Assembly: GCA_945834475.1 (NCBI GenBank)
Contig: CAMAHK010000002.1
Location: 27,642 to 91,641 of the forward strand
DNA: 64,000 nucleotides
Direction: 5' to 3'
Origin: an uncultured Verrucomicrobiota bacterium
GTDB lineage: Bacteria > Verrucomicrobiota > Kiritimatiellia > RFP12 > UBA1067
How positions within the stretch are numbered: the stretch's first letter is position 1; every line of letters starts with the position of its first letter. The translations under genes were made by a program, and so were the position numbers. The notes below the pieces were generated by a model. The model ran no database searches. It was given only the letters and a program-made list of their open reading frames with translations, and was not told the DNA's origin. This document shows positions 1 through 64,000 of the stretch, one piece after another.

Positions 1-245
1 ACATCTCCGGCACCGTTCCCCCGCCGTGGAATTGGCCGACCGGCTGCGCGTTTCACCCGCGCTGTCCGAAATTTAAACCCGCCTGCGCCGCGCCCGACTT
101 CAACGGATTGTGCTTTTGTCTTAGGGAAAACGCAAATTCTTGAGTTTTCCCCCTTGCACACAACCACAAAATATTGTAAACTACAGGCATCACAAAGGAA
201 AGCCCCTGCGTGAGTCAGTACTGATAAATAAAAAGGATCAAAAAA

Positions 246-548
246 ATGGCTAAGAAGGAAATCGTCCCGACCACCAAGAGCGGCATCATGGCCGCGATCG
301 CGGAAGCCGCCGGCATCACCAAGAAGCAGGCCGTCGCCGCGTACGACAAGCTCATCGACATCGCCGTCAAGGGCGCGAAGCAGGAAGAAAAGGGCATCAT
401 GCTCCCGGCTCTCGGCAAGGTGAAGCTCGTCAAGCGTCCGGCTCGCACGGGCCGCAATCCTGCGACGGGCGAGACGATCAAGATCAAGGCGAAGAAGGTC
501 GCCAAGATCGTCGCGTGCAAGGCGCTCAAGGATGCGATCCTCGGCTAA
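246..548 (+). CDS. hup: HU-family histone-like DNA-binding protein
   Basis: 100-aa ORF beginning MAKKEIV with a GRNPATGE motif and an arginine/lysine-rich DNA-binding arm. A terminator hairpin follows. Confidence 0.85.
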   Translation: MAKKEIVPTTKSGIMAAIAEAAGITKKQAVAAYDKLIDIAVKGAKQEEKGIMLPALGKVKLVKRPARTGRNPATGETIKIKAKKVAKIVACKALKDAILG

Positions 549-576
549 CCGCCGCGCATCTGCTTAAGATGCGAAA

Positions 577-612
577 AACGCGGGCTCATACGAGTCCGCG
601 TTTATTTTATCG
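577..612 (+). terminator. Rho-independent terminator after hup
   Basis: Imperfect GC hairpin AACGCGGGCTC..GAGTCCGCGTT followed by TTTATTTTAT. Confidence 0.5.
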
Positions 613-625
613 TCATTCGACTCGC

Positions 626-1237
626 CTAGCGCAACAGAAATGGATTGGACGATTTCTCGTCGCCGATGGTTGTCTGGGGACCGTGTCCGGGGATGACAAC
701 CGTGTCATTCGGCAGTTTCACGAGTTTGGCGAGGGACGCCATCAGTGTCGCCATGTCTCCGCCGGGGAAGTCGGTGCGACCGACCGAGCCCGCGAAGAGC
801 GTGTCGCCCGAGAGCAGGAGTTTCCGCTCGGGAAAGTGATAACAGACACCGCCCGGCGTATGACCGGGCGTCGCGATGACCTGGACGCCCGGCAGCCCGT
901 CGATCGCATCGTCTTCCTTCAGACCGACAAGATTCGTCGGCTTCGTGATCGCCGGATAGTCCGGCGGCATCTGGTTGAAGGGATGGGTCAGGACGGGAAT
1001 ATCCTTTTCACCCACGTAGACGGGAAGCCCCGGGAAGCGACGCTGGAGGTCGTTGACCGCACCGATATGATCGAAGTGTCCGTGGGTGAGCAGAATGCCG
1101 TCCGGTTCAAGCGCCAGCTTCTTGAGCTGGGCGGCGATGAGCAGCCCCTCGCTCCCGGGATCGACGATCCAGGCCTTGCCGTCAACCGACAGAATCGTAC
1201 AGTTGACGGCATACGCGCCGACTTCCAGCGTCGTCAT
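626..1237 (-). CDS. MBL-fold metallo-hydrolase (glyoxalase-II-like)
   Basis: THGHFDHIG (HxHxDH) motif and downstream His/Asp ligands. ATG confirmed at 1235-1237. Confidence 0.75.
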   Translation of the reverse strand: MTTLEVGAYAVNCTILSVDGKAWIVDPGSEGLLIAAQLKKLALEPDGILLTHGHFDHIGAVNDLQRRFPGLPVYVGEKDIPVLTHPFNQMPPDYPAITKPTNLVGLKEDDAIDGLPGVQVIATPGHTPGGVCYHFPERKLLLSGDTLFAGSVGRTDFPGGDMATLMASLAKLVKLPNDTVVIPGHGPQTTIGDEKSSNPFLLR

Positions 1238-1251
1238 GGTTTCGTTTCCCC

Positions 1252-2451
1252 TTAAAGAACCTTGTTAAGGCGCTCAATCGCCTCGAGGACATTTGCCCGC
1301 GAGTTGAACGCGCTGATACGAATGTAGCCTTCGCCCGCCTTGCCGAAGCCGGCACCCGGCGTGGTGACGACGTTCGCCTCCTTGAGAAGCTTGTCGAAGA
1401 ACTCCCAGCTGTCACCCTTCACGTCGACCCACACATACGGCGAATCGACGCCGCCCGTCACCGTATAGCCCTTCGCCGCGAGCGCCTCGCGCACGAGCTT
1501 CGCGTTCTCAAGATAGAAGTCAATCGTCGCCTTCGTCTCGGCCTGGCCTTCCGGCGTGTAGATCGCCTCGGCACCGCGCTGCGTGATGTAGCTCGCACCG
1601 TTGAACTTCGTCGTCTGGCGACGCGTCCACATCGGCTTCAGGGGCACGGGCGTTCCGTCCGCCGCGTAGGCGTTGAGTTCGCTCGGCACGACCGTGTAGC
1701 CGCAACGGATGCCCGTGAAGCCCGCCGTCTTCGAATAGGAGCGGAACTCGATCGCGCACGTGCGCGCGCCGTCACACTCGTAAATCGAATGGGGAATCCC
1801 CGGCGTGCGGATGAAGGCCTCGTAGGCGGCATCGAAAAGAATGAGCTTCTTGTTCGCGTTCGCCCAATCAACCCACTTCTGGAGCTGGGCCTTCGTCGCG
1901 ACCGCACCCGTCGGGTTGTTCGGATAGCAGAGATAAACAACGTCCGCGTCGCCCGCCGCCTCAGGCCCCGGCACGAAGTTATTCTCGGCCGTGCAGGGCA
2001 GAAGCGTGATGTCGTGACGGCCGGCCATCACGTTCGTGTCGACATAGACCGGGTAGACGGGATCGCCGACCGCAATCTTGACGTCCGCGCCGAAGAGCTC
2101 CTGGATATTGCCGCAGTCGCACTTCGCACCATCGGAGACGAGAATCTCGTCCGCCTTGATGTCCATCCCACGGTCGTTGAAGTCGACCTTTGCGATCTTG
2201 TCACGGAGAAATGCATAGCCCTGTTCGGGACCGTAACCGTAAAACTTCTCGCCCTTGCCGGCTTCGTCGTCGATCGCCTTGTGCATCGCCGCAATGACGG
2301 ATGGCGCCAGCGGCTCGGTAACGTCGCCGATGCCGAGTCGAATGATCTTCGCTTCGGGATGCGCGGCTTGGTGGGCGGACACGCGATGGGCGATCTCCGC
2401 GAAAAGATACGTGGGCTTGATTTTCGAGTAATTCTCGTTAACGTGCAGCAT
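1252..2451 (-). CDS. dapL: LL-diaminopimelate aminotransferase
   Basis: Class-I aminotransferase with typical DapL N-terminus [20 protein letters not shown] and a [14 protein letters not shown] lysine motif. Start placed at the ATG at 2449-2451, not at the longer ORF-track extension. Confidence 0.8.
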
Positions 2452-3955
2452 GGTCTTGTTCCTTAGGTAAAAATCCGGGTAGCGTGGCCAGGGTGACGAA
2501 AAAGAGCGACAGCACCGCCGGTGACCGCAGGGGACAGTCACTAAAGGCGTGAATAAGCGTGGCCAGCAGGGAAAGAAGGCACATGAAGACCGGAGCCGGC
2601 AGCGCAAAAATCTGAACGGGTTTGGCGGGCGCCCGTTTCTTTTCGGTGAACAGGGCTGTCTTGATCAGTTTCTTCCAGGTCCGGCAGACCGGAATGAGCA
2701 AGAGGACGACAAGGGCCACGACCGCACCAAAACCGACCAAGCCGTGCTCGGTCAGGAACTGGAGATAGTCGTTATGGACATTGGTTCCGCCGTATTGCTG
2801 AAGACCCTTGCGTTCCGCTGGCGTCATTGCCGAAACACAGAAATGCTTGTAACCCCAACCGCCACAACCAAACAGCTTGTGATCCCGCCAAATCTGGGCC
2901 GCAACCCGAGGATGATAATCGCCTTTCCCCGTTACGCGATTTAGGACAACATCCGTATCAAGTGTGTTAATCTCGCGCTGGACGTCCTTCGGCATCGAGG
3001 AAACCGCAAAGAACGCGACAAGACCGACGGCGGCCACGGCAATCGTACCCTTCTTCACCTTGTCCTTTCGAGGCATACGATGCGTGATGTCCAGCAAGGT
3101 ATGGATGAACGCGATGACGAGGATGACGTTGACAAGAATGATTGCCGCGCGCGAAAGCGTACTGATCGCGGCAAAGTACAAGACACCGGCCGGCACAAGC
3201 ATGAGGTGACGATCCCAGAACTGCCGATGGCGATTTCGTGCCGAGGGAGCCTGCGACGTCTTCTGACGGGCGTCAATTTCCAGGTTATGACTACGCCACA
3301 CGGCGACCGCAAGACCGAACAGGAACGTGAAATAATCCCCCGCCATGTTGGGATAGCCGAACGTCGAGAAGAATGTGGACTTGCCAAAGGGAAAGAAAAT
3401 CTTCTGCCACAAAGGACCCTCGGCGTCGGTCGCGATCTGAAGGAAGCCGACAAGTGCGAGGGCAAATCCGTTCCAGACAATCAGCTCCAAGAGCATGCGC
3501 TTGCCGTGTGCCACAAGCGCATGCCGGGTGACAGCCAGACAGGAAAGCGATACGGCGAACCAAAGGAACACGTTATAATGATCCAGACGGTTGACGCAAA
3601 ACGGCAGGAACTTCACTGGGGGCGCCGGACTGATCCCCTGCGCAATCAGCTGACTGTCGCAACCGACGCAAAGGCCGTTGTTTGCAAAGGGAATCGCCAG
3701 CATAAAGACAAGGCCGAGCGACGTCAAGAAGACCGGGTCTTTCTTGAGCGCATGCCAAACGCGTTCGCGCGCCTCGTAGGTCGTTTCGCTCGCACGTTTC
3801 TGGGGAAAGAGAAAGAGAACCTGAGCCAACATCAAAATCATCCAAGGCGCAGCATACGACAAGACGTCCGAACGTGTCCCGCCGAAAAGCCAGCCTAAGG
3901 CGGAGACGACGCCGGCGACGTAGAGAACCGCGAGATTATTGTAGATGAAGGACAT
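2438..3955 (-). CDS. O-antigen ligase (Wzy_C) family polytopic membrane protein
   Basis: Many transmembrane segments plus the [18 protein letters not shown] Wzy_C signature. The ATG at 3953-3955 overlaps the ispG end by about 20 nt. Confidence 0.55.
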
Positions 3956-5003
3956 GCTCAACCACCTTTTGAACAGCTTCAGATTCGGACACCTTCTCGA
4001 CAGGTTGTCCCTTCACATACAGAACGAACTCGCCCTGACCGCCGCAAAGCGCGACCTCCGCGCCCTTCGCCTCACCGGGACCGTTCACGACACACCCCAT
4101 CACCGCAACATGCGGCAGGTTCGGATGGTCGAATGCGAGCGTCTCGAGCGCATCCTCGACCTGCGTCGCAATGCGGACGAGATCGACCTTGGTGCGTCCG
4201 CATGTCGGGCAGCTCGTGATCGACGGCCCCGCCGTGCGCAAGCCGAGCGAGCGCAAAATCTCAAGCCCGACCTTCACTTCCTTCTCGGGTTTGGCCGTGA
4301 GCGAGACACGAATCGTGTCACCGATCCCTTCCGAGAGAAGGATTCCGAGCGCCACCGAATTGCGCACCGCGCCCGGAATGAGCGTTCCAGCCTCGGTGAC
4401 GCCAAGATGGAGCGGACAGTCCGTCTTCTCCGCAAGGAGCCGGTACGTCGCCAATGTCGCCGGTACGTTCGAGGCCTTCGCCGAGATGACGACGTCGTGA
4501 AAATCTTCGTCCTCCAGGAGTTTCAGATGCTCAAGCGCGGACGCGACCAACGCCTCGGCGCAACTCATCTCACCCGCCCGGTAGCGCGCGTCGAGGTCCT
4601 TCTGCAGCGACCCGAGGTTGACGCCGATGCGGATCGGCGTCCCCGCCGCCTTCGCCGCCTGCGCGACCGCCGCGACGTTCGCCGCCCCGCCGATGTTCCC
4701 GGGATTGAGGCGCAGCGCGTCCACCCCGTTCTCAATCGCCGCGAGCGCACAACGGTAGTCGAAGTGAATGTCGGCGATGAGCGGAATCGACACCGCCTTC
4801 TTGACCTCCCCCAACACTTTCGCGGCATCAAGGTCCGGTACCGTCAACCGCATCAGATCGCACCCGCGCGCCGCACAGCTTTCGATCTGCTCGATCAACG
4901 CCGCCGCATCGTGCGGATCGGCATTCGCCATCGACTGTACGCTGACCGGCGCACCGCCGCCAATCAGGACAGACCCGACTCGAACCTGACGCGTCTTCCT
5001 CAT
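3936..5003 (-). CDS. ispG: 4-hydroxy-3-methylbut-2-enyl diphosphate synthase (GcpE)
   Basis: N-terminus RQVRVGSVLIGGGAPVSVQSM and Fe-S cysteines (CPTCGR). The ATG overlaps the rseP stop in an ATGA arrangement. Confidence 0.9.
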   Translation of the reverse strand: MRKTRQVRVGSVLIGGGAPVSVQSMANADPHDAAALIEQIESCAARGCDLMRLTVPDLDAAKVLGEVKKAVSIPLIADIHFDYRCALAAIENGVDALRLNPGNIGGAANVAAVAQAAKAAGTPIRIGVNLGSLQKDLDARYRAGEMSCAEALVASALEHLKLLEDEDFHDVVISAKASNVPATLATYRLLAEKTDCPLHLGVTEAGTLIPGAVRNSVALGILLSEGIGDTIRVSLTAKPEKEVKVGLEILRSLGLRTAGPSITSCPTCGRTKVDLVRIATQVEDALETLAFDHPNLPHVAVMGCVVNGPGEAKGAEVALCGGQGEFVLYVKGQPVEKVSESEAVQKVVEHVLHLQ

Positions 5004-6163
5004 TTCGCCTGCTCCGCCTGCGGCTCCGGCTGATACATATGGATCTTGTAGCTCCGCCAGCTGTCTTTCAAGATCAGCACCGCCATCAGGAGCATTAAGA
5101 GTCCCATGAAGAAGAGCGACGCGTACTTAACGATGCAGTCCGGCACACGGCGACGAAAAACAAGCGCAATCAACGCGAAAAGGATAAGTCCGCCGTCCAG
5201 CACCGGAATCGGGAGGAGGTTGAGAACCGCCAGGTTGACGTTAAGAAAGCGCAGGAAGCCGAGACCGTCCCACGGACTCTTGCGCATCGAACGGTAGATG
5301 CCTTCCGCAATCATCACGGGCCCGCCCAGTGCTCCAGCCGTGGCCTTCGCCTCCTTCGGCGTGACAAGCCCCTTCAGGATGCGCACAATCGACCCTGCGT
5401 CCCACGCGAGCTGCTTGATCGGATTGCGATCCGGCATCCACGCGACCGCACCCGCATGATTCGTCGTCGAGAGCGCCATGATGAAATACGCACCCGACAC
5501 ATCGTTCTTCTCGGGCGTGACGGCCACCATCAGCGGATCCGCTCCCGAGCGTTCGACCGTGAAGTCCACAGTCTTGCCCCCCGAGATCTGCACCTCGGTC
5601 TGCATCTCCGTCCAGTTCGCCACGGGACGCTCCCCGACCGCGACCACTCGATCGCCCGCCTGAAGTCCAGCCTTCGCCGCAGGACCGTCCGGCAAAACAT
5701 CCCCGAGGATCGCCGGAATCTCGCCGAACCGCGCCCCCGGAATCAACGCGAGCACACACGCCAGAACAATCGCCAACACGATATTCATTGCCGGACCCGC
5801 CACAGCGACCAACAACTCCTTCCACGCCGGAATCTTCTCAGCCTCCGTACCGCGGTGCGTCTCGCCCGCGGCGCTTCCTCCTTCCCCATCCACCTGAGCA
5901 CGCGCCCCCTCCAGAGCCTTCGCGCCCTCCGGATCCACATCGGGAATCGACACATATCCGCCCAGGGGGATTGCACTGATACGATACTCGATACCATTCA
6001 CGGTCTTCTTCCAAAGCGCCGGCCCGAAGCCGATCGAAAAGGCCTCGACGCGCAGCCCCAGCTTAAGCGCCACGATGAAATGGCCGAATTCATGCACGAG
6101 AATCGCCAGGGCGAAGAGAAGCACGCAGGCGATGACGTAAGCGATGGTGATGAGGATTTCCAT
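5000..6163 (-). CDS. rseP: RIP site-2 metalloprotease RseP
   Basis: HEFGHF zinc motif in the first transmembrane segment, PDZ-like middle region and C-terminal LDGG. Start chosen at MEILITIAY (ATG at 6161-6163). Contains an in-frame repeat encoding SAAGETHRGT. Confidence 0.85.
   Translation of the reverse strand: MEILITIAYVIACVLLFALAILVHEFGHFIVALKLGLRVEAFSIGFGPALWKKTVNGIEYRISAIPLGGYVSIPDVDPEGAKALEGARAQVDGEGGSAAGETHRGTEAEKIPAWKELLVAVAGPAMNIVLAIVLACVLALIPGARFGEIPAILGDVLPDGPAAKAGLQAGDRVVAVGERPVANWTEMQTEVQISGGKTVDFTVERSGADPLMVAVTPEKNDVSGAYFIMALSTTNHAGAVAWMPDRNPIKQLAWDAGSIVRILKGLVTPKEAKATAGALGGPVMIAEGIYRSMRKSPWDGLGFLRFLNVNLAVLNLLPIPVLDGGLILFALIALVFRRRVPDCIVKYASLFFMGLLMLLMAVLILKDSWRSYKIHMYQPEPQAEQAK
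5846..5873. repeat. Family-A palindromic element, intragenic and in frame (rseP)
   Basis: CGTACCGCGGTGCGTCTCGCCCGCGGCG. Confidence 0.7.
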
Positions 6164-6206
6164 TGATATAGGGTTGAGGTGAAAGATTGAGGTTGACAAT
6201 GGTGGT

Positions 6207-7355
6207 TTAAGTTCTTAGAAATGACTGCGTCCAGCGGACGGCTTCGTCGACGGCGGCGAGGGAATCGCAGGCGAAACGCGGGGCCTTTTCCAGCGACTCT
6301 TCGACGAGCCGCGCGATGTCGGTGTAGGCGATGCGTCCCTTGAGAAACGCATCGACCGCCCATTCGTCCGCCGCCGCGAGAACCGCCGTCGCACAGCCGC
6401 CCCTCGCGAGCGCGTCCTTCACGAGCCGCAGGCACGGGAAGCGCACGGGATCGGGCGCACGGAACGTGAGCGTCGCAAGCTTCGCGAGATCGAGCGTCTC
6501 GCGCTTGCTCGGCAAACGGTCGGGCCAGGTGAGCGCATACTGGATCGCCACGCGCATGTCGGGCGGCGAGAGTTGCGCGAGCGTCGCGCCGTCCACGAAC
6601 GTGACGAGCGAATGCACGATCGACTCGGGATGCACCACGACATCGATCTGGTCGTAGCCGACGTCGAAAAGCCACTTGGCCTCGATGACCTCGAAGCCCT
6701 TGTTCATCATCGTCGAGGAGTCAATCGTCACCTTCGGGCCCATCTTCCAGCGCGGGTGATCGAGCGCCTCGGCAACCGTGACCTTCGACAAGTCCGCCGG
6801 CCCGTCCAGGAACGGCCCGCCCGAGGCCGTCAGAATCAGTTTGGAGACGCCGTGGGCGAGACGCACCACGGTACGTGGTGGGGTCAGCATCGTACCGCGG
6901 TGTGTCTCGCCCGCGGCACTCACCCAGCACCCTGTCGCCAGACACTGGAAGATCGCCGAGTGCTCGCTGTCGACCGGCAGGAATCGGACACCCTTCTCCG
7001 CCGCGCGCTTCGTCACGAGTTCGCCGGCCATGACCATCACTTCCTTCGTCGCGAGGGCGATATCCATACCCTTGGCGATTGCCGCCAGGGTCGGCCTAAG
7101 CCCGCTCATGCCGACCGTCGCCACAAGGCAGATGTCGGCGTCGTTTTCCTCGACCGCGCGCACAGCAGCGTCTTCGCCGACATAGGCACGGCAGCCGAAT
7201 TCGGTCGCCAGCGCTTCGCACTTCTCCTTGGATCGCAGAGCCGCTAACGCGACGATTTCAAAGGCGTCTGGATGTGACCGAACGACATCGATCGCATTCA
7301 TGCCGATCGACCCCGTCGCTCCGAGTATGATGAGTCTTTTTCTATCCGCCGTCAT
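6207..7355 (-). CDS. dxr: 1-deoxy-D-xylulose-5-phosphate reductoisomerase
   Basis: Signature LGATGSIG...HP and full-length similarity. ATG at 7353-7355 (TTG three bases upstream). Contains an in-frame repeat encoding VSAAGETHRGT. Confidence 0.9.
   Translation of the reverse strand: MTADRKRLIILGATGSIGMNAIDVVRSHPDAFEIVALAALRSKEKCEALATEFGCRAYVGEDAAVRAVEENDADICLVATVGMSGLRPTLAAIAKGMDIALATKEVMVMAGELVTKRAAEKGVRFLPVDSEHSAIFQCLATGCWVSAAGETHRGTMLTPPRTVVRLAHGVSKLILTASGGPFLDGPADLSKVTVAEALDHPRWKMGPKVTIDSSTMMNKGFEVIEAKWLFDVGYDQIDVVVHPESIVHSLVTFVDGATLAQLSPPDMRVAIQYALTWPDRLPSKRETLDLAKLATLTFRAPDPVRFPCLRLVKDALARGGCATAVLAAADEWAVDAFLKGRIAYTDIARLVEESLEKAPRFACDSLAAVDEAVRWTQSFLRT
6891..6917. repeat. Family-A element, intragenic and in frame (dxr)
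   Basis: CGTACCGCGGTGTGTCTCGCCCGCGGC. Confidence 0.7.
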
Positions 7356-7366
7356 CAAGCCTATAT

Positions 7367-7375
7367 TATATCAAA
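7367..7375 (-). promoter_or_regulatory. TGATATAAT extended -10 upstream of dxr
   Basis: On the minus strand, TGATATAATATAGGCTTG then ATG. Confidence 0.45.
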
Positions 7376-7452
7376 TTCAAAGAAGCCGACGGACAATCCA
7401 TTCCCAAGCAATCAGCCGCCATTCGACCGGGGCGCCTTCGGGCTTAAGAATT

Positions 7453-8223
7453 TCAGGGATAGTCCGCCGGCAAAGTGAGGACTTCGCACCCGTCGTCGGT
7501 GATCGCGACGGTGTGCTCGAAATGGGCGGCCAGCGAGCGGTCGCGCGTCACGACCGTCCAGTCGTTCGAGAGGACATCCGTCTTCTCGCCCGCCTTCGTC
7601 ATCGTGATCATCGGCTCGATCGCAATCGTCATGCCCGGACGCAAGACGAGTTTCGTCCCCGGCTTGCCGTAGTTCGGCACCTCCGGGTCTTCGTGCACGT
7701 CACGCCCGACGCCATGGCCGATCCAATCACGAACGACGCCAAAGCCGGCCGCTTCCGCGACCAGCTGGATCGCATAGCCGACATCGCCAAGGTGGACGCC
7801 CGGCCCACACGCGGCGATGCCCGCCTTGAGACAGGCCTTCGTCGTTTCCACAAGACGGATGATCTCGGGATCCGTCACGCCGAGCATCACCGTGCGCGAC
7901 GTGTCACCGTTGAATCCGTTCTTGAGGATGCCGACGTCGGTCTTCACGAGGTCACCCGGCATAATCACGCGGCTGCGCGAGGGAATGCCGTGAATGACCT
8001 CGTCGTTGATCGAGACACACAAGTGCCCCGGAAAGCCCGCATACTTATAGAAGCTCGCCTTGACCTTGTGCTTCTCACAGTAGTCGACAACAAGATCGTC
8101 AATATCGGCCGTCGTCATCCCGGGTGAAACCGCCTTCGCGCAGATGTCGCGAATTTCCGCGCTCATCCGGCAGGCTTCTCGCATCCGATCGATTTCCGCC
8201 TTGGTTTTAATGTCAACCTTCAT
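7453..8223 (-). CDS. map: Type I methionine aminopeptidase
   Basis: Pita-bread fold with metal ligands (D..D..H..E..E), full length. Confidence 0.9.
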   Translation of the reverse strand: MKVDIKTKAEIDRMREACRMSAEIRDICAKAVSPGMTTADIDDLVVDYCEKHKVKASFYKYAGFPGHLCVSINDEVIHGIPSRSRVIMPGDLVKTDVGILKNGFNGDTSRTVMLGVTDPEIIRLVETTKACLKAGIAACGPGVHLGDVGYAIQLVAEAAGFGVVRDWIGHGVGRDVHEDPEVPNYGKPGTKLVLRPGMTIAIEPMITMTKAGEKTDVLSNDWTVVTRDRSLAAHFEHTVAITDDGCEVLTLPADYP

Positions 8224-8265
8224 GACTCACTCGCCACCAACCATCAACCAACAACCAACAACCAA

Positions 8266-8898
8266 TCACATGACCGCGATGAAGTTCTTCGCGACCGTGT
8301 CGATCGGATCGGTGCCGACGACCGTCTTGAGGACACCCTTGTCCTCGTAGAACTTGATCAACGGCTCGGTCTCGCCGTGATAGACGACGAGGCGGTCCTT
8401 GACCGTGTCGGGATTGTCGTCCTTGCGGATCGTGAGCTCCGCGCCGCAGACGTCGCAGATGCCCTCCACCTTCGGCGGGAGGTTCTTGACGTGGTAGCCG
8501 GCTTTGCACTTCGGGCACGTGCGACGGCCCGCGATGCGGTCCTGGATGATCTCGTCCGGGACGTCGATGAGAACGGCCGACTTCACCGGCGCACCCATCT
8601 CCTCGAGGATCTTCGCCTGTGCGAGGTTGCGCGGAAAGCCGTCGAGGAGCATCGTCACGTCGCCCGTCGTTTCGGCGACAACATCCTTGATCATCTGCGC
8701 GATAAGCGCATCCGGAACAAGCTTGCCCGCTTCCATAAAGCCCTTGGCCTCGATGCCGGACGGCGTACCCTTCGCCACCGCGCCGCGGAGGAGATCACCC
8801 GACGAGACGTGCTTCAAGTTCGCGTTCTCGGCCGCGAGCTTGCCCGCAACCGTACCCTTCCCCGAGCCCGGGGCACCCAACAAAATGACAATGTTCAT
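8266..8898 (-). CDS. adk: Adenylate kinase (zinc-lid type)
   Basis: GAPGSGKGT P-loop and lid cysteines CPKC...CDVC. Confidence 0.9.
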   Translation of the reverse strand: MNIVILLGAPGSGKGTVAGKLAAENANLKHVSSGDLLRGAVAKGTPSGIEAKGFMEAGKLVPDALIAQMIKDVVAETTGDVTMLLDGFPRNLAQAKILEEMGAPVKSAVLIDVPDEIIQDRIAGRRTCPKCKAGYHVKNLPPKVEGICDVCGAELTIRKDDNPDTVKDRLVVYHGETEPLIKFYEDKGVLKTVVGTDPIDTVAKNFIAVM

Positions 8899-8938
8899 AG
8901 TTAAGTTGTATTATATCACAAATCGGGTGTTCTGATAA

Positions 8939-8967
8939 AAACAAAACCCCAATTTTCATTGGGGCCT
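8939..8967 (-). terminator. Terminator hairpin downstream of tRNA-Tyr
   Basis: On the minus strand, GGCCCCAATGAAAATTGGGG followed by TTTTGTTTTT. Confidence 0.55.
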
Positions 8968-8973
8968 CGTGAT

Positions 8974-9058
8974 TGGTGGTGGGGCAAGGATTCGAACCTT
9001 GGAAGGCATAGCCAGCAGATTTACAGTCTGCCCTCGTTGACCGCTTGAGTATCCCACC
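8974..9058 (-). tRNA. tRNA-Tyr (GTA)
   Basis: Cloverleaf read by eye: acceptor GGTGGGA, anticodon loop CTGTAAA, long variable arm, T-loop GGTTCGAATCC and an encoded CCA. Confidence 0.8.
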
Positions 9059-9156
9059 GAGAGACTTACACTTTGACATGCAAGTGGCGTGTAGTATATC
9101 ACACACCGGCCACCCGAGTCAATAGGGCAAAACGAAAATGTTGAAATGCTGAAGAC

Positions 9157-9744
9157 CTAGCGAAAGCCGAGGATCTTGTGGAGCTGAACGGAAAGCGAAA
9201 AACCGTCAAGTCGCGCAAGAATCGACTTCGCCGTGGCGAAATCGATAGTTCCGTCGCGTTCACAGGGCGAAATGTAGTAGTCGGTCGCCGCAATCCGCGT
9301 ACGGACGAGGTGTGCGAAATCAAGAACCGCCTCGGACGAGGCAACCAGGCGAACCTCGTTCGCCTTCGTGAGACGAATGCGGTCCGGATACTCGGCCTTG
9401 GGCGAACAGGCGACGTAATCGACTGCGGCAAGCCATGCCGGCTCGTTCGTCCCGTTCGTCTCAACACCGATCCAATAGCCCTCGGCCTTGAGCGCCGCGA
9501 CAAGCTCGTCCATCCCCTGCTGAATCGTCGGCTCGCCGCCCGTCAGGATCACGCTTTTCGTGCGATGGGTCTTCACTTCGGCAACAAGGTCGGCGAGCGA
9601 CAGCTCGAAGCGTTTCGCATGATCGGTATCGCACCAGGGACACGCCAGGTTGCAGCCTGCGAAACGCACGAAAACGACGGGCCTTCCCGTGTTGCGTCCT
9701 TCGCCCTGCAGCGACTCAAAGATCTCGACCAAGGGATAGTTCAT
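9157..9744 (-). CDS. queE: 7-carboxy-7-deazaguanine synthase (radical SAM)
   Basis: N-terminus MNYPLVEIFESLQGEGRNTGRPVVFVRFAGCNLACPWCDT is the characteristic QueE cluster. Confidence 0.85.
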   Translation of the reverse strand: MNYPLVEIFESLQGEGRNTGRPVVFVRFAGCNLACPWCDTDHAKRFELSLADLVAEVKTHRTKSVILTGGEPTIQQGMDELVAALKAEGYWIGVETNGTNEPAWLAAVDYVACSPKAEYPDRIRLTKANEVRLVASSEAVLDFAHLVRTRIAATDYYISPCERDGTIDFATAKSILARLDGFSLSVQLHKILGFR

Positions 9745-9750
9745 GGCCAG

Positions 9751-10653
9751 TCAGTTGCCCACCGACTCCCGAGAGTCGGTCGTCGCAAGGCGAGTGTCGA
9801 GAAACGTCTTGATGGCGCTGATACCGTAAATCGCCGCCGTCTCAGCTCGAAGGATCGTCGTGCCGAAGCTGACGGGCGTCGCGATCTCAAGGAGTGCCGA
9901 GAGTTCCTCCGGCGTGAAATCGCCCTCAGGGCCGACGTAGAGAGAAAACCCGTACCGCGAGCCGTCCTCGGCCGCGGCGGGTAAAAGCTCGCCATCGCCG
10001 CGGGCGAGGACGCACACTGCTCTAGCGACTGCCTTCGGCAGCTCGGCTTCGCCTCGGCAGATATGCGGTACGAGGCTCCCCAGCACCGCTCCAATCGTCC
10101 GTGGCGGCGGCATCGTAAGCGCCCCAACAAAGCACTGGGTTTCCCTGACAAGTGCGAGGGATTCGGCGAAGGTCACGGGAGCGAGCACCTCGGGAATCCA
10201 CTTCGCATCCGACTGCCGCGCCGCGTCCTCGGCGATGCGAGTCCAGCGCTCGCGTTTCGCCTCGCGCTCCTTCGCATCAACGCGCACGATCGTCCGGTCG
10301 GAGATGACCGGCACAATACGCGTGACGCCAAGTTCCGTCGCCTTCTCGATCGTCCAGTCCCACCGCGAGCCCTTCGTCACGCAGGCGAAGAGGATGAGAG
10401 AGGGAGGTGGAGGTTGGAGGTGGAGGTCTTCCGATTGCGGCGAGGCAGGAGTGCCTCGCCCCCGAGACACCAATGGGGACGCGACACTCTTGTCGCGTCG
10501 GAATAAGAAAACCCTCCACTTCCCCTTCCCGTCAAAGAGTTCGATCTCCTCGCCGTCCTTGGGGCGCAACACCTTCAGGTGATTCGCCGCCTCTTTGGAA
10601 AGCTGCGGTGCATCGGAAGAAAGTTCGGACGTAGGAACGAGGAGTCGGTGCAT
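9751..10653 (-). CDS. rsmE: 16S rRNA (uracil1498-N3)-methyltransferase
   Basis: PUA-like N-terminus and C-terminal ILRAETAAIYGISA motif. Carries two in-frame repeat insertions and a PPPP microsatellite. Confidence 0.65.
   Translation of the reverse strand: MHRLLVPTSELSSDAPQLSKEAANHLKVLRPKDGEEIELFDGKGKWRVFLFRRDKSVASPLVSRGRGTPASPQSEDLHLQPPPPSLILFACVTKGSRWDWTIEKATELGVTRIVPVISDRTIVRVDAKEREAKRERWTRIAEDAARQSDAKWIPEVLAPVTFAESLALVRETQCFVGALTMPPPRTIGAVLGSLVPHICRGEAELPKAVARAVCVLARGDGELLPAAAEDGSRYGFSLYVGPEGDFTPEELSALLEIATPVSFGTTILRAETAAIYGISAIKTFLDTRLATTDSRESVGN
9950..9988. repeat. Family-B element, in frame in rsmE
   Basis: CCGTACCGCGAGCCGTCCTCGGCCGCGGCGGGTAAAAGC. Confidence 0.7.
10439..10500. repeat. 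Family-C double-hairpin element, in frame in rsmE (plus purine-rich tandem at 10401-10427)
   Basis: GGCGAGGCAGGAGTGCCTCGCC ... GACGCGACACTCTTGTCGCGTC. Confidence 0.75.
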
Positions 10654-10683
10654 GGGACGAGACCGACGGCGAGGGCACCGTCG

Positions 10684-10887
10684 TTACAGTGCTTTCATGG
10701 CGAGTTCGACAAACGGAATCTTGTTGCGCGGATGAACCTCGTACTTTCCCGGAAACTGCGCGTCCAAGAGAAGCTGGAGCTGATGCGGATAGCATGTGTT
10801 CTCGCGGTCCGCGAGTCCATACCCGTAGGTGATCGAATCGCCGATGCACGCAACCTTAAGAGCAGCCGCCAAAAGAACTGAGACCAT
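10684..10887 (-). pseudogene. Remnant of an SGNH/GDSL hydrolase gene (N-terminal 67 aa only)
   Basis: Signal-like N-terminus plus the catalytic block CIGDSITYGYG, then a stop after 67 aa with no room for the rest of the domain before rsmE. Confidence 0.35.
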
Positions 10888-10914
10888 AGAATCTCCTTGA
10901 TGCGTGGTTAGCCG

Positions 10915-11166
10915 TCAGTAAATCTTCTCGTACTCGCCCTTCGAAACCTTCTTGAGCGTGTGGAAGCCCGCGCGCTTGGCACGGTAATGAAGGTCGGTCT
11001 TCGAGTGCGTGAGGCCCGGCGCCTGGATGACGCGGTAGACCGGCGCCCCGCACGCGGGACAGGCCGTGAGCCGGTCATCCTTCAGGGACTGTGCAATCTC
11101 GAAGCCGCCGCGACAGCGGTCGCATGCGGCTTCGGGATCTTTCGCCTCATAGACGTACAGCGGCAT
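10915..11166 (-). CDS. FmdB-family zinc-ribbon protein
   Basis: 83 aa with CDRC...CPAC and the typical MPLYVYEA N-terminus of FmdB regulatory zinc ribbons. Confidence 0.7.
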   Translation of the reverse strand: MPLYVYEAKDPEAACDRCRGGFEIAQSLKDDRLTACPACGAPVYRVIQAPGLTHSKTDLHYRAKRAGFHTLKKVSKGEYEKIY

Positions 11167-11178
11167 GACGCGCCGGCC

Positions 11179-12543
11179 TCACTTGCGGTCCTTGAGCGCG
11201 ACGTACTCGCGCGGACGGATCAGGGGCTTGTAGGCGGGACGGATGATCGGCCCGTTGTTGATGAGCTCCTCCATGCGGTGCGCACACCAGCTGACGCAGC
11301 GCGCCACCGCAAAGAGCGGCGTGTAGAGGTCGCGCGGAATGCCGAGCATCTCGTAGACGAAGCCCGAGTAGAGGTCGACGTTCGCGCAAACATCCTCGGC
11401 CCGCGGATGGTGCGCCTTGATGATCGCAGGCCCCTTCGCCTCAATCGTCTCGAAGAGCTTCATCTCGTCAAGAAGCCCCTTCTCCTTCGCGAGAGCCCGC
11501 GCCTTGTGGTGCAGCATCACCGCACGCGGATCGGAAATCGTGTAGACCGCGTGGCCGAGGCCGTAGATGAGCCCCGTGCCGTCGCCCGCCTTCTTGTCGA
11601 CGATCTTCTCGAGATAGGCGACGACCTGAGCGGTGTCCTTCCAGTTCTTCACTTGGGTCTTGATCTCGTCCATCTGCCGCATGACGCGCAGGTTCGCACC
11701 GCCGTGACGCGAGCCCTTGAGCGAAAGGACCGAGGCCGCGATCGACGAGTAGATGTCGGTGTGGGCGCTGGTGACGAGGTGCGTCGTGAACGAGGAGTTG
11801 TTGCCGCCGCCGTGCTCGGCATGAAGGATGAGCGCGAGATCGAGCGTCTCCGCCTCGAGCTTCGTATACTTGCCGTCCTCGCGGATGAGCATGAGAAAGT
11901 TCTCCGCACTCGATTTTTTCGGGTCGGGGTTGCGGATCATCAACGACTGGCCGAGATGATAGTGGGCCTTGGCCTGATAGGCGTACGCCGCAATCGTCGG
12001 CATCGCGCTCATGATCGCGATCGAACGCTCGAGGCACTTCTCGATCGAGAGATCGTCGAGCGACGCCGGATCGGTCGTGTCGTCAAACGCCATCGCGAAA
12101 AGGATCGCACGCGCGATCGCGTTCATGAGGTCGATGGACGGATGACGCATGATCGCGTTTTCCTTGAAGCCATCCGAGAGCTTGCGGTAAAGCCCGATCT
12201 TGTCATTCCAATCCGCGAGATCCTTCTTCGACGGCAGATTGCCGAACATCAGGAGGTACGCTGCCTCCTCATAACCGAATCGGTGCTCCTTCTCCGTCGC
12301 GTTCACCATGTCTTCGACGCTGATGCCGCGATAGAAGAGCTGACCGGGAACCGCCTGCTTCTCGCCTTCGGAAACGACATAGCCGTGCACGTTGCCGATT
12401 GTCGTGAGACCAACCAGCACACCCGTACCGTCATCATTGCGCAAGCCACGCTTCACGCCGTACTTGCGGTACAGCGCCGGATCAATCGTATCGACCTTGC
12501 GAACCTGCTCGGCCTTCTTCTTCAACCATTTAGAGTCAATCAT
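11179..12543 (-). CDS. gltA: Citrate synthase
   Basis: GLGHAVYT and SRHGGANL motifs. Start at MIDSKWLKKK (ATG at 12541-12543) immediately downstream of a TGATATAAT box. Confidence 0.85.
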   Translation of the reverse strand: MIDSKWLKKKAEQVRKVDTIDPALYRKYGVKRGLRNDDGTGVLVGLTTIGNVHGYVVSEGEKQAVPGQLFYRGISVEDMVNATEKEHRFGYEEAAYLLMFGNLPSKKDLADWNDKIGLYRKLSDGFKENAIMRHPSIDLMNAIARAILFAMAFDDTTDPASLDDLSIEKCLERSIAIMSAMPTIAAYAYQAKAHYHLGQSLMIRNPDPKKSSAENFLMLIREDGKYTKLEAETLDLALILHAEHGGGNNSSFTTHLVTSAHTDIYSSIAASVLSLKGSRHGGANLRVMRQMDEIKTQVKNWKDTAQVVAYLEKIVDKKAGDGTGLIYGLGHAVYTISDPRAVMLHHKARALAKEKGLLDEMKLFETIEAKGPAIIKAHHPRAEDVCANVDLYSGFVYEMLGIPRDLYTPLFAVARCVSWCAHRMEELINNGPIIRPAYKPLIRPREYVALKDRK

Positions 12544-12611
12544 AGGGTATATTATATCAAATTTTACCCCGCAAAAAACAACAAACCCCGAGAACTGTTG
12601 CCTCGGGGTAG

Positions 12612-12685
12612 TGGAGCGGGCGATGGGAATCGAACCCACGTAAGAAGCTTGGGAAGCTCCTATTCTGCCATTGAATTACGCCCGC
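12612..12685 (-). tRNA. tRNA-Gly (CCC)
   Basis: GCGGGCG acceptor, anticodon loop TTCCCAA, T-loop GGGTTCGATTCCC and an encoded CCA. Confidence 0.8.
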
Positions 12686-12708
12686 AGAATTTTAATCTTC
12701 CGTAAGGT

Positions 12709-12800
12709 TGGCGGAGAGAGAGGGATTCGAACCCCCGATACCCTTGCGGGTATGCATGATTTCGAGTCATGTGCATTCAACCAGGCTCTGCCATCTCTCC
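12709..12800 (-). tRNA. tRNA-Ser (CGA)
   Basis: 92 nt with GGAGAGA acceptor, anticodon loop CTCGAAA, long variable arm CATACCCGCAAGGGTATC and an encoded CCA. Confidence 0.8.
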
Positions 12801-12814
12801 TGCAACGAGCGCGA

Positions 12815-12823
12815 ATTATATCA
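12815..12823 (-). promoter_or_regulatory. GATATAAT box about 15 nt upstream of the tRNA-Ser 5' end
   Basis: On the minus strand, TTTTTTTTGATATAATTCGCGCTCGTTGCAG then GGAGAGATGG. Confidence 0.4.
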
Positions 12824-12828
12824 AAAAA

Positions 12829-12850
12829 AACGAGGCCCTGTCAAGAGGGC
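12829..12850 (-). terminator. Hairpin plus T-run after recD2 (also preceding the tRNA-Ser promoter)
   Basis: GCCCT..AGGGC hairpin then TTTTTTTT on the minus strand, directly followed by a GATATAAT box. Confidence 0.4.
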
Positions 12851-12861
12851 AACTTCTTGTA

Positions 12862-15171
12862 TCACGGGCGGCAATCCCGAGATTGAAGGCGTTCCGCCAG
12901 TGAGGTGCGGCGTTCGCGGACGGTGTTGGTCTCGATGGCGCGGTCGATGGCGTAGGGCACGCCCATCAACAGGACGAGCTTTTTGCCGCGCGTGATTGCC
13001 GTATAAAGGAGATTGCGCTGGAGCATCACGTAATGCTGCGTGTGGATGAGGACAATTACCGCCGGATACTCGCTGCCCTGCGACTTGTGGATCGTCATCG
13101 CGTAAGCGAGCACCAGTTCGTCCAGATCGCCCGCGTCATACTTGACGGGACGCCCGTCGAAATTGATGATGAGCGAACGGTCGTCGGAGTTGACAGCCTT
13201 TACAAACCCGACGTCACCGTTGAAGACATCCTTGTCGTAATTGTTCCGCAGCTGCATCACGCGGTCCCCGACGCGGAACGCCGTTCCACCGCGGATGATT
13301 GCATCCCCCTGCGGATTGAGCGCCTTCTGAAGCTCGCTGTTGAGATTGTCAGTACCAAGCGTATTGCGGCGCATCGGGGTAAGAACCTGCACATCCTGCA
13401 GCGGATCCATCCCGAACTTGTTCGGAATGCGCGTCGTCATGAACTCGATCGCCCGCCGCAGGCACTGCTGCGGATCCTCGCAGCGCGCGAAATAGAAATC
13501 GGTGTCGTCGCGTCGGATCTCCAGCGGCTCGCCCGCGTTCACATGGTGAGCGTTCTTGACGATGAGGCCCGAGGAGTCTTGCCGGAAAATGAAGTCGAGC
13601 TTCGTCGCCGGCACGACCTTCGACTTGATAAGATCGCCGAGAACCGATCCCGCGCCGACACTCGGGAGCTGATCCGTATCACCCACCCAAACGACGACCG
13701 CCGTGTCGGGCACGGCCTTCAGGAGTTCGCACGCGAGCTTCACGTCAATCATCGACGTCTCATCGAAGATGAAGACGTCCCCTTCCAGCGGATTGTCGGC
13801 GTCGAAAGTGAAGCGGTTCGTGACCGGATTCCATTTCAAGAGCCGGTGAATCGTCTGTGCACCTTGCACCGTACCGCGAGCCGTCCCCGGCCGCGGCGTG
13901 GTAACAGCTCCCTCCCCGAAAATGCTCTCCGTCATCCGCTTCGCCGCGCGGCCTGTCGGCGCAGCCAGGACGACGTTCAGCTTCTTGACGCCTTGATAGA
14001 TCTCGACCAGTGCGCGGATGATCGTCGTCTTGCCAACGCCAGGGCCGCCGGTGATGATCGAGAACTTCGAGTCAAGCGAATTCGCAAGCGCCTCGCGCTG
14101 CCGCTCGGCGAGCTCGAAGCGCTGACGCGACTGCCACCAGGCGATGGCCTTCGCACAGTCGAACGCGGGGAAGGCGCGCGGGGTCGTGAGAATCGCCTTT
14201 ACGCGCGCGGCAACGTCGCGCTCGGAGTAGTAGAGCGAGCGGAGGTAGATCTTTCTCGGTTCCGACGCGACAAGAGTGTCGCGTCCCCGTTGCGTATCAG
14301 CTGGGGGCGAGACACTCTTGTCTCGCCGCTCAGAAGACTCATACACCACTCTTCCCGCCTCGATCTCCGCGGCCAGCGCCTCGCTCAAAATCTCCGTCGG
14401 AATCCCAGTCAACTCGTTCGCATGAAGGAGCAACTCATTCTCGTACGTCCAGCAGTGTCCGCCGTCCTCGCTCTCGGTCTCGAGCGTGTACGAGATCGAT
14501 GCGCGGGCCCTGAGTGGCGAGTCTTTTGGAATCCCGACCGAGAGCGCGATCTTGTCGGCCGTCGCGAAGCCGATGCCCCAGATGTCGCGGCAGAGGCGGT
14601 ATGGATCCTGCTTGACGATCGCGACGGCGTCGGGACCGTACTTGCGCACGATCTTCGTCATCTTCGTAATCGAGATTCCGTAGGTCTGCCCGAAGATCAT
14701 GTTCTCGCGCATCGTCTCGTTCGCGTGCCACGACTCGCGGATCTGACGGATCTTCGCCGCACCGAGCTTCGGCACTTCGGAGAGGCGTCCCGACTGATGC
14801 GAGAGAACGTGCATTGTCTCCTCGCCGAACGTGTCGACGATGCGCTTCGCGAGCACGGGACCGATGCCCTTGATGAGTCCGGAGGCGAGATACTTCTCGA
14901 TCCCCTTCAGCGACCGCGGTGCGACGCAGGTCAGCGTCTCGGCCTTGAACTGGCGGCCGTGCACCTTGTCCGTCACCCACAGTCCCTCGGCCTTGATCTC
15001 CTCGCCCTCCCACACGGCCTGCGTCTTGCCGACGACCGTGATCTCGGGATTGCGCGCGAGTTCGAATTCGCTCGGAATTTCGACATGCAGAACCGTATAC
15101 CCGTTCGCGTCGTTGTGAAAGACGACGGATTTGATGGTGCCTTCGACGATCTCGCGCTCCGACTCGCTCAT
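12862..15171 (-). CDS. recD2: RecD2-like SF1 ATP-dependent DNA helicase
   Basis: GGPGVGKTT Walker A, helicase motifs and C-terminal HKSQGSEY. Contains one in-frame double-hairpin repeat. Confidence 0.8.
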   Translation of the reverse strand: MSESEREIVEGTIKSVVFHNDANGYTVLHVEIPSEFELARNPEITVVGKTQAVWEGEEIKAEGLWVTDKVHGRQFKAETLTCVAPRSLKGIEKYLASGLIKGIGPVLAKRIVDTFGEETMHVLSHQSGRLSEVPKLGAAKIRQIRESWHANETMRENMIFGQTYGISITKMTKIVRKYGPDAVAIVKQDPYRLCRDIWGIGFATADKIALSVGIPKDSPLRARASISYTLETESEDGGHCWTYENELLLHANELTGIPTEILSEALAAEIEAGRVVYESSERRDKSVSPPADTQRGRDTLVASEPRKIYLRSLYYSERDVAARVKAILTTPRAFPAFDCAKAIAWWQSRQRFELAERQREALANSLDSKFSIITGGPGVGKTTIIRALVEIYQGVKKLNVVLAAPTGRAAKRMTESIFGEGAVTTPRPGTARGTVQGAQTIHRLLKWNPVTNRFTFDADNPLEGDVFIFDETSMIDVKLACELLKAVPDTAVVVWVGDTDQLPSVGAGSVLGDLIKSKVVPATKLDFIFRQDSSGLIVKNAHHVNAGEPLEIRRDDTDFYFARCEDPQQCLRRAIEFMTTRIPNKFGMDPLQDVQVLTPMRRNTLGTDNLNSELQKALNPQGDAIIRGGTAFRVGDRVMQLRNNYDKDVFNGDVGFVKAVNSDDRSLIINFDGRPVKYDAGDLDELVLAYAMTIHKSQGSEYPAVIVLIHTQHYVMLQRNLLYTAITRGKKLVLLMGVPYAIDRAIETNTVRERRTSLAERLQSRDCRP
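14264..14327. repeat. Family-C double-hairpin element, in frame in recD2
   Basis: GACGCGACAAGAGTGTCGCGTC ... GGCGAGACACTCTTGTCTCGCC. Confidence 0.75.
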
Positions 15172-15890
15172 GGCGCGGCGAATTCGAGGCGCTTATGGGT
15201 GAACGGATGCGTGAAGACGAGCTTCACGGAGCGCAGGTAAAGGCGATCGGCCTTCTTGCCGCCGTATTTGACGTCACCGACAACCGGGTGGCCCGCCTCG
15301 GAGAAATGGACGCGGATCTGATTCTTGCGTCCCGACTTGAGCGCGACTTCGACGGTGGTTGTTTTCTGTTGCGGCGAGGCAAGAGTGCCTCGCCCCCGTT
15401 GCGGAGCTCCCTCATTCGGGGGCGAGACACTCTTGTCTCGCCGCAAGGAAATCTTCCTCCATTCCGTCCGCGCCAGTTTTCCGCCCTTCGCGACCGACCT
15501 GACGCGGTACCCGTCGGCGTCTTCCTGAAGATAGCTTTCAAAGACGCCTTCATCCGCCTCAATCACGCCCTCGACCGTCGCGACGTAGGTCTTCTCCGTG
15601 AGCTCATTCCAGCGGTCGCGAATCGCATCTGCCAGGCGCTCGTCCTTCGCGAACAACATCACGCCGCTCGTCTCGCGGTCGAGACGGTGCACAAGAGAGA
15701 CATGCTTCGAACTGCGGGCCTGTCCCTTGCGGACGTAGGCGTTAAGGAAGTTTTCAGCCGTCGGCTGCGCCTCGCGCGCGGCGCGTCCGATCAGCCGCGT
15801 GTTGGTCGTGAGAAGCCCCGCGGGCTTGTCGATCACAATGATGTCGCGATCTTCGTAAAGGATCTCAAAGGGAAGGAACTTGTTGCGCAT
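15168..15890 (-). CDS. RluA-family pseudouridine synthase
   Basis: HRLDRETSGVMLFAK catalytic motif. Its stop overlaps the recD2 start (ATGA). Contains an in-frame double-hairpin repeat. Confidence 0.75.
   Translation of the reverse strand: MRNKFLPFEILYEDRDIIVIDKPAGLLTTNTRLIGRAAREAQPTAENFLNAYVRKGQARSSKHVSLVHRLDRETSGVMLFAKDERLADAIRDRWNELTEKTYVATVEGVIEADEGVFESYLQEDADGYRVRSVAKGGKLARTEWRKISLRRDKSVSPPNEGAPQRGRGTLASPQQKTTTVEVALKSGRKNQIRVHFSEAGHPVVGDVKYGGKKADRLYLRSVKLVFTHPFTHKRLEFAAP
15373..15442. repeat. Family-C double-hairpin element, in frame in the rluA-family gene
   Basis: GGCGAGGCAAGAGTGCCTCGCC CCCG...CGGG GGCGAGACACTCTTGTCTCGCC. Confidence 0.75.
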
Positions 15891-15905
15891 GGGGAGTCTT
15901 GTCAG

Positions 15906-15933
15906 CGCCGCGGGCGAGACGCACCGCGGTACG
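15906..15933. repeat. Family-A element, intergenic (rluA-family gene to aminotransferase)
   Basis: GCCGCGGGCGAGACGCACCGCGGTACG. Confidence 0.7.
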
Positions 15934-15938
15934 GAGCG

Positions 15939-17138
15939 TCAGGTGAGCATTTTGGCGATGCGCTCGGCGGCGATTTTGATCTTCTCGAGGGAGGTCGCGT
16001 ACGACATGCGCACGAAACCCGCGCCGCATGTGCCGAAAGCCGAGCCCGGCACGACGGCGACGCCGTAGTCCTTCAGGAGCTTCATCGCAAAATCCTCGTC
16101 GCTCATTCCCGTCGAACGGATGTCGCAGAAGATGTAGAACGCGCCCTTCGGCATCACGGTCTTGAGCCCCATCGCATTCAATGCCGGCACGAGGAAGTCG
16201 CGGCGCTTCTGATATTCACGACGCATCCGCTCGACGTCCGTGTCGCCGAAGTCCATTGCCTCGACACCGGCGGCCTGCGCAAGCGTCGGGGCGGACATGA
16301 TGCCGTACTGATGGATCTTCATCATCGCGTCGATGACGTCCGCCGGCCCACAGGCGTAGCCGAGACGGTACCCCGTCATCGCCCAGCTCTTCGAGAAGCC
16401 GTTGAGGAGAATGACGCGGTCACGATGTTCCGGGAAGGCGGAGAAGCTGGGGAGAAAATGCTGTTCATCGCCGCGGCCGAGGACGGCTCGCGGTACGGTA
16501 TAGTTCAGCTCGCTATAGACCTCATCGGCCAGGATCAGGAGATCATGCCGCTCCGCAAAGGCGAGAATCTCGGCCATGTCGGCGCGGCTCAAGACGGCAC
16601 CTGTCGGATTGCACGGAAAGTTGAGGAGCATCGCCTTCGTCTTCGGCGTCACCTTCGCCTCGAGCGCGGCGACCGTCAGGCGGAACTCATCCTCAGCCCG
16701 CGTCTCGACGCAAACCGGTACGGCGTGCGCCAGCCGGATCGTCGGCGCATAGGAGACAAAGCACGGCTCATGGTAGAGGATCTCGTCACCTGGCGAGCAG
16801 ATCGCTCGGATCGCGAGGTCGATCGCCTCCGAGACACCCACCGTGACGAGCACTTCCTTCGTCCAGTCGAAGGACGAGCCAAAGCGCCGCGTCAGATAGC
16901 GGCAGATCGCCTGACGCAGATCGGGTGTGCCGAGGTTGGACGTGTAATGCGTACCGCCATTCTCCAGGCACGTCACCGCTGCACGCGAAATGTGCCAAGG
17001 CGTGTCGAAGTCCGGTTCGCCGACACCAAGCGACACCGTATCCTTCGACTGCGCAACGATGTCGAAGAACTTGCGAATGCCACTCTTCGGCAGTTCGGCC
17101 ACATGCGGCGCAACGCGCGATCTCTTCTCCATTGCCAT
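15939..17138 (-). CDS. Class I/II PLP-dependent aminotransferase (aspartate aminotransferase-like)
   Basis: SKSWAMTGYRLGY lysine motif. Contains an in-frame repeat. Confidence 0.75.
   Translation of the reverse strand: MAMEKRSRVAPHVAELPKSGIRKFFDIVAQSKDTVSLGVGEPDFDTPWHISRAAVTCLENGGTHYTSNLGTPDLRQAICRYLTRRFGSSFDWTKEVLVTVGVSEAIDLAIRAICSPGDEILYHEPCFVSYAPTIRLAHAVPVCVETRAEDEFRLTVAALEAKVTPKTKAMLLNFPCNPTGAVLSRADMAEILAFAERHDLLILADEVYSELNYTVPRAVLGRGDEQHFLPSFSAFPEHRDRVILLNGFSKSWAMTGYRLGYACGPADVIDAMMKIHQYGIMSAPTLAQAAGVEAMDFGDTDVERMRREYQKRRDFLVPALNAMGLKTVMPKGAFYIFCDIRSTGMSDEDFAMKLLKDYGVAVVPGSAFGTCGAGFVRMSYATSLEKIKIAAERIAKMLT
16469..16498. repeat. Family-B element, in frame in the aminotransferase gene
   Basis: CGCCGCGGCCGAGGACGGCTCGCGGTACGG. 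Confidence 0.7.
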
Positions 17139-17140
17139 CG

Positions 17141-18358
17141 TCAGTTGATCTCCACAATCGCGCCGCCGCTCAAACGCGACTTTTCGGCGGCAAAGCAGAT
17201 GAGGTGGCTTTGCAGGGCCTCGGCCGTCGTCTCGCGAATTTCGTCCGCGTCGTTCCGCCGCAGGATGCGGATCATCTCCGCGACGAGGTTGAAGTCGCCG
17301 CCACCGTGACGCGAGGGATTCGGGATGCGGTAGTTCGTTGGAACCCCCGTCTCGACCGAATTACCGTCAAAGCGCGTGACGTCGAGGTTCTCGCCGTCAC
17401 CGATGATCTCGCCGCGCGTCAGCGCGATGCGCGTCGTACGGATGTTCTGGTGGGTAAAGCCTGTCATCACGTGGCTCACCGTCGCACCGCCCTCGAATTC
17501 CATCGTCACGGTCTGGTGATCAGGGACGTTGTTATCGCTCGAATAGACGCACTTGCCGTATTCCGTCTCTTCGATGAGCCGCGCCATCGCCGCGTCGGAA
17601 TGGTCGGCAAAGAGATACTTGAGCTCGTCATGCGCGCAGTACATGTTGCGCGCGCTCCAGACGCAGCGCTTCTCGATGGACGGTGGACAGTCCACGCAAC
17701 GCGAGGCAGCGCCCTTCGGCATCATCTCCTTGCGGAAGAGCTTGATCGAGCCGAAAGACGAAACCTTCTTACACTTCTTGCCGCCCATCCACCAGACGAA
17801 AAGGTCGAGGTCGTGTGAGCACTTCGCGAGAATGATCGGCGAACTCTTTTTCGAATTCGCCCAGTTGCCACGCACATACGAGTGGGCGACCTTCCAGAAG
17901 CCGGCCGATTCCTGATGCGCGATCGAGACGACCTCGCCGAGCTCACCGGAATCGATCAGCGCCTTGATGTGCGCGAAATACGCCGTGTACCTGAGAACGT
18001 GCCCGATGATGACGAGACGCTTCATCCGGAGCGCGCAGTCAATCACCTCGCGGCACTCCTGCTCCGTGGGCGAGATCGGTTTCTCCAAGAGCAGATGATA
18101 GCCCGCCTCAAGCGCCATGATCGCCGGCTCGTGATGGAGCGCGTCGGGCATCGTGATCATCACGATGTCCGCCTCGGGCTTCTCCGCGAGACACTCCCGC
18201 CAGTCCTTCCAATATTTCGGCGCGGAAATGACCTCCGCCTGGTCGGGATCGGCCACGCCGACGATTTCGAGCTGATCCGGATGCGCGGCGGCATACTCGG
18301 CATACGCGCGACCGCGGTAGCCGGCGCCCAGAACGATAGCCTTAAGCTTGCGTGACAT
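17141..18358 (-). CDS. Gfo/Idh/MocA-family NAD(P)-dependent oxidoreductase
   Basis: N-terminal Rossmann fold LKAIVLGAGYRG and family-typical length. Confidence 0.75.
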   Translation of the reverse strand: MSRKLKAIVLGAGYRGRAYAEYAAAHPDQLEIVGVADPDQAEVISAPKYWKDWRECLAEKPEADIVMITMPDALHHEPAIMALEAGYHLLLEKPISPTEQECREVIDCALRMKRLVIIGHVLRYTAYFAHIKALIDSGELGEVVSIAHQESAGFWKVAHSYVRGNWANSKKSSPIILAKCSHDLDLFVWWMGGKKCKKVSSFGSIKLFRKEMMPKGAASRCVDCPPSIEKRCVWSARNMYCAHDELKYLFADHSDAAMARLIEETEYGKCVYSSDNNVPDHQTVTMEFEGGATVSHVMTGFTHQNIRTTRIALTRGEIIGDGENLDVTRFDGNSVETGVPTNYRIPNPSRHGGGDFNLVAEMIRILRRNDADEIRETTAEALQSHLICFAAEKSRLSGGAIVEIN

Positions 18359-18359
18359 C

Positions 18360-19295
18360 TTACTTCACCAGTCCCTCGATTGCGATACGAATGTCGCCCG
18401 GACGGTCCGTGCCCGCCTCGCGCTCGACGACGAAATTGCCCGTGTAGCCGAGCGCCTTGAGCTCCGCGAGGAACGCCTTGCCGCCGACCTCGCCCGTGCC
18501 CCACGCGACTTCCGTGCCCCAGGTTCCCGGAACCTTTGTAACACAGGCGTCCTTGACATGGACCTGCCTGATCCACGGACGCAGGATCTTCACCGCCTTC
18601 ATCGGCTCGCCCTTAGCATAGAGGATCATGTTCGCAGGATCAAAGTTGATGCCGATGCCCGGAACTTTCGTCATGAACTTCGCGAGATCCTCGGCGGTTT
18701 CCTGTCCCGACTCAAGAATCAGCGTCACGCCGTACTTCGCGCATTCGTCACGCATCCACGTTACGCGCTCGACATACTTCGCAAGCGCCACGGGGTCGCT
18801 TTCGTCCAGAAAGCCCGCATGCGTCGACATATACTTGCAACCGAGCTCCTGCGTCAGTTTCGCACCGGCGGTAACGATTGCCTGGTTGGCCGCCCAATGC
18901 TGATCGGGGACAATACCACCCGTCTTCTTGATCGTCTCGAGCGTCGAGTAGTCTTCGCCGACCGTGCTGATCATCGTGGCCATCACGTTCCACTTGCCGG
19001 ACGCGACCTGGTCTTTCACGAACGCCCAAGCCTCGGCGCCTTCCGCCGCGCCGTGACGCTCGTCGGGCGCGATGAACGGCCCGAGCGCGAGGTGGATGCC
19101 CTTCACGTTCGCCGTCTCCATCTCGACGGCGACCTCCTTCAGCGGCTTCTGCCAGCTCCAGCTGCAGACCCCGACGCGATCAGGCGTAAGGACCGTCGCC
19201 TCAGCGAGCAGGTTGTCATACGTATCAAACGACAGGCAGCCCGCGACGAGCGCGGCACCGGCCAGCGAGAGAAACTTGAGACGGGTGATGTTCAT
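18360..19295 (-). CDS. Sugar phosphate isomerase/epimerase (xylose-isomerase-like TIM barrel), lipoprotein
   Basis: Lipoprotein signal LAGAALVAGC and TIM-barrel motifs. Confidence 0.65.
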   Translation of the reverse strand: MNITRLKFLSLAGAALVAGCLSFDTYDNLLAEATVLTPDRVGVCSWSWQKPLKEVAVEMETANVKGIHLALGPFIAPDERHGAAEGAEAWAFVKDQVASGKWNVMATMISTVGEDYSTLETIKKTGGIVPDQHWAANQAIVTAGAKLTQELGCKYMSTHAGFLDESDPVALAKYVERVTWMRDECAKYGVTLILESGQETAEDLAKFMTKVPGIGINFDPANMILYAKGEPMKAVKILRPWIRQVHVKDACVTKVPGTWGTEVAWGTGEVGGKAFLAELKALGYTGNFVVEREAGTDRPGDIRIAIEGLVK

Positions 19296-21661
19296 TTTTG
19301 CCTTCCTTTCTTCTGGGCTTCTTCGATCTGGCGGACGGTATCTAAGATCTCCGCCTCACCAGGTTTGAGTTCGAGCGCCTTGGCAGCCGACTCCGCAGCC
19401 TTTGCCAGACGGTCGGTCTTCAGATAGACAAGCGCTAGGTTGTTGTAGACCGATGCCTCGTCGGGACTCCGCTTCAGCACACGCTTCAGATACTCCTCGG
19501 CTTTCGCGAACTGTTCCTCGACGTAATAGCTCATTCCGAGCGCAAAGTTCGCGTTCGGCTCGTCCGGATCCTGGTGCAGAACCGGCATCGCATACCGCCG
19601 CGCCATCACGAAGTCGGCCCGGCGAAGCGCCACGGCTAGGCCCTCGCGCGGCGTCAGGTCCTCGCCGTTCTGGCGACGCACCCAGTCTATCCGGCGGAGG
19701 ATTTTCCTGAGCGAGGGATTGTGCTCGTTCAGCCGATTCGCGTAGGCGATTTCCTCGATCGACTCGCGCGTCTTCATCTGCGGATCGAGCTGAATCGCGC
19801 GTAGGCGACTCATCACGGCGAGACGGAACTGGGCGAACAGGAAGCGGTCCTTGAGGAGCGGATTGACGGCATGCCGCCAGACCCCCTTCTCGTGTTGCTC
19901 CACGATCAGATCCGCAAGACGATGGCAGCGCGAGACGGACGAGGCCGCCGCATCGGCACTCCCGCCGAGGGGACGCACCAAGGCGCCGTAGACGACCGGT
20001 TTGAGGCGATGGTTAAACCGAAACAGTTCGAACGCCAACTGAACGGCACACTCGGCGAGCCGGTCGGACTTCGTCATCACCCACGTCCGCAGGGCTTCCG
20101 CCGCACCGGCCTGTAGCGTCAGGCGGTCCTCGAGCCCCATCGCACCCAGCTGACGCAGATAGGCCTCGCGACGGGATTTGCCGCCCATAACCGAAATCGG
20201 CTGAATCGCAACGCCGCGACGGAGGGCCTCAAGCCGGAGATACGGGTCAAACGCACCCTCAGTAAAGAGATATTTCACCCCCTCGGACTCGTCGATGAGC
20301 TCGTTGACGAACTGATGGACAATCCCCTGGAGCCGACGGTCGTCCGGCAGACGGCGCCCCCAAACGATGATAGCGACCAACACCAACGGAACAGTCAGCA
20401 ACACCAGGCGGCCAAGGCCGAGACGAACGCTCGCGAACGTCTCTGAAGCGAGAACCGGACGCGCCGCCCTGTCGCCTTCCTGCTCTTCCCGATAGCCCTG
20501 AAAGAGGACGGATTCGATATGGTCATAGTCGCGGCAGAGGATCTCCACGCAGAGCACGAACAGAGCCCAAGCGAGTGTCAGGGACGAAAGGAACGCCCCG
20601 GCAAGCGTCAGCGTCCGCGAAACCTGAACGCCGTCGACCGCCTGCCAGAACCAGGTCACCGAAAACGGTGACAGCTGAAGAAAGGCAATGAGTCCGCACA
20701 AAAAGTAAACGACTGAATATTTCAGCGGCAGGAAGTTTTCCTCGTCCGTCGCCGAACGCGACATCAGAAAAACCAGAAAGCCCGGCAACACGACAGCCCC
20801 GAGAAGAGACAGGAAGCCCGACACGTTCGCACCATCGAGTATCAAGTCAAAATAAGCCCCCGCATACAACGTCGGAAATTCGCTCGCGAACCGACCATGA
20901 GCCTTGAGGCCATCCATCATGGCAAAAGCGAAGCACTCAAGAAGCACCGCCAGGATCAGCGTTCCCAGAAACGCGAAGGTCACCGACCATTTCGTGCGCT
21001 GCATCCGAATCGGATTAAGGAACTCCACCCAGGATTTAGGCTTCTCGCCCGCGAGGAACCGACGCATCAGGACGAGCAGGAGCAAGAAGACGATCCACCC
21101 GAACGGAGACTCGGCGCAAAGAACCGCGAGCGCGAAAAGCGTCAGCACCGCCGCCGTAAACGAGGCCTTGCGCAAAAGCCGCATGAACAGCCACACCGTC
21201 AGAATCGCCAGAAAAACAACGAACAGCGAGCCGGAAACGCCTTGCGCCGCACACCAGAACGGATCGGAGCAACCAAGCGCCAGCGCAGCCGCTGCGGATG
21301 CGATGCGCAACGCCAGCAAACGCCGCCGCATGTCGCGCTGCCCACTGATCGTCACCAATGACAATATGTCGAAAATCGCCCCGTAGGCGAGATAGACGCA
21401 GACTCCGACTGCCAGTTTCGAGAGCACGACAACAATCGAGGTCGCCGCAGCCTGCGGCAATACGGCAGAAACAAGATGCGCTAGGTAAACGCCAAGGCCC
21501 GGCAACATACGGTCGGCCGGCATCAGCCCCGCCGCCACCGCCGTATCGTTCCACGCCGTCGGATGCAGCCCCGGGAACGGCCAGATCAACAACAACACAA
21601 CAACCACCGCCGCGAGCGACGCGGCGATAATTCTGTTAGTCCAAGAAGTCTTTTCGGGCAT
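19292..21661 (-). CDS. Polytopic membrane protein with C-terminal TPR repeats (DUF2723/glycosyltransferase-like)
   Basis: At least ten predicted transmembrane helices followed by TPR units near the C-terminus. Confidence 0.4.
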   Translation of the reverse strand: MPEKTSWTNRIIAASLAAVVVVLLLIWPFPGLHPTAWNDTAVAAGLMPADRMLPGLGVYLAHLVSAVLPQAAATSIVVVLSKLAVGVCVYLAYGAIFDILSLVTISGQRDMRRRLLALRIASAAAALALGCSDPFWCAAQGVSGSLFVVFLAILTVWLFMRLLRKASFTAAVLTLFALAVLCAESPFGWIVFLLLLVLMRRFLAGEKPKSWVEFLNPIRMQRTKWSVTFAFLGTLILAVLLECFAFAMMDGLKAHGRFASEFPTLYAGAYFDLILDGANVSGFLSLLGAVVLPGFLVFLMSRSATDEENFLPLKYSVVYFLCGLIAFLQLSPFSVTWFWQAVDGVQVSRTLTLAGAFLSSLTLAWALFVLCVEILCRDYDHIESVLFQGYREEQEGDRAARPVLASETFASVRLGLGRLVLLTVPLVLVAIIVWGRRLPDDRRLQGIVHQFVNELIDESEGVKYLFTEGAFDPYLRLEALRRGVAIQPISVMGGKSRREAYLRQLGAMGLEDRLTLQAGAAEALRTWVMTKSDRLAECAVQLAFELFRFNHRLKPVVYGALVRPLGGSADAAASSVSRCHRLADLIVEQHEKGVWRHAVNPLLKDRFLFAQFRLAVMSRLRAIQLDPQMKTRESIEEIAYANRLNEHNPSLRKILRRIDWVRRQNGEDLTPREGLAVALRRADFVMARRYAMPVLHQDPDEPNANFALGMSYYVEEQFAKAEEYLKRVLKRSPDEASVYNNLALVYLKTDRLAKAAESAAKALELKPGEAEILDTVRQIEEAQKKGRQK

Positions 21662-21803
21662 AGAGTCTCCCTACAACGAGTTTGAGTTTGTATTATACCA
21701 AAAAAAGCACAGATTCAGGCGAAAGAATCGACAGGCCGCATGGAGAATATCCGTGCGGCCTCAGACTGCTCTTTCAGAGAGCAGCAGATGGAAAAACCAG
21801 GCC

Positions 21804-22769
21804 TTATTCGTGATTGAAGAGGTCGTTCACGCTTTGGTCGTTATGGATGCGCTTGATCGCTTCGCCGATGAGCGGCGCGACCGAAAGCTGCGTGAGCTTG
21901 AACGGAAGTTTCGCCGGATCAAAGCCCGCGCGCATGGGAATCGAGTCCGTGACAACGAGCTCGTCGAGCTGGCCTTCGGTCATGAGACGCTCCTGGCCCT
22001 TCTCGGTGAGCGGGAAGTGAGAGACGAACGCATGGACCGACTTACAGCCCGCCGCGCGGCACATCTTCGCCGCCGCCGAGAGTGTGCCGCCCGTTGCGGT
22101 CATGTCGTCGATCATGATGACGTCGTGGTCCTTCACGTCGCCGACGACGGAGAACGCGTCGACCGTCTCGCCGCTCGTGCGCTGCTTGGCGACGATCGCG
22201 AGACCGCAACCGAGCTTGCGGCTGTAGCCGTAGGCCGTCTTCGCCCCGCCCGTATCCGGTGCAACGACGATCGGGTTCGCCCAGTGCTGGTCACGAATAT
22301 ACTTGAGAATCACCGGCTCGGCCTTGAGCTGGTCAAGCGGAATGTTGAAGAAGCCCTGGATCTGGTTCGCGTGCAGGTCGAGCGTGAGGACGCGATCCGC
22401 GCCCGCCGCCGTGAGGAGGTTCGCGATGAGACGCGCCGTGATCGGCACCCGCGGCTTGTCCTTGCGGTCCTGACGCGCATAACCGTAGTACGGCAGCACG
22501 ACCGTAAGGCGACCCGCGCTACCGCGCTTCATCGCATCCATCATGATGAAGAGCTCCATGTACGCCTCATTCGGCGCCGGGGAGCCGGACTGGATGATGA
22601 ACACGTCCTTGCCACGGACGCCTTCCTGCACCTGGCAGAAGGTCTCGCCGTCAGGGAAATGCTGGATGTCGATCTTGTTGAGAGGACGTCCCAGATAGTT
22701 TGCAACCTTCTCGGCAAGCGGCAGATTCGCCGTGCCCGAGAAAACCATAAAGTCATCTTTCAGTTCCAT
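21804..22769 (-). CDS. prs: Ribose-phosphate pyrophosphokinase
   Basis: FSGTANLPLAEKVA N-terminus and PRPP-binding loop. An alternative start lies at the internal ATG at 22748. Confidence 0.85.
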   Translation of the reverse strand: MELKDDFMVFSGTANLPLAEKVANYLGRPLNKIDIQHFPDGETFCQVQEGVRGKDVFIIQSGSPAPNEAYMELFIMMDAMKRGSAGRLTVVLPYYGYARQDRKDKPRVPITARLIANLLTAAGADRVLTLDLHANQIQGFFNIPLDQLKAEPVILKYIRDQHWANPIVVAPDTGGAKTAYGYSRKLGCGLAIVAKQRTSGETVDAFSVVGDVKDHDVIMIDDMTATGGTLSAAAKMCRAAGCKSVHAFVSHFPLTEKGQERLMTEGQLDELVVTDSIPMRAGFDPAKLPFKLTQLSVAPLIGEAIKRIHNDQSVNDLFNHE

Positions 22770-22776
22770 GGTGTGA

Positions 22777-22785
22777 ATTATATCA
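22777..22785 (-). promoter_or_regulatory. TGATATAAT extended -10 seven nt upstream of the prs ATG
   Basis: On the minus strand, TGATATAATtcacaccATG. Confidence 0.45.
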
Positions 22786-22827
22786 TATTTGCCGGCGTCC
22801 GTGGACGCTCGAACTGACCGAGTACAT

Positions 22828-23406
22828 TTACCTGATCAACGACAGGAATTCCTGCCGAACTTTCTCGTCGGAACGGAAGGTTCCCAAAACGGCAGACGTC
22901 GTCATTTCGCTGTTCTGCTTCTCGACGCCGCGCATCATCATGCAGAGGTGTTTTGCGTGAATGACGACGCCGACGCCTTCCGCCCCCGTTTCGGCCATGA
23001 TGGCGTTCGCGATCTCCTCGGTCATGCGCTCCTGGATCTGAAAGCGCCGCGCGAACATATCGACGATGCGCGCGAGCTTCGAGACGCCGAGGACTTTCCC
23101 CTTCGAGATGTAGCCGATCGCGCACTTGCCATAGAACGGCAGTAGGTGGTGTTCGCAGAGGGAATAGAGTTCGATGTCCTTGAGGATCACCATGTGGTTG
23201 GTGCCGCTCGTGAACTTCGCGTTGTTGACGACCGCCTTAAGATTCTGCCGATACCCGCGCGTCAGGAACGTCATCGCCTTCGCCACGCGCATCGGCGTCT
23301 TCAGGAGACCTTCGCGATCCGGATCTTCGCCCAGTTCGACAATGATTTCACGGACAAGCTCCGCGATCTTCTTCTCGTTCGGTACAGTAGATGTGGTCTT
23401 TTTCAT
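22828..23406 (-). CDS. folE: GTP cyclohydrolase I
   Basis: CEHHLLPF and [12 protein letters not shown] motifs. ATG at 23404-23406. Confidence 0.85.
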
Positions 23407-23477
23407 TTCAAAGATTGATTTGTTTGAGTATTGTACCACAAATACTGCTTCGCATGCCGACATTATGGCACAATTTT

Positions 23478-23486
23478 TGGTATAAT
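23478..23486 (+). promoter_or_regulatory. Extended -10 (TGGTATAAT) six nt upstream of the ftsH ATG
   Basis: TGGTATAATtaacgtATG, with no room for a Shine-Dalgarno sequence. Confidence 0.5.
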
Positions 23487-23492
23487 TAACGT

Positions 23493-25350
<1,858 letters not shown>

Positions 25351-25358
<8 letters not shown>

Positions 25359-26178
25359 TCTCTCAGCGATCATTCAGATTGCGATCCTCTACGCGGTCTT
25401 TCTGGCGATACTCAGGGCCGCCAAGGGCTCGCGCTTCGGGCAGGTGCTCCTCGGCGTCGGACTCCTTGCGGGCACGCTCGTCGCCTTCGCCTACGTCTTC
25501 GAGTTCGACGTTCTCTCGGCGATCATCCGCTCGCTGCTCGTCTATCTCGCGATTTCGACGGTCGTCATCTTCCAGCCGGAAATCCGCCGCATGCTCTCGC
25601 AGCTCGGCGCGTTCGGCTTCTTCGAGCGCCCGAAGACCGATGCGAACGGCATCGCCTCGCCCGACTTCATCGTGACGATCATCCAGTCCCTCGCGGACCA
25701 CAAGATCGGTGCGCTCCTCGCCTTCGAGCGCGGCATCTCCCTGCGCAGTTACGAATCGACGGGTGTCATCGTCAATGCAGACTTCTCGCAGGAACTCGTG
25801 ACCTGCATTTTCACACCGCCCCTGCCGCTCCATGACGGCGGCATGACCGTGCGCAACGGCCGCATCAGCGCCGCCCATTGCGTCTTCCCCGTCTCGAACA
25901 ACCCCTCGCTCAGCGTGAGCGGCATGCGGCATCGCGCGGCCGTCGGACTTTCGGAGGAGACGGACGCACTGGTCGTCGTCGTTTCGGAAGAGTCCGGCGC
26001 GGTCTCCATCGCACGCAACGGACGGCTCGTGCGCTACCACGGCGCCGAGATCGAGCCCGCCCTCCGGCGCTGGATTCCGAAGATCCTGCCGTCCGCGCCC
26101 CACACCAGCCAATTTATCGCGCGCCTGCAGGACAAGGCCGCGAGACTCTTCACGCAAAAGGAAGGAGAACCGAAATGA
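25351..26178 (+). CDS. cdaA: Diadenylate cyclase CdaA (membrane-anchored)
   Basis: Three N-terminal transmembrane helices plus DAC-domain motifs DGGMTVRNG and SGMRHRAA. Confidence 0.8.
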
Positions 26179-26309
26179 GACTTCCCTCCCTCGGCGACAT
26201 CGGCCTCCACGCCCTCGCCCTAATCCTTGCCATCGTCGTCTATCACATCGTCAAAAACGAGACCCATCACTTCGAACCGACTCATGACCGAACCCTCTTC
26301 GCAGACTGA
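26175..26309 (+). CDS. Small hypothetical membrane peptide (44 aa)
   Basis: ATG overlaps the cdaA stop (ATGA) and the peptide has a hydrophobic core LHALALILAIVVYHIV. It overlaps the chosen ftsK start, so it is weak. Confidence 0.2.
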   Translation: MRLPSLGDIGLHALALILAIVVYHIVKNETHHFEPTHDRTLFAD

Positions 26310-28935
26310 CAACCACAGCATCTTTGCCTGGCTTCTGTTCCCGCTCGCCATCTTCCCCCTGATGGCGCTTCTCACGTATGACGCCCGCGTCTACACCGAA
26401 TTGCCGGCTCCGCCCACGTCCAACTGGATCGGTGCGCTCGGCGACGCCTTCGCGCATTACGGATACCTCCTTTTCGGTCTCGCGATCTGGATCGTCCCGA
26501 TCCTCTGCGTGATCGCCGGCTTCTGCCTCGTCCGCGGACGCCGCATGCGCCCTGGGCGGCGCGAACTCTGGTTCTTCGTCTTCCTCTCGGCCGTCGCCTG
26601 CCTCGTTCAGGCCCTCGGCGACCATGGTGGACTCGTGGGAGTTCTGACCGAGCAGCTGAACATTCCCGATGCGGGCGGCGTGGTCGGCTACCTCCTGATG
26701 ACCCGCGCCCTCGCACCGCTTCTTTCCGACTTCGGCGCCTCGATCGTCATTGCGATCCTGGCCGTCATCGCCCTTATCGGGGCCGTCGGCGCCCACAACC
26801 TCGTCGCCTTCCTCGCCGCGATCTTCCATTGGGCAATGAGGGGCTCCGCAGCCGCACGTGCGGCTGCTAACGATAAAGTTAGAGCGATGCGTGATGAGCG
26901 GAGTGCAGAAGGTTCTTCTGACAACGAACCAGATCCGTACGAAGCGATACGCGCCGCCAAGGAAGAGGCACGGCGTCAGCGCGAGGAAGAGAAGGAACGC
27001 ATCCGCCAGGAGAAGCTCCGCATCAAGGAAGAGAAGCGCGCCCAGAAGGAAGCTGAGAAACTCGCGAAGTGGGAGGCCAAGCACAGGCTTGAAAGCGCCG
27101 CGGGCGAGGACGCACCGCGGTACGATGCCGCCCCCGTACCGCCGCCCGTCTCGGGCGCGGCCTCCCAAACGCCCTCCCCGTACCGCGGTGCGTCCTCGCC
27201 CGCGGCGTCTCTAGGCGACACGCCGCCTCCCCCCGAGGACAAGGGGCCCTACCAGCTGCCCTCGCTCTCGCTTCTCAATCCCCTCAAGAAGTCATCCGCC
27301 GACCATGGCGACGTCAGCGAGACCTCGCGCAAGCTCGTCGACACGCTCAAGCTCTTCGGCGTCAATGCGGAACTCGCCTACACGGTGCAGGGTCCTGTCG
27401 TCACGAAGTACGCGCTCACGCCCGAGCCGGGCACGCGTCCCGAGAAGTTCCTCGCGCTCCAGAACACGCTCATGATGGCGCTCAAGGCGAAGTCGCTCCG
27501 CATCGAGGCGCCGATCCCTGGCGAGGACAAAGTCGGCATCGAAGTCCCCAACCGTGCGCCAGCCGGCATCTCCTTCCGAGAGATCATCGAGTCGGACGCC
27601 TGGAAGAAGTTCAAGGGCGAGCTACCTCTTCTCTTTGGCAAGAAGGCGGACGGCACGGAGCTCGTCGCCGACCTCGCCTCAATGCCGCACATGCTCGTCG
27701 CCGGCGCGACGGGCCAGGGCAAGTCGGTCTGCCTCAACTCACTCATCAACGGTCTTCTCATGACGAAGACGCCCGAGCAACTGAAGCTCATCATGGTCGA
27801 CCCGAAGTCCGTCGAATTCACGGCGTACGCCTCGCTCCCGCACCTGATCGTCCCCGTCATCACGGACAACAAGAAGGTCGTCTTCTCGCTCCGCTGGGCT
27901 GTCGCCGAAATGGAGAAGCGCCTCAAGCTCTTCGCGCGCGCCCGCGTGCGCAACATCTATGACTTCAACCACCGGCCGTCCTTCACCCAGACGGACATGT
28001 TCGGCAACGACACGGCCGTCAACTCGTCGATGCCGAAGACCGTTCCCTACATCGTCATCATCATCGACGAAGTTGCGGACCTCATGGCCTCGAACGGCAA
28101 GGAGGTGACGCCCGACATCGCGCGCATCACCGCGAAGGCGCGTGCCGCCGGCATCCACATGATCCTCGCGACGCAGCGTCCGGATGCGAAGATCATCACG
28201 GGCACGATCAAGGCGAACATCCCCGGCCGCGTCGCGTTCAAGACCTCGCAGGCCATCGACTCGCGCACGATTCTCGACGACTGCGGTGCCGAGAACCTCA
28301 TCGGCCGCGGTGACATGCTCTTCAAGGGCAAGGACGGCCTCCTCGTGCGCGCGCAGGGCGCGTGGATCTCTGATGAGGAAATCGCCCGCATCACCGAGTT
28401 CATCGAAAAGCACTCCAACACAGAATTTGACGACCGCTTCACCAAGAAGCTTGCGACGATCAAGGAAGAGGAAGTCGACCTCTTCGCCGACGACGAGCCC
28501 AAGACCAGCGGCGACGACGCGAAGGAGGCGGCCGCCGTCCAGCGCGAGCAGGTCAAGGCCGAGGAGAACGCGAGCGACTTCAAGAAGGCCGTCGAATGCA
28601 TTATCAACACGAACCGCGCCTCGACCTCCCACTTCCAGCGCAAGCTCGGCTGGGGCTACAACCACTCGGCGAAGATCATGGACATGCTCGAGGATGCCGG
28701 CGTGATCGGTCCACAGGTCGGCGCAGGGCCGCGCCAGATCATCATGGACCAGGACCAGCTCATGGCCGTCTTCAAGGGCGAAGCTTCCGCCGCAGCCTCC
28801 GACGATGCCTTCGACCCCGTACCGCCGCCCGTCTCGGGCGCGGCGGGCAACAGCGACAACGAGAACGTCTTCGACGGCCGACAGCCGACAACCGACGACC
28901 CCTTCGCCGCTCCATCAGACGAAGAAGAATTCTAA
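26284..28935 (+). CDS. ftsK: DNA translocase FtsK
   Basis: N-terminal transmembrane helices, a long linker and a C-terminal motor with Walker A GATGQGKS and a gamma domain. The linker contains a nested palindromic repeat. Confidence 0.9.
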   Translation: MTEPSSQTDNHSIFAWLLFPLAIFPLMALLTYDARVYTELPAPPTSNWIGALGDAFAHYGYLLFGLAIWIVPILCVIAGFCLVRGRRMRPGRRELWFFVFLSAVACLVQALGDHGGLVGVLTEQLNIPDAGGVVGYLLMTRALAPLLSDFGASIVIAILAVIALIGAVGAHNLVAFLAAIFHWAMRGSAAARAAANDKVRAMRDERSAEGSSDNEPDPYEAIRAAKEEARRQREEEKERIRQEKLRIKEEKRAQKEAEKLAKWEAKHRLESAAGEDAPRYDAAPVPPPVSGAASQTPSPYRGASSPAASLGDTPPPPEDKGPYQLPSLSLLNPLKKSSADHGDVSETSRKLVDTLKLFGVNAELAYTVQGPVVTKYALTPEPGTRPEKFLALQNTLMMALKAKSLRIEAPIPGEDKVGIEVPNRAPAGISFREIIESDAWKKFKGELPLLFGKKADGTELVADLASMPHMLVAGATGQGKSVCLNSLINGLLMTKTPEQLKLIMVDPKSVEFTAYASLPHLIVPVITDNKKVVFSLRWAVAEMEKRLKLFARARVRNIYDFNHRPSFTQTDMFGNDTAVNSSMPKTVPYIVIIIDEVADLMASNGKEVTPDIARITAKARAAGIHMILATQRPDAKIITGTIKANIPGRVAFKTSQAIDSRTILDDCGAENLIGRGDMLFKGKDGLLVRAQGAWISDEEIARITEFIEKHSNTEFDDRFTKKLATIKEEEVDLFADDEPKTSGDDAKEAAAVQREQVKAEENASDFKKAVECIINTNRASTSHFQRKLGWGYNHSAKIMDMLEDAGVIGPQVGAGPRQIIMDQDQLMAVFKGEASAAASDDAFDPVPPPVSGAAGNSDNENVFDGRQPTTDDPFAAPSDEEEF
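27097..27208. repeat. Family-A' nested palindrome (~112 bp), in frame in the ftsK linker
   Basis: Left arm GCCGCGGGCGAGGACGCACCGCGGTACG and right arm CGTACCGCGGTGCGTCCTCGCCCGCGGCG flank the core CCCCGTACCGCCGCCCGTCTCGGGCGCGG. The same 30-bp core recurs at 28815-28844. Confidence 0.75.
28815..28844. repeat. Solo 30-bp core of the family-A' element, in frame in ftsK
   Basis: CCCCGTACCGCCGCCCGTCTCGGGCGCGGC, identical to 27131-27160. Confidence 0.65.
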
Positions 28936-28985
28936 CACCGCCATTCAACATTCATCATTCATCACTCATCATTAAAATCCCAGCC

Positions 28986-29732
28986 ATGCTCGACTTCGGA
29001 AAAGAACTCAAGGCGGCCCGCGAAGCCAAGGGACTCACCATTGCCAACATCGCCGAGACGACTCACATCATGTCGGCTATGATCGAAGATCTCGAAAACG
29101 AGAACTTCTCGCGCCTCGTCGCGCCGATCTACGGCCGCGGCTTCGTCAAGCTCTACTGCGAAACGGTCGGTCTCGACCCGAAGCCCTTCGTTGCGGAATT
29201 CATGGAGATCTACAACGGACGCCGTGATCCGGCGATTCGCGAACGTCCCGTCGTTCCCCCGCCACTGCCCGAGGAAAGACCGATTCCGGCGCCGGTTCCT
29301 GAACCCGTCGAAGACAAACACGACGACCGACAGCCGACGACCGACGAACAGCCCCCCGTACCGTCGCTTTTCGACCCTCCGTCGACCTGGGCGGTGCCGA
29401 AAGCGCCTGTCGAACCGCCCACCCCCGCCAAGACTCGCTTTACGCGCTACTCGGCTCCGCTCAGCGACCGTTTCGCCGACGTCACCGCGCTCGGCCCGAC
29501 GATTCTGCGTTGGGCGATCCTCGTCCTTGTCGCGCTGGGCGTCCTCTGGAGCGTCGTCGCCGGCATTTGCGCACTCTATCACGCGACGAGCACGCCGAGT
29601 GAAGCCAACTCTAGCCCGTCCGGTGAGGCTAGCAGTTCCAGCGAAACGAGCCAATCTAGCGCAACGAGCGCAACCGGCGAGCCTACCGCCCCGCGGACGC
29701 CGATTGCGGTTCCCCCGCTTTACATCGACTGA
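28986..29732 (+). CDS. RodZ-like HTH-domain membrane protein
   Basis: N-terminal XRE-type HTH (LTIANIAETTHIMSAMIEDLE), a proline-rich segment and one transmembrane helix. ATG at 28986. Confidence 0.5.
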   Translation: MLDFGKELKAAREAKGLTIANIAETTHIMSAMIEDLENENFSRLVAPIYGRGFVKLYCETVGLDPKPFVAEFMEIYNGRRDPAIRERPVVPPPLPEERPIPAPVPEPVEDKHDDRQPTTDEQPPVPSLFDPPSTWAVPKAPVEPPTPAKTRFTRYSAPLSDRFADVTALGPTILRWAILVLVALGVLWSVVAGICALYHATSTPSEANSSPSGEASSSSETSQSSATSATGEPTAPRTPIAVPPLYID

Positions 29733-29780
29733 TGCGAAGAGTATAATTTGTAAACCAAACCAAACGAAAGAAACACAACC

Positions 29781-30560
29781 ATGGAAGTTGTTATCTGCAA
29801 GACGAAGGAAGAAGCCTCGAAGCTCGCGGCGGACATGATCACCGCGGCCGTCAAGAAAAACCCGAAAACCGTCCTCGGTCTCGCGACCGGTTCGACGCCC
29901 GTTCTCATGTACAACGAAATGGCGAAGGCCGTCAAGGCGAGGAAGGTTTCGTACAAGCAGGTCAAGAGCTGGAACCTCGACGAGTACTACGGCCTCGCGG
30001 GCACGCATGACCAGAGCTACCGCTACTTCATGAACGAGAACCTCTTCAAGAAGATCGACATCCAGATCAAGAACACGCACGTCCTCAACGGCCTCGCGAA
30101 GGATCCGGTCAAGGAATGCGCCGCGTACGAGAAGCAGATCAAGGCCGCCGGCGGTATTGACATCCAGGTCCTCGGCATCGGCTCCGACGGCCACATCGCC
30201 TTTAATGAGCCCGGCACTTCGCTCGCCTCCCGTACGTCGATCGTGTACCTCACGCCCTCAACAGTGAAGGACAATGCTCGCCTCTTCTTCAAGGGTGACA
30301 TGGAAGCCGTCCCGAAGAGCGCGCTCTCGATGGGCGTCGGCACGATCTGCGAAGCGAAGAAGATCATCCTCCTCGCGTTCGGCGAGAACAAGCAGGACGC
30401 GCTCAAGGGCTGCGTCGAAGGTCCGATGTCGCAGTTCTGCACGGCTTCCGCCCTTCAGGCGCACAACGACGCCTGGATCTTCTGCGACGAAGCCGCCGCC
30501 AAGAAGCTGAAACTCAAGAAGTACTACGCCTGGCGTAGCGCAACCAAGCTTGGCCTCTAA
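29781..30560 (+). CDS. nagB: Glucosamine-6-phosphate deaminase
   Basis: GLATGSTP and GIGSDGHIAFNEPG motifs. Confidence 0.9.
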   Translation: MEVVICKTKEEASKLAADMITAAVKKNPKTVLGLATGSTPVLMYNEMAKAVKARKVSYKQVKSWNLDEYYGLAGTHDQSYRYFMNENLFKKIDIQIKNTHVLNGLAKDPVKECAAYEKQIKAAGGIDIQVLGIGSDGHIAFNEPGTSLASRTSIVYLTPSTVKDNARLFFKGDMEAVPKSALSMGVGTICEAKKIILLAFGENKQDALKGCVEGPMSQFCTASALQAHNDAWIFCDEAAAKKLKLKKYYAWRSATKLGL

Positions 30561-30563
30561 ACC

Positions 30564-30791
30564 ATGGGCGACGGTTTTACAAGTTTCGTCTGTGACAAGT
30601 GTCACACCGAAATCGAAGCGTCACTTGACCTCATCGGTCAAGTGACGGAGTGCCCGGCCTGCGGCGCCAAGCTGACGATCCCCGACAACCAGTCGGACGG
30701 CATCGCGCGCTACGCCGCCGGCGAGGCCGACCCCGACCATCTTCAGGCCATGAAGAGCCGGACGATCCGAATCGACCTGGGCGACTTCTGA
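30564..30791 (+). CDS. Small zinc-ribbon protein (75 aa)
   Basis: CDKC...CPAC pair. Sits three nt after the nagB stop. Confidence 0.45.
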   Translation: MGDGFTSFVCDKCHTEIEASLDLIGQVTECPACGAKLTIPDNQSDGIARYAAGEADPDHLQAMKSRTIRIDLGDF

Positions 30792-30793
30792 CA

Positions 30794-30833
30794 CCGTACC
30801 GCGAGCCGTCCTCGGCCGCGGCGGGTAAAAGCC
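30794..30833. repeat. Family-B element filling the zinc-ribbon/nuclease intergenic spacer
   Basis: CCGTACCGCGAGCCGTCCTCGGCCGCGGCGGGTAAAAGCC then AAAATG. Near-identical to the rsmE copy, including the GGGTAAAAGC tail. Confidence 0.7.
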
Positions 30834-30836
30834 AAA

Positions 30837-31859
30837 ATGTCCAAGAAGCGATCAAAGAAAAAGATCAGCAACGCGCGGCGACTGTCGAGAATCCTCGGCA
30901 TCGCCGCCGTTCTTGTCCTCGCCTTGCTCGCCACGGCGGGCAACTGGTTTGTCCACCATCCGCGCTCGTGGTTGCGCGAACGTGAGGACGCCTGGCCGAA
31001 GTTTCTCACGTCGACGCTTTACTCTTTCGGCAATCCTGTCGCCGACGTGACGGACGGCCTCGGGTGGACAGGGACGGACGCCGTCTACGAATTTGACGAG
31101 GATGCGCCCGAGGGTTCCATCACGTTCGCCGGTGCCCCCGTGCGCACGGGTTTCCCCGCCCCGGCCGATATCCGCGTCCTGCAGCGCGGCGAGTTTCTCG
31201 TCGGTTGGTCCGACACCTTGCGCCATCCCGTCTGGTGCGCCTATCACGTGACGCGCGACAAGAAGTTCGAGGACGGCAAGCGTCCGAGTTTCCTTGTCGA
31301 CAAGGGCATTTCCCGCGCACCGCATCCCGCCGACTACACGAACAGCGGCTTCGACCGCGGGCACATGGTGCCGAACCACGCGATCATTTCGCGCTTCGGC
31401 GAAGAGGCCCGCCGCCAGACGTTCCTGATGAGCAACATTGCGCCCCAGTCCCCCGCGCTCAACCGCGGCGTCTGGCGCGACGTCGAACACCGCATCGCCG
31501 ACCTCTGGACCGCCCGCTACGGCGAAATCTGGGTCGTCGTCGGCTGCATCCCTTCTCGCAGCGGCGAAAATTTCGCCAACGGCATCGACATTCCGCATGC
31601 GTTTTACCAGGTCATCCTCGCCCAGGAGGGACAGGATGTACGAGCGCTCGCCGTCCTGATTCCCCAGCGCGTTCCGTGGGAGGCCTGGGCCGCGCGCAAC
31701 ATCATCTCGATTGACGAACTAGAAAACCTGACAGGACTTGACTTCAATCCCGAGCTCCCCGGTTTCATTCAGGATCCCCTTGAAGCCCAGCTTCCAACCC
31801 GACTCTGGCCCGTCCGCTTCTGGGACATCTTCAAACAGATACTGCTCCGATTCCAATAA
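30837..31859 (+). CDS. Membrane-anchored DNA/RNA non-specific endonuclease (Endonuclease_NS, DRGH type)
   Basis: N-terminal basic stretch plus a transmembrane helix, and the catalytic motif GFDRGHMVPN. Confidence 0.75.
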   Translation: MSKKRSKKKISNARRLSRILGIAAVLVLALLATAGNWFVHHPRSWLREREDAWPKFLTSTLYSFGNPVADVTDGLGWTGTDAVYEFDEDAPEGSITFAGAPVRTGFPAPADIRVLQRGEFLVGWSDTLRHPVWCAYHVTRDKKFEDGKRPSFLVDKGISRAPHPADYTNSGFDRGHMVPNHAIISRFGEEARRQTFLMSNIAPQSPALNRGVWRDVEHRIADLWTARYGEIWVVVGCIPSRSGENFANGIDIPHAFYQVILAQEGQDVRALAVLIPQRVPWEAWAARNIISIDELENLTGLDFNPELPGFIQDPLEAQLPTRLWPVRFWDIFKQILLRFQ

Positions 31860-31868
31860 GCCTCACCC

Positions 31869-32651
31869 ATGCCACATCCTGCCACATTGAGCCGCACAGA
31901 ACTGATGCTTGGAACACGGATGCTGGACACCCTGAAGGCGACCAAGGTCGCTGTCATCGGCTTGGGTGGCGTTGGCAGCTGGTGCGCCGAATCACTTGTA
32001 CGCTCCGGCGTGGGCCAACTGATGCTGGTCGATTCAGACCGCGTTTCAATCACCAACGTCAACCGCCAGCTGATGGCGACAACGAAGACGGAGGGAGAAG
32101 TCAAGGTTGCCGTCCTCGCCGAGCGCCTAAGGGAGATCAACCCAACGGTCAAACTCGATGTCCGACAGGAGATCTACGACGAGACATCTGCCGCGGGTTT
32201 CAAGCTTGAGAAATACGACTACATCATCGACTGCATCGACTCGCTCCCCTGCAAGGCGGCGCTGATCCGCCACGCGCTGTCAATTCCGACGGCGACGCTC
32301 TTCGCCTCGATGGGCGCCGCTCTCAAGATGGACCCCTTCCAGGTCCGCGCCACAGAATTCCGCAAGATCGAAGGCGACGGACTCGCCCGCGCACTCCGCC
32401 AGAAGTTCAAGAAAACGGGCGGCTTCCCTGCACGCAAGTTCACCTGCGTTTGGAGTCCCGAGCATCGCGAAAATCTCGGTGACATCCTCCAACCCGACGC
32501 CACCGACACCTGGGGCTCAAAGAAGGCCCGCATCAATGGCACGGTCGCGCACACGACGGCCATCTTCGGCTTTTCACTCGCCGGCCTCGTCTTGCAGGAT
32601 GTCGAGCTAAACGTACTCGGTCGGTCAACACCGCTGCGCGGTCTTGACTGA
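31869..32651 (+). CDS. tcdA: tRNA threonylcarbamoyladenosine dehydratase (ThiF/MoeB fold)
   Basis: KVAVIGLGGVGSWCAESLVRSGVGQLMLVDSDRVSITNVNRQ Rossmann region. Confidence 0.75.
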   Translation: MPHPATLSRTELMLGTRMLDTLKATKVAVIGLGGVGSWCAESLVRSGVGQLMLVDSDRVSITNVNRQLMATTKTEGEVKVAVLAERLREINPTVKLDVRQEIYDETSAAGFKLEKYDYIIDCIDSLPCKAALIRHALSIPTATLFASMGAALKMDPFQVRATEFRKIEGDGLARALRQKFKKTGGFPARKFTCVWSPEHRENLGDILQPDATDTWGSKKARINGTVAHTTAIFGFSLAGLVLQDVELNVLGRSTPLRGLD

Positions 32652-32726
32652 CCGAGTACATGTTGCGGTGCGACGAAATTTTTGTTAAAATGTGCTTATC
32701 ATCTCTTCAAGGGGAGAAATCATACT

Positions 32727-35700
32727 ATGAAAACATTGAAAATTGTCGTCAGTTCGTTGGCAATCGGCGCACTGTGTCATGCGCTGCCAGCTGCCGATGT
32801 CATCAGTCTCAACTTCGGTTCCGGCAACGGAGCGGTCGGGAATACCACCGCATACGGCATCGTTCCGGCGACCAATTGGTTCAATCTAGCTGCTGCAGGC
32901 AACACCCGTACCGACATCACCTCGATGAACGGCCGATTGCTCGGGAATCTCGTTTGGAATTGCAAAAATACATATCAATATACTGACGGCATTACCGACA
33001 ACGCTCTCAAGGGCTACCTCGATGACGGCGACAGCGGCAACGTCATCACGATTGCCTTGACCGGTATTCCCTTCGAGTACTACCGGGTAATCGTCTACCA
33101 GGCGACCGACACGCCGAATGCGCAGTTCAACCCGCCCTCGCTCAACGGGGTTTTCTATTCGTATGACGGCGGCAAGAAGTCGATGGTGCGCAACAATACT
33201 TTTCTCAAATACGGCAGCTCGCGAAATGCCACGGCCGTGGTCGGCACCAATGTTGCCGAATATCAGCGCGTCTTCAGCGGCGACATGACTATTCTTGGCG
33301 GCGGCAGCATCAATAATAATGGAGTGCGTGGATGCATCGCCGCCGTGCAGATTGTCGAGGCTGATAGCTATACTGCCACGCTGACGGGCGATAGCGATTT
33401 CAATAACTTGACCTGGTCGCCCGAAAAGCCGGCTGATGGCTTTGCCGCTGGATCGGTTTTGAAGGTAAATTATGCAGGCGATACGCCCGTTACATTGAAG
33501 GCGAACGGCGATTATTCCGGCTTGGGACTCGCAATTTCCGGACCGATTGCGCTTAAAACTACGACTCGTATCAAGACGGCTTGCGTTTCGTTCGACAACG
33601 GAGCCTCGCTTGATCTTTCGGCGATGGCGATTGACGAAACGGCCAAGGCTGCCGTGCGCGGCGTGCCGGCGGCGACGGACTTCATTCTCGGCGAGTTGGA
33701 CGCCGCGTCGGTTTCGGTAACGCTCCCGACGGTGGAGGCTGGCTACAACGTCGCGCTCGATACGGTTACCGGCTTTGGTACGCGTCTCGTGGTGACAGCC
33801 CCCAACAGTGCCGAATTCCGTTCGGTCAACTTCAACTTCTCGCGCACGTTCGACAATGCGGAATTGACCGATGGCGCGAGGTATGGTCTCCATCAAGTCG
33901 CCAAGGAAAACTGGAAAGTCGTCGAGACCAACGGCGAAGGCAAGGTGGTCGCGACTGTGTCGAACGGCGTGACGCTGACCCCGACCATCACGAACCTGGC
34001 GCTCGACACATCCGACATGGGCGTTGGCCTGTTCGACGGCGCCGTCAACGACAACCCCAATAACGACGAGTCGACCGCCACGTACGGGTTTACGCTTTCA
34101 GGCATCAATACGGCCGTGGGCGGGAAGTACCGCGTCATCGTCAACATGATTTCGAATCAGGGCAATGGCTTTTCGCCCGTGTCGATCGGCGGTAAAAAGT
34201 ACCACGGAACCGGCGCAACGGCCGGGGCGACGATGTCGTCCGCCGATGAAGTTCGCTGGGGTACGCTTTCCGCGAATTCCATGGCGACCGAAGGCTTGAA
34301 TACGGTAGTTTCAGACGTTCTGACCGCAGACTCAGTGACGGTCGAGACCTGCCGCAATTACACTCAATACGGCGCGCGTGCTAGCATTTGCGCCTTGCAA
34401 GTCGTCGAAGTCGGCGAGCTTGCGCATTTCGAGGCGGTTGCTTTCACCGCCAATTTGACGGGCGATGCGACGTGGGGCGCGAAGACCGGCTTGTCGGATC
34501 CGAGCGCGGAATGGAAGAATGGCGCTGACAATACTATTACGCTCACCAATACCGCGAGCGCGGCGGAGATTACCCTGACGATCGACTCGTCGATCGTCGC
34601 TAAGTCGTTCAAGATCGTCTCCCCGGCCGGACATCGCGTGTTGATTGCGCGTACCAACGGCGCAACCATCGACGTCGATTCGCTCGATTTTGTCGAAGCT
34701 CCCAGTTTCGTTGTCTACACCAATCCGGTGTCGGCGCTCGCGTCGGATACGGTAGTCAACCGCGCTTGGGGCGGCGGCAATGCCGATCCCGAGCAAGCCA
34801 TTGCCATCGAGCACAACGGCGGCGAACTTAATCTCGTCGGCGGCATCTGGAAACTCCAGCAGTCGAATAACGGCACTGCCACGAGCGTTCGGATGGTCGA
34901 CGCTTCAGTTGCCTACACCGACGTGCTGGGCATCGGCACGGCGAGCTACTACCTTGGCGGCACGACGGCAGTGACCACGCCGAGCCTCGTGATCTCGCAA
35001 GGCGCGGCCGGGCGCACCGCTTTACTCGAACTCGCCGACTCTTCTTCCGTAACGGTAACTGGCAATACCTCCGCCGACCAGAACACTTCTTCGGTCATGT
35101 TCGGTCACTGGAACGGACCCGGCACATTCACCATCAAGGACAGCGCCGCCTTCACCGCGCCGGGCGATGTGCTGGTGGGTCTGACTAGCAATCGACAGAC
35201 GATTAATATCGAGGGCGGCACTTTCACGGCACGGGGCATAAAGCTTTCTGTGAACGCTACTGGTACGAATATCCTTAATTTCAACGGCGGCGTTTTGGCG
35301 CTTGGAGAGACTGGTATCGGTACCTATTCGGCGCAACGCACGATGCAAATTAACATCAGCAATTCGCCGGAACTGCGCGCGACGGCGGCGACGCTGCCGA
35401 TTGCCGAGCCGGTAAATATCGCCGCCGGCGCTACGCTGAATTTGACCAAAGCCGAAGGCGTCGAAGCAGCGACCGTCACGATGTCCGCCGCCGTGACCGG
35501 CGAAGGCGCCATCAACGTCGGCGCAGGTGTTACGCTCAAGCTCGTGGGCGCGGCGATGGAGGGTACGCTCGGCTCGGTTGAAGGTGGTCTCACCTTCGTT
35601 GCTTCTGCGGCGCAGCTCGTCGATGGTGTCATCACGATGGCGACGACGCAGGACAACTATGACGGGGCGACGATCACCGTCGTCAATGAAGCCGGCGAGG

Positions 35701-37169
35701 TTGTCGAGCACACGGCGGCGGTTGCCCACGGCGTGTTGACGCTCACGCTCTCGGTCAACAGTTTTGTCGATGCGAACACGTCGACGGCCGAGTGGGACTC
35801 GGGAATGACGGGCTATGTCACCGTCAAGAACACGGGCGATGAAGCGACGACGCTCACCATCAGCACGATCCCGTCTGGCGTCACCGCGATCAATGTGTTC
35901 GGCAAGGTCGACATCGTCTTCACCGAAGATGCGGTGGCGTGCGGGGTTCCGGTGCAACTCCAGTCGGGTGCCGAGGTCACGGCGTCCGGCGCGGTAAAGA
36001 ATCCGATGACTGTTCCGGCGGGTACGACGCTCACGGTGGCGGGCGAAACTTCGTCCGTTGACGCGCTCGTTTCCGTTTCGGGTGGTGAAGTTGTCATCGA
36101 CGGTACGGTGACGGCCAATGCGCGTATCGTGATTCCGAACGGTTCGACGCTTACGGTGAAGCCGGGCGCGACGCTCAATCTGACGTTGAACGAGCAGTTC
36201 AGCGCTGTGGCGGGTAATGCCGTGAACGGAACCTACAATATTTACGGCACGCTCAATCTCGGTTCGTCGCGCCTTAACATGAACAATGCGCACGATACCT
36301 GCTGGTTGAATCTCTATGCGGGCTCGATCATGACCGGTACGGATGAAGCGTGGTTCAACATGACGGGCGGCTGGGATCCGTGGATCTACATCAAGGCCTT
36401 CCCTGAAGCCGTGAACCAGTTTGTCACGTTTGACGTCCACTACGGTCATGGAGATTACAACGCGAACCCGAAGTGGAAGATGGAGAACGGCTCGGGCGTC
36501 GGACTCAAGATCCTGAAGACGACGAACAACTCCGAGACGCTCATCAAGGACACGACGAATGTCGGAGGCCTCGAACTTGCGGGCAACGTGAAGGTGCAGA
36601 TGCCTGAGGCCGAGCGCGGACTCCGCGGTGCGGTTGTGATCGGTGCGGGTACGAAAGTCACGCTGACGCGGAACGACTCGATCAGCTACGATCAGAATCC
36701 GAAGACGACGCTTGATATCGCCGGCATCCTCGATTGCGGCGCGTTCCGTCAGACGCTCTTCGAGGACAACACGATCACGCTGCGCGATGGCGGTCAGATC
36801 ACGGGTGCGGGCGCTGATTACAACAGCGAATACACGGCGGCGCTTGACGTGTGCCGTGCGCTGACGATCAAGGTCGCTGGGACGGCGACGATTGCGGGTC
36901 CGGTGGCGCAGCGTAATGCTGAGAGCGTCATCACGATCGCGCCGGTCGATGCCGAGATGAAGGGGACGCTCGTCCTTTCCAATCCGATCATCCGGTCGTC
37001 GCACATCGACCTTCAGCCGGGGGCGAAGGTTCAGCTGCCGTCGACGGTTAATGCGTCGAAGGTCATTACCACGGCGCGCGGCAAGATGATTGTTGCGAAG
37101 CCTGCGGCGACGGAAGGACAGACAATCTATCGCACGGCCAACAAGTCGTTTACCTTCATCATCCAGTAA
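32727..37169 (+). CDS. Giant secreted repetitive protein (1480 aa; beta-helix or autotransporter-associated beta-strand-repeat-like), function unknown
   Basis: GGGGAG Shine-Dalgarno sequence 10 nt upstream and a signal peptide MKTLKIVVSSLAIGALCHALPA. Sequence is Gly/Thr/Asn/Val-rich with degenerate repeats. No PEP-CTERM or autotransporter barrel was recognised. Confidence 0.6.
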   Translation: MKTLKIVVSSLAIGALCHALPAADVISLNFGSGNGAVGNTTAYGIVPATNWFNLAAAGNTRTDITSMNGRLLGNLVWNCKNTYQYTDGITDNALKGYLDDGDSGNVITIALTGIPFEYYRVIVYQATDTPNAQFNPPSLNGVFYSYDGGKKSMVRNNTFLKYGSSRNATAVVGTNVAEYQRVFSGDMTILGGGSINNNGVRGCIAAVQIVEADSYTATLTGDSDFNNLTWSPEKPADGFAAGSVLKVNYAGDTPVTLKANGDYSGLGLAISGPIALKTTTRIKTACVSFDNGASLDLSAMAIDETAKAAVRGVPAATDFILGELDAASVSVTLPTVEAGYNVALDTVTGFGTRLVVTAPNSAEFRSVNFNFSRTFDNAELTDGARYGLHQVAKENWKVVETNGEGKVVATVSNGVTLTPTITNLALDTSDMGVGLFDGAVNDNPNNDESTATYGFTLSGINTAVGGKYRVIVNMISNQGNGFSPVSIGGKKYHGTGATAGATMSSADEVRWGTLSANSMATEGLNTVVSDVLTADSVTVETCRNYTQYGARASICALQVVEVGELAHFEAVAFTANLTGDATWGAKTGLSDPSAEWKNGADNTITLTNTASAAEITLTIDSSIVAKSFKIVSPAGHRVLIARTNGATIDVDSLDFVEAPSFVVYTNPVSALASDTVVNRAWGGGNADPEQAIAIEHNGGELNLVGGIWKLQQSNNGTATSVRMVDASVAYTDVLGIGTASYYLGGTTAVTTPSLVISQGAAGRTALLELADSSSVTVTGNTSADQNTSSVMFGHWNGPGTFTIKDSAAFTAPGDVLVGLTSNRQTINIEGGTFTARGIKLSVNATGTNILNFNGGVLALGETGIGTYSAQRTMQINISNSPELRATAATLPIAEPVNIAAGATLNLTKAEGVEAATVTMSAAVTGEGAINVGAGVTLKLVGAAMEGTLGSVEGGLTFVASAAQLVDGVITMATTQDNYDGATITVVNEAGEVVEHTAAVAHGVLTLTLSVNSFVDANTSTAEWDSGMTGYVTVKNTGDEATTLTISTIPSGVTAINVFGKVDIVFTEDAVACGVPVQLQSGAEVTASGAVKNPMTVPAGTTLTVAGETSSVDALVSVSGGEVVIDGTVTANARIVIPNGSTLTVKPGATLNLTLNEQFSAVAGNAVNGTYNIYGTLNLGSSRLNMNNAHDTCWLNLYAGSIMTGTDEAWFNMTGGWDPWIYIKAFPEAVNQFVTFDVHYGHGDYNANPKWKMENGSGVGLKILKTTNNSETLIKDTTNVGGLELAGNVKVQMPEAERGLRGAVVIGAGTKVTLTRNDSISYDQNPKTTLDIAGILDCGAFRQTLFEDNTITLRDGGQITGAGADYNSEYTAALDVCRALTIKVAGTATIAGPVAQRNAESVITIAPVDAEMKGTLVLSNPIIRSSHIDLQPGAKVQLPSTVNASKVITTARGKMIVAKPAATEGQTIYRTANKSFTFIIQ

Positions 37170-37172
37170 GGC

Positions 37173-37203
37173 GGTACCGCGGGCGAGGGCGCCTCGCGGT
37201 ACG
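37173..37203. repeat. Intergenic palindromic element (CGTACCGCG...CGCGGTACC type) directly after the giant gene stop
   Basis: GGTACCGCGGGCGAGGGCGCCTCGCGGTACG. It shares termini with the intragenic family and could act as a terminator hairpin. Confidence 0.6.
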
Positions 37204-37333
37204 ATAAACGCGCGGGGGATCGAAAGGTCCTCCGCGTTGCTTTATGGTCGATATTGCCGTGGGCTTTGATCGCGATGTTGTTGCATTAACTTTGTCAATC
37301 GACCCCAACAAGACGAACTCCTGCATTGGGTGC

Positions 37334-40300
37334 CTACATTTCCCACGGCTTCGGTTCGCGCGGCGCGAGGCTCACGCGTTCATCGGGACGGAACGAAAGG
37401 TCCGTCTGCGGCACGATCTTCTCGAACTCGGAAAGGAACGAGAGTGTCGGATTGAGACGGAAACCCGGTCCCAGATCCACATCAAGGATGCGTCCGTTCG
37501 GATAGTGAAGCTCGACGAGCACCGGGAAGTTTCCGGGACTGCGCAGGATCGAATCGCGCACCGCGTTCACCTTCGCCTTAATCTCCGGATCTTCATACCG
37601 CATCTTGAAGCGCAAGCCCTTCGAGATGAGCGGCAACGCCGTCGCGAGCGGATAGACCTCCTTCGCACTGAACGAAAGATCGCCGAGTTGCGGATTGAGC
37701 TTCTGCGGATCGTCGTTCGCATAGGTCGTGCGATAGGTGACCTCGCCGCAGACAACGACCAGCTGCTCGAGCTCGTGCTCGATCGTCCCCTGCTCGCCGT
37801 TGAACTGCTTCCACGGCTTGCCGAAGCACATCGCCTCGCCGAATCCCGTGCCGTCGTCAAGCCCGAGAATCGCCCACTTCTCGCCAACGGACCCGTCGGG
37901 ACGCGGCTTCGGGATCTTGATCGAACACGAGGCGAGCTGCGCGATGACGCGCACCTCAAGTCGCTTCAAGAGGAACGGACTCAGCTCTTTCTTCTCAAAA
38001 CGCTTCTTGAGCTTCGCCTTCTCGGCATTGACCGCCTTATCGAACGCGACCTTGTCGCTCCATGAAACCTCGCCCTTTGCCCGGACGATGTTCCGTGCCA
38101 GCCCCTTGAGCTGCCACTCGTCGTCCTTGCCCTTCATCAGCATCTCTTCAATCGGCGACAACTTCACCGCCGCCTCGGCCTCCGATGCGTCTTCGTCTTC
38201 GGAATCGCCACCTCCACCTTCGACCTCAACCTCTTCCTCTCCACCTTCGACCTCAACCTCTTCCTCTTCCTCTTTCTTCTTCGCGATCATGTCGAGGGTG
38301 AACGGCAGGGTTTCGATCGTATCTTCCTTCGCGCCCGGGGCACGGGTACGGATTACGGCGATGGAACCTTCGGCGATCAGCTTGCGACAAGGCGAGAGCG
38401 GATTGCCCGAGATGTACACGCCACAGAGATCACGCTCGTTCTTGAGGTCCTCGGCCGGCGAGAACGGCGGGGTGTCGACGAGTTCCGCGTCGGAATACGT
38501 CTCCTTGCCGCCGTCCGCAAGCATGTCAAAGAAGTTCGCCTGAACGCTCGCATTCTCCTTCGCGCGTCCCTGCGCCTTCTTGAGCGCGAACTCGATGTTG
38601 TTGTAAAGTTTCGCACGGTTCGGTTCGATCGTCGAGAACGCGCCGACGCGCGTCAGGTTTTCGAGGACGCGCTTGTTGACGACATTCGAACCCGCGAGGC
38701 GCATGCAGAAGTCGAGGAATCCCGTGTACGGACCGTTCGCCTCGCGCTCCGCGACAATCGCCTCGGCCGCCGCGCTACCGACGCCCTTGATACCGCCAAG
38801 ACCGTAGCGGATGCCCTTCGCGTCCGGCGTCGGCACGAAGCGTGCGCCGGACTCGTTGACGTCCGGAAGCTTCAGCTCGAGGTTAATCGCCTGCGCTTCC
38901 GCGACGAAGCCGGGGAGCTTGTCGAAGTTGCCGATTTCGGACGAGATCTGCGCGCACATGAACTCGGCCGGATAGTGCGCCTTCAGGTAGCCGGTCTGGT
39001 ACGCGACCCACGCGTAGCAGACGGAGTGGGACTTGTTGAACGCGTATGAGGCGAACGCCTCCCAGTCCTTCCAGATCTTCTCGATGAGGGCCGTCGCCTT
39101 CCCTTCGTCCGTCAGTTCGCCGATGCGGAACTTCGGATTCGCGAGACACCCCTTGATGAACTTCGCCTTCAGCTCGGCCATGATGTCCATGAGCTTCTTG
39201 CCCATGGCCTTGCGGAGCTTGTCCGACTCGCCGCGCGTGAACCCCGCGAGGTCACGCGAGAGCAACATCACCTGTTCCTGATAGACCGTGATGCCGTACG
39301 TATCCTTGAGACGGCTCTCCATCTCGGGATGGTCGTAGACGACGGGCTTCCGTCCCTGCTTGCGATCAATGAAGTCGGGGATGTACGCCATCGGGCCCGG
39401 ACGGTACAGGGCGTTCATGGCGACGAGGTCCGTGAGCTTTTCCGGCTGCAGCGCCATGAGGTACTTCTTCATGCCCGCTGATTCGAACTGGAAGAGTCCC
39501 GTCGTCTCGCCACGGCCGAAGAGCTCGTACGTCTCAACGTCGTCGTCCGGAATGTTGTCGGGATTGAGGAACCCGTCCGGTCCGCGCAGGAATTCGGGAA
39601 CGCGCGGATTGTCCTTGCCGAGCAGCGCGACGCACTCCTTCTCGACCGAGAGCGTCTTGAGTCCTAGGAAGTCCATCTTGAGGAGGCCGACCGGTTCCAC
39701 GAAGTGGCCGTCGTACTGCGTCGTCAGGAGCTTCTCCTGCTTAGGCACCCCTTCACCTTCGCCCTTCACCTTCTTCCCCGCCCCGCCTTTTTCCGGCGTC
39801 GGCATCACGGGAAGCGTCTCCGCGATCGGATCGCGCGAGATGATGACACCGCAGGCATGCACGCCCGGCTGACGGATGCAGCCCTCGAGGCGTCCCGCAC
39901 GTTCCATCAGCTTGTGGACGACGGGATCGTCGGAGTTGAACGCGGCGTCAAGATCAGGGGACGCCGCGCGGGCCTTTTTGAAGTTGATCTTCGGGACTTC
40001 CGGGACGTACGAGGCGAGCTTGTTCGTCGCGGCGAGCGGATAGTCCATCACGCGGCCGACATCCTTGATCGCCGACTTCGCGGCCATCTGTCCGAACGTC
40101 ACGATATGCGCGACGTGGTCGGCGCCGTACTGACGCGTCACATAATCAAGCACGCGTTCGCGTCCCGCATCGTCGAAGTCGACATCGATATCCGGCATCG
40201 AGATTCGGTCGGGATTCAGGAATCGCTCGAACAGGAGGTCGTACTTAATCGGATCGACGTTCGTGATCCAAAGCGCATACGCGACAGCCGAGCCCGCAGC

Positions 40301-41638
40301 GGAGCCACGTCCGGGACCAACCCACACGCCACACTCCTCGCGTGCCGCTCGGATGTAGTCGCGCACGATGAGGAAGTACCCAGGAAAGCCCATCAGCTTG
40401 ATCGTATCAAGCTCGAACTGAACACGCTCGCGGATCGCCTCGGGGATGACAATCTCCTCTTCCCCTTGACCTTCCCCCTTGACCTTCTTCTCTCCCCACC
40501 TGACTTTCGCGCCCTCCCAGACGAGATGCTCGAGATAGTCCGCCTCGAACTTGATGCGGAGCACCTTCTCGTAGCCGCCGAGACGGTCGAAGTTGTTCGG
40601 CTTCTGGACGTTAAACTCCTGTTTCAGCTTCTCCTCATCGAAGGTCTTCGCATAACCCTCTTCCGTGCCAAACTCGACTGGAATCGCGAACTTCGGCATG
40701 ATCGGCGGCGAGTCGAGCTCGTATTCCTCGACACGGTCGGCGACTTCCTTTGTGTTCGTGATGAGCTCGGGATTCTCCGCGAAGAGCGCGCGCATCTCCT
40801 CTTCGGTCTTCAGGTACTCCTGTCCCGTGTAGACCATGCGCTTGGCATCCGTCATCTTGCGTCCCGTCGAAAGCGCGAGGAGAACGTCGTGCGAGTCGTC
40901 ATCTTCGGCATTGAGGAAGTGGACGTCATTCGTCGCGATGACGCGGATGTCGAGCTTCTTACCGAGTTCGAGCATCGCCTTGACGACCTTGACCTGACGG
41001 TCGTAAAGGTCGATAAAATCCTTCTGCACCATCGCGACGCCTTCGGGCGGCATCGCGTCGACCGTCTTCTGCGCCTTGTGGAGCATGACCTCGAGCGAGT
41101 AGTTCTCGCCGAAGAGGTCCTTGTACCACTTCGCGACGCGCTCGGCCTCGGCCATGTTCCCGGTGTCGATCGCGTGCGCGACCTCGCCCGCAATGCACGC
41201 CGAGGAGACGTGCAGACCCTCGTGATACTTCTCGAGGAGCTTGTGGTCGATTCGCGGACGCGTGTAGAAGCCGTTGATGTGGGCTTCGGACATGATCCTC
41301 ACGAGGTTATGATAGCCCGTGAGGTTCATCGCGTGCAGGCAGAGGTGATGACGGTACTCGTTCTTGTCGCGAGAGAGCATGTCGCCCGTCGAAGTCACGT
41401 ACGCCTCGCAGCCGAGGATCGGCTTCACATGAACGCCCGCGAGATCGCCGTACGTCTTCTCCTTCTTCGACCGGCACTCGTCGTAGAAGCACTTGAGCGC
41501 GAAGAGATTGCCGTGGTCGGTGACCGCAAGAGCTGGCATGCCAAGCTTGCGCGCCTTCTTGATGAGCGGCACGATCTGGCACTGTCCGTCCAGAAGCGAA
41601 TAGGTCGTATGAAGATGAAGATGGACGAAATCAGACAT
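37334..41638 (-). CDS. dnaE: DNA polymerase III alpha subunit
   Basis: PHP N-terminus HLHLHTTYSLLDG, palm, fingers and OB domains. Carries three in-frame low-complexity tandem insertions. Confidence 0.9.
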   Translation of the reverse strand: MSDFVHLHLHTTYSLLDGQCQIVPLIKKARKLGMPALAVTDHGNLFALKCFYDECRSKKEKTYGDLAGVHVKPILGCEAYVTSTGDMLSRDKNEYRHHLCLHAMNLTGYHNLVRIMSEAHINGFYTRPRIDHKLLEKYHEGLHVSSACIAGEVAHAIDTGNMAEAERVAKWYKDLFGENYSLEVMLHKAQKTVDAMPPEGVAMVQKDFIDLYDRQVKVVKAMLELGKKLDIRVIATNDVHFLNAEDDDSHDVLLALSTGRKMTDAKRMVYTGQEYLKTEEEMRALFAENPELITNTKEVADRVEEYELDSPPIMPKFAIPVEFGTEEGYAKTFDEEKLKQEFNVQKPNNFDRLGGYEKVLRIKFEADYLEHLVWEGAKVRWGEKKVKGEGQGEEEIVIPEAIRERVQFELDTIKLMGFPGYFLIVRDYIRAAREECGVWVGPGRGSAAGSAVAYALWITNVDPIKYDLLFERFLNPDRISMPDIDVDFDDAGRERVLDYVTRQYGADHVAHIVTFGQMAAKSAIKDVGRVMDYPLAATNKLASYVPEVPKINFKKARAASPDLDAAFNSDDPVVHKLMERAGRLEGCIRQPGVHACGVIISRDPIAETLPVMPTPEKGGAGKKVKGEGEGVPKQEKLLTTQYDGHFVEPVGLLKMDFLGLKTLSVEKECVALLGKDNPRVPEFLRGPDGFLNPDNIPDDDVETYELFGRGETTGLFQFESAGMKKYLMALQPEKLTDLVAMNALYRPGPMAYIPDFIDRKQGRKPVVYDHPEMESRLKDTYGITVYQEQVMLLSRDLAGFTRGESDKLRKAMGKKLMDIMAELKAKFIKGCLANPKFRIGELTDEGKATALIEKIWKDWEAFASYAFNKSHSVCYAWVAYQTGYLKAHYPAEFMCAQISSEIGNFDKLPGFVAEAQAINLELKLPDVNESGARFVPTPDAKGIRYGLGGIKGVGSAAAEAIVAEREANGPYTGFLDFCMRLAGSNVVNKRVLENLTRVGAFSTIEPNRAKLYNNIEFALKKAQGRAKENASVQANFFDMLADGGKETYSDAELVDTPPFSPAEDLKNERDLCGVYISGNPLSPCRKLIAEGSIAVIRTRAPGAKEDTIETLPFTLDMIAKKKEEEEEVEVEGGEEEVEVEGGGGDSEDEDASEAEAAVKLSPIEEMLMKGKDDEWQLKGLARNIVRAKGEVSWSDKVAFDKAVNAEKAKLKKRFEKKELSPFLLKRLEVRVIAQLASCSIKIPKPRPDGSVGEKWAILGLDDGTGFGEAMCFGKPWKQFNGEQGTIEHELEQLVVVCGEVTYRTTYANDDPQKLNPQLGDLSFSAKEVYPLATALPLISKGLRFKMRYEDPEIKAKVNAVRDSILRSPGNFPVLVELHYPNGRILDVDLGPGFRLNPTLSFLSEFEKIVPQTDLSFRPDERVSLAPREPKPWEM
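38213..38270. repeat. 27-bp tandem duplication encoding an acidic (E/V/G) tract in frame in dnaE
   Basis: Unit CTCCACCTTCGACCTCAACCTCTTCCT occurs twice. The minus-strand translation is EEEVEVEGGEEEVEVEGG. Confidence 0.65.
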
Positions 41639-41659
41639 GACACACCCAAGACACATGCC

Positions 41660-43030
41660 TTACACCGGTACGCCGATCAGAATCTGCGGATGGGCCTCAG
41701 TAATCTTGAGACTGACAAAATCGCCAATCGCCAAGTCACCAGTTTCCTTCACCCATTCTCCATTTTCTCCGACGTCCCACACGATAATGCGGTTGCCGGA
41801 GTCGCGCCCCGACCAACGCTTCGGATTGCGCTTTGAAGGCCCCTCGACCAGCACCTCGCGTACTGTGCCGACGAGCGCCTCGTTTCGCCGCTGGCCGCGC
41901 GATTCCTGATCGGCGAGAAGCACCTGGTCGCGGCGCTCCTTCTCGGCCGTCGTCACGTCGTCCGTGAGCGCCGCCGAGCGCGTACCGGGACGCGGCGAGT
42001 ACTTAAAGACGAACGAGTTGTCGAAGCCCGCCTCTTCCATCAGCGTGCGCGTCTCCTCAAAGTCGGCCTCCGTCTCGCCCGGATACCCGACGATCACGTC
42101 AGTCGTCACGGCGAACTCGGGATCGAAGTCTCGGAGCTTCTTCACCGCCGCGAGATACTCCGCGCGCGTGTAGTGACGCCCCATCTCCGCGAGGACGCGG
42201 TCCGAGCCGGACTGCACGGGCAGGTGCAGGTGGCGGCAGACCTTCGGACACTCCCGGTAGACGCGCACGAGTTCGTCAGTGCACCCCTTCGGATGCGCCG
42301 AGGTGAAGCGGATGCGTTCGATGCCCGGAATCTGGTTGAGTTCCCACAACAGTCTCGGAAACGCCTCGGTGAGTCCACTCGCGTTCGGCTCTCCCGGCTC
42401 CCACGCCTTGTTGCGGATGCCGTAGCGAAGAACGCTCTGTCCGAGGAGACAGACTTCCTTCACGCCGCGCGCGGCAAGGCACTTCACCTCGGCGATCACT
42501 TCCTTCGCGGGACGCGAATATTCGTGTCCGCGCACCTCGGGGACGATGCAGTAGCTGCAGCGGTTGTCACAGCCGAGCAACACCGTCACATAGCTCTGGA
42601 ACATTCCGCTCGTGCCGCCGCGCTGAACGTCGGGATGCGCGTCCATTCCCGTCGGCACCTCGTCGTCGCCGACCTCAAGAATCCCCTTCTCGCCCGCCGC
42701 GATTCGGTTGAGAAGATGCGGAATGAGGCCGAAACGCCGCGGCCCGACAGCAAAGTCAAGCTTCGGCAGGCGTTTGAAGACATCCGCACCCATCCGCTTC
42801 ACCGCGCATCCCATGAGCCCCGTGATTTTTCCGGCGGCGATCATGTTGCCGGCCTTGCCGACGGCCTTCTCCTCGGCCTTCTGGCGCACCGTACAGCTGT
42901 TAATGATGATGAGTTCCGCGTCGGCTTCGTCGGCGGCCTTGACGTGTCCCGCGGCCACCAGAAGCGCCTCGACCGCTTCCGAGTCGCGGACGTTCATCTG
43001 GCAGCCGTACGTGTGAATATGGAACCGCAT
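41660..43030 (-). CDS. miaB: tRNA-i6A37 methylthiotransferase
   Basis: MRFHIHTYGCQMN start, radical-SAM CxxxCxxC and a C-terminal TRAM domain. The ATG at 43030 overlaps the maeB stop (ATGA). The 263-aa ORF-track N-terminal extension was rejected. Confidence 0.85.
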   Translation of the reverse strand: MRFHIHTYGCQMNVRDSEAVEALLVAAGHVKAADEADAELIIINSCTVRQKAEEKAVGKAGNMIAAGKITGLMGCAVKRMGADVFKRLPKLDFAVGPRRFGLIPHLLNRIAAGEKGILEVGDDEVPTGMDAHPDVQRGGTSGMFQSYVTVLLGCDNRCSYCIVPEVRGHEYSRPAKEVIAEVKCLAARGVKEVCLLGQSVLRYGIRNKAWEPGEPNASGLTEAFPRLLWELNQIPGIERIRFTSAHPKGCTDELVRVYRECPKVCRHLHLPVQSGSDRVLAEMGRHYTRAEYLAAVKKLRDFDPEFAVTTDVIVGYPGETEADFEETRTLMEEAGFDNSFVFKYSPRPGTRSAALTDDVTTAEKERRDQVLLADQESRGQRRNEALVGTVREVLVEGPSKRNPKRWSGRDSGNRIIVWDVGENGEWVKETGDLAIGDFVSLKITEAHPQILIGVPV

Positions 43031-44325
43031 CAGCGCGTCGCGTTGCGGCGTTCGAGATCGGCCTTGTAGGCGGCGAGATCGGCGGGCGGACACTTCGCGA
43101 CGCCCGTCTTCACGGCCGCTTCGGCGACCGCGTAGGAAACCTCGACGAAGAGACGGCGGTCGAAGGCCTTCGGGATGATGTAGTCCGTGCCGAAGACGAG
43201 CTTCTCGTTCGGATAGAGCGCCTGCACTTCCGCCGGCACCGGCTCCTGCGCGAGCTTCGCGAGGGCATTCGCCGCAGCGACTTTCATCTCGGCGTTGATC
43301 GTCGTCGCACGCACGTCGAGCGCGCCGCGGAAGAGATACGGGAAGCCGAGGACGTTGTTGATCTGATTCGGATAGTCCGAGCGTCCCGTCACCATGACGT
43401 ACTTGCGTCCCACCAGAGCCTTCGCGACTTCCGCCGGCTGGATCTCCGGATCGGGATTCGCCATCGCGAACACGGCCGGGAACTCCGCCATCTTCTGGAC
43501 GTCCTCGGCCGTCAGCACGTTCGCCGCGGAAACGCCGATGAAGACGTCCGCCCCAACAATCGCCTCCTTGAGCGTCTGGGCTGTCGTCTCGACCGCGTGC
43601 TTCGCCTTGAAGGGATTGAGGTCGGTGCGGCCTAAGCGGATCGTGCCCTTCGTGTCGCACATCGTCACGTTCACGACACCCGCCGCCTTGAGCATGTCGC
43701 AGATGCGGATGCCCGCGGCACCCGCGCCGTTCATGACGACCTTGAGGTCCTTGAGTTCCTTGCCGGCGAGCTTCGCGAAATTCATGACACCCGAGAGCGA
43801 GATGACGGCCGTGCCCCACTGGTCGTCGTGGAAGACCGGAATGTCAAGCTCACGGTCAAGCGTATCCTCGATCTCAAAGCAGGCGGGCGAGGCAATGTCC
43901 TCAAGGTTGATGCCGCCATACTGCGGGGCGATCATCTTCACCGCCTCGATGACGCGTTTCGGATCGGTCTTGCCTGTCGACTTGCCGTCCATGCGGCAGC
44001 AGTTGACCGGCACCGGCCAGGCGTCCACATCACCGAACGCCTTGAAGAGAACGGCCTTGCCCTCCATCACCGGGATGGACGCCGTCGCGCCGAGATCGCC
44101 GAGGCCAAGAATCGCCGTGCCGTCCGAGACGACCGCGACGAGATTCGGCTTCGCCGTGCAGGCGTAGACGTCGTCGGGATTCGCCGCAATCGCCTTCACG
44201 GCGTGCGCGACACCAGGCGTGTAGGCGAGGCAGAGGTCGTCCTTCGTCTTGAGTTCGTGGGGAAGCTTGACGGCAACCTTGCCGCCCTTGTGATACGCCA
44301 TCACGGAATCTTTATCGTAAGCCAT
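43030..44325 (-). CDS. maeB: NAD(P)-dependent malic enzyme (short form)
   Basis: YTPGVA, GTA(I/V)..AG and GAGAAG motifs. ATG at 44323-44325. Confidence 0.85.
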   Translation of the reverse strand: MAYDKDSVMAYHKGGKVAVKLPHELKTKDDLCLAYTPGVAHAVKAIAANPDDVYACTAKPNLVAVVSDGTAILGLGDLGATASIPVMEGKAVLFKAFGDVDAWPVPVNCCRMDGKSTGKTDPKRVIEAVKMIAPQYGGINLEDIASPACFEIEDTLDRELDIPVFHDDQWGTAVISLSGVMNFAKLAGKELKDLKVVMNGAGAAGIRICDMLKAAGVVNVTMCDTKGTIRLGRTDLNPFKAKHAVETTAQTLKEAIVGADVFIGVSAANVLTAEDVQKMAEFPAVFAMANPDPEIQPAEVAKALVGRKYVMVTGRSDYPNQINNVLGFPYLFRGALDVRATTINAEMKVAAANALAKLAQEPVPAEVQALYPNEKLVFGTDYIIPKAFDRRLFVEVSYAVAEAAVKTGVAKCPPADLAAYKADLERRNATR

Positions 44326-44451
44326 TTGAATTCGTCTCAATCTGAGGTTTGAAAATGTTTAGGAGTCACTATTATACCACAATCCGCCGCGCCCATGCGT
44401 TTTCCACGTTTGTGCCTGACACAATCGTGGAAAAAGTAATCTCGCGGCGAA

Positions 44452-45453
44452 TTAGCGTATGAGCGTCTTTAGGTACGGGACGGCGTGGGCGAAGAACCGC
44501 TGCCAGCCGACGTCCAGTGTGCCACGGTTGCGGGGACAGTCCGGGAACTGCCGCTTGCGCAGGCCGAAATTCGCGTAGACCGGCGAGTCGAGGAGTTCCT
44601 CCCACGTGTGCGTCATCACGTTGCCGAGCTTCAGCTCGGGTATGACGTGGAAGTCGCACGGATAGACATCGCCGTTGCGCTCGACCACAAGATAGTTGCG
44701 GCAGTCGGACGCGAAATTGCACATCGTCGGCACGCCGCGCACGAGCTGCGAGACGACGGAATCAAAAAGCCGCACACTCACCGTGTGCTCGTCGCCCTCC
44801 TTGCGCCACTCGTCGAAGAGCCGGCAGAGGAACTCACCCCACTGCTCTCCCGTGATCGCATACGGCTTCGGATCCGTGCACTCGATGTACTGGTGCCACT
44901 TGCACCCGAGCTCGTCGCGGATGTAATGGTACAGCGCCTCCGGCTCATGCACGTTCTCGGCCGTAATGAGCTGGAGCACGTTGACCGGCGTCCCGGCGGC
45001 GACCAGCGTGCGGTACCCGGCAAGGCCGGACTCCGTATCGCGGTGCGTCTCGCCCGCGGCACTCTCCAAGCCGCCTTTACCCGCTGCGGGCGAGACGCAC
45101 CGCGGTACGGAGCGCCGCCAGTGCGGACTCACACCAACGAGCCAGTCCTTTTCCGCGAAAAACGCCGCCAGTGACTCCGTCACCAGCGTCGCGTTGGTCT
45201 GCACGGAGAAGTCGATGCCGTCGCCCAGCTTGGCCGCACGACGGAAGAAGCGCTCGCCCATGATAAGCGGCTCGCCGCCCTGGAAGGCGACGGTGTGCTG
45301 CGCAATCGGCAGCGCCCGGTAGGAGGTCAGCATCCGCTCCAGCACCGCGTCGGACATCGGCGCGACCTCACCGTGTCCTCGGTAGAAGCAGTAGGGACAC
45401 GCGAGATTGCAGGCCGAACCCGCGGGCTTGACGAGGAGCGAGAACTCGCGCAT
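44452..45453 (-). CDS. Radical-SAM/SPASM maturase (anaerobic sulfatase-maturating-enzyme-like)
   Basis: CNLACPYC cluster near the N-terminus and a Cys-rich SPASM region. Contains an 76-bp inverted-pair repeat in frame. Confidence 0.6.
   Translation of the reverse strand: MREFSLLVKPAGSACNLACPYCFYRGHGEVAPMSDAVLERMLTSYRALPIAQHTVAFQGGEPLIMGERFFRRAAKLGDGIDFSVQTNATLVTESLAAFFAEKDWLVGVSPHWRRSVPRCVSPAAGKGGLESAAGETHRDTESGLAGYRTLVAAGTPVNVLQLITAENVHEPEALYHYIRDELGCKWHQYIECTDPKPYAITGEQWGEFLCRLFDEWRKEGDEHTVSVRLFDSVVSQLVRGVPTMCNFASDCRNYLVVERNGDVYPCDFHVIPELKLGNVMTHTWEELLDSPVYANFGLRKRQFPDCPRNRGTLDVGWQRFFAHAVPYLKTLIR
45034..45109. repeat. Family-A composite: two inverted copies with 22-bp spacer, in frame in the anSME-like gene
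   Basis: CGTATCGCGGTGCGTCTCGCCCGCGGC ... GCTGCGGGCGAGACGCACCGCGGTACG. The terminal inverted repeats read CTCCGTA(c/t)CGCGG. Confidence 0.75.
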
Positions 45454-45457
45454 CGCG

Positions 45458-47113
45458 TCAGGCCAGGCCGTTCTGCGCGGCAATGAGATTGTCGGCGCCG
45501 TAGATCTTGCGGAGCTTCGGCTTTTCGATCTTGCCGGTCGGGTTGCGCGGCACCTCCGCGAAGATGACCGTCTTCGGACGCTTGTAGCGCGGCAAGTCGG
45601 TGCAGAACGCGTTGACCTCGTCCTCCGTGAGCGTCATCCCGTCTTTCACTGAGATGATCGCCGCGGTGCGCTCGCCGAGACGCGCGTCGGGAAGGCCGAT
45701 GACCGCGACGTCCTTCACCGCGGGATGCGCCCGCAGGAAGTCCTCGATCTGCACGGGATAGATGTTCTCACCGCCCGAGATGATGACGTCCTTCGCGCGG
45801 TCGACGAGATAGATGAACCCGTCGCGCTCCTCGGCCATGTCGCCTGTCAGGAGCCAGCCGCCTTCCTTCAAAATCGCCTGGGTCGCCTCGTGATTGTGAT
45901 AGTACTCCTTCATCACGCCGGGGCCCTTGATCGCGAGCTCGCCGACCTCGCCCTTCGCGACCGGCGTCACGCCGTCCGGTCCGACGATCTTCGCCTCCCA
46001 GCCGAAGCCAGGAACGCCGATCGCGCCGACGTGGTCCGTGTTCTCGATGCCGAGATGCACCGCGCCCGGACCCGTCGACTCGGAAAGTCCGTAGTTCGTG
46101 TCGTAGTCATGATGCGGAAAGACCGACTTCCAGCGCTTGATCAACGCCGGCGGCACCGGCTGCGCGCCGATGTGCATGAGCCGCCACTGCGCGAGACGGT
46201 ACTCGTCGAGGCGAATCTCGCCGCGGTCGATCGCGTCCAGGATGTCCTGCGCCCATGGAACGAGCAGCCACACGATCGTGCATTTCTCCTCGCTCACGCA
46301 ACGGATAACCCACTCGGGCTTGACGCCCTTCAAGAGCACCGCCTTGCCGCCGACGAGGAAACTGCCGAACCAGTGCATCTTCGCGCCCGTATGATAGAGC
46401 GGCGGGATGCAGAGGAAGACGTCGTCCTTCGTCTGGCCGTGATGCGCCTGCTCGACGCGGCAACTGTGGAGAAGCGCCTTGTGCTGCAGGACGATCGCCT
46501 TCGGAAAACCCGTCGTGCCCGACGAGAAATAAATCGCCGCGTCGTCCTCTGGCTTGTGATGAAAACCCGGATCGGCGGAGGCGGCATAGCGGACGAGGCG
46601 GAAGTAATTCTCCGCGAAGATCGGACAGTCCGTGCCGACGTAGAGCCGCGTCTTCACACGCGGGATGTGGTCGGCGATCTGCTCCATGCGGCCCGTGAAC
46701 TCGGGACCGAACACGATGACGTCGGCGTCGGCGAGTTCGAGACAGTACTTGATCTCGTCCGCCGTGTAACGGAAGTTGAGCGGCACCGCGAGGCACCCCG
46801 CCTTGAGTGCGCCAAAGTAGATCGGCAGCCACTCGAGGCAATTCATCAGTAGGATCGCGACCTTGTCGCCCTTCGTGTAGCCGCGGCTCAGAAGAAAGTT
46901 CGCGAATCGGTTCGCACGGTCGTTGAAGTCGCCCCACGTGATCTCGCTGCGGAACTTGTCCGTCGCCGAACTCACGATCAGCGAGGCCTCGCGCCAGGTC
47001 GCCCTCGCGCCCTCGAGTTCCTGCGGATTGATCTCGACCAGAGCGACGTCGTTCGCCCATTCGTGCGCATTGCGCTCAAGGATCTCGGTGATGTTGTCGA
47101 AGTTCGCGTTCAT
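45458..47113 (-). CDS. AMP-dependent acyl-CoA synthetase/ligase
   Basis: AMP-binding motif SSGTTGFPKA and C-terminal GKIEKPKLR. Confidence 0.75.
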   Translation of the reverse strand: MNANFDNITEILERNAHEWANDVALVEINPQELEGARATWREASLIVSSATDKFRSEITWGDFNDRANRFANFLLSRGYTKGDKVAILLMNCLEWLPIYFGALKAGCLAVPLNFRYTADEIKYCLELADADVIVFGPEFTGRMEQIADHIPRVKTRLYVGTDCPIFAENYFRLVRYAASADPGFHHKPEDDAAIYFSSGTTGFPKAIVLQHKALLHSCRVEQAHHGQTKDDVFLCIPPLYHTGAKMHWFGSFLVGGKAVLLKGVKPEWVIRCVSEEKCTIVWLLVPWAQDILDAIDRGEIRLDEYRLAQWRLMHIGAQPVPPALIKRWKSVFPHHDYDTNYGLSESTGPGAVHLGIENTDHVGAIGVPGFGWEAKIVGPDGVTPVAKGEVGELAIKGPGVMKEYYHNHEATQAILKEGGWLLTGDMAEERDGFIYLVDRAKDVIISGGENIYPVQIEDFLRAHPAVKDVAVIGLPDARLGERTAAIISVKDGMTLTEDEVNAFCTDLPRYKRPKTVIFAEVPRNPTGKIEKPKLRKIYGADNLIAAQNGLA

Positions 47114-47131
47114 CGCTCCCGCCCCGTTCTT

Positions 47132-48085
47132 TTAGATGCCGACGGCCTTGCGGACCTTCTCCATCGTCTTCGCCGCGGACCAGCGGGCCTTCTTCGCGCC
47201 GTCCTGGAGAATGTCCTCGAGCGACTTCGGGTCCTTCGCGAGCTGGTCGCGCTTTTCCTTGAAGGGATCGAAGAGACGGTGATAGGCGTTCAGGAGCTCC
47301 TTCTTCGCCGAGCCGTAGCCATAGCCGCCCGCTCGGAAGTTCGCCGCCATCTGGGCGACCTCCTCCGGCGTCGCGAAGAGCTTGTAGAGCTCGTAGACGG
47401 AATTCCCCTCCGGCTCCTTCGGCTCTTCCATCGGCGTCGAATCGGTTTGGATGCCCATCACCTTCTTCTTCGCGGAGACGTCGAAGAGCTCGATCGTGTT
47501 GTGATAGCTCTTGGACATCTTCTGGCCGTCGGTTCCGGGGATCGTCGCGACCGTCTCGGGAATGTACGCGTCGGGCAGCTTGAAGATCTCGCCGTAGGCG
47601 TTGTTGAACTTCTGCGCCAGGTCGCGCGTCACCTCGAGGTGCTGCTTCTGGTCCTTGCCGACGGGGACAAGGTCCGCGTTCATGATGAGGATGTCGGCCG
47701 CCATCAGAACGGGATACGCGAACAGCCCGTGCGTCGCCTCGAAGCCGTGCGCCATCTTGTCCTTGTAGCTGTGGCAGCGTTCGAGGAGGCCCATTGGCGT
47801 CAGGCACGAGAGATACCACGCGAGTTCCTGAACCTCCGGCACGTCGCTCTGCCGGTACATGATCGTCTTCTCGGGATCGAGTCCGCACGCGAGATAGTCG
47901 AGCGCAACTTCGCGCGTCGCCTCCCGAAGCGCCTTGCCGTCACGGACGGTCGTCATGGCGTGGTAGTTCGCGATGAACATGAAGTTCTCGCCCTTCTCCT
48001 GAAGGTCGAACATGGACTTCATCGCGCCGAAATAGTTGCCCCAATGGAGCTTGCCCGAGGGCTGGATGCCGGTCAGAATTCTCAT
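47132..48085 (-). CDS. trpS: Tryptophan--tRNA ligase
   Basis: TGIQPSGKLHWGNY (HIGH-like) and KMSKS motifs. A TGCTATAAT box lies 8 nt upstream of the ATG. Confidence 0.9.
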   Translation of the reverse strand: MRILTGIQPSGKLHWGNYFGAMKSMFDLQEKGENFMFIANYHAMTTVRDGKALREATREVALDYLACGLDPEKTIMYRQSDVPEVQELAWYLSCLTPMGLLERCHSYKDKMAHGFEATHGLFAYPVLMAADILIMNADLVPVGKDQKQHLEVTRDLAQKFNNAYGEIFKLPDAYIPETVATIPGTDGQKMSKSYHNTIELFDVSAKKKVMGIQTDSTPMEEPKEPEGNSVYELYKLFATPEEVAQMAANFRAGGYGYGSAKKELLNAYHRLFDPFKEKRDQLAKDPKSLEDILQDGAKKARWSAAKTMEKVRKAVGI

Positions 48086-48093
48086 AGTTCAAT

Positions 48094-48102
48094 ATTATAG
48101 CA
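48094..48102 (-). promoter_or_regulatory. TGCTATAAT extended -10 eight nt upstream of the trpS ATG
   Basis: On the minus strand, TGCTATAATattgaactATG. Confidence 0.45.
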
Positions 48103-48117
48103 CAATATAACGAAAAA

Positions 48118-49347
48118 CTAGCAGAAGACCCGTTCAACGCGATTGCCGAGCGAACAGATGATATCGTAGGCGTGGGTGCCCTTCAGGGCCGCCCAGTCGT
48201 CGGGCGTGATCGAGTCGTTTCCACAGGCGCCGAAGCAGATGACCTCGTCACCGGGCTTCACGTTCGGGACGTCCGTGACGTCGACGGTCGTGTAGTCCAT
48301 CGAGATGCGTCCGACGATCTTGCAGCGCTTGCCGCCGATGAAGACAAAGCCGCGGTTCGTGAGCGCGAGGGGGAGTCCGTCGGCATAGCCCGCCGAAATC
48401 GTCGCGATCGTGCGCGGCTCGGCAAGACACCACGTGCGGCCGTAGCCGAGCGTCGTTCCGGCGGGAAGCTCGCGCACCTGCGCGACGTGCGTCTTCAGCG
48501 TGAGGACGGGCTCCACCTTGAGCGCCTTGCGTCCGTAAGGGTCGAAGGATCCGTGCAGGTTGATGCCCGTGCGCACCTGCGTGAACGGCGCCTTCGCTGT
48601 TTCGGGGAAATTGTTGATCGCGTCCGAGGCCGCCATGTGGACCTTCTTGAAGGAGATGCCCTCCTTCGCACACGCGGCGACGAGCGCCTTGAAGAGCTTG
48701 ATCTGCGTCTTCGTGTACGGGTCCTTCGGCTCGTAGGCCATCGGACAGTGCGAGAAGATGCCTTCGCAGTCGAGGTTCGGAAGCGCGCGCACGGCGCGAA
48801 TCGTCGCGAGGGCCTCGGCAAGGCCCGTCGGTCCCGTCGCGCGGATGCCGAGGCGTCCCATGCCCGAGTCGATCTTGAAATGGACGCGCGCCGTCGTCTT
48901 CGCCCTCACGGCCGCAGCGGAGATCAGCTTCGCGGTCTCGAGGTCGGTGATCGGCAGGATCACGCCCGCCCGAACCATCTCGGGAATCTCGTCGGGGAGG
49001 ATTGAGGAGAGGATTTGGATGGAGGGGATTTGGATGGAGGGGATGTTCTGTTCTGGCGCGACAGGAGTGTCGCGCCCCCTTTGAGCCGTCGCACGCAACG
49101 GGGACGCGACACTCCTGTCGCGTCGTACGAAAACCTTCCTCAACTCCAACGCCTCGTACGGTTCGGCGACGCCGAAGTCGGTGCAGCCCGCCTCGGCGAG
49201 GGCCTTCGCATACGCGGAAACCCCGAGCCCGTAGGCATTCGCCTTTAAAACCGACAAGACCTTCATCGGCGCGACATGCGCGGCGATCTTGCGATAGTTC
49301 CGCACCAGGGCCTGAAGGTCGATTTCAACAGTAACGCGCCTCTTCAC
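48118..49347 (-). CDS. alr: Alanine racemase
   Basis: PLP lysine region VLKANAYGLG. Probable GTG start. Contains a double-hairpin repeat and a 15-bp tandem duplication in frame. Confidence 0.8.
   Translation of the reverse strand: MKRRVTVEIDLQALVRNYRKIAAHVAPMKVLSVLKANAYGLGVSAYAKALAEAGCTDFGVAEPYEALELRKVFVRRDRSVASPLRATAQRGRDTPVAPEQNIPSIQIPSIQILSSILPDEIPEMVRAGVILPITDLETAKLISAAAVRAKTTARVHFKIDSGMGRLGIRATGPTGLAEALATIRAVRALPNLDCEGIFSHCPMAYEPKDPYTKTQIKLFKALVAACAKEGISFKKVHMAASDAINNFPETAKAPFTQVRTGINLHGSFDPYGRKALKVEPVLTLKTHVAQVRELPAGTTLGYGRTWCLAEPRTIATISAGYADGLPLALTNRGFVFIGGKRCKIVGRISMDYTTVDVTDVPNVKPGDEVICFGACGNDSITPDDWAALKGTHAYDIICSLGNRVERVFC
49055..49124. repeat. Family-C double-hairpin element, in frame in alr (15-bp tandem duplication at 49011-49040)
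   Basis: GGCGCGACAGGAGTGTCGCGCC ... GACGCGACACTCCTGTCGCGTC. Confidence 0.75.
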
Positions 49348-49365
49348 CTCTCACCCCTCACCTTC

Positions 49366-50202
49366 TCACCTTGTCTTCACCGTAAATGTCCGGCCGCACA
49401 TGTGGCAGGTGATGTCGATCGTCTCCGGCAGGTCCTTGCGCTCGTCTTCGCTGAGCGCCGCGAGCATGGCGACCGCGCGGTCGGGCGAGCAGCGGCAGGC
49501 GAAGGAGAGCGGTGTCGTCTTCTTGAGTTCGGCCTTCGCGAGACCGAGCTCGTCGAGAATGGCGCGTGAGGCGCGGGCGAGAGAGGACTGCACAGCGCCT
49601 GTCGCAGAGGACAGCGACGGTACGGTACAGGACGAATCGGGTAAGGCCTCGATCAGAACCCCCTTCGCGCCCAGAACCTCGACCTCATCCGAGACCGAGG
49701 CCTCGACCTGAATCATCGCCTTGCGCTGGAGCGAACCCGCGAGATAGCTGTCGAGCGTCTTCGCGAGGCCCTGCGAGAGGATGCGGCCTGGCACGGAGCG
49801 CGTCACCTGCAGCTGCGTGTCGCCGTAGAGTTTCTTCGCGTTCGCCTTCGCGAGCGGCGCCGCAGCGGAGACGACGCCGTCGAAGTCATCGAGCGTCTTC
49901 TTCTCCGTGTAGCCGCGGAGCGTACCCTTCTGGGTGCATTCGACACAGTACCCGCCGAGCGCCCCCGTGCACTTCATTTGCAGGATGACCGTCTCTTCGG
50001 CCTCGCTCGTCTCCGCACCGAGGAGTGCCACGGCGGCAAGGGCCTCGGAAAGCGCTCGCGCAGCGGTCGGCCCGGAGAGGTGTCCCTGGGCCAACTGCTG
50101 CGCGGCGGTTGTCACGTCAACGATCGTCACCGAGACCTTCTTCTCGGCATCGTACCATTCTTCGCGTGAGTCTCGCATTTTCATGCGGCGCGATGAGGTC
50201 AT
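49366..50202 (-). CDS. hslO: Redox-regulated chaperone Hsp33
   Basis: C-terminal zinc centre CRCS...CHMCG and Hsp33 fold length. Confidence 0.7.
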   Translation of the reverse strand: MTSSRRMKMRDSREEWYDAEKKVSVTIVDVTTAAQQLAQGHLSGPTAARALSEALAAVALLGAETSEAEETVILQMKCTGALGGYCVECTQKGTLRGYTEKKTLDDFDGVVSAAAPLAKANAKKLYGDTQLQVTRSVPGRILSQGLAKTLDSYLAGSLQRKAMIQVEASVSDEVEVLGAKGVLIEALPDSSCTVPSLSSATGAVQSSLARASRAILDELGLAKAELKKTTPLSFACRCSPDRAVAMLAALSEDERKDLPETIDITCHMCGRTFTVKTR

Positions 50203-50217
50203 CGCGCCCTACCCGAA

Positions 50218-52668
50218 TTAGAACCTGACGGGTTCGACGTGCCAGATGTCCTTCGCGTACTCGAGCACCGCACGGTCGGACGAGAAGCGTCCCGAACGCG
50301 CGATGTTGACGAGCGACATGGCGTTCCACTTCTTCGCGTTGCGGTACGTCGTGTCGACGAGATCCTGCGCACGGCAGTAGTCCTTGAGGTCGCCGAGGAT
50401 CATGTAGTAGTCGTTGTAGTCGAGGAGCGAACGGAGGATCGGGTCGAAGAGGCCCGGCTCAAGGATCGAGAACACGTTGTTCTTGATCATGTCGAGGGCC
50501 GCCTTGATCTCGGGATCCGTGTTGTAGATGTCGCGCGAGCAGTATGACGGACGACGCTTCGCGACCTCGTCGGTGTGCATGCCGAAGAGGAACATGTTCG
50601 CGTCACCGACCTCTTGGTTGATCTCAACGTTCGCGCCGTCGAGTGTGCCGAGGGTGAGTGCGCCGTTCATCATGAACTTCATGTTGCCCGTGCCCGACGC
50701 CTCCATGCCCGCGAGCGAGATCTGCTCGGAGACTTCCGACGCCGGCATGATCTTCTCGGCGAGCGAGACGCGGTAGTCGGGAAGGAACGCGACGGAGAGC
50801 TTGCCGCGCGTCTTCGGGTTCGAGTTGACGACGCCCGCGATGCCGTGGATGAGGCGGATGATCAGCTTCGCCATGTAGTAACCCGGCGCCGCCTTCGCCG
50901 CGAAGATGAACTGGCGCGGCTGCGGATCGAACTTCGGATCGCTGATGAGGCGATTGTAGAACATGATGATGTAGATCGCGAGGAGAAGCTGGCGCTTGTA
51001 CTCGTGCAGACGCTTGACCTGGACGTCGAAGATCGCGTCCGGATTGAGGTCGATGCCGAGGTTCTTGTGCGTCCAGTTCGCGAGCGCGACCTTGTTGCCT
51101 CGCTTGATCTTCGCGAGCGTGTCGAGGAACGCGGAATCCTTCGCGAACTTCTCGAGCTTCTTGAGGTCTGAAAGTTCCGTGACCCAATTCGAGCCGATGG
51201 ACTCCGTGATGAGGTTCGCGAGGGCCGGGTTGGCCTTGAGGAGCCAGCGGCGCGGCGTGATGCCGTTCGTCACGTTGTGGAACTTCTCCGGCCAGAGCTC
51301 AAAGAAGTCGTTGAAGAGCGAGTCCTTCAAGATCTGCGTGTGGAGCTCCGCGACGCCGTTCACCGACGACGTGCCGACGAGGCAGAGGTTCGCCATGCGA
51401 ACGTACCGCTCGCCGTTCTCGTCGATGAGCGACATGCGCCGCAGCTTCTTGATGTCGTTCGGATAGAGCGAGCTGACCTGCTGCAGGAAGCGTCCGTTGA
51501 TCTCGAAGATGATCTGGAGGTGACGCGGCAGGAGGCGCTCCATCATGCCGACCGGCCACTTCTCAAGGGCTTCCTGGAGAATCGTGTGGTTCGTGTAGCC
51601 CGTCGAACGGCGCGTGAGGTCCCACGCCTTGTCCCAGCTCAGGCCTTCCTCGTCGAGGAGGATGCGCATGAGTTCGGGGACGACAAGCGTCGGGTGTGTG
51701 TCGTTGAGGTGGATGAACACCTTGTTCGGCAGTTCGTCCCAGCCCGTGTTCGTCTTGAGGTAGCGGCGCAGGATGTCGCGCACCGAGCAGCAGACGAAGA
51801 AGTACTGCTGGCGGAGGCGAAGCTCCTTGCCGGCGACCGTGTTGTCGTTCGGATAGAGGACCTTCGTGAGGTTCTCGGCGAGCACCTTCGTCTCGACGGC
51901 CTCGACGTACGAGCCCTTGTTGAAGTCCTGGAGGTCAAACTCGTCGACGGCCTTCGCGCTCCAGAGACGGAGCGTGTTCACGGCGTCACGGTAGCCGACG
52001 ATCGGAATGTCGTACGGCACGCCCTCGACCGTCTCGGCCGGCACCCAGATCCACTTCTGGCGTCGGCCCTCGGTGAGGCACTCGACATGGCCGCCGAAGT
52101 GCACGTGCTGCGTGTACTCCATGCGCTTCATCTCCCACGGATAGCCGTTCTTGAGCCAGCCGTCTGGTTCCTCGACCTGGTTGCCGTTGACGATCTTCTG
52201 ACGGAAAATGCCGTAGTCGTAGCGGATGCCGTAGCCCATGCCCGCGAGGTTCAGCGTCGCCATCGAGTCGACGTAGCACGCCGCGAGACGGCCGAGGCCG
52301 CCGTTGCCGAGGCCCGCGTCGGTCTCGCAATCGCGGAGGTCGTTCCAGTTGATGCCGTATTCCGCGAGCGCGTCATGGCAGAGCTGGTCGGCCTTGAGGT
52401 TGATCACGTTGTTGCCGAGGAGTCGCCCGATGAGAAACTCAAGGGACATGTAGTAGACACGCTTCGTGTTCTGCTTCGCGTACTCTTCCTGCGTGGAGAT
52501 CCAGCGCTCGACGATGCGGTCGCGGACGGCGTTCGCGAACGCAGTGTACTGGTCGAGCTCGGTGGCACGGCCGTCGCCCTTGATCAGGGAATAGCGGAGA
52601 TGCCAGGCGAAGTCCTCCTTGAGGCCTTCGATAGACATTTCAACGCGGCGGTCTTTCTTCTTCGTCAT
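50218..52668 (-). CDS. glgP: Glycogen/alpha-glucan phosphorylase
   Basis: EASGTGNMKFMMNGALTLGTLDGANVE PLP site, 816 aa. Confidence 0.9.
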   Translation of the reverse strand: MTKKKDRRVEMSIEGLKEDFAWHLRYSLIKGDGRATELDQYTAFANAVRDRIVERWISTQEEYAKQNTKRVYYMSLEFLIGRLLGNNVINLKADQLCHDALAEYGINWNDLRDCETDAGLGNGGLGRLAACYVDSMATLNLAGMGYGIRYDYGIFRQKIVNGNQVEEPDGWLKNGYPWEMKRMEYTQHVHFGGHVECLTEGRRQKWIWVPAETVEGVPYDIPIVGYRDAVNTLRLWSAKAVDEFDLQDFNKGSYVEAVETKVLAENLTKVLYPNDNTVAGKELRLRQQYFFVCCSVRDILRRYLKTNTGWDELPNKVFIHLNDTHPTLVVPELMRILLDEEGLSWDKAWDLTRRSTGYTNHTILQEALEKWPVGMMERLLPRHLQIIFEINGRFLQQVSSLYPNDIKKLRRMSLIDENGERYVRMANLCLVGTSSVNGVAELHTQILKDSLFNDFFELWPEKFHNVTNGITPRRWLLKANPALANLITESIGSNWVTELSDLKKLEKFAKDSAFLDTLAKIKRGNKVALANWTHKNLGIDLNPDAIFDVQVKRLHEYKRQLLLAIYIIMFYNRLISDPKFDPQPRQFIFAAKAAPGYYMAKLIIRLIHGIAGVVNSNPKTRGKLSVAFLPDYRVSLAEKIMPASEVSEQISLAGMEASGTGNMKFMMNGALTLGTLDGANVEINQEVGDANMFLFGMHTDEVAKRRPSYCSRDIYNTDPEIKAALDMIKNNVFSILEPGLFDPILRSLLDYNDYYMILGDLKDYCRAQDLVDTTYRNAKKWNAMSLVNIARSGRFSSDRAVLEYAKDIWHVEPVRF

Positions 52669-52699
52669 TGTCTTTGCTTCTTTCTTGTGTGTTCGAAAC

Positions 52700-53584
52700 T
52701 TACTTGAAAAGTCCCTTGAGGTCCTTGCCCAGGTCCTTGCCGAGCCCCTTCAGGTCCTTGCCCAGGCCCTTGAGCCCCTTGCCCGTATCCTTGAGGATCG
52801 CCTTCGCGCCCTCGACATCCATCGCCTTCACGGCGTTCAGCGCGTTCGTCACCCCGGCCGTGCCGAGGTCGAGTCCCTGGTTGCCGAGTTCAAGCAGGCC
52901 GTCCCTCGCCAGGCCGAGCTTCTGCTGAAGCTGCGTCATGACCTCCTTCCAGGCCCCTTCCCACGACACGCCCTGCGTATCCTTGCCAATATTCGTCAAG
53001 ACAATCGTGCCTTGCACCGGGATCGGGAAGCCGAGATAGGAAACTGTCAAATCGCCAAGCGTCAACTTCTCGATGATCACCTTCGGACCCTCGCCCTTCG
53101 ACGTCTTCGTCTCGTCTTGCTGCTCTTCGACTGGCGGCTCTTCGACCGTCGGTGCGGGCTCGCCCTTCTGGGACGTCGCCGCGTTCGCATTGTCGGCAAT
53201 GACGTCGAAGTTGTACTTCTCCGGCGTTGCCTTCACATACGAGACGTAAACGCCCGTCAGAGTGATGTCCTTGATGACAATCACGTCGGACGCGACCGTA
53301 CCCATATCAACCTCGACGGTGAACTTGTCGACACGAACAGCCGTCTTGTCCGAACATCCTTCGGGATTGGACAGCTCGAAACCGTCGAACGCCACACGAC
53401 CCGCATAGAGGTTGATGTCGCAGTTCGCGAGCGCAATCGGCGTACCCGTGAATTTCGGGCCAATCTTTTCAGCTCCACACTTGACGGCCGAGCCGATCCA
53501 CAGCGGATGCAACGCCAACGCCAGAACGAGGACGAGAACAATGCCGCCGATGACGGCGAGCAGCCCCTTGATCAGTTTTTTCAT
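52700..53584 (-). CDS. AsmA/DUF748-like secreted protein
   Basis: N-terminal transmembrane or signal segment and a beta-rich domain. Ends in a KGLGKDL repeat tail. Confidence 0.35.
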   Translation of the reverse strand: MKKLIKGLLAVIGGIVLVLVLALALHPLWIGSAVKCGAEKIGPKFTGTPIALANCDINLYAGRVAFDGFELSNPEGCSDKTAVRVDKFTVEVDMGTVASDVIVIKDITLTGVYVSYVKATPEKYNFDVIADNANAATSQKGEPAPTVEEPPVEEQQDETKTSKGEGPKVIIEKLTLGDLTVSYLGFPIPVQGTIVLTNIGKDTQGVSWEGAWKEVMTQLQQKLGLARDGLLELGNQGLDLGTAGVTNALNAVKAMDVEGAKAILKDTGKGLKGLGKDLKGLGKDLGKDLKGLFK

Positions 53585-54165
53585 TTTAGTGTCTCCACTG
53601 TGATTTTCGTACGATGGCCAGCCCCAAGGGTCTCAACCTCCATGACATTCGCCATCCAGCGATCGCCAAACTTCTTGAGCCGGGTACCCCAAAGCCGACG
53701 GACCGCCTTGTCGCCCTCGTATTCCTCGGCCTGCATCAAGGCCCCCGTCTTCCGATCGACCCACACGCGCACGAGCCGATCGCCCTTCTTCAGCACCACG
53801 ACCGCGCAGACCTGTCCGTTGACCGTCTCGCCCTCGCGCGTCTCGTCAAACGACACGTCATCCCACCACAGGTAATCGAGCGAGATGTCGGAAGTCGTGA
53901 CATCCGTCCCCAACACGCTCGTCGGCAGTCGGTCGTCGGTCGTCTCAGAAAGCGCAAACGGCTCGCCGTCGATCGTCAGCGCCGGTACGCCGGCCTGACG
54001 CACGTAGACGTAGTCGTGTTCCTCAAGCACGACCCCGCGGCGATTACGCATGATGAGTCGACCTGTGAGCTCGACATCGGAGGGAATCATCGTCCGCGCA
54101 CTCTGAACGAGTTCACGGGGCGTCGCATTCGTTGCGATCAGGAAACTCGCCAACAGCGCGATCAT
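53581..54165 (-). CDS. LolA-like outer-membrane lipoprotein-sorting family protein
   Basis: Signal peptide and size and composition typical of the LolA-like fold. ATG overlaps the upstream stop (ATGA). Confidence 0.35.
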   Translation of the reverse strand: MIALLASFLIATNATPRELVQSARTMIPSDVELTGRLIMRNRRGVVLEEHDYVYVRQAGVPALTIDGEPFALSETTDDRLPTSVLGTDVTTSDISLDYLWWDDVSFDETREGETVNGQVCAVVVLKKGDRLVRVWVDRKTGALMQAEEYEGDKAVRRLWGTRLKKFGDRWMANVMEVETLGAGHRTKITVETLK

Positions 54166-55037
54166 TTGAGCGCCGCCTCCAGTTCGGCGTCTTCGGGGCA
54201 CCCGTAGACCCGCGCCGTCTCATAATAGCGACGCGCTCCGCTCTTGTTGTCGGGATTCGCCTGCAGATAGAGTTGCGCCATGTTGTAATAGGCGAAATAG
54301 TCGCGCGGATTGGATTGAATCGCCTGATCAAGCGTCTTTTCCGCGGCCTTGAAGTCGCCTGCCGCCGACTCCCTTGCCGCTCGCAGGTTGAGTGCCGTGA
54401 CACTGTTCGGCTTCTCCGTGAGGAGTTCGTCGATCATGCGGTCGGCCGACGTAAAATCCTTCTCATAAATGGCCTTCATAACCGTCTCCGACTTCGTCAG
54501 CGGACGCGGCGGAGCCTTTTTCGCCTTCGGCTTCGCCACCTTGCGAACCTGCCGCTTCACGACTTTCTTGGCCCGAGGCGGCTCCTCCGAAACCAAAGAA
54601 TCCCTCCGCTCTTCAACTTCAACTCCACCCTTCAACTTCTTCTCTGCCGCCAGCTTGCGCTCAAGTTCTGTCGTATCACTGACAGCGACGACCTTCGCAT
54701 TCGCGCGCGCCTGATTCAGTAACAACGAATCAATCGCCGCGCTGACATAGGCTCGTTTCGTCTTCAGGGTTGCGAATTCGGGACGCTCCACGCGATCCGG
54801 ATTCTCGGCCTCAATGCGATCGAGCTCCACAAGCGCGGCACGGTACTTTTCTACCGCCTCCGACACCTTTCCCTCGCTGGCCAGATCGCTGGCGTCATCA
54901 ATCAGCAGCGAAGCCGGCTCCATCAGTTCCGAAAGGCGCGGCGGTTCCTTTTCATCACTGCCAAACGGCCAATACCAGCTCGCCCGAACAGCGAGCGAAC
55001 AGAAAAGGATCACGAGAAAAACTGATAACTTATTCAT
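54162..55037 (-). CDS. Secreted TPR-repeat protein
   Basis: Signal peptide plus TPR units. A TGATATAAT box lies 10 nt upstream of the ATG. Confidence 0.55.
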   Translation of the reverse strand: MNKLSVFLVILFCSLAVRASWYWPFGSDEKEPPRLSELMEPASLLIDDASDLASEGKVSEAVEKYRAALVELDRIEAENPDRVERPEFATLKTKRAYVSAAIDSLLLNQARANAKVVAVSDTTELERKLAAEKKLKGGVEVEERRDSLVSEEPPRAKKVVKRQVRKVAKPKAKKAPPRPLTKSETVMKAIYEKDFTSADRMIDELLTEKPNSVTALNLRAARESAAGDFKAAEKTLDQAIQSNPRDYFAYYNMAQLYLQANPDNKSGARRYYETARVYGCPEDAELEAALK

Positions 55038-55073
55038 TTGAGGGCATATTATATCAAAAACACCCTGTGATAT

Positions 55074-56420
55074 CTATGCCTTTGAGAGAATGACGAGGGT
55101 CTCGAAGCGTGCTGTTCGCGGGAACATGTTGAACCAGCGCACGGATTCGACCTTATAGCCCTTCGAAATTTCCTTCAAATCGCGCATAAGCGTCGCCGGA
55201 TCGCACGAAACATAGAAGATTCGCGGAGCTTTGGACTGAGCCAGCCAACGCGCGACACCGGGTTCGAGTCCCCCGCGGGGCGGATCAATGACAACGGTCG
55301 TCTTCGGCGTCACCGAGATGCGCTTCAGGTTCCGCCCGACTTCCTCGGCGTAGAAGCGGAACGATGAGGTGGAGGTGGAAGGTTGAGGTGGACAGCGGAA
55401 GATGGCTTCCGCGTTGCGCCGGGCGAAGTCGATTGCCGCACGCCCCGACTCGATGCCGGTGAGGCGCCCTCCGTACCGCGAGCCGTCCTCGGCCGCGGCG
55501 CTGGCACAGCACAGCCCGAACACGCCGACGCCGCAATAGAGGTCGAGAATATCCGGCGCGACAGCCGCGCCCTTCTGGTATTCGGCGACGACCGCCCGGA
55601 CGAGTTCTTCTCCAACCTCGGGATTGACCTGATAGAAGCCGTCGGCCGGCACCTCAAAATCGCGGCCAAGCGTCGTTTCCTTGAGAACAAGGCCCTGCGG
55701 CGCCTTGCCGAGCCACCACTTGACACCCGTCTTCTTCGTCCATCGAATCGTGACGTTCGCCTTCTTCTCCGTCTCGCGACGCACAACCTCCGGACCTGTC
55801 GTCAGCAGCATCAGAATCTGCCGCCGGATCTCAGGCAACTTCGCGTTGATCTCAGGACGCGCCAGAGGATCTGACGCGATGTCGACGATCTCATGCGAGG
55901 GCTCGGTACGATAGCCGATGACGAACGGGGACGCGACACTCCTGTCGCGTCGGGAATCGGAAGAAGCGTCCTTATTCCGGCGAGGCAAGAGTGCCTCGCC
56001 CCCGATTCTCCCGATGTGATAAACGACCTTGTTCCGGTAGTTAAGCTCCATCCCAGCCGACGTACCCGCGCCGCCTCGGCACGAGGCGCTCACCCAGCCG
56101 CTGTCACCCATCCCCACCGAAATCCGCGCCCGCTCGAAGAACTCACGCAGCTGCTGCTCCTTGGCCGCACACTCGCCCTTGTAGGAGAGCGAGGCATAGA
56201 CCATGCCGGGGACAGACCCCTCTTCCTTCACGCGTTCGGGACTCGGCTCGACGATTTCGACGAGCCGGGCCTTGACGAAGCTCTTCTTCTCTTCGACGAT
56301 TTCGGCGCGGACTTGTTCGCCGGCCCAGGCGCCGGGCACGAACACGACGCGCCCGTCGCCCAGACGGCCAAGTCCGTCGCCGCCATAGACGTTCTTTGCG
56401 ATGTAGACCGTCGAGATCAC
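55074..56420 (-). CDS. rlmD: TRAM-domain SAM-dependent RNA (uracil-5)-methyltransferase, RlmD/TrmA family
   Basis: Motifs VIDPPRGGL and FYVSCDPATL. GTG start overlaps the upstream stop. Carries three separate in-frame repeat insertions. Confidence 0.7.
   Translation of the reverse strand: MISTVYIAKNVYGGDGLGRLGDGRVVFVPGAWAGEQVRAEIVEEKKSFVKARLVEIVEPSPERVKEEGSVPGMVYASLSYKGECAAKEQQLREFFERARISVGMGDSGWVSASCRGGAGTSAGMELNYRNKVVYHIGRIGGEALLPRRNKDASSDSRRDRSVASPFVIGYRTEPSHEIVDIASDPLARPEINAKLPEIRRQILMLLTTGPEVVRRETEKKANVTIRWTKKTGVKWWLGKAPQGLVLKETTLGRDFEVPADGFYQVNPEVGEELVRAVVAEYQKGAAVAPDILDLYCGVGVFGLCCASAAAEDGSRYGGRLTGIESGRAAIDFARRNAEAIFRCPPQPSTSTSSFRFYAEEVGRNLKRISVTPKTTVVIDPPRGGLEPGVARWLAQSKAPRIFYVSCDPATLMRDLKEISKGYKVESVRWFNMFPRTARFETLVILSKA
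55471..55500. repeat. Family-B element, in frame in rlmD
   Basis: CCGTACCGCGAGCCGTCCTCGGCCGCGGCG. Confidence 0.7.
55930..56000. repeat. Family-C double-hairpin element, in frame in rlmD
   Basis: GACGCGACACTCCTGTCGCGTC ... GGCGAGGCAAGAGTGCCTCGCC. Confidence 0.75.
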
Positions 56421-58456
56421 TTCGCGAACCTCACGGCAAAACCACCGCCAGGAGCCATGTGAAGCGCAATCTTCTCGCCGGCCGTCACCGTCTTCGTCTC
56501 GCGGACGTAGCTCGTGCCGTTCTTGTCGGCGTCAGGACCGTCGCGGAAGATCTCGGCGTTCCATTTCCCCTCGCCGAGGAAGGAGGTGTCGAGCGTGTAG
56601 TCGCGCGCCTCGATCGTCGTCAGGCCGGCGGCGTACCAGGAGCCGTCGGTCGCCTGACGCGCAGCGGCGACCATCGAGTCGGGACAGCCGTCCAGGCCGA
56701 CCGTCTTCTGCCACACGACCGGCGTCGCGGACATGAACGCGAACGACTCGTCATTCTTCTCGTAGTTCGTCGGCGAGTCACAGAGCATCTGGAGCGGCGC
56801 CTCGTAAAGCGACATCATCGCGATCTGACGGCAACGCGTACCGACCGAACCGGGCGTCATGCCCGCAGTCTCGCCGCGATAGCCGGCGCCGACGGCGTGG
56901 TTCAGCATCGCGCCCGGCGTGTAGTCCATCGGACCCGCCGTGAGGCGCAGATAGAACGCCGCGACATCATTGAACATCATTTCGCGCTCGGCGACCTCGC
57001 CGCCGGGGAACCACTTCATTTGCTCGAGACCGTGAATGCCCTCATAGTTGACGACGTTCGGATAGCGGCGCTGGAGACCGTTCGGACGGTACGCGCCGTG
57101 GTAGTCGACCAGCATCTTCTCCTTCGCGCACGCCGCGGCGAACTTCTCGAGGAAGCCCGCGACGACCGCGTCGCCGCGGTCCATGAAGTCGACCTTGAAG
57201 CCCTTCGCGCCGAGCTTGGCGAAGTGCGCGGCGACCTTCTCCTCCTCGCCGTAGACCTGCGCCCACGCCATCCAGAGGATGATGCCGACGCCCTTCTGAT
57301 TCGCATAGTTGATAAGGTGCGGCACGTCCACTTCCGGATGGAACTTCCAGATATTCAGCGTCTCGCTCCAGCCCTCGTCAAAGATGACGTACTCGACGCC
57401 CTTCGCCGCAGCAAAGTCGATGAAGTGCTCATAGGTCTTCGTCGTGCAACCGCCGTTCGGCGAGCCCTTCGGCGCATTGTCAAAGCAGTTCCACCAGTCC
57501 CAGGCGACCTTGCCCGGCTTCACCCACGAGTAGTCGGCACCCGCGTCCGCCGCCGGGGCGAGCGCGTAGACGATGTCGGCCTCGCAGAACTTGACGGGAC
57601 GGTCCGCCAGGACGAACGTGCGCCACGGGAACGTGCGCGTGCCCGCCGTCTTCGCGAGATAGTCCTCATGCGCCGTAATCTTCACCCAGCGCCCGCCGGT
57701 CGTCACAATATCCTTGCCCCAGCCGCCGACGCGCTGCGTCGCCTTCGGCGCACCCTCGAACTTCGCCGTGAATAGGGCTGAACCCTCGTCCTTCGTCAAG
57801 TTCCAGATCGGATAGTCACGCACGTCGGACTCCGTCACCGCCACGCACTTGCCGCCGACCGAATAGGCGAACGGCAGGTAGACCATGCCGTTCCCGCGCC
57901 AGGACGACTTCCCGTCCGAAACCGTCTTGAGTGCGCCGACCGTCGTCGAGACGGGAACGGACTCCTCCTGGCCGAAACCACCCGTGAAGTTCGCCCAGCA
58001 CTTCGCCGCGACATCCGGCACGACAAGATCGGCCTTCTCGCAGTTGACGATGATCTCGCCGCCCTTCTTCGTCTCAAAGCGATACGCGACGCCATCATTG
58101 CGCGCCACAAGCCGCACGCCCCAGTCGCCCCAGTCGGCGAACGTTTCCGTCCCCGCGAGATCGACGGACGCCTTCTTGTAGACCGGCGTCGCAACCGTTC
58201 CCGAAAGCGCCTTCTTTTCCGTCGCCTTCGGCTCACCCGCGTCCTTGACGAGGCACTTCCCATCGACCTTGAGGCCGATCTCGGACTTCGCCACGACGAC
58301 CACGCCGTCACGCAGCACCTCGTAGGCGAGCGGCGCCGTATAGAGGCGAATCTCGTTCTTGCCATCCGGCGAAACCGCCACAATCGGCTTCTTCGCAAAC
58401 CACGAGGAGCAACCCGCCAAGGCCACGCCCACCATCGTCATCATCAGTCTTTTCAT
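56417..58456 (-). CDS. Glycoside hydrolase lipoprotein (GH97-like alpha-glucosidase/galactosidase)
   Basis: Lipobox VALAGCSS and a central TIM-barrel segment WVKPGKVAWDWW...VIFDEGWS. Confidence 0.5.
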   Translation of the reverse strand: MKRLMMTMVGVALAGCSSWFAKKPIVAVSPDGKNEIRLYTAPLAYEVLRDGVVVVAKSEIGLKVDGKCLVKDAGEPKATEKKALSGTVATPVYKKASVDLAGTETFADWGDWGVRLVARNDGVAYRFETKKGGEIIVNCEKADLVVPDVAAKCWANFTGGFGQEESVPVSTTVGALKTVSDGKSSWRGNGMVYLPFAYSVGGKCVAVTESDVRDYPIWNLTKDEGSALFTAKFEGAPKATQRVGGWGKDIVTTGGRWVKITAHEDYLAKTAGTRTFPWRTFVLADRPVKFCEADIVYALAPAADAGADYSWVKPGKVAWDWWNCFDNAPKGSPNGGCTTKTYEHFIDFAAAKGVEYVIFDEGWSETLNIWKFHPEVDVPHLINYANQKGVGIILWMAWAQVYGEEEKVAAHFAKLGAKGFKVDFMDRGDAVVAGFLEKFAAACAKEKMLVDYHGAYRPNGLQRRYPNVVNYEGIHGLEQMKWFPGGEVAEREMMFNDVAAFYLRLTAGPMDYTPGAMLNHAVGAGYRGETAGMTPGSVGTRCRQIAMMSLYEAPLQMLCDSPTNYEKNDESFAFMSATPVVWQKTVGLDGCPDSMVAAARQATDGSWYAAGLTTIEARDYTLDTSFLGEGKWNAEIFRDGPDADKNGTSYVRETKTVTAGEKIALHMAPGGGFAVRFAK

Positions 58457-58578
58457 GTTGTATCTCTTTCTTTTATCCTGTTAAACTAATGTCTCGCCCC
58501 GTGGACGCGGTGTCCCCGCCGCGTCAAACAAAGGCAGTCTCTTTCCACCGCCGAGCGGAGAGGACTCCGCGTCTACGA

Positions 58579-59439
58579 TCAAACCAAAACATTATCGATC
58601 AACCGCGTCTTGCCGTCGTACGCCGCGACGAGCACGCAGCATCCCTTGCCGATCTTCTTGCGCGTCTCGAGCGTCTCGGCATCAACGCATTCGACATAGT
58701 CGACCTTAAGTCCCGCCTTCGTCAAATCACGCTTAAGCTGCGCAATTCCGTACCGCGGAGCGTCCTCGCCCGCGGCGTCTCCAAGACCGCTCTTTCGCGC
58801 AGCGCCGGCCAGCTTCCTGAGTCCCCCCGAAATCGCGAGCGCCTTCGCCTTCTCCTCGGCGGAGAGGTACGTGTTGCGGCTCGAGCGGGCGAGGCCCGAC
58901 GGCTCGCGCACGATCGGCGCGACGACGATCTCGAGGTCGAAGTTGAGATCGCGCACCATGCGCTTGATGATCTGCGCCTGCTGGTAGTCCTTCTGACCGA
59001 AGACCGCGAAGTCGGCGTGAGCGAGATTGAAGAGCTTCGCGACGACCGTGCAGACGCCGCGGAAGTGCCCGGGACGCCGCGCGCCGCAGAGGCCCTTCGA
59101 GAGGTCCTCCTCGTTCACATAGACCGAGTGACGCTCAAGGTACATGTTCGTCGGCGTCGGGAAGAAGATTGCCGTCGCGCCCGCGGCCTTGCACTTCGCA
59201 AGGTCGGCCTTCTCGTCGCGCGGATACTTCTCGTAATCCTCGCCCGGACAGAACTGCACGGGATTGACGAACACCGAGACGATGATCTCGTCCGCCCCCT
59301 TCGCCTTCGCCTTCGCGATCAGCGAGAGATGTCCCTCATGCAAGTACCCCATCGTCGGCACGAGCGCAATCTTCTTGCCCGCCTTCGACTGGGCCTTCGC
59401 CCACTTCTGCAACTTCTTCGGTTCACGAAAAATTTTCAT
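58579..59439 (-). CDS. panC: Pantoate--beta-alanine ligase
   Basis: ALVPTMGYLHEGHLSL HIGH motif. ATG at 59437-59439, preceded by a TGGTATAAT box. Contains an in-frame repeat. Confidence 0.85.
   Translation of the reverse strand: MKIFREPKKLQKWAKAQSKAGKKIALVPTMGYLHEGHLSLIAKAKAKGADEIIVSVFVNPVQFCPGEDYEKYPRDEKADLAKCKAAGATAIFFPTPTNMYLERHSVYVNEEDLSKGLCGARRPGHFRGVCTVVAKLFNLAHADFAVFGQKDYQQAQIIKRMVRDLNFDLEIVVAPIVREPSGLARSSRNTYLSAEEKAKALAISGGLRKLAGAARKSGLGDAAGEDAPRYGIAQLKRDLTKAGLKVDYVECVDAETLETRKKIGKGCCVLVAAYDGKTRLIDNVLV
58749..58777. repeat. Family-A' element, in frame in panC
   Basis: CGTACCGCGGAGCGTCCTCGCCCGCGGCG. Confidence 0.7.
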
Positions 59440-59581
59440 AGTGAGTATTATTATACCATAAATGACCAAGCCCAGGCCTTCAGCCGAATCGGGTCGACGC
59501 ACGAAATGAGGACCGTCGACAAATTGTTGATAAGGCCTCTATAACTGTCGATAGGCCACAAACCGTGCGGGGAGCGGATTT

Positions 59582-59590
59582 TGTTATAAT
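59582..59590 (+). promoter_or_regulatory. Extended -10 (TGTTATAAT) seven nt upstream of the dnaB ATG
   Basis: TTGTTATAATcttgcccATG, with no room for a Shine-Dalgarno sequence. Confidence 0.45.
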
Positions 59591-59597
59591 CTTGCCC

Positions 59598-61106
59598 ATG
59601 AACGATTTGAAGACACCTCCCAGCAACGTCGAGGCCGAACGGGCCGTGCTGGGTACGATTTTGCTCGATACCGCGAGCCGCAACGGCGACCGCGTGATGG
59701 ACACGTGCCTATCGAGCGGACTGACCGAAGAAAGCTTTTTCGATCCCCGCAACCGCACGATCTACGCGACGATGCTGACGATGAACCGTCAGTCGAAGCC
59801 GCTGGACATCCTGACGCTCACCGAAGAGCTGAACGTTACCGCAAAGATGGAGGCGATCGGCGGCATCGGCTACCTGCAGGGCGTCATCGACCAGGTACCG
59901 ACCGCCGCGCACGCCGAGCACTACATCTCGATCGTCAAGGCGAAGCAGCTGCGCCGCACACTGATCGAGCGCTCGACGAAGGTCATCGAGAAGTGCTACG
60001 ATGAGGAGAAGAACCCCGACCCAGGCGCCCTCCTCGGCGAGGCGGAGAAGTCCTTCCTCGAAATCGGCGGACAGGACAACAAGACGATGAGCTGGAGCGC
60101 GGCGGTTGAGGACAGCCTCAGACGCCTCGACAAGATGTTTGAGTCCGGCGGCAAGAAGATGGAAGGCCTTTCCACCGGTCTTCGTCATCTCGACGAAAAG
60201 CTTCAGGGCCTCAAGCCCGCCGAAATGATTGTCATCGCCGCGCGTCCGTCCGTCGGCAAGACCTCGCTCGCGATGAACATCGCCGAGTCGGCCGCGCTCG
60301 GACAGATGCTGACGCTCAAGAACGGCATGTACCCGCCGGTCGAGTCCGACGGCGGCAAGATGCATCCCGTCGGCATCTTCTCGCTCGAGATGCCCGTCGA
60401 GGCACTCACGAAGCGTATGGTCTCGGGACGCGCCCACGTCAACATGTGGCGCGTCGCCCGGAACCTCGTCCCGAAGAGCGAGAAGGAAATGCTCACGCAG
60501 AACATCTTCCACGCGGCGGATGAACTCCGGCGTGCGCCGATCTTCGTGGACGACACGGCCGGTCTGGACGTGATGGACCTCCGTGCCCGTGCGCGCCGCA
60601 TGCACAAGCAGCACAAGATCGAGCTCATCGTCATCGACTACCTCCAGCTCTGCACCTGCCGCGAAGCCGCGCGCATGGGCTCGCGCCAGATTGAGGTGTC
60701 GATGATTTCCCAACAAATCAAGGCGATGGCCAAGGAACTGAAGATCCCGGTGATCGTTCTCTCCCAGCTCTCGCGTGCGAACGAACAGCGCGGCGACAAA
60801 GAAGAGAAGCCGAAGCTTTCCGACCTCCGCGACTCGGGAGCCATCGAACAGGACGCGGATGTCGTCTTCCTCCTGCGCCGCCCCTCGCGCACGGCGACCT
60901 CGAAGGACTCTGGCGACGAAGCGCTCGCCATCATCGACGTCGCGAAGAACCGCAACGGAGAAATCGGCGAGGTAAAGACGAACTTCATCCGCGAGTACAC
61001 GCGTTTCGAGGACCGTCCGCTTGAGGCGACCGAGCCCGGCGAGAACTTCCAGTCCTCCGAACCCGAACCGCCGCCGCAACAGTTCGTACAGGACGTCTTC
61101 TCGTAA
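59598..61106 (+). CDS. dnaB: Replicative DNA helicase
   Basis: Walker A GKTS and a RecA-like C-terminal domain. ATG at 59598. Confidence 0.9.
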   Translation: MNDLKTPPSNVEAERAVLGTILLDTASRNGDRVMDTCLSSGLTEESFFDPRNRTIYATMLTMNRQSKPLDILTLTEELNVTAKMEAIGGIGYLQGVIDQVPTAAHAEHYISIVKAKQLRRTLIERSTKVIEKCYDEEKNPDPGALLGEAEKSFLEIGGQDNKTMSWSAAVEDSLRRLDKMFESGGKKMEGLSTGLRHLDEKLQGLKPAEMIVIAARPSVGKTSLAMNIAESAALGQMLTLKNGMYPPVESDGGKMHPVGIFSLEMPVEALTKRMVSGRAHVNMWRVARNLVPKSEKEMLTQNIFHAADELRRAPIFVDDTAGLDVMDLRARARRMHKQHKIELIVIDYLQLCTCREAARMGSRQIEVSMISQQIKAMAKELKIPVIVLSQLSRANEQRGDKEEKPKLSDLRDSGAIEQDADVVFLLRRPSRTATSKDSGDEALAIIDVAKNRNGEIGEVKTNFIREYTRFEDRPLEATEPGENFQSSEPEPPPQQFVQDVFS

Positions 61107-61672
61107 TGAAGCGGGCGTTCGATCTCCTCGTCGTCCTCGTCGCAGCCCCCTTCTGGGTGCCCGTCGCGGCGCTCGTCGCCGTGCTCGTCCGCATCAAGAT
61201 GGGTGCACCCGTCTTCTTCCATCAGGAACGCGCAGGTCTCAATGGCAAGAGTTTCCGTCTCGTCAAGTTCCGTTCAATGCGCGCGGGCGACGGCAGCGAC
61301 GCCGAACGGCTGACGAAGTTCGGACGCTTCCTGCGCGCCTCCTCCCTCGACGAGTTGCCCGAGCTCTGGAACGTCCTCAAGGGCGAGATGTCGCTCGTCG
61401 GTCCGCGTCCCCTTCCGATCCGCTACCTGCCGCGCTACTCGCCCGAACAGAACCGCCGGCACGAGGTTCTTCCCGGTATCACCGGCTGGGCGCAGGTGAA
61501 CGGACGCAACGCGCTCGACTGGGAAACGAAGTTCCGCTACGACGTCGACTATGTCGACCACCACAGCTTCTTCCTCGACCTGAAGATCCTCGTCCTGACG
61601 GCCTATCAGGTTATCGCCCCGAAGCACATCGCCCACGAAGGCGAGGCGACAATGAGCGAATTCCAGGGCTGA
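61106..61672 (+). CDS. Polyprenyl-phosphate sugar-1-phosphate transferase (Bac_transf family, small form)
   Basis: DELPELWNVLKGEMSLVGPRP catalytic motif. TAATG overlap with dnaB. Confidence 0.8.
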   Translation: MKRAFDLLVVLVAAPFWVPVAALVAVLVRIKMGAPVFFHQERAGLNGKSFRLVKFRSMRAGDGSDAERLTKFGRFLRASSLDELPELWNVLKGEMSLVGPRPLPIRYLPRYSPEQNRRHEVLPGITGWAQVNGRNALDWETKFRYDVDYVDHHSFFLDLKILVLTAYQVIAPKHIAHEGEATMSEFQG

Positions 61673-61786
61673 CACAAAGGTACGCCCACCACCGCACCCG
61701 GGGAGGAGGCGCCTCGCCTCCTCTGCAACCAAACAACCATCCCCACGCCAAAGGGAACTCAAAATCCTCCGTCAATACCATCAACA

Positions 61787-61842
61787 GTCTCATAAATACG
61801 AGACCGAAGGTCAGACCTATAATCCCATATTTATGAGACTAC
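61787..61842. repeat. AT-rich 13-bp perfect inverted repeat in a low-GC spacer
   Basis: AGTCTCATAAATA ... TATTTATGAGACT separated by about 30 nt. It lies inside a 585-bp region of about 45% GC. Confidence 0.5.
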
Positions 61843-62256
61843 TTCGAAGTATCACAACCCTTGATTCACAAGCCCGCCCCACGCCAATCCGACTTATCAA
61901 CAAAATTCCGCAATGGAGTCGCACCCCATAGATACCCCGCCTCCTCAACACCCATCATCTTATCTTCTAATCTGGAAATGCCTCTCAAGCTCACAGCGTC
62001 CTGTACTTGCGAGGTTTCCCGATATCAAACCAGCATACTGCGCAAAGCGTTCATCCAAAAATTCCACCGAGAGCAACTCCTGGACATTAGTCCTCTAGCC
62101 CGACTTTCCTGATAATCGGTAAACTAGAAAAAGTTTCGGACCGAACTTGCGGACTTTCCGCATCATTTGGCAACATAGCGGCCTGATTTTTCCGAAAAAG
62201 TTGTAGTGAAGACTTTGGTGTCTTGAAAAGCCGCGAGAACATGAGATAATACCCTC

Positions 62257-64000
62257 ATGTTTTTACGCAAGACATCACGATTCAAGGACGGCAAGGTCCA
62301 TGACTACTGGAGCGTCGCGGAGAACTCGCGTGCGGGGCGTCGCGTCGTCCAGCGGCAGCTTCTCTATCTCGGCGAGATAGACGAGGACCGGCAGAACGCC
62401 TGGCTCAACGCGATCAGCGAGCTCGACGAGCGCAAGGAGGTCGACGAACGAGGCTACCTGATTCCGCCTCCTCCGCCGGAGCCTCCGCGCGAGACGAAGA
62501 ACCCCATCCGAATCCGCCTGAGCCAGATGAAGGTCGAGAACATCCGCGAATGTGGCGCGTGCTGGCTCGGGCTCCACCTGTGGGATCTCGTCGGGCTGGA
62601 CTCGTTCTGGACAGGCAGGCTCCCGCCCAGCTCGCACGGCACGGACTGGCTCGCGATCTTCAAGGCCATCGTCCTCTACCGCCTGACGTCGCCGGGCAGC
62701 GAGTGGAGGATGCACCGCGACTGGTACGACGACACCGCCGTGCGAGACCTGCTCGGCGAGTCGTCCTACACGTCGAAGTCGACGCTCTACGGCTGCCTCG
62801 ACCGGCTCGTGACGCACAAGGACGCGATGTTCGGGTTCCTCCGCGCCCGCTGGGCGGGGCTCTTCTCCTCGAACTGCCGCGTCATCCTCTACGACCTGAC
62901 GAGCACGTACTTCGAGGTGGACGGGACGAAGGCCGAGACGTCCGAGCTTTTGCGCCACGGCTACAGCCGGGACAAGCGCGGCGACTGCCTGCAGGTCGTG
63001 ATCGCGCTCGTGATGACTCCGGACGGGCTGCCCCTAGCCTACGAGGTCATGCCCGGCAACACGTCGGACAAGGGCACGCAGATGCAGTTCGTCGACAGGC
63101 TCGTGAAGAAGTACGGCAAGGACGGCAAGCTCGACAGCCTCTGGCTCATGGACCGCGGCGTCCCGACGGAGGAGACGCTGGAGAAGATGCGCTCGCTCGG
63201 CTTCAAGTACCTCGTCGGATCCCCGCGCAGCACGGTCGGCGCGCTCGGCGAGAAGCTGTCGGGACAGGAGTGGACGCATGTGCAGGACGGCATCCGCGTG
63301 AAGTATGCGGCGGACGGGACGGACAAGTACGTCCTGACGCACAGCATGGCCCGCTTCACGAAGGAACACGCGATGCGCCAGTCGAAGATGCGCGCGGTGA
63401 TGAAGGTCCTCCATTCGATAGACGTGCGCATCGGAAGGCGCGTCGAAGTCGGAGACGACGGCAGGCCAGTCGAGAAGGAACGCAAGGCGCTTTCACGGGA
63501 CGAGCTCATCTCGCGACTTGCGGTGGCGAGGTCGAAGGCCGGACGCGCCTGGCGACTGTTCAGGATCCGCAAGCCGAAGCCGAAGGACACGACGGTCACG
63601 CAGGAGAACTTCTCGTGGTCGTTCGACCTCGAGGGGATCAAGGAGGCCCGGAGCAACGAGGGGACGTACCTGCTGCGCACGAACATGACCGAGGCCGATC
63701 CGGCGGTACTCTGGAAGCAGTACATGATCCAGGGCGAGATCGAGCAGTCGTTCAAGGAGGTGAAGAACGACCTCGGACTGAGGCCCATCTACCATCAGCT
63801 CGACAGTCGCATCGAGGCGCACATCTTCGTCAGCTACGTCGCCTACTGCCTTCAGGCGACGCTGAAGAACCTGACCCGGAGCAAGGCGAGCGGACTGACA
63901 CCCCGGCAGATCTTCGACAAGATGAGGAAGATCTATATGGTCGACGTGAAGATACCGACCACGGACGGCCGCGAGATCGTGATGCAGCGCTACGGCGAGC
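62257..64000 (+). mobile_element. IS1634-family (IS4 superfamily) transposase ORF, truncated by the window edge
   Basis: N-terminus MFLRKTSRFKDGKVHDYWSVAE...LLYLG and DDE region YLLRTNMTEADPAVLWKQYMIQGEIEQSFKEVKNDLGLRPIYHQL...EAHIFVSYVAYCL. The frame is open from 62257 to the end. A TGAGATAAT box lies 6 nt before the ATG. Confidence 0.75.

Follow-up and report, generated by a model that had tools for sequence, protein, structure and literature searches.

The palindromic element located in frame within the gene of an anSME-like radical-SAM protein (rSAM) is likely to be a tail-to-tail pair of REP-type units, similar to BIMEs and REPINs, which was inserted into the coding sequence and is tolerated there. 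The window, i.e., the whole 64-kb stretch of DNA analyzed, contained 18 units of the same family, designated F1 (17 intact and one split), and 15 of these 18 were in frame within Pfam-verified genes, the coding fraction of the window being about 0.90. The genes carrying F1 units were rseP, dxr, rsmE, recD2, an aminotransferase gene, ftsK, rSAM, an rlmD-like gene, and panC; the units lie in frame at sites where housekeeping proteins have variable or disordered loops, and the REP-like family occupies about a fifth of the genes in the stretch (Table 1).

The inverted repeat in rSAM was present as quoted in the initial annotation. The repeat search returned arms at positions 45024–45060 and 45083–45119 (37 nt, 86% complementary, 22 nt apart), and the two inverted copies described around a 22-bp spacer were confirmed at 45031–45060 and 45083–45112, where the near-perfect core of the arms, 30 nt each, was CTCCGTAtCGCGGTGCGTCTCGCCCGCGGC and GCtGCGGGCGAGACGCACCGCGGTACGGAG, respectively. 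The two-arm unit measured 76 nt within the limits given initially and 82 nt when the CTC/GAG ends are included. The inverted repeat is far above chance level: the 27-mer of the arm had five matches in the window at no more than three mismatches, versus 0.00 expected from shuffled sequences. The 116-nt region around the element folded at −79.2 kcal/mol as RNA (z = −5.7) and at −50.6 kcal/mol as DNA (z = −7.9), and the two arms can pair as a 30-bp RNA duplex. The left arm is antisense to the host gene and corresponds to the peptide SAAGETHRDTE, while the right arm, oriented in the same sense as the host gene, corresponds to SVPRCVSPAAG. The head of the left arm has one mismatch (T for C at position 45038), which was not present in the contig L002 with an identity of 99.4%. 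Comparison of the tails of all units revealed that in the 22-nt spacer two unit tails abut each other, that of the left unit (TCTCCAAG type) and that of the right one (GGTAAAGGC type; reverse complement of GGGTAAAGGC). It is hardly credible that the pair arose by a local inverted duplication unique to rSAM, for example, as a template-switch quasi-palindrome, with no mobile family involved. The exact spacer and two-arm architecture was indeed found only here and at the orthologous locus in L002 in approximately 110 kb of the lineage searched, but both arms match other units of the window at 0–1 mismatches, the same units are carried by other genes, and the tails of the arms differ and match two tail types of the singlets, which a simple inverted duplication would not produce.

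Both arms are REP-type units complete in themselves, each having a head, a hairpin, and a tail. The F1 unit is about 40 nt long and consists of a 5′ (C)CGTAC head, a GC-rich stem–loop, a GCG foot, and a 9–10-nt tail; the stem had 8–9 bp with one bulge in every unit, the head was unpaired in the folds, and single arms folded separately at −13.5 to −18.5 kcal/mol. Across 19 units, positions G3, T4, and A5 (and C2) of the head were invariant, and C6 was nearly so. The stem sequence differs between subfamilies by compensatory changes: 96.7% of the stem cells were paired, versus 30–58% with the partner slid, and the inner stem pair was swapped between GC (9) and CG (6), with a change of CG to UA in dxr. 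The common terminus that had been proposed for families A and B was borne out, both of them carrying the CGTACCGCG head. The flanks of F1 units, when all units were compared, were mutually unrelated. At least five different frames were used to read F1 units, which occurred in both orientations; the hairpin cores had no stop codon in any of the six frames. The F1 loci of the window were represented by nine singlets and four clusters, and further units were present in related contigs. The intergenic A-type unit and that of rseP were 100% identical over 33 nt (15904–15936 and 5843–5875, respectively), and four B-type units were identical to one another. The arms of the rsmE pair belonged to differing subtypes and were separated by a 16-nt spacer, and its A′-type unit was split by a 48-nt insertion at 10017–10064, being intact in L092. 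In the FtsK-linker cluster, the outer two units were 100% complementary over 29 nt.

Table 1. Positions of F1 units, of the parts of the rSAM element, and of its host gene in the window
Feature	Position	Strand	Details
rseP, A-type singlet	5845..5874	+	peptide SAAGETHRGTE; missing in related contig L089
dxr, head-to-head pair	6847..6919		units 6847-6876 (-) and 6890-6919 (+)
rsmE, tail-to-tail pair	9950..10075		B-type 9950-9979 (+) and A′-type (-)
recD2, B-type singlet	13869..13898	+	intragenic
Intergenic A-type singlet	15905..15934	-	between aminotransferase and RluA-like genes
Aminotransferase, B-type singlet	16469..16498	-	intragenic; two-arm form in L092 and L093
FtsK-linker cluster, three units	27096..27207		27096-27125 (-), 27134-27163 (+, C-type), 27178-27207 (+)
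ftsK, C-type singlet	28817..28846	+	near 3′ end of gene
Intergenic B-type singlet	30794..30823	+	directly after stop codon, 14 nt before next ATG
Intergenic variant singlet	37175..37204	-	just past stop codon of 1495-aa gene
Host gene of rSAM element, anSME-like radical-SAM/SPASM protein	44452..45453	-	333 aa from ATG at 45453
rSAM left arm, A-type REP-like unit	45031..45060	+	head at left (CTC-CGTAt-CCGCGG...)
rSAM spacer	45061..45082		22 nt, ACTCTCCAAGCC / GCCTTTACCC
rSAM right arm, A-type REP-like unit	45083..45112	-	head at right
rlmD-like methyltransferase, B-type singlet	55471..55500	+	intragenic
panC, A′-type singlet	58748..58777	+	peptide DAAGEDAPRYG

In the initial annotation, the rSAM element was regarded as MITE-like; the MITE interpretation, i.e., a 76–82-bp non-autonomous transposon with terminal inverted repeats, which would be moved by a DDE transposase and whose single arms would be decayed halves, is very improbable. 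The arms are inverted and nearly identical, pairs are over-represented (five adjacent F1 pairs within 120 nt versus 0.57 expected, P = 6 × 10−5), and a clean 93-nt indel in the aminotransferase gene turns a two-arm form into a singlet, all of which would fit a MITE. F1 units also resemble bacterial MITEs such as Correia/CREE, ERIC, Nezha, and Chunjie in being small, non-autonomous, built of inverted repeats, and occasionally in frame (PMC10969869). However, the terminal inverted repeats of MITEs match those of a parent IS and are accompanied by target-site duplications, neither of which was found here, and the putative terminal repeats of the rSAM element are free-standing hairpin units with a head and a tail of their own. 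Direct duplications of 2–9 bp at the flanks were looked for; none was found at the clean 93-nt and 48-nt indels. The direct repeat TCCG at both ends of the element was rejected as a target-site duplication because its first copy belongs to the conserved head, and other units have the TCCG head without a matching downstream repeat. The pairs differed in geometry (head-to-head in dxr and ftsK, tail-to-tail in rSAM and rsmE), as well as in spacer and arm subtype, and no transposase was encoded in the window. The suggestion that the rSAM copy is close to an ancestral full-length element is not supported, in view of the lack of a second such architecture in the approximately 110 kb searched and of the mean number of mismatches to the consensus, which was 1.5 for paired arms versus 0.3 for singlets, some of the latter being identical to each other. 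As regards the supposed half-elements, the copies in rseP, panC, and the intergenic site at 15905 were single-arm, as claimed, but that in dxr was a head-to-head pair, and the arm occurs as an autonomous unit, alone, at nine loci.

The view that the element is a copy from a dispersed family, mobile in recent times and read through in frame, was supported. Relative to the contigs L090, L091, L092, and L093 (98.2–99.0% identity), all indels of at least 6 nt involved a unit, which was gained, lost, or disrupted. The contig L089 (91–95% identity) had neither the rseP singlet, with a net difference of −18 nt, nor the dxr pair (−75 nt); the Dxr protein lacking the pair (P0122/L089) was itself 97% identical at the protein level and 95% identical at the DNA level. 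In L092 and L093, the aminotransferase gene had an extra 93 nt beside the unit, yielding the two-arm form; this indel corresponded to exactly one arm plus the spacer, with clean junctions, and, according to the tree implied by pairwise identities, would most parsimoniously represent a loss that yielded the singlet of the window. The rSAM ortholog P0002 (86% identity) contained one unit of a different subtype at the identical codon position, while rSAM orthologs with an identity of 79% or less had an ordinary loop without a repeat. In another species (L094), a related CGTAC-headed unit with a different hairpin was present in the same loop of Dxr, as well as in RseP.

When filled and empty alleles were compared (dxr, rseP twice, and rSAM versus P0006), the unit replaced 17–21 nt of the host loop. 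Such a replacement is unlike the prediction of a precise single-strand “peel and paste” insertion, and later divergence of the loop or imprecise loss could be its source. It is improbable that gene conversion or recombination at pre-existing unit-like sites, and not transposition, has spread the units: the frequent substitution for host sequence in filled alleles and the different subtype at the same codon in P0002 would agree with such a process, but microhomology at the empty dxr and rseP sites, which had a slight likeness to the unit, was rejected, since scores as high were reached by 14% and 36%, respectively, of 30-nt windows taken at random, and the 93-nt and 48-nt indels were clean.

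The host ORF (44452–45483, minus strand) extends to a TTG at 45483 and encodes 343 aa; the ATG at 45453 is the likely start because all homologues begin with MREFSLL. As had been annotated, the ORF is open across the element and reads through it in frame without a stop (...RRSVPRCVSPAAGKGGLESAAGETHRDTESG...); the peptides across the insertion junctions are exemplified by ...HWRRSVPR... and ...THRDTESGLAGYR.... The radical-SAM CX3CX2C core and the SPASM domain were both found in the protein (Pfam domains Radical_SAM, residues 23–112, and SPASM, residues 262–316). The similarity to the anSME structure 4K37 in PDB covered residues 13–301 (E = 5 × 10−36), while the TIGR03942 score (206.7 bits) was below the equivalog cutoff of 349.45; judging from its domains and the similarity to 4K37, yet with the score under this cutoff, the product would best be called anSME-like. 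The insert corresponds to residues ~124–150 of the 343-aa ORF (27 residues) and falls approximately 110 residues N-terminal to the SPASM domain, outside it. In the AF2 model, residues 124–148, located between the strand 115–118 and the helix 143–162, had pLDDT below 50, the insert being the sole internal segment with such values. The pair inserts 27 residues, predicted to form a disordered loop, between a core beta-strand and the next helix of the radical-SAM domain, leaving the CX3CX2C and SPASM cysteine motifs unaffected.

The possibility that the element is not selfish DNA but is itself under selection, either as an RNA or DNA signal (mRNA stability, RNase III, ribosome pausing, protein binding) or as a useful peptide module, is unlikely. 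A second hairpin family, F2, was represented in the window by 10 units, all 10 in frame within Pfam-verified genes and solely as doublets, and a single frame was used by four of the five F2 pairs, giving RRD(K/R)SV.../RGR(D/G)T...; this shared frame, together with the possible 30-bp RNA duplex and the intergenic F1 copies directly past stop codons, as in classical REPs, speaks for selection. The variety of frames and orientations of F1, the presence or absence of units in essential genes of near-identical strains, and the predicted disorder of the encoded segment speak against it. Moreover, no terminator-like T-run followed the rSAM element, and the promoter/terminator scan flagged nothing at it; the Rfam search gave only sub-threshold noise at the element, with no family match, and three tRNAs at the gathering threshold.

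The reading of the rSAM element as a REP-type pair agrees with several properties of known systems. In REPs, an imperfect hairpin with a bulge has at its foot a conserved tetranucleotide on the 5′ side (PMC3479197), and F1 shares with REP/BIME/REPIN sequences of Enterobacteria and Pseudomonas a short bulged palindrome, high copy number, and lineage-specific hairpins (PMC3479197, PMC3116915). As in REPs, a conserved unpaired motif is located 5′ of the hairpin foot, namely, GTAG in E. coli REP and CGTAC here; since the motif is CGTAC and not GTAG, the equivalence of recognition is something that we infer. Inverted pairs able to form long hairpins, the lack of target duplications, intergenic copies just past stop codons, and species-specific hairpins on a conserved head (Dxr and RseP of L094) are likewise features of REP or REPIN systems. 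Meanwhile, REPs are extragenic by definition, whereas 15 of the 18 F1 units are genic, which is about the random expectation at 90% coding. According to the REPIN criterion, inverted doublets predominate and are better conserved than singlets (PMC3116915); in F1, by contrast, singlets outnumber pairs and are nearer the consensus, and only F2 consists of doublets alone. In contrast to REP/RAYT systems, where the repeats flank a cognate single-copy RAYT (HUH/Y1) gene, no RAYT gene was present in the window. The mostly genic placement, a GTAC rather than a GTAG head, an unobserved enzyme, and the replacement of host sequence count against the REP account.

As for the origin of the units, an HUH/Y1 enzyme (RAYT or IS200/IS605-like) would move them in trans as single-stranded DNA hairpins, recognizing the head and the bulged stem, and purifying selection would retain only those insertions that preserve the frame in tolerant loops. 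Pairs would form because units insert beside, or even into, existing units, and the 30-bp RNA duplex of the pair may reduce rSAM mRNA expression. The RAYT-like mobilization step is proposed tentatively, and our confidence in it falls slightly short of even. The hairpin and tetranucleotide of IS200/IS605 elements are recognized on single-stranded DNA by the HUH Y1 enzyme (PMC3479197), and F1 units resemble the subterminal hairpins of these elements in combining a hairpin with a 5′ guide or tetranucleotide and in duplication-free insertion (PMC3479197); they differ in that there is no adjacent tnpA/tnpB and the units are not left-end/right-end pairs around cargo. Neither an HUH/Y1 gene nor any other transposase gene was found in the 64-kb window or on related contigs, so the proposed mobilizing enzyme is unobserved; no IS was found in the window.

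In their placement, F1 units are similar to Rickettsia palindromic elements (RPEs), which are in-frame palindromes in unrelated housekeeping genes with a tolerated extra peptide (review PMC10969869). RPEs are ~100–150 bp long and AT-rich, with a conserved encoded peptide, and are found in the reduced genomes of obligate intracellular bacteria, whereas F1 units are 30–40 nt long, GC-rich, read in several frames, and of REP anatomy, and belong to a gut lineage of Kiritimatiellia whose GC content is 61%. Homology to RPE families would be unlikely from the base composition, F1 being GC-rich.

In-frame palindromic repeats colonizing housekeeping genes are known mainly from Rickettsia, and the presence here of dozens of hairpin repeats within essential genes, and not between them, is unusual: REP anatomy is combined with RPE-like placement. 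With some reservation, it may be suggested that in this gut/rumen Kiritimatiellia clade, REP-type hairpins (a CGTAC-headed superfamily and a GGGG-headed one) have left the extragenic space for protein-coding loops, so that coding sequence would present almost no barrier to them genome-wide. They would then chiefly account for the indels that distinguish strains in essential genes and would keep supplying new disordered segments. Such a process would resemble that of RPEs and would take place in a bacterium that is free-living and GC-rich; its driver may be an HUH enzyme not yet described or some other mechanism. If the density of the units in the window and their part in the larger indels hold genome-wide, the tolerance and recruitment of newly born loop segments by proteins could be studied in this natural system, and the units would serve as sensitive strain markers, and would pose the question of what mobilizes them and why selection against genic insertion is weak. 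Caution would also be required when MAG proteins are annotated and compared, since a lineage-specific “insertion” in a conserved enzyme may have come from a repeat.

The sequence CCGCGG, considered as a restriction-site signal, was dropped: it occurred 59 times versus 60 expected and is therefore neither avoided nor enriched. Beyond the window, the exact A/A′-type unit had no matches in 185,579 species-representative genomes, the source genome not being among them, and no match to the units was found in viral contigs, plasmids, and phages. Among 80 ortholog loci (1.2 Mb in total) of other phyla and of less closely related Kiritimatiellia, no family members were found, and the CGTAC-plus-hairpin combination was not enriched over control heads with a detector that is too strict for bulged stems and recovers only two units of the window. 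The broader unit pattern had three matches in JGI metagenomes; two of them, on contigs with 73–75% GC, are probably due to chance, while the third (L087) was a genuine B-type unit located after the stop codon of pstB.

The inverted repeat that the initial annotation had reported in the anSME-like radical-SAM gene was found as described, namely, two arms around a 22-nt spacer, and the reading frame of the gene passes through it, the element being translated as RRSVPRCVSPAAGKGGLESAAGETHRDTESG. The arm sequence had five matches in the window at ≤3 mismatches (0.00 by chance), and the element region folded with −79.2 kcal/mol as RNA (z = −5.7 vs. shuffles) and −50.6 kcal/mol as DNA (z = −7.9). The element had no family match in Rfam and no match in plasmid, phage, and viral collections. 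The only Rfam matches of the window at the gathering threshold were three tRNA genes.

Each arm is a self-contained hairpin belonging to the CGTAC-headed family F1, which is anatomically a REP/BIME/REPIN-type element. The F1 unit consists of an unpaired (C)CGTAC head, a stem-loop, and then GCG; the stem is formed by CCGCG(G)/(C)CGCGG around one bulge and an inner stem of 3–5 bp, and the loop is TCT or TCCT. REP sequences have the same anatomy, in which an imperfect hairpin with a bulge bears a conserved 5′ tetranucleotide at its foot (PMC3479197), and two inverted REPs make up a BIME or REPIN (PMC3116915). A head-based search of the window revealed 17 intact F1 units and one further unit interrupted by a 48-nt insertion. 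Head positions C2, G3, T4, and A5 were invariant in 19 F1 units, and 96.7% of the stem cells were paired, compared with 30–58% with slid partners. The differences between the three hairpin subtypes (A/A′, B, and C) were compensatory: one stem pair was GC in 9 sequences and CG in 6, and a dxr unit carried a double change from CG to UA. The presence of identical copies shows that amplification was recent. The hairpin is followed by a tail of 9–10 nt, either TCTCCAAG-like or GGTAA(A/C)AGC-like; in the radical-SAM pair, the spacer corresponds exactly to two such tails, one of each type, placed end to end.

Coordinates and arrangement of the repeats and associated features (window positions unless a contig is named)
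Feature	Coordinates	Strand	Remarks
Radical-SAM gene, inverted-repeat arms	45031–45060; 45083–45112		tail-to-tail; spacer 22 nt
Radical-SAM gene, weaker complementarity around the arms	45024–45119
Radical-SAM host ORF	44452–45483	−	Radical_SAM + SPASM domains
rsmE F1 pair			tail-to-tail; spacer 16 nt; arm subtypes differ
Aminotransferase F1 pair (L092, L093)			tail-to-tail; spacer about 70 nt
dxr F1 pair			head-to-head; 15 nt between heads
ftsK F1 pair			head-to-head; third unit nested between arms
FtsK linker with three F1 units	27096–27207
48-nt element in rsmE F1 unit	10017–10064
F2 pairs	10434–10501; 14262–14329; 15368–15444; 49050–49126; 55927–56005
Apparent F1 remnant, rseP 3′ end	~5007–5024		17 nt of partly similar sequence
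Apparent decayed F1 unit	~10665–10690		shortened; intergenic, upstream of rsmE
ORF without Pfam match	32682–37169		1495 aa; F1 unit past its stop codon
GH97 gene	56417–58456		GH97_N 29–300; model length 229
DnaB gene	59565–61106		DnaB_C 201–483; model length 255
tRNA genes	8977–9058; 12615–12685; 12712–12800	−
C-type unit and second TCCGTACCG in L001	415–470
CGTAC-headed units in L094	882–958; 2367–2407; 2919–2960
Purine-rich and other repeats in L094	1596–1753; 9378–9433; 10106–10364

Adjacent F1 pairs within 120 nt numbered 5 against 0.57 expected (P = 6 × 10−5); thus, the units do pair, albeit in heterogeneous arrangements. The spacer of the radical-SAM pair did not recur in about 110 kb of the lineage. 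The mean number of mismatches to the subtype consensus was 0.3 in singlets and 1.5 in paired arms, which is the opposite of what is expected for REPINs. The radical-SAM copy had been proposed to be close to an ancestral full-length element; because its spacer is unique, the pairs are heterogeneous, and the singlets are nearer to the consensus, it is not a full-length template, and the pair represents one of several routes by which units become adjacent. Its identification as a MITE was likewise not supported, since neither a target-site duplication at the clean indel junctions nor a repeated full-length unit in about 110 kb of the lineage was found.

The F1 units are compatible with translation and are located in tolerant loops. 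In the window, 15 of 18 were intragenic and in frame, in host ORFs verified as real genes by Pfam: RseP, Dxr (two units), RsmE (two), RecD2, the aminotransferase, FtsK (four), the radical-SAM gene (two), an RlmD-like methyltransferase, and PanC. Each of the three intergenic units lies just past a stop codon, as does the unit past pstB in contig L087, the sole genuine metagenome match. Since a fraction of ~0.90 of the window is coding by a crude estimate, this placement is close to the random-insertion expectation. Translation of the units uses at least five frames and both orientations, and the hairpin cores contain no stop codons in any of the six frames. In the FtsK linker, a C-type unit is nested between two units complementary at 100% over 29 nt, and the cluster is translated as a proline/alanine-rich segment. 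The Pfam spans of the GH97 and DnaB genes exceed their models by 28–45 residues, and these genes may hold additional, unrecognised inserts.

The radical-SAM host protein most closely resembles anaerobic sulfatase maturases (206.7 bits, under the equivalog cutoff of 349; PDB 4K37, E = 5 × 10−36). As all homologues begin with MREFSLL, the ATG at 45453 is probably the true start codon. In a model generated with AlphaFold2 from 22 homologues (mean pLDDT 82.4), the sole internal low-confidence segment, residues 124–148, coincided with the repeat-encoded stretch between strand 115–118 and helix 143–162. The SPASM domain occupies residues 262–316; therefore, the insert, whose position relative to this domain had been left to be checked, falls about 110 residues upstream, in the radical-SAM core region, where canonical anSME has the 'DGPKEIHN...' segment. 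The loop that contains the Dxr pair is about 12–13 residues shorter in solved structures, and the PanC unit alters length by about 6 residues only.

Comparison of orthologs revealed both filled and empty alleles. The radical-SAM pair, with a perfect head, was present in contig L002 (99.4% identical). At the same codon, the ortholog P0002 (86% identical, L001) had only one unit, of the different subtype C, with another copy of TCCGTACCG, an extra head, behind it; such a unit arose either by independent insertion at a hot spot or by subtype replacement. Orthologs of ≤79% identity (P0003, P0005, and P0006) had a short, ordinary glycine-rich loop, and more distant ones only ~6 residues at the insert position. 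Contig L089, encoding Dxr P0122 (97% identical in protein and 95% in DNA), was without the whole dxr pair (−75 nt) and also without the rseP singlet (net −18 nt). Because its short Dxr loop, AGGGAVDK, is common to other lineages, the dxr pair is a gain. At dxr, both rseP sites, and the radical-SAM site, the filled allele replaces 17–21 nt of the loop and is not a simple addition; the empty sites resembled the F1 unit no more than expected by chance. Apparent remnants occur at the rseP 3′ end and upstream of rsmE.

Four syntenic contigs of close strains (L090–L093), from pig-gut and other assemblies, had 98.2–99.0% identity to the window, and all indels of ≥6 nt were repeat-related; the radical-SAM locus points to a wider picture, in which coding loops are colonised by REP-like repeats that account for most indels between strains. 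An additional complete F1 unit was found at the rseP 3′ end in L090 and L091. The 48-nt element, single-copy in the window and composed of two small hairpins with TTCG loops, was cleanly inserted in the rsmE unit in frame (16 codons) in the window and L093; this unit was intact in L092 (98.8% identical), and L091 had a different variant of the element. The intergenic unit upstream of rsmE was intact in L091 and L092 and a remnant in the window and L093. Beside the aminotransferase singlet, L092 and L093 carried 93 nt more, as a cleanly delimited block of one arm plus spacer, which on the identity-based tree ((window, L093), L092) was most parsimoniously lost from the window. Units thus turn over between strains without target duplications, none being found at any clean indel junction in these comparisons, including the direct duplications sought under the MITE reading.

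The window also contains another REP-like family, F2, whose units combine a GGGG head with the hairpin GACGCGACA-CTC-TGTCGCGTC; compensatory changes give the variants GCGAGACA and GCGAGGCA. Its 10 units formed five pairs, all units being in frame (10/10), in RsmE, RecD2, an RluA-like synthase, alanine racemase, and an RlmD-like gene. Of these pairs, four were head-to-head and shared one frame, encoding RRD(K/R)SV..P ... RGR(D/G)T..(S/A)P; the alanine racemase pair lies within an extra segment of about 32 residues relative to solved structures.

By analogy with TnpA-REP, an HUH/Y1 enzyme (RAYT or IS200/IS605-type) recognising the head and bulged stem could mobilise the units in trans on single-stranded DNA; the window contains no transposase gene of any type. 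Selection would then filter the insertions, leaving in-frame, loop-located copies, and pairs would originate by insertion beside or into existing units. The 30-bp duplex that the radical-SAM pair can form might destabilise the mRNA. F1 differs from REP/REPIN elements in that it is mostly not extragenic, doublets do not predominate, and a RAYT was not observed. In behaviour it is similar to Rickettsia palindromic elements, although its units are much smaller, have a high GC content, and use many reading frames. The literature search yielded no report of elements of this kind in Kiritimatiellia.

The host belongs to a gut/rumen Kiritimatiellia lineage, the nearest species representative being about 65% identical in the radical-SAM protein. 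Searches for the exact unit gave no match in any species-representative genome, nor in 1.2 Mb of sequence surrounding the orthologs of more distant relatives. In contig L094 of another species (Dxr 76% identical), the same Dxr loop contained two tandem CGTAC-headed units with a different hairpin, GGGGCGCGA-CCT-CGCGCCCC, and further copies, including a 21-nt tandem duplication, were found inside RseP. At the protein level, unrelated inserts of 10–35 residues (e.g., PVPVPRSLSPCSPVPCPPSP and KEEVWNFKTPYFILHPSSFIL) occurred in the same Dxr loop of P0129, P0141, P0182, P0205, and P0212 and in the same radical-SAM loop of P0009, which suggests that these loops are general insertion hot spots or sinks across the class. 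Owing to the L094 units and these inserts, the phenomenon looks clade-wide and the hairpins species-specific. Purine-rich (GGAGAGGACGTGAGACATGAGACGAGAGAC) and CAACAACCA-type repeats were also present in L094, close to the ends of genes and inside a glycosyltransferase gene; they have no relationship to the hairpin families.
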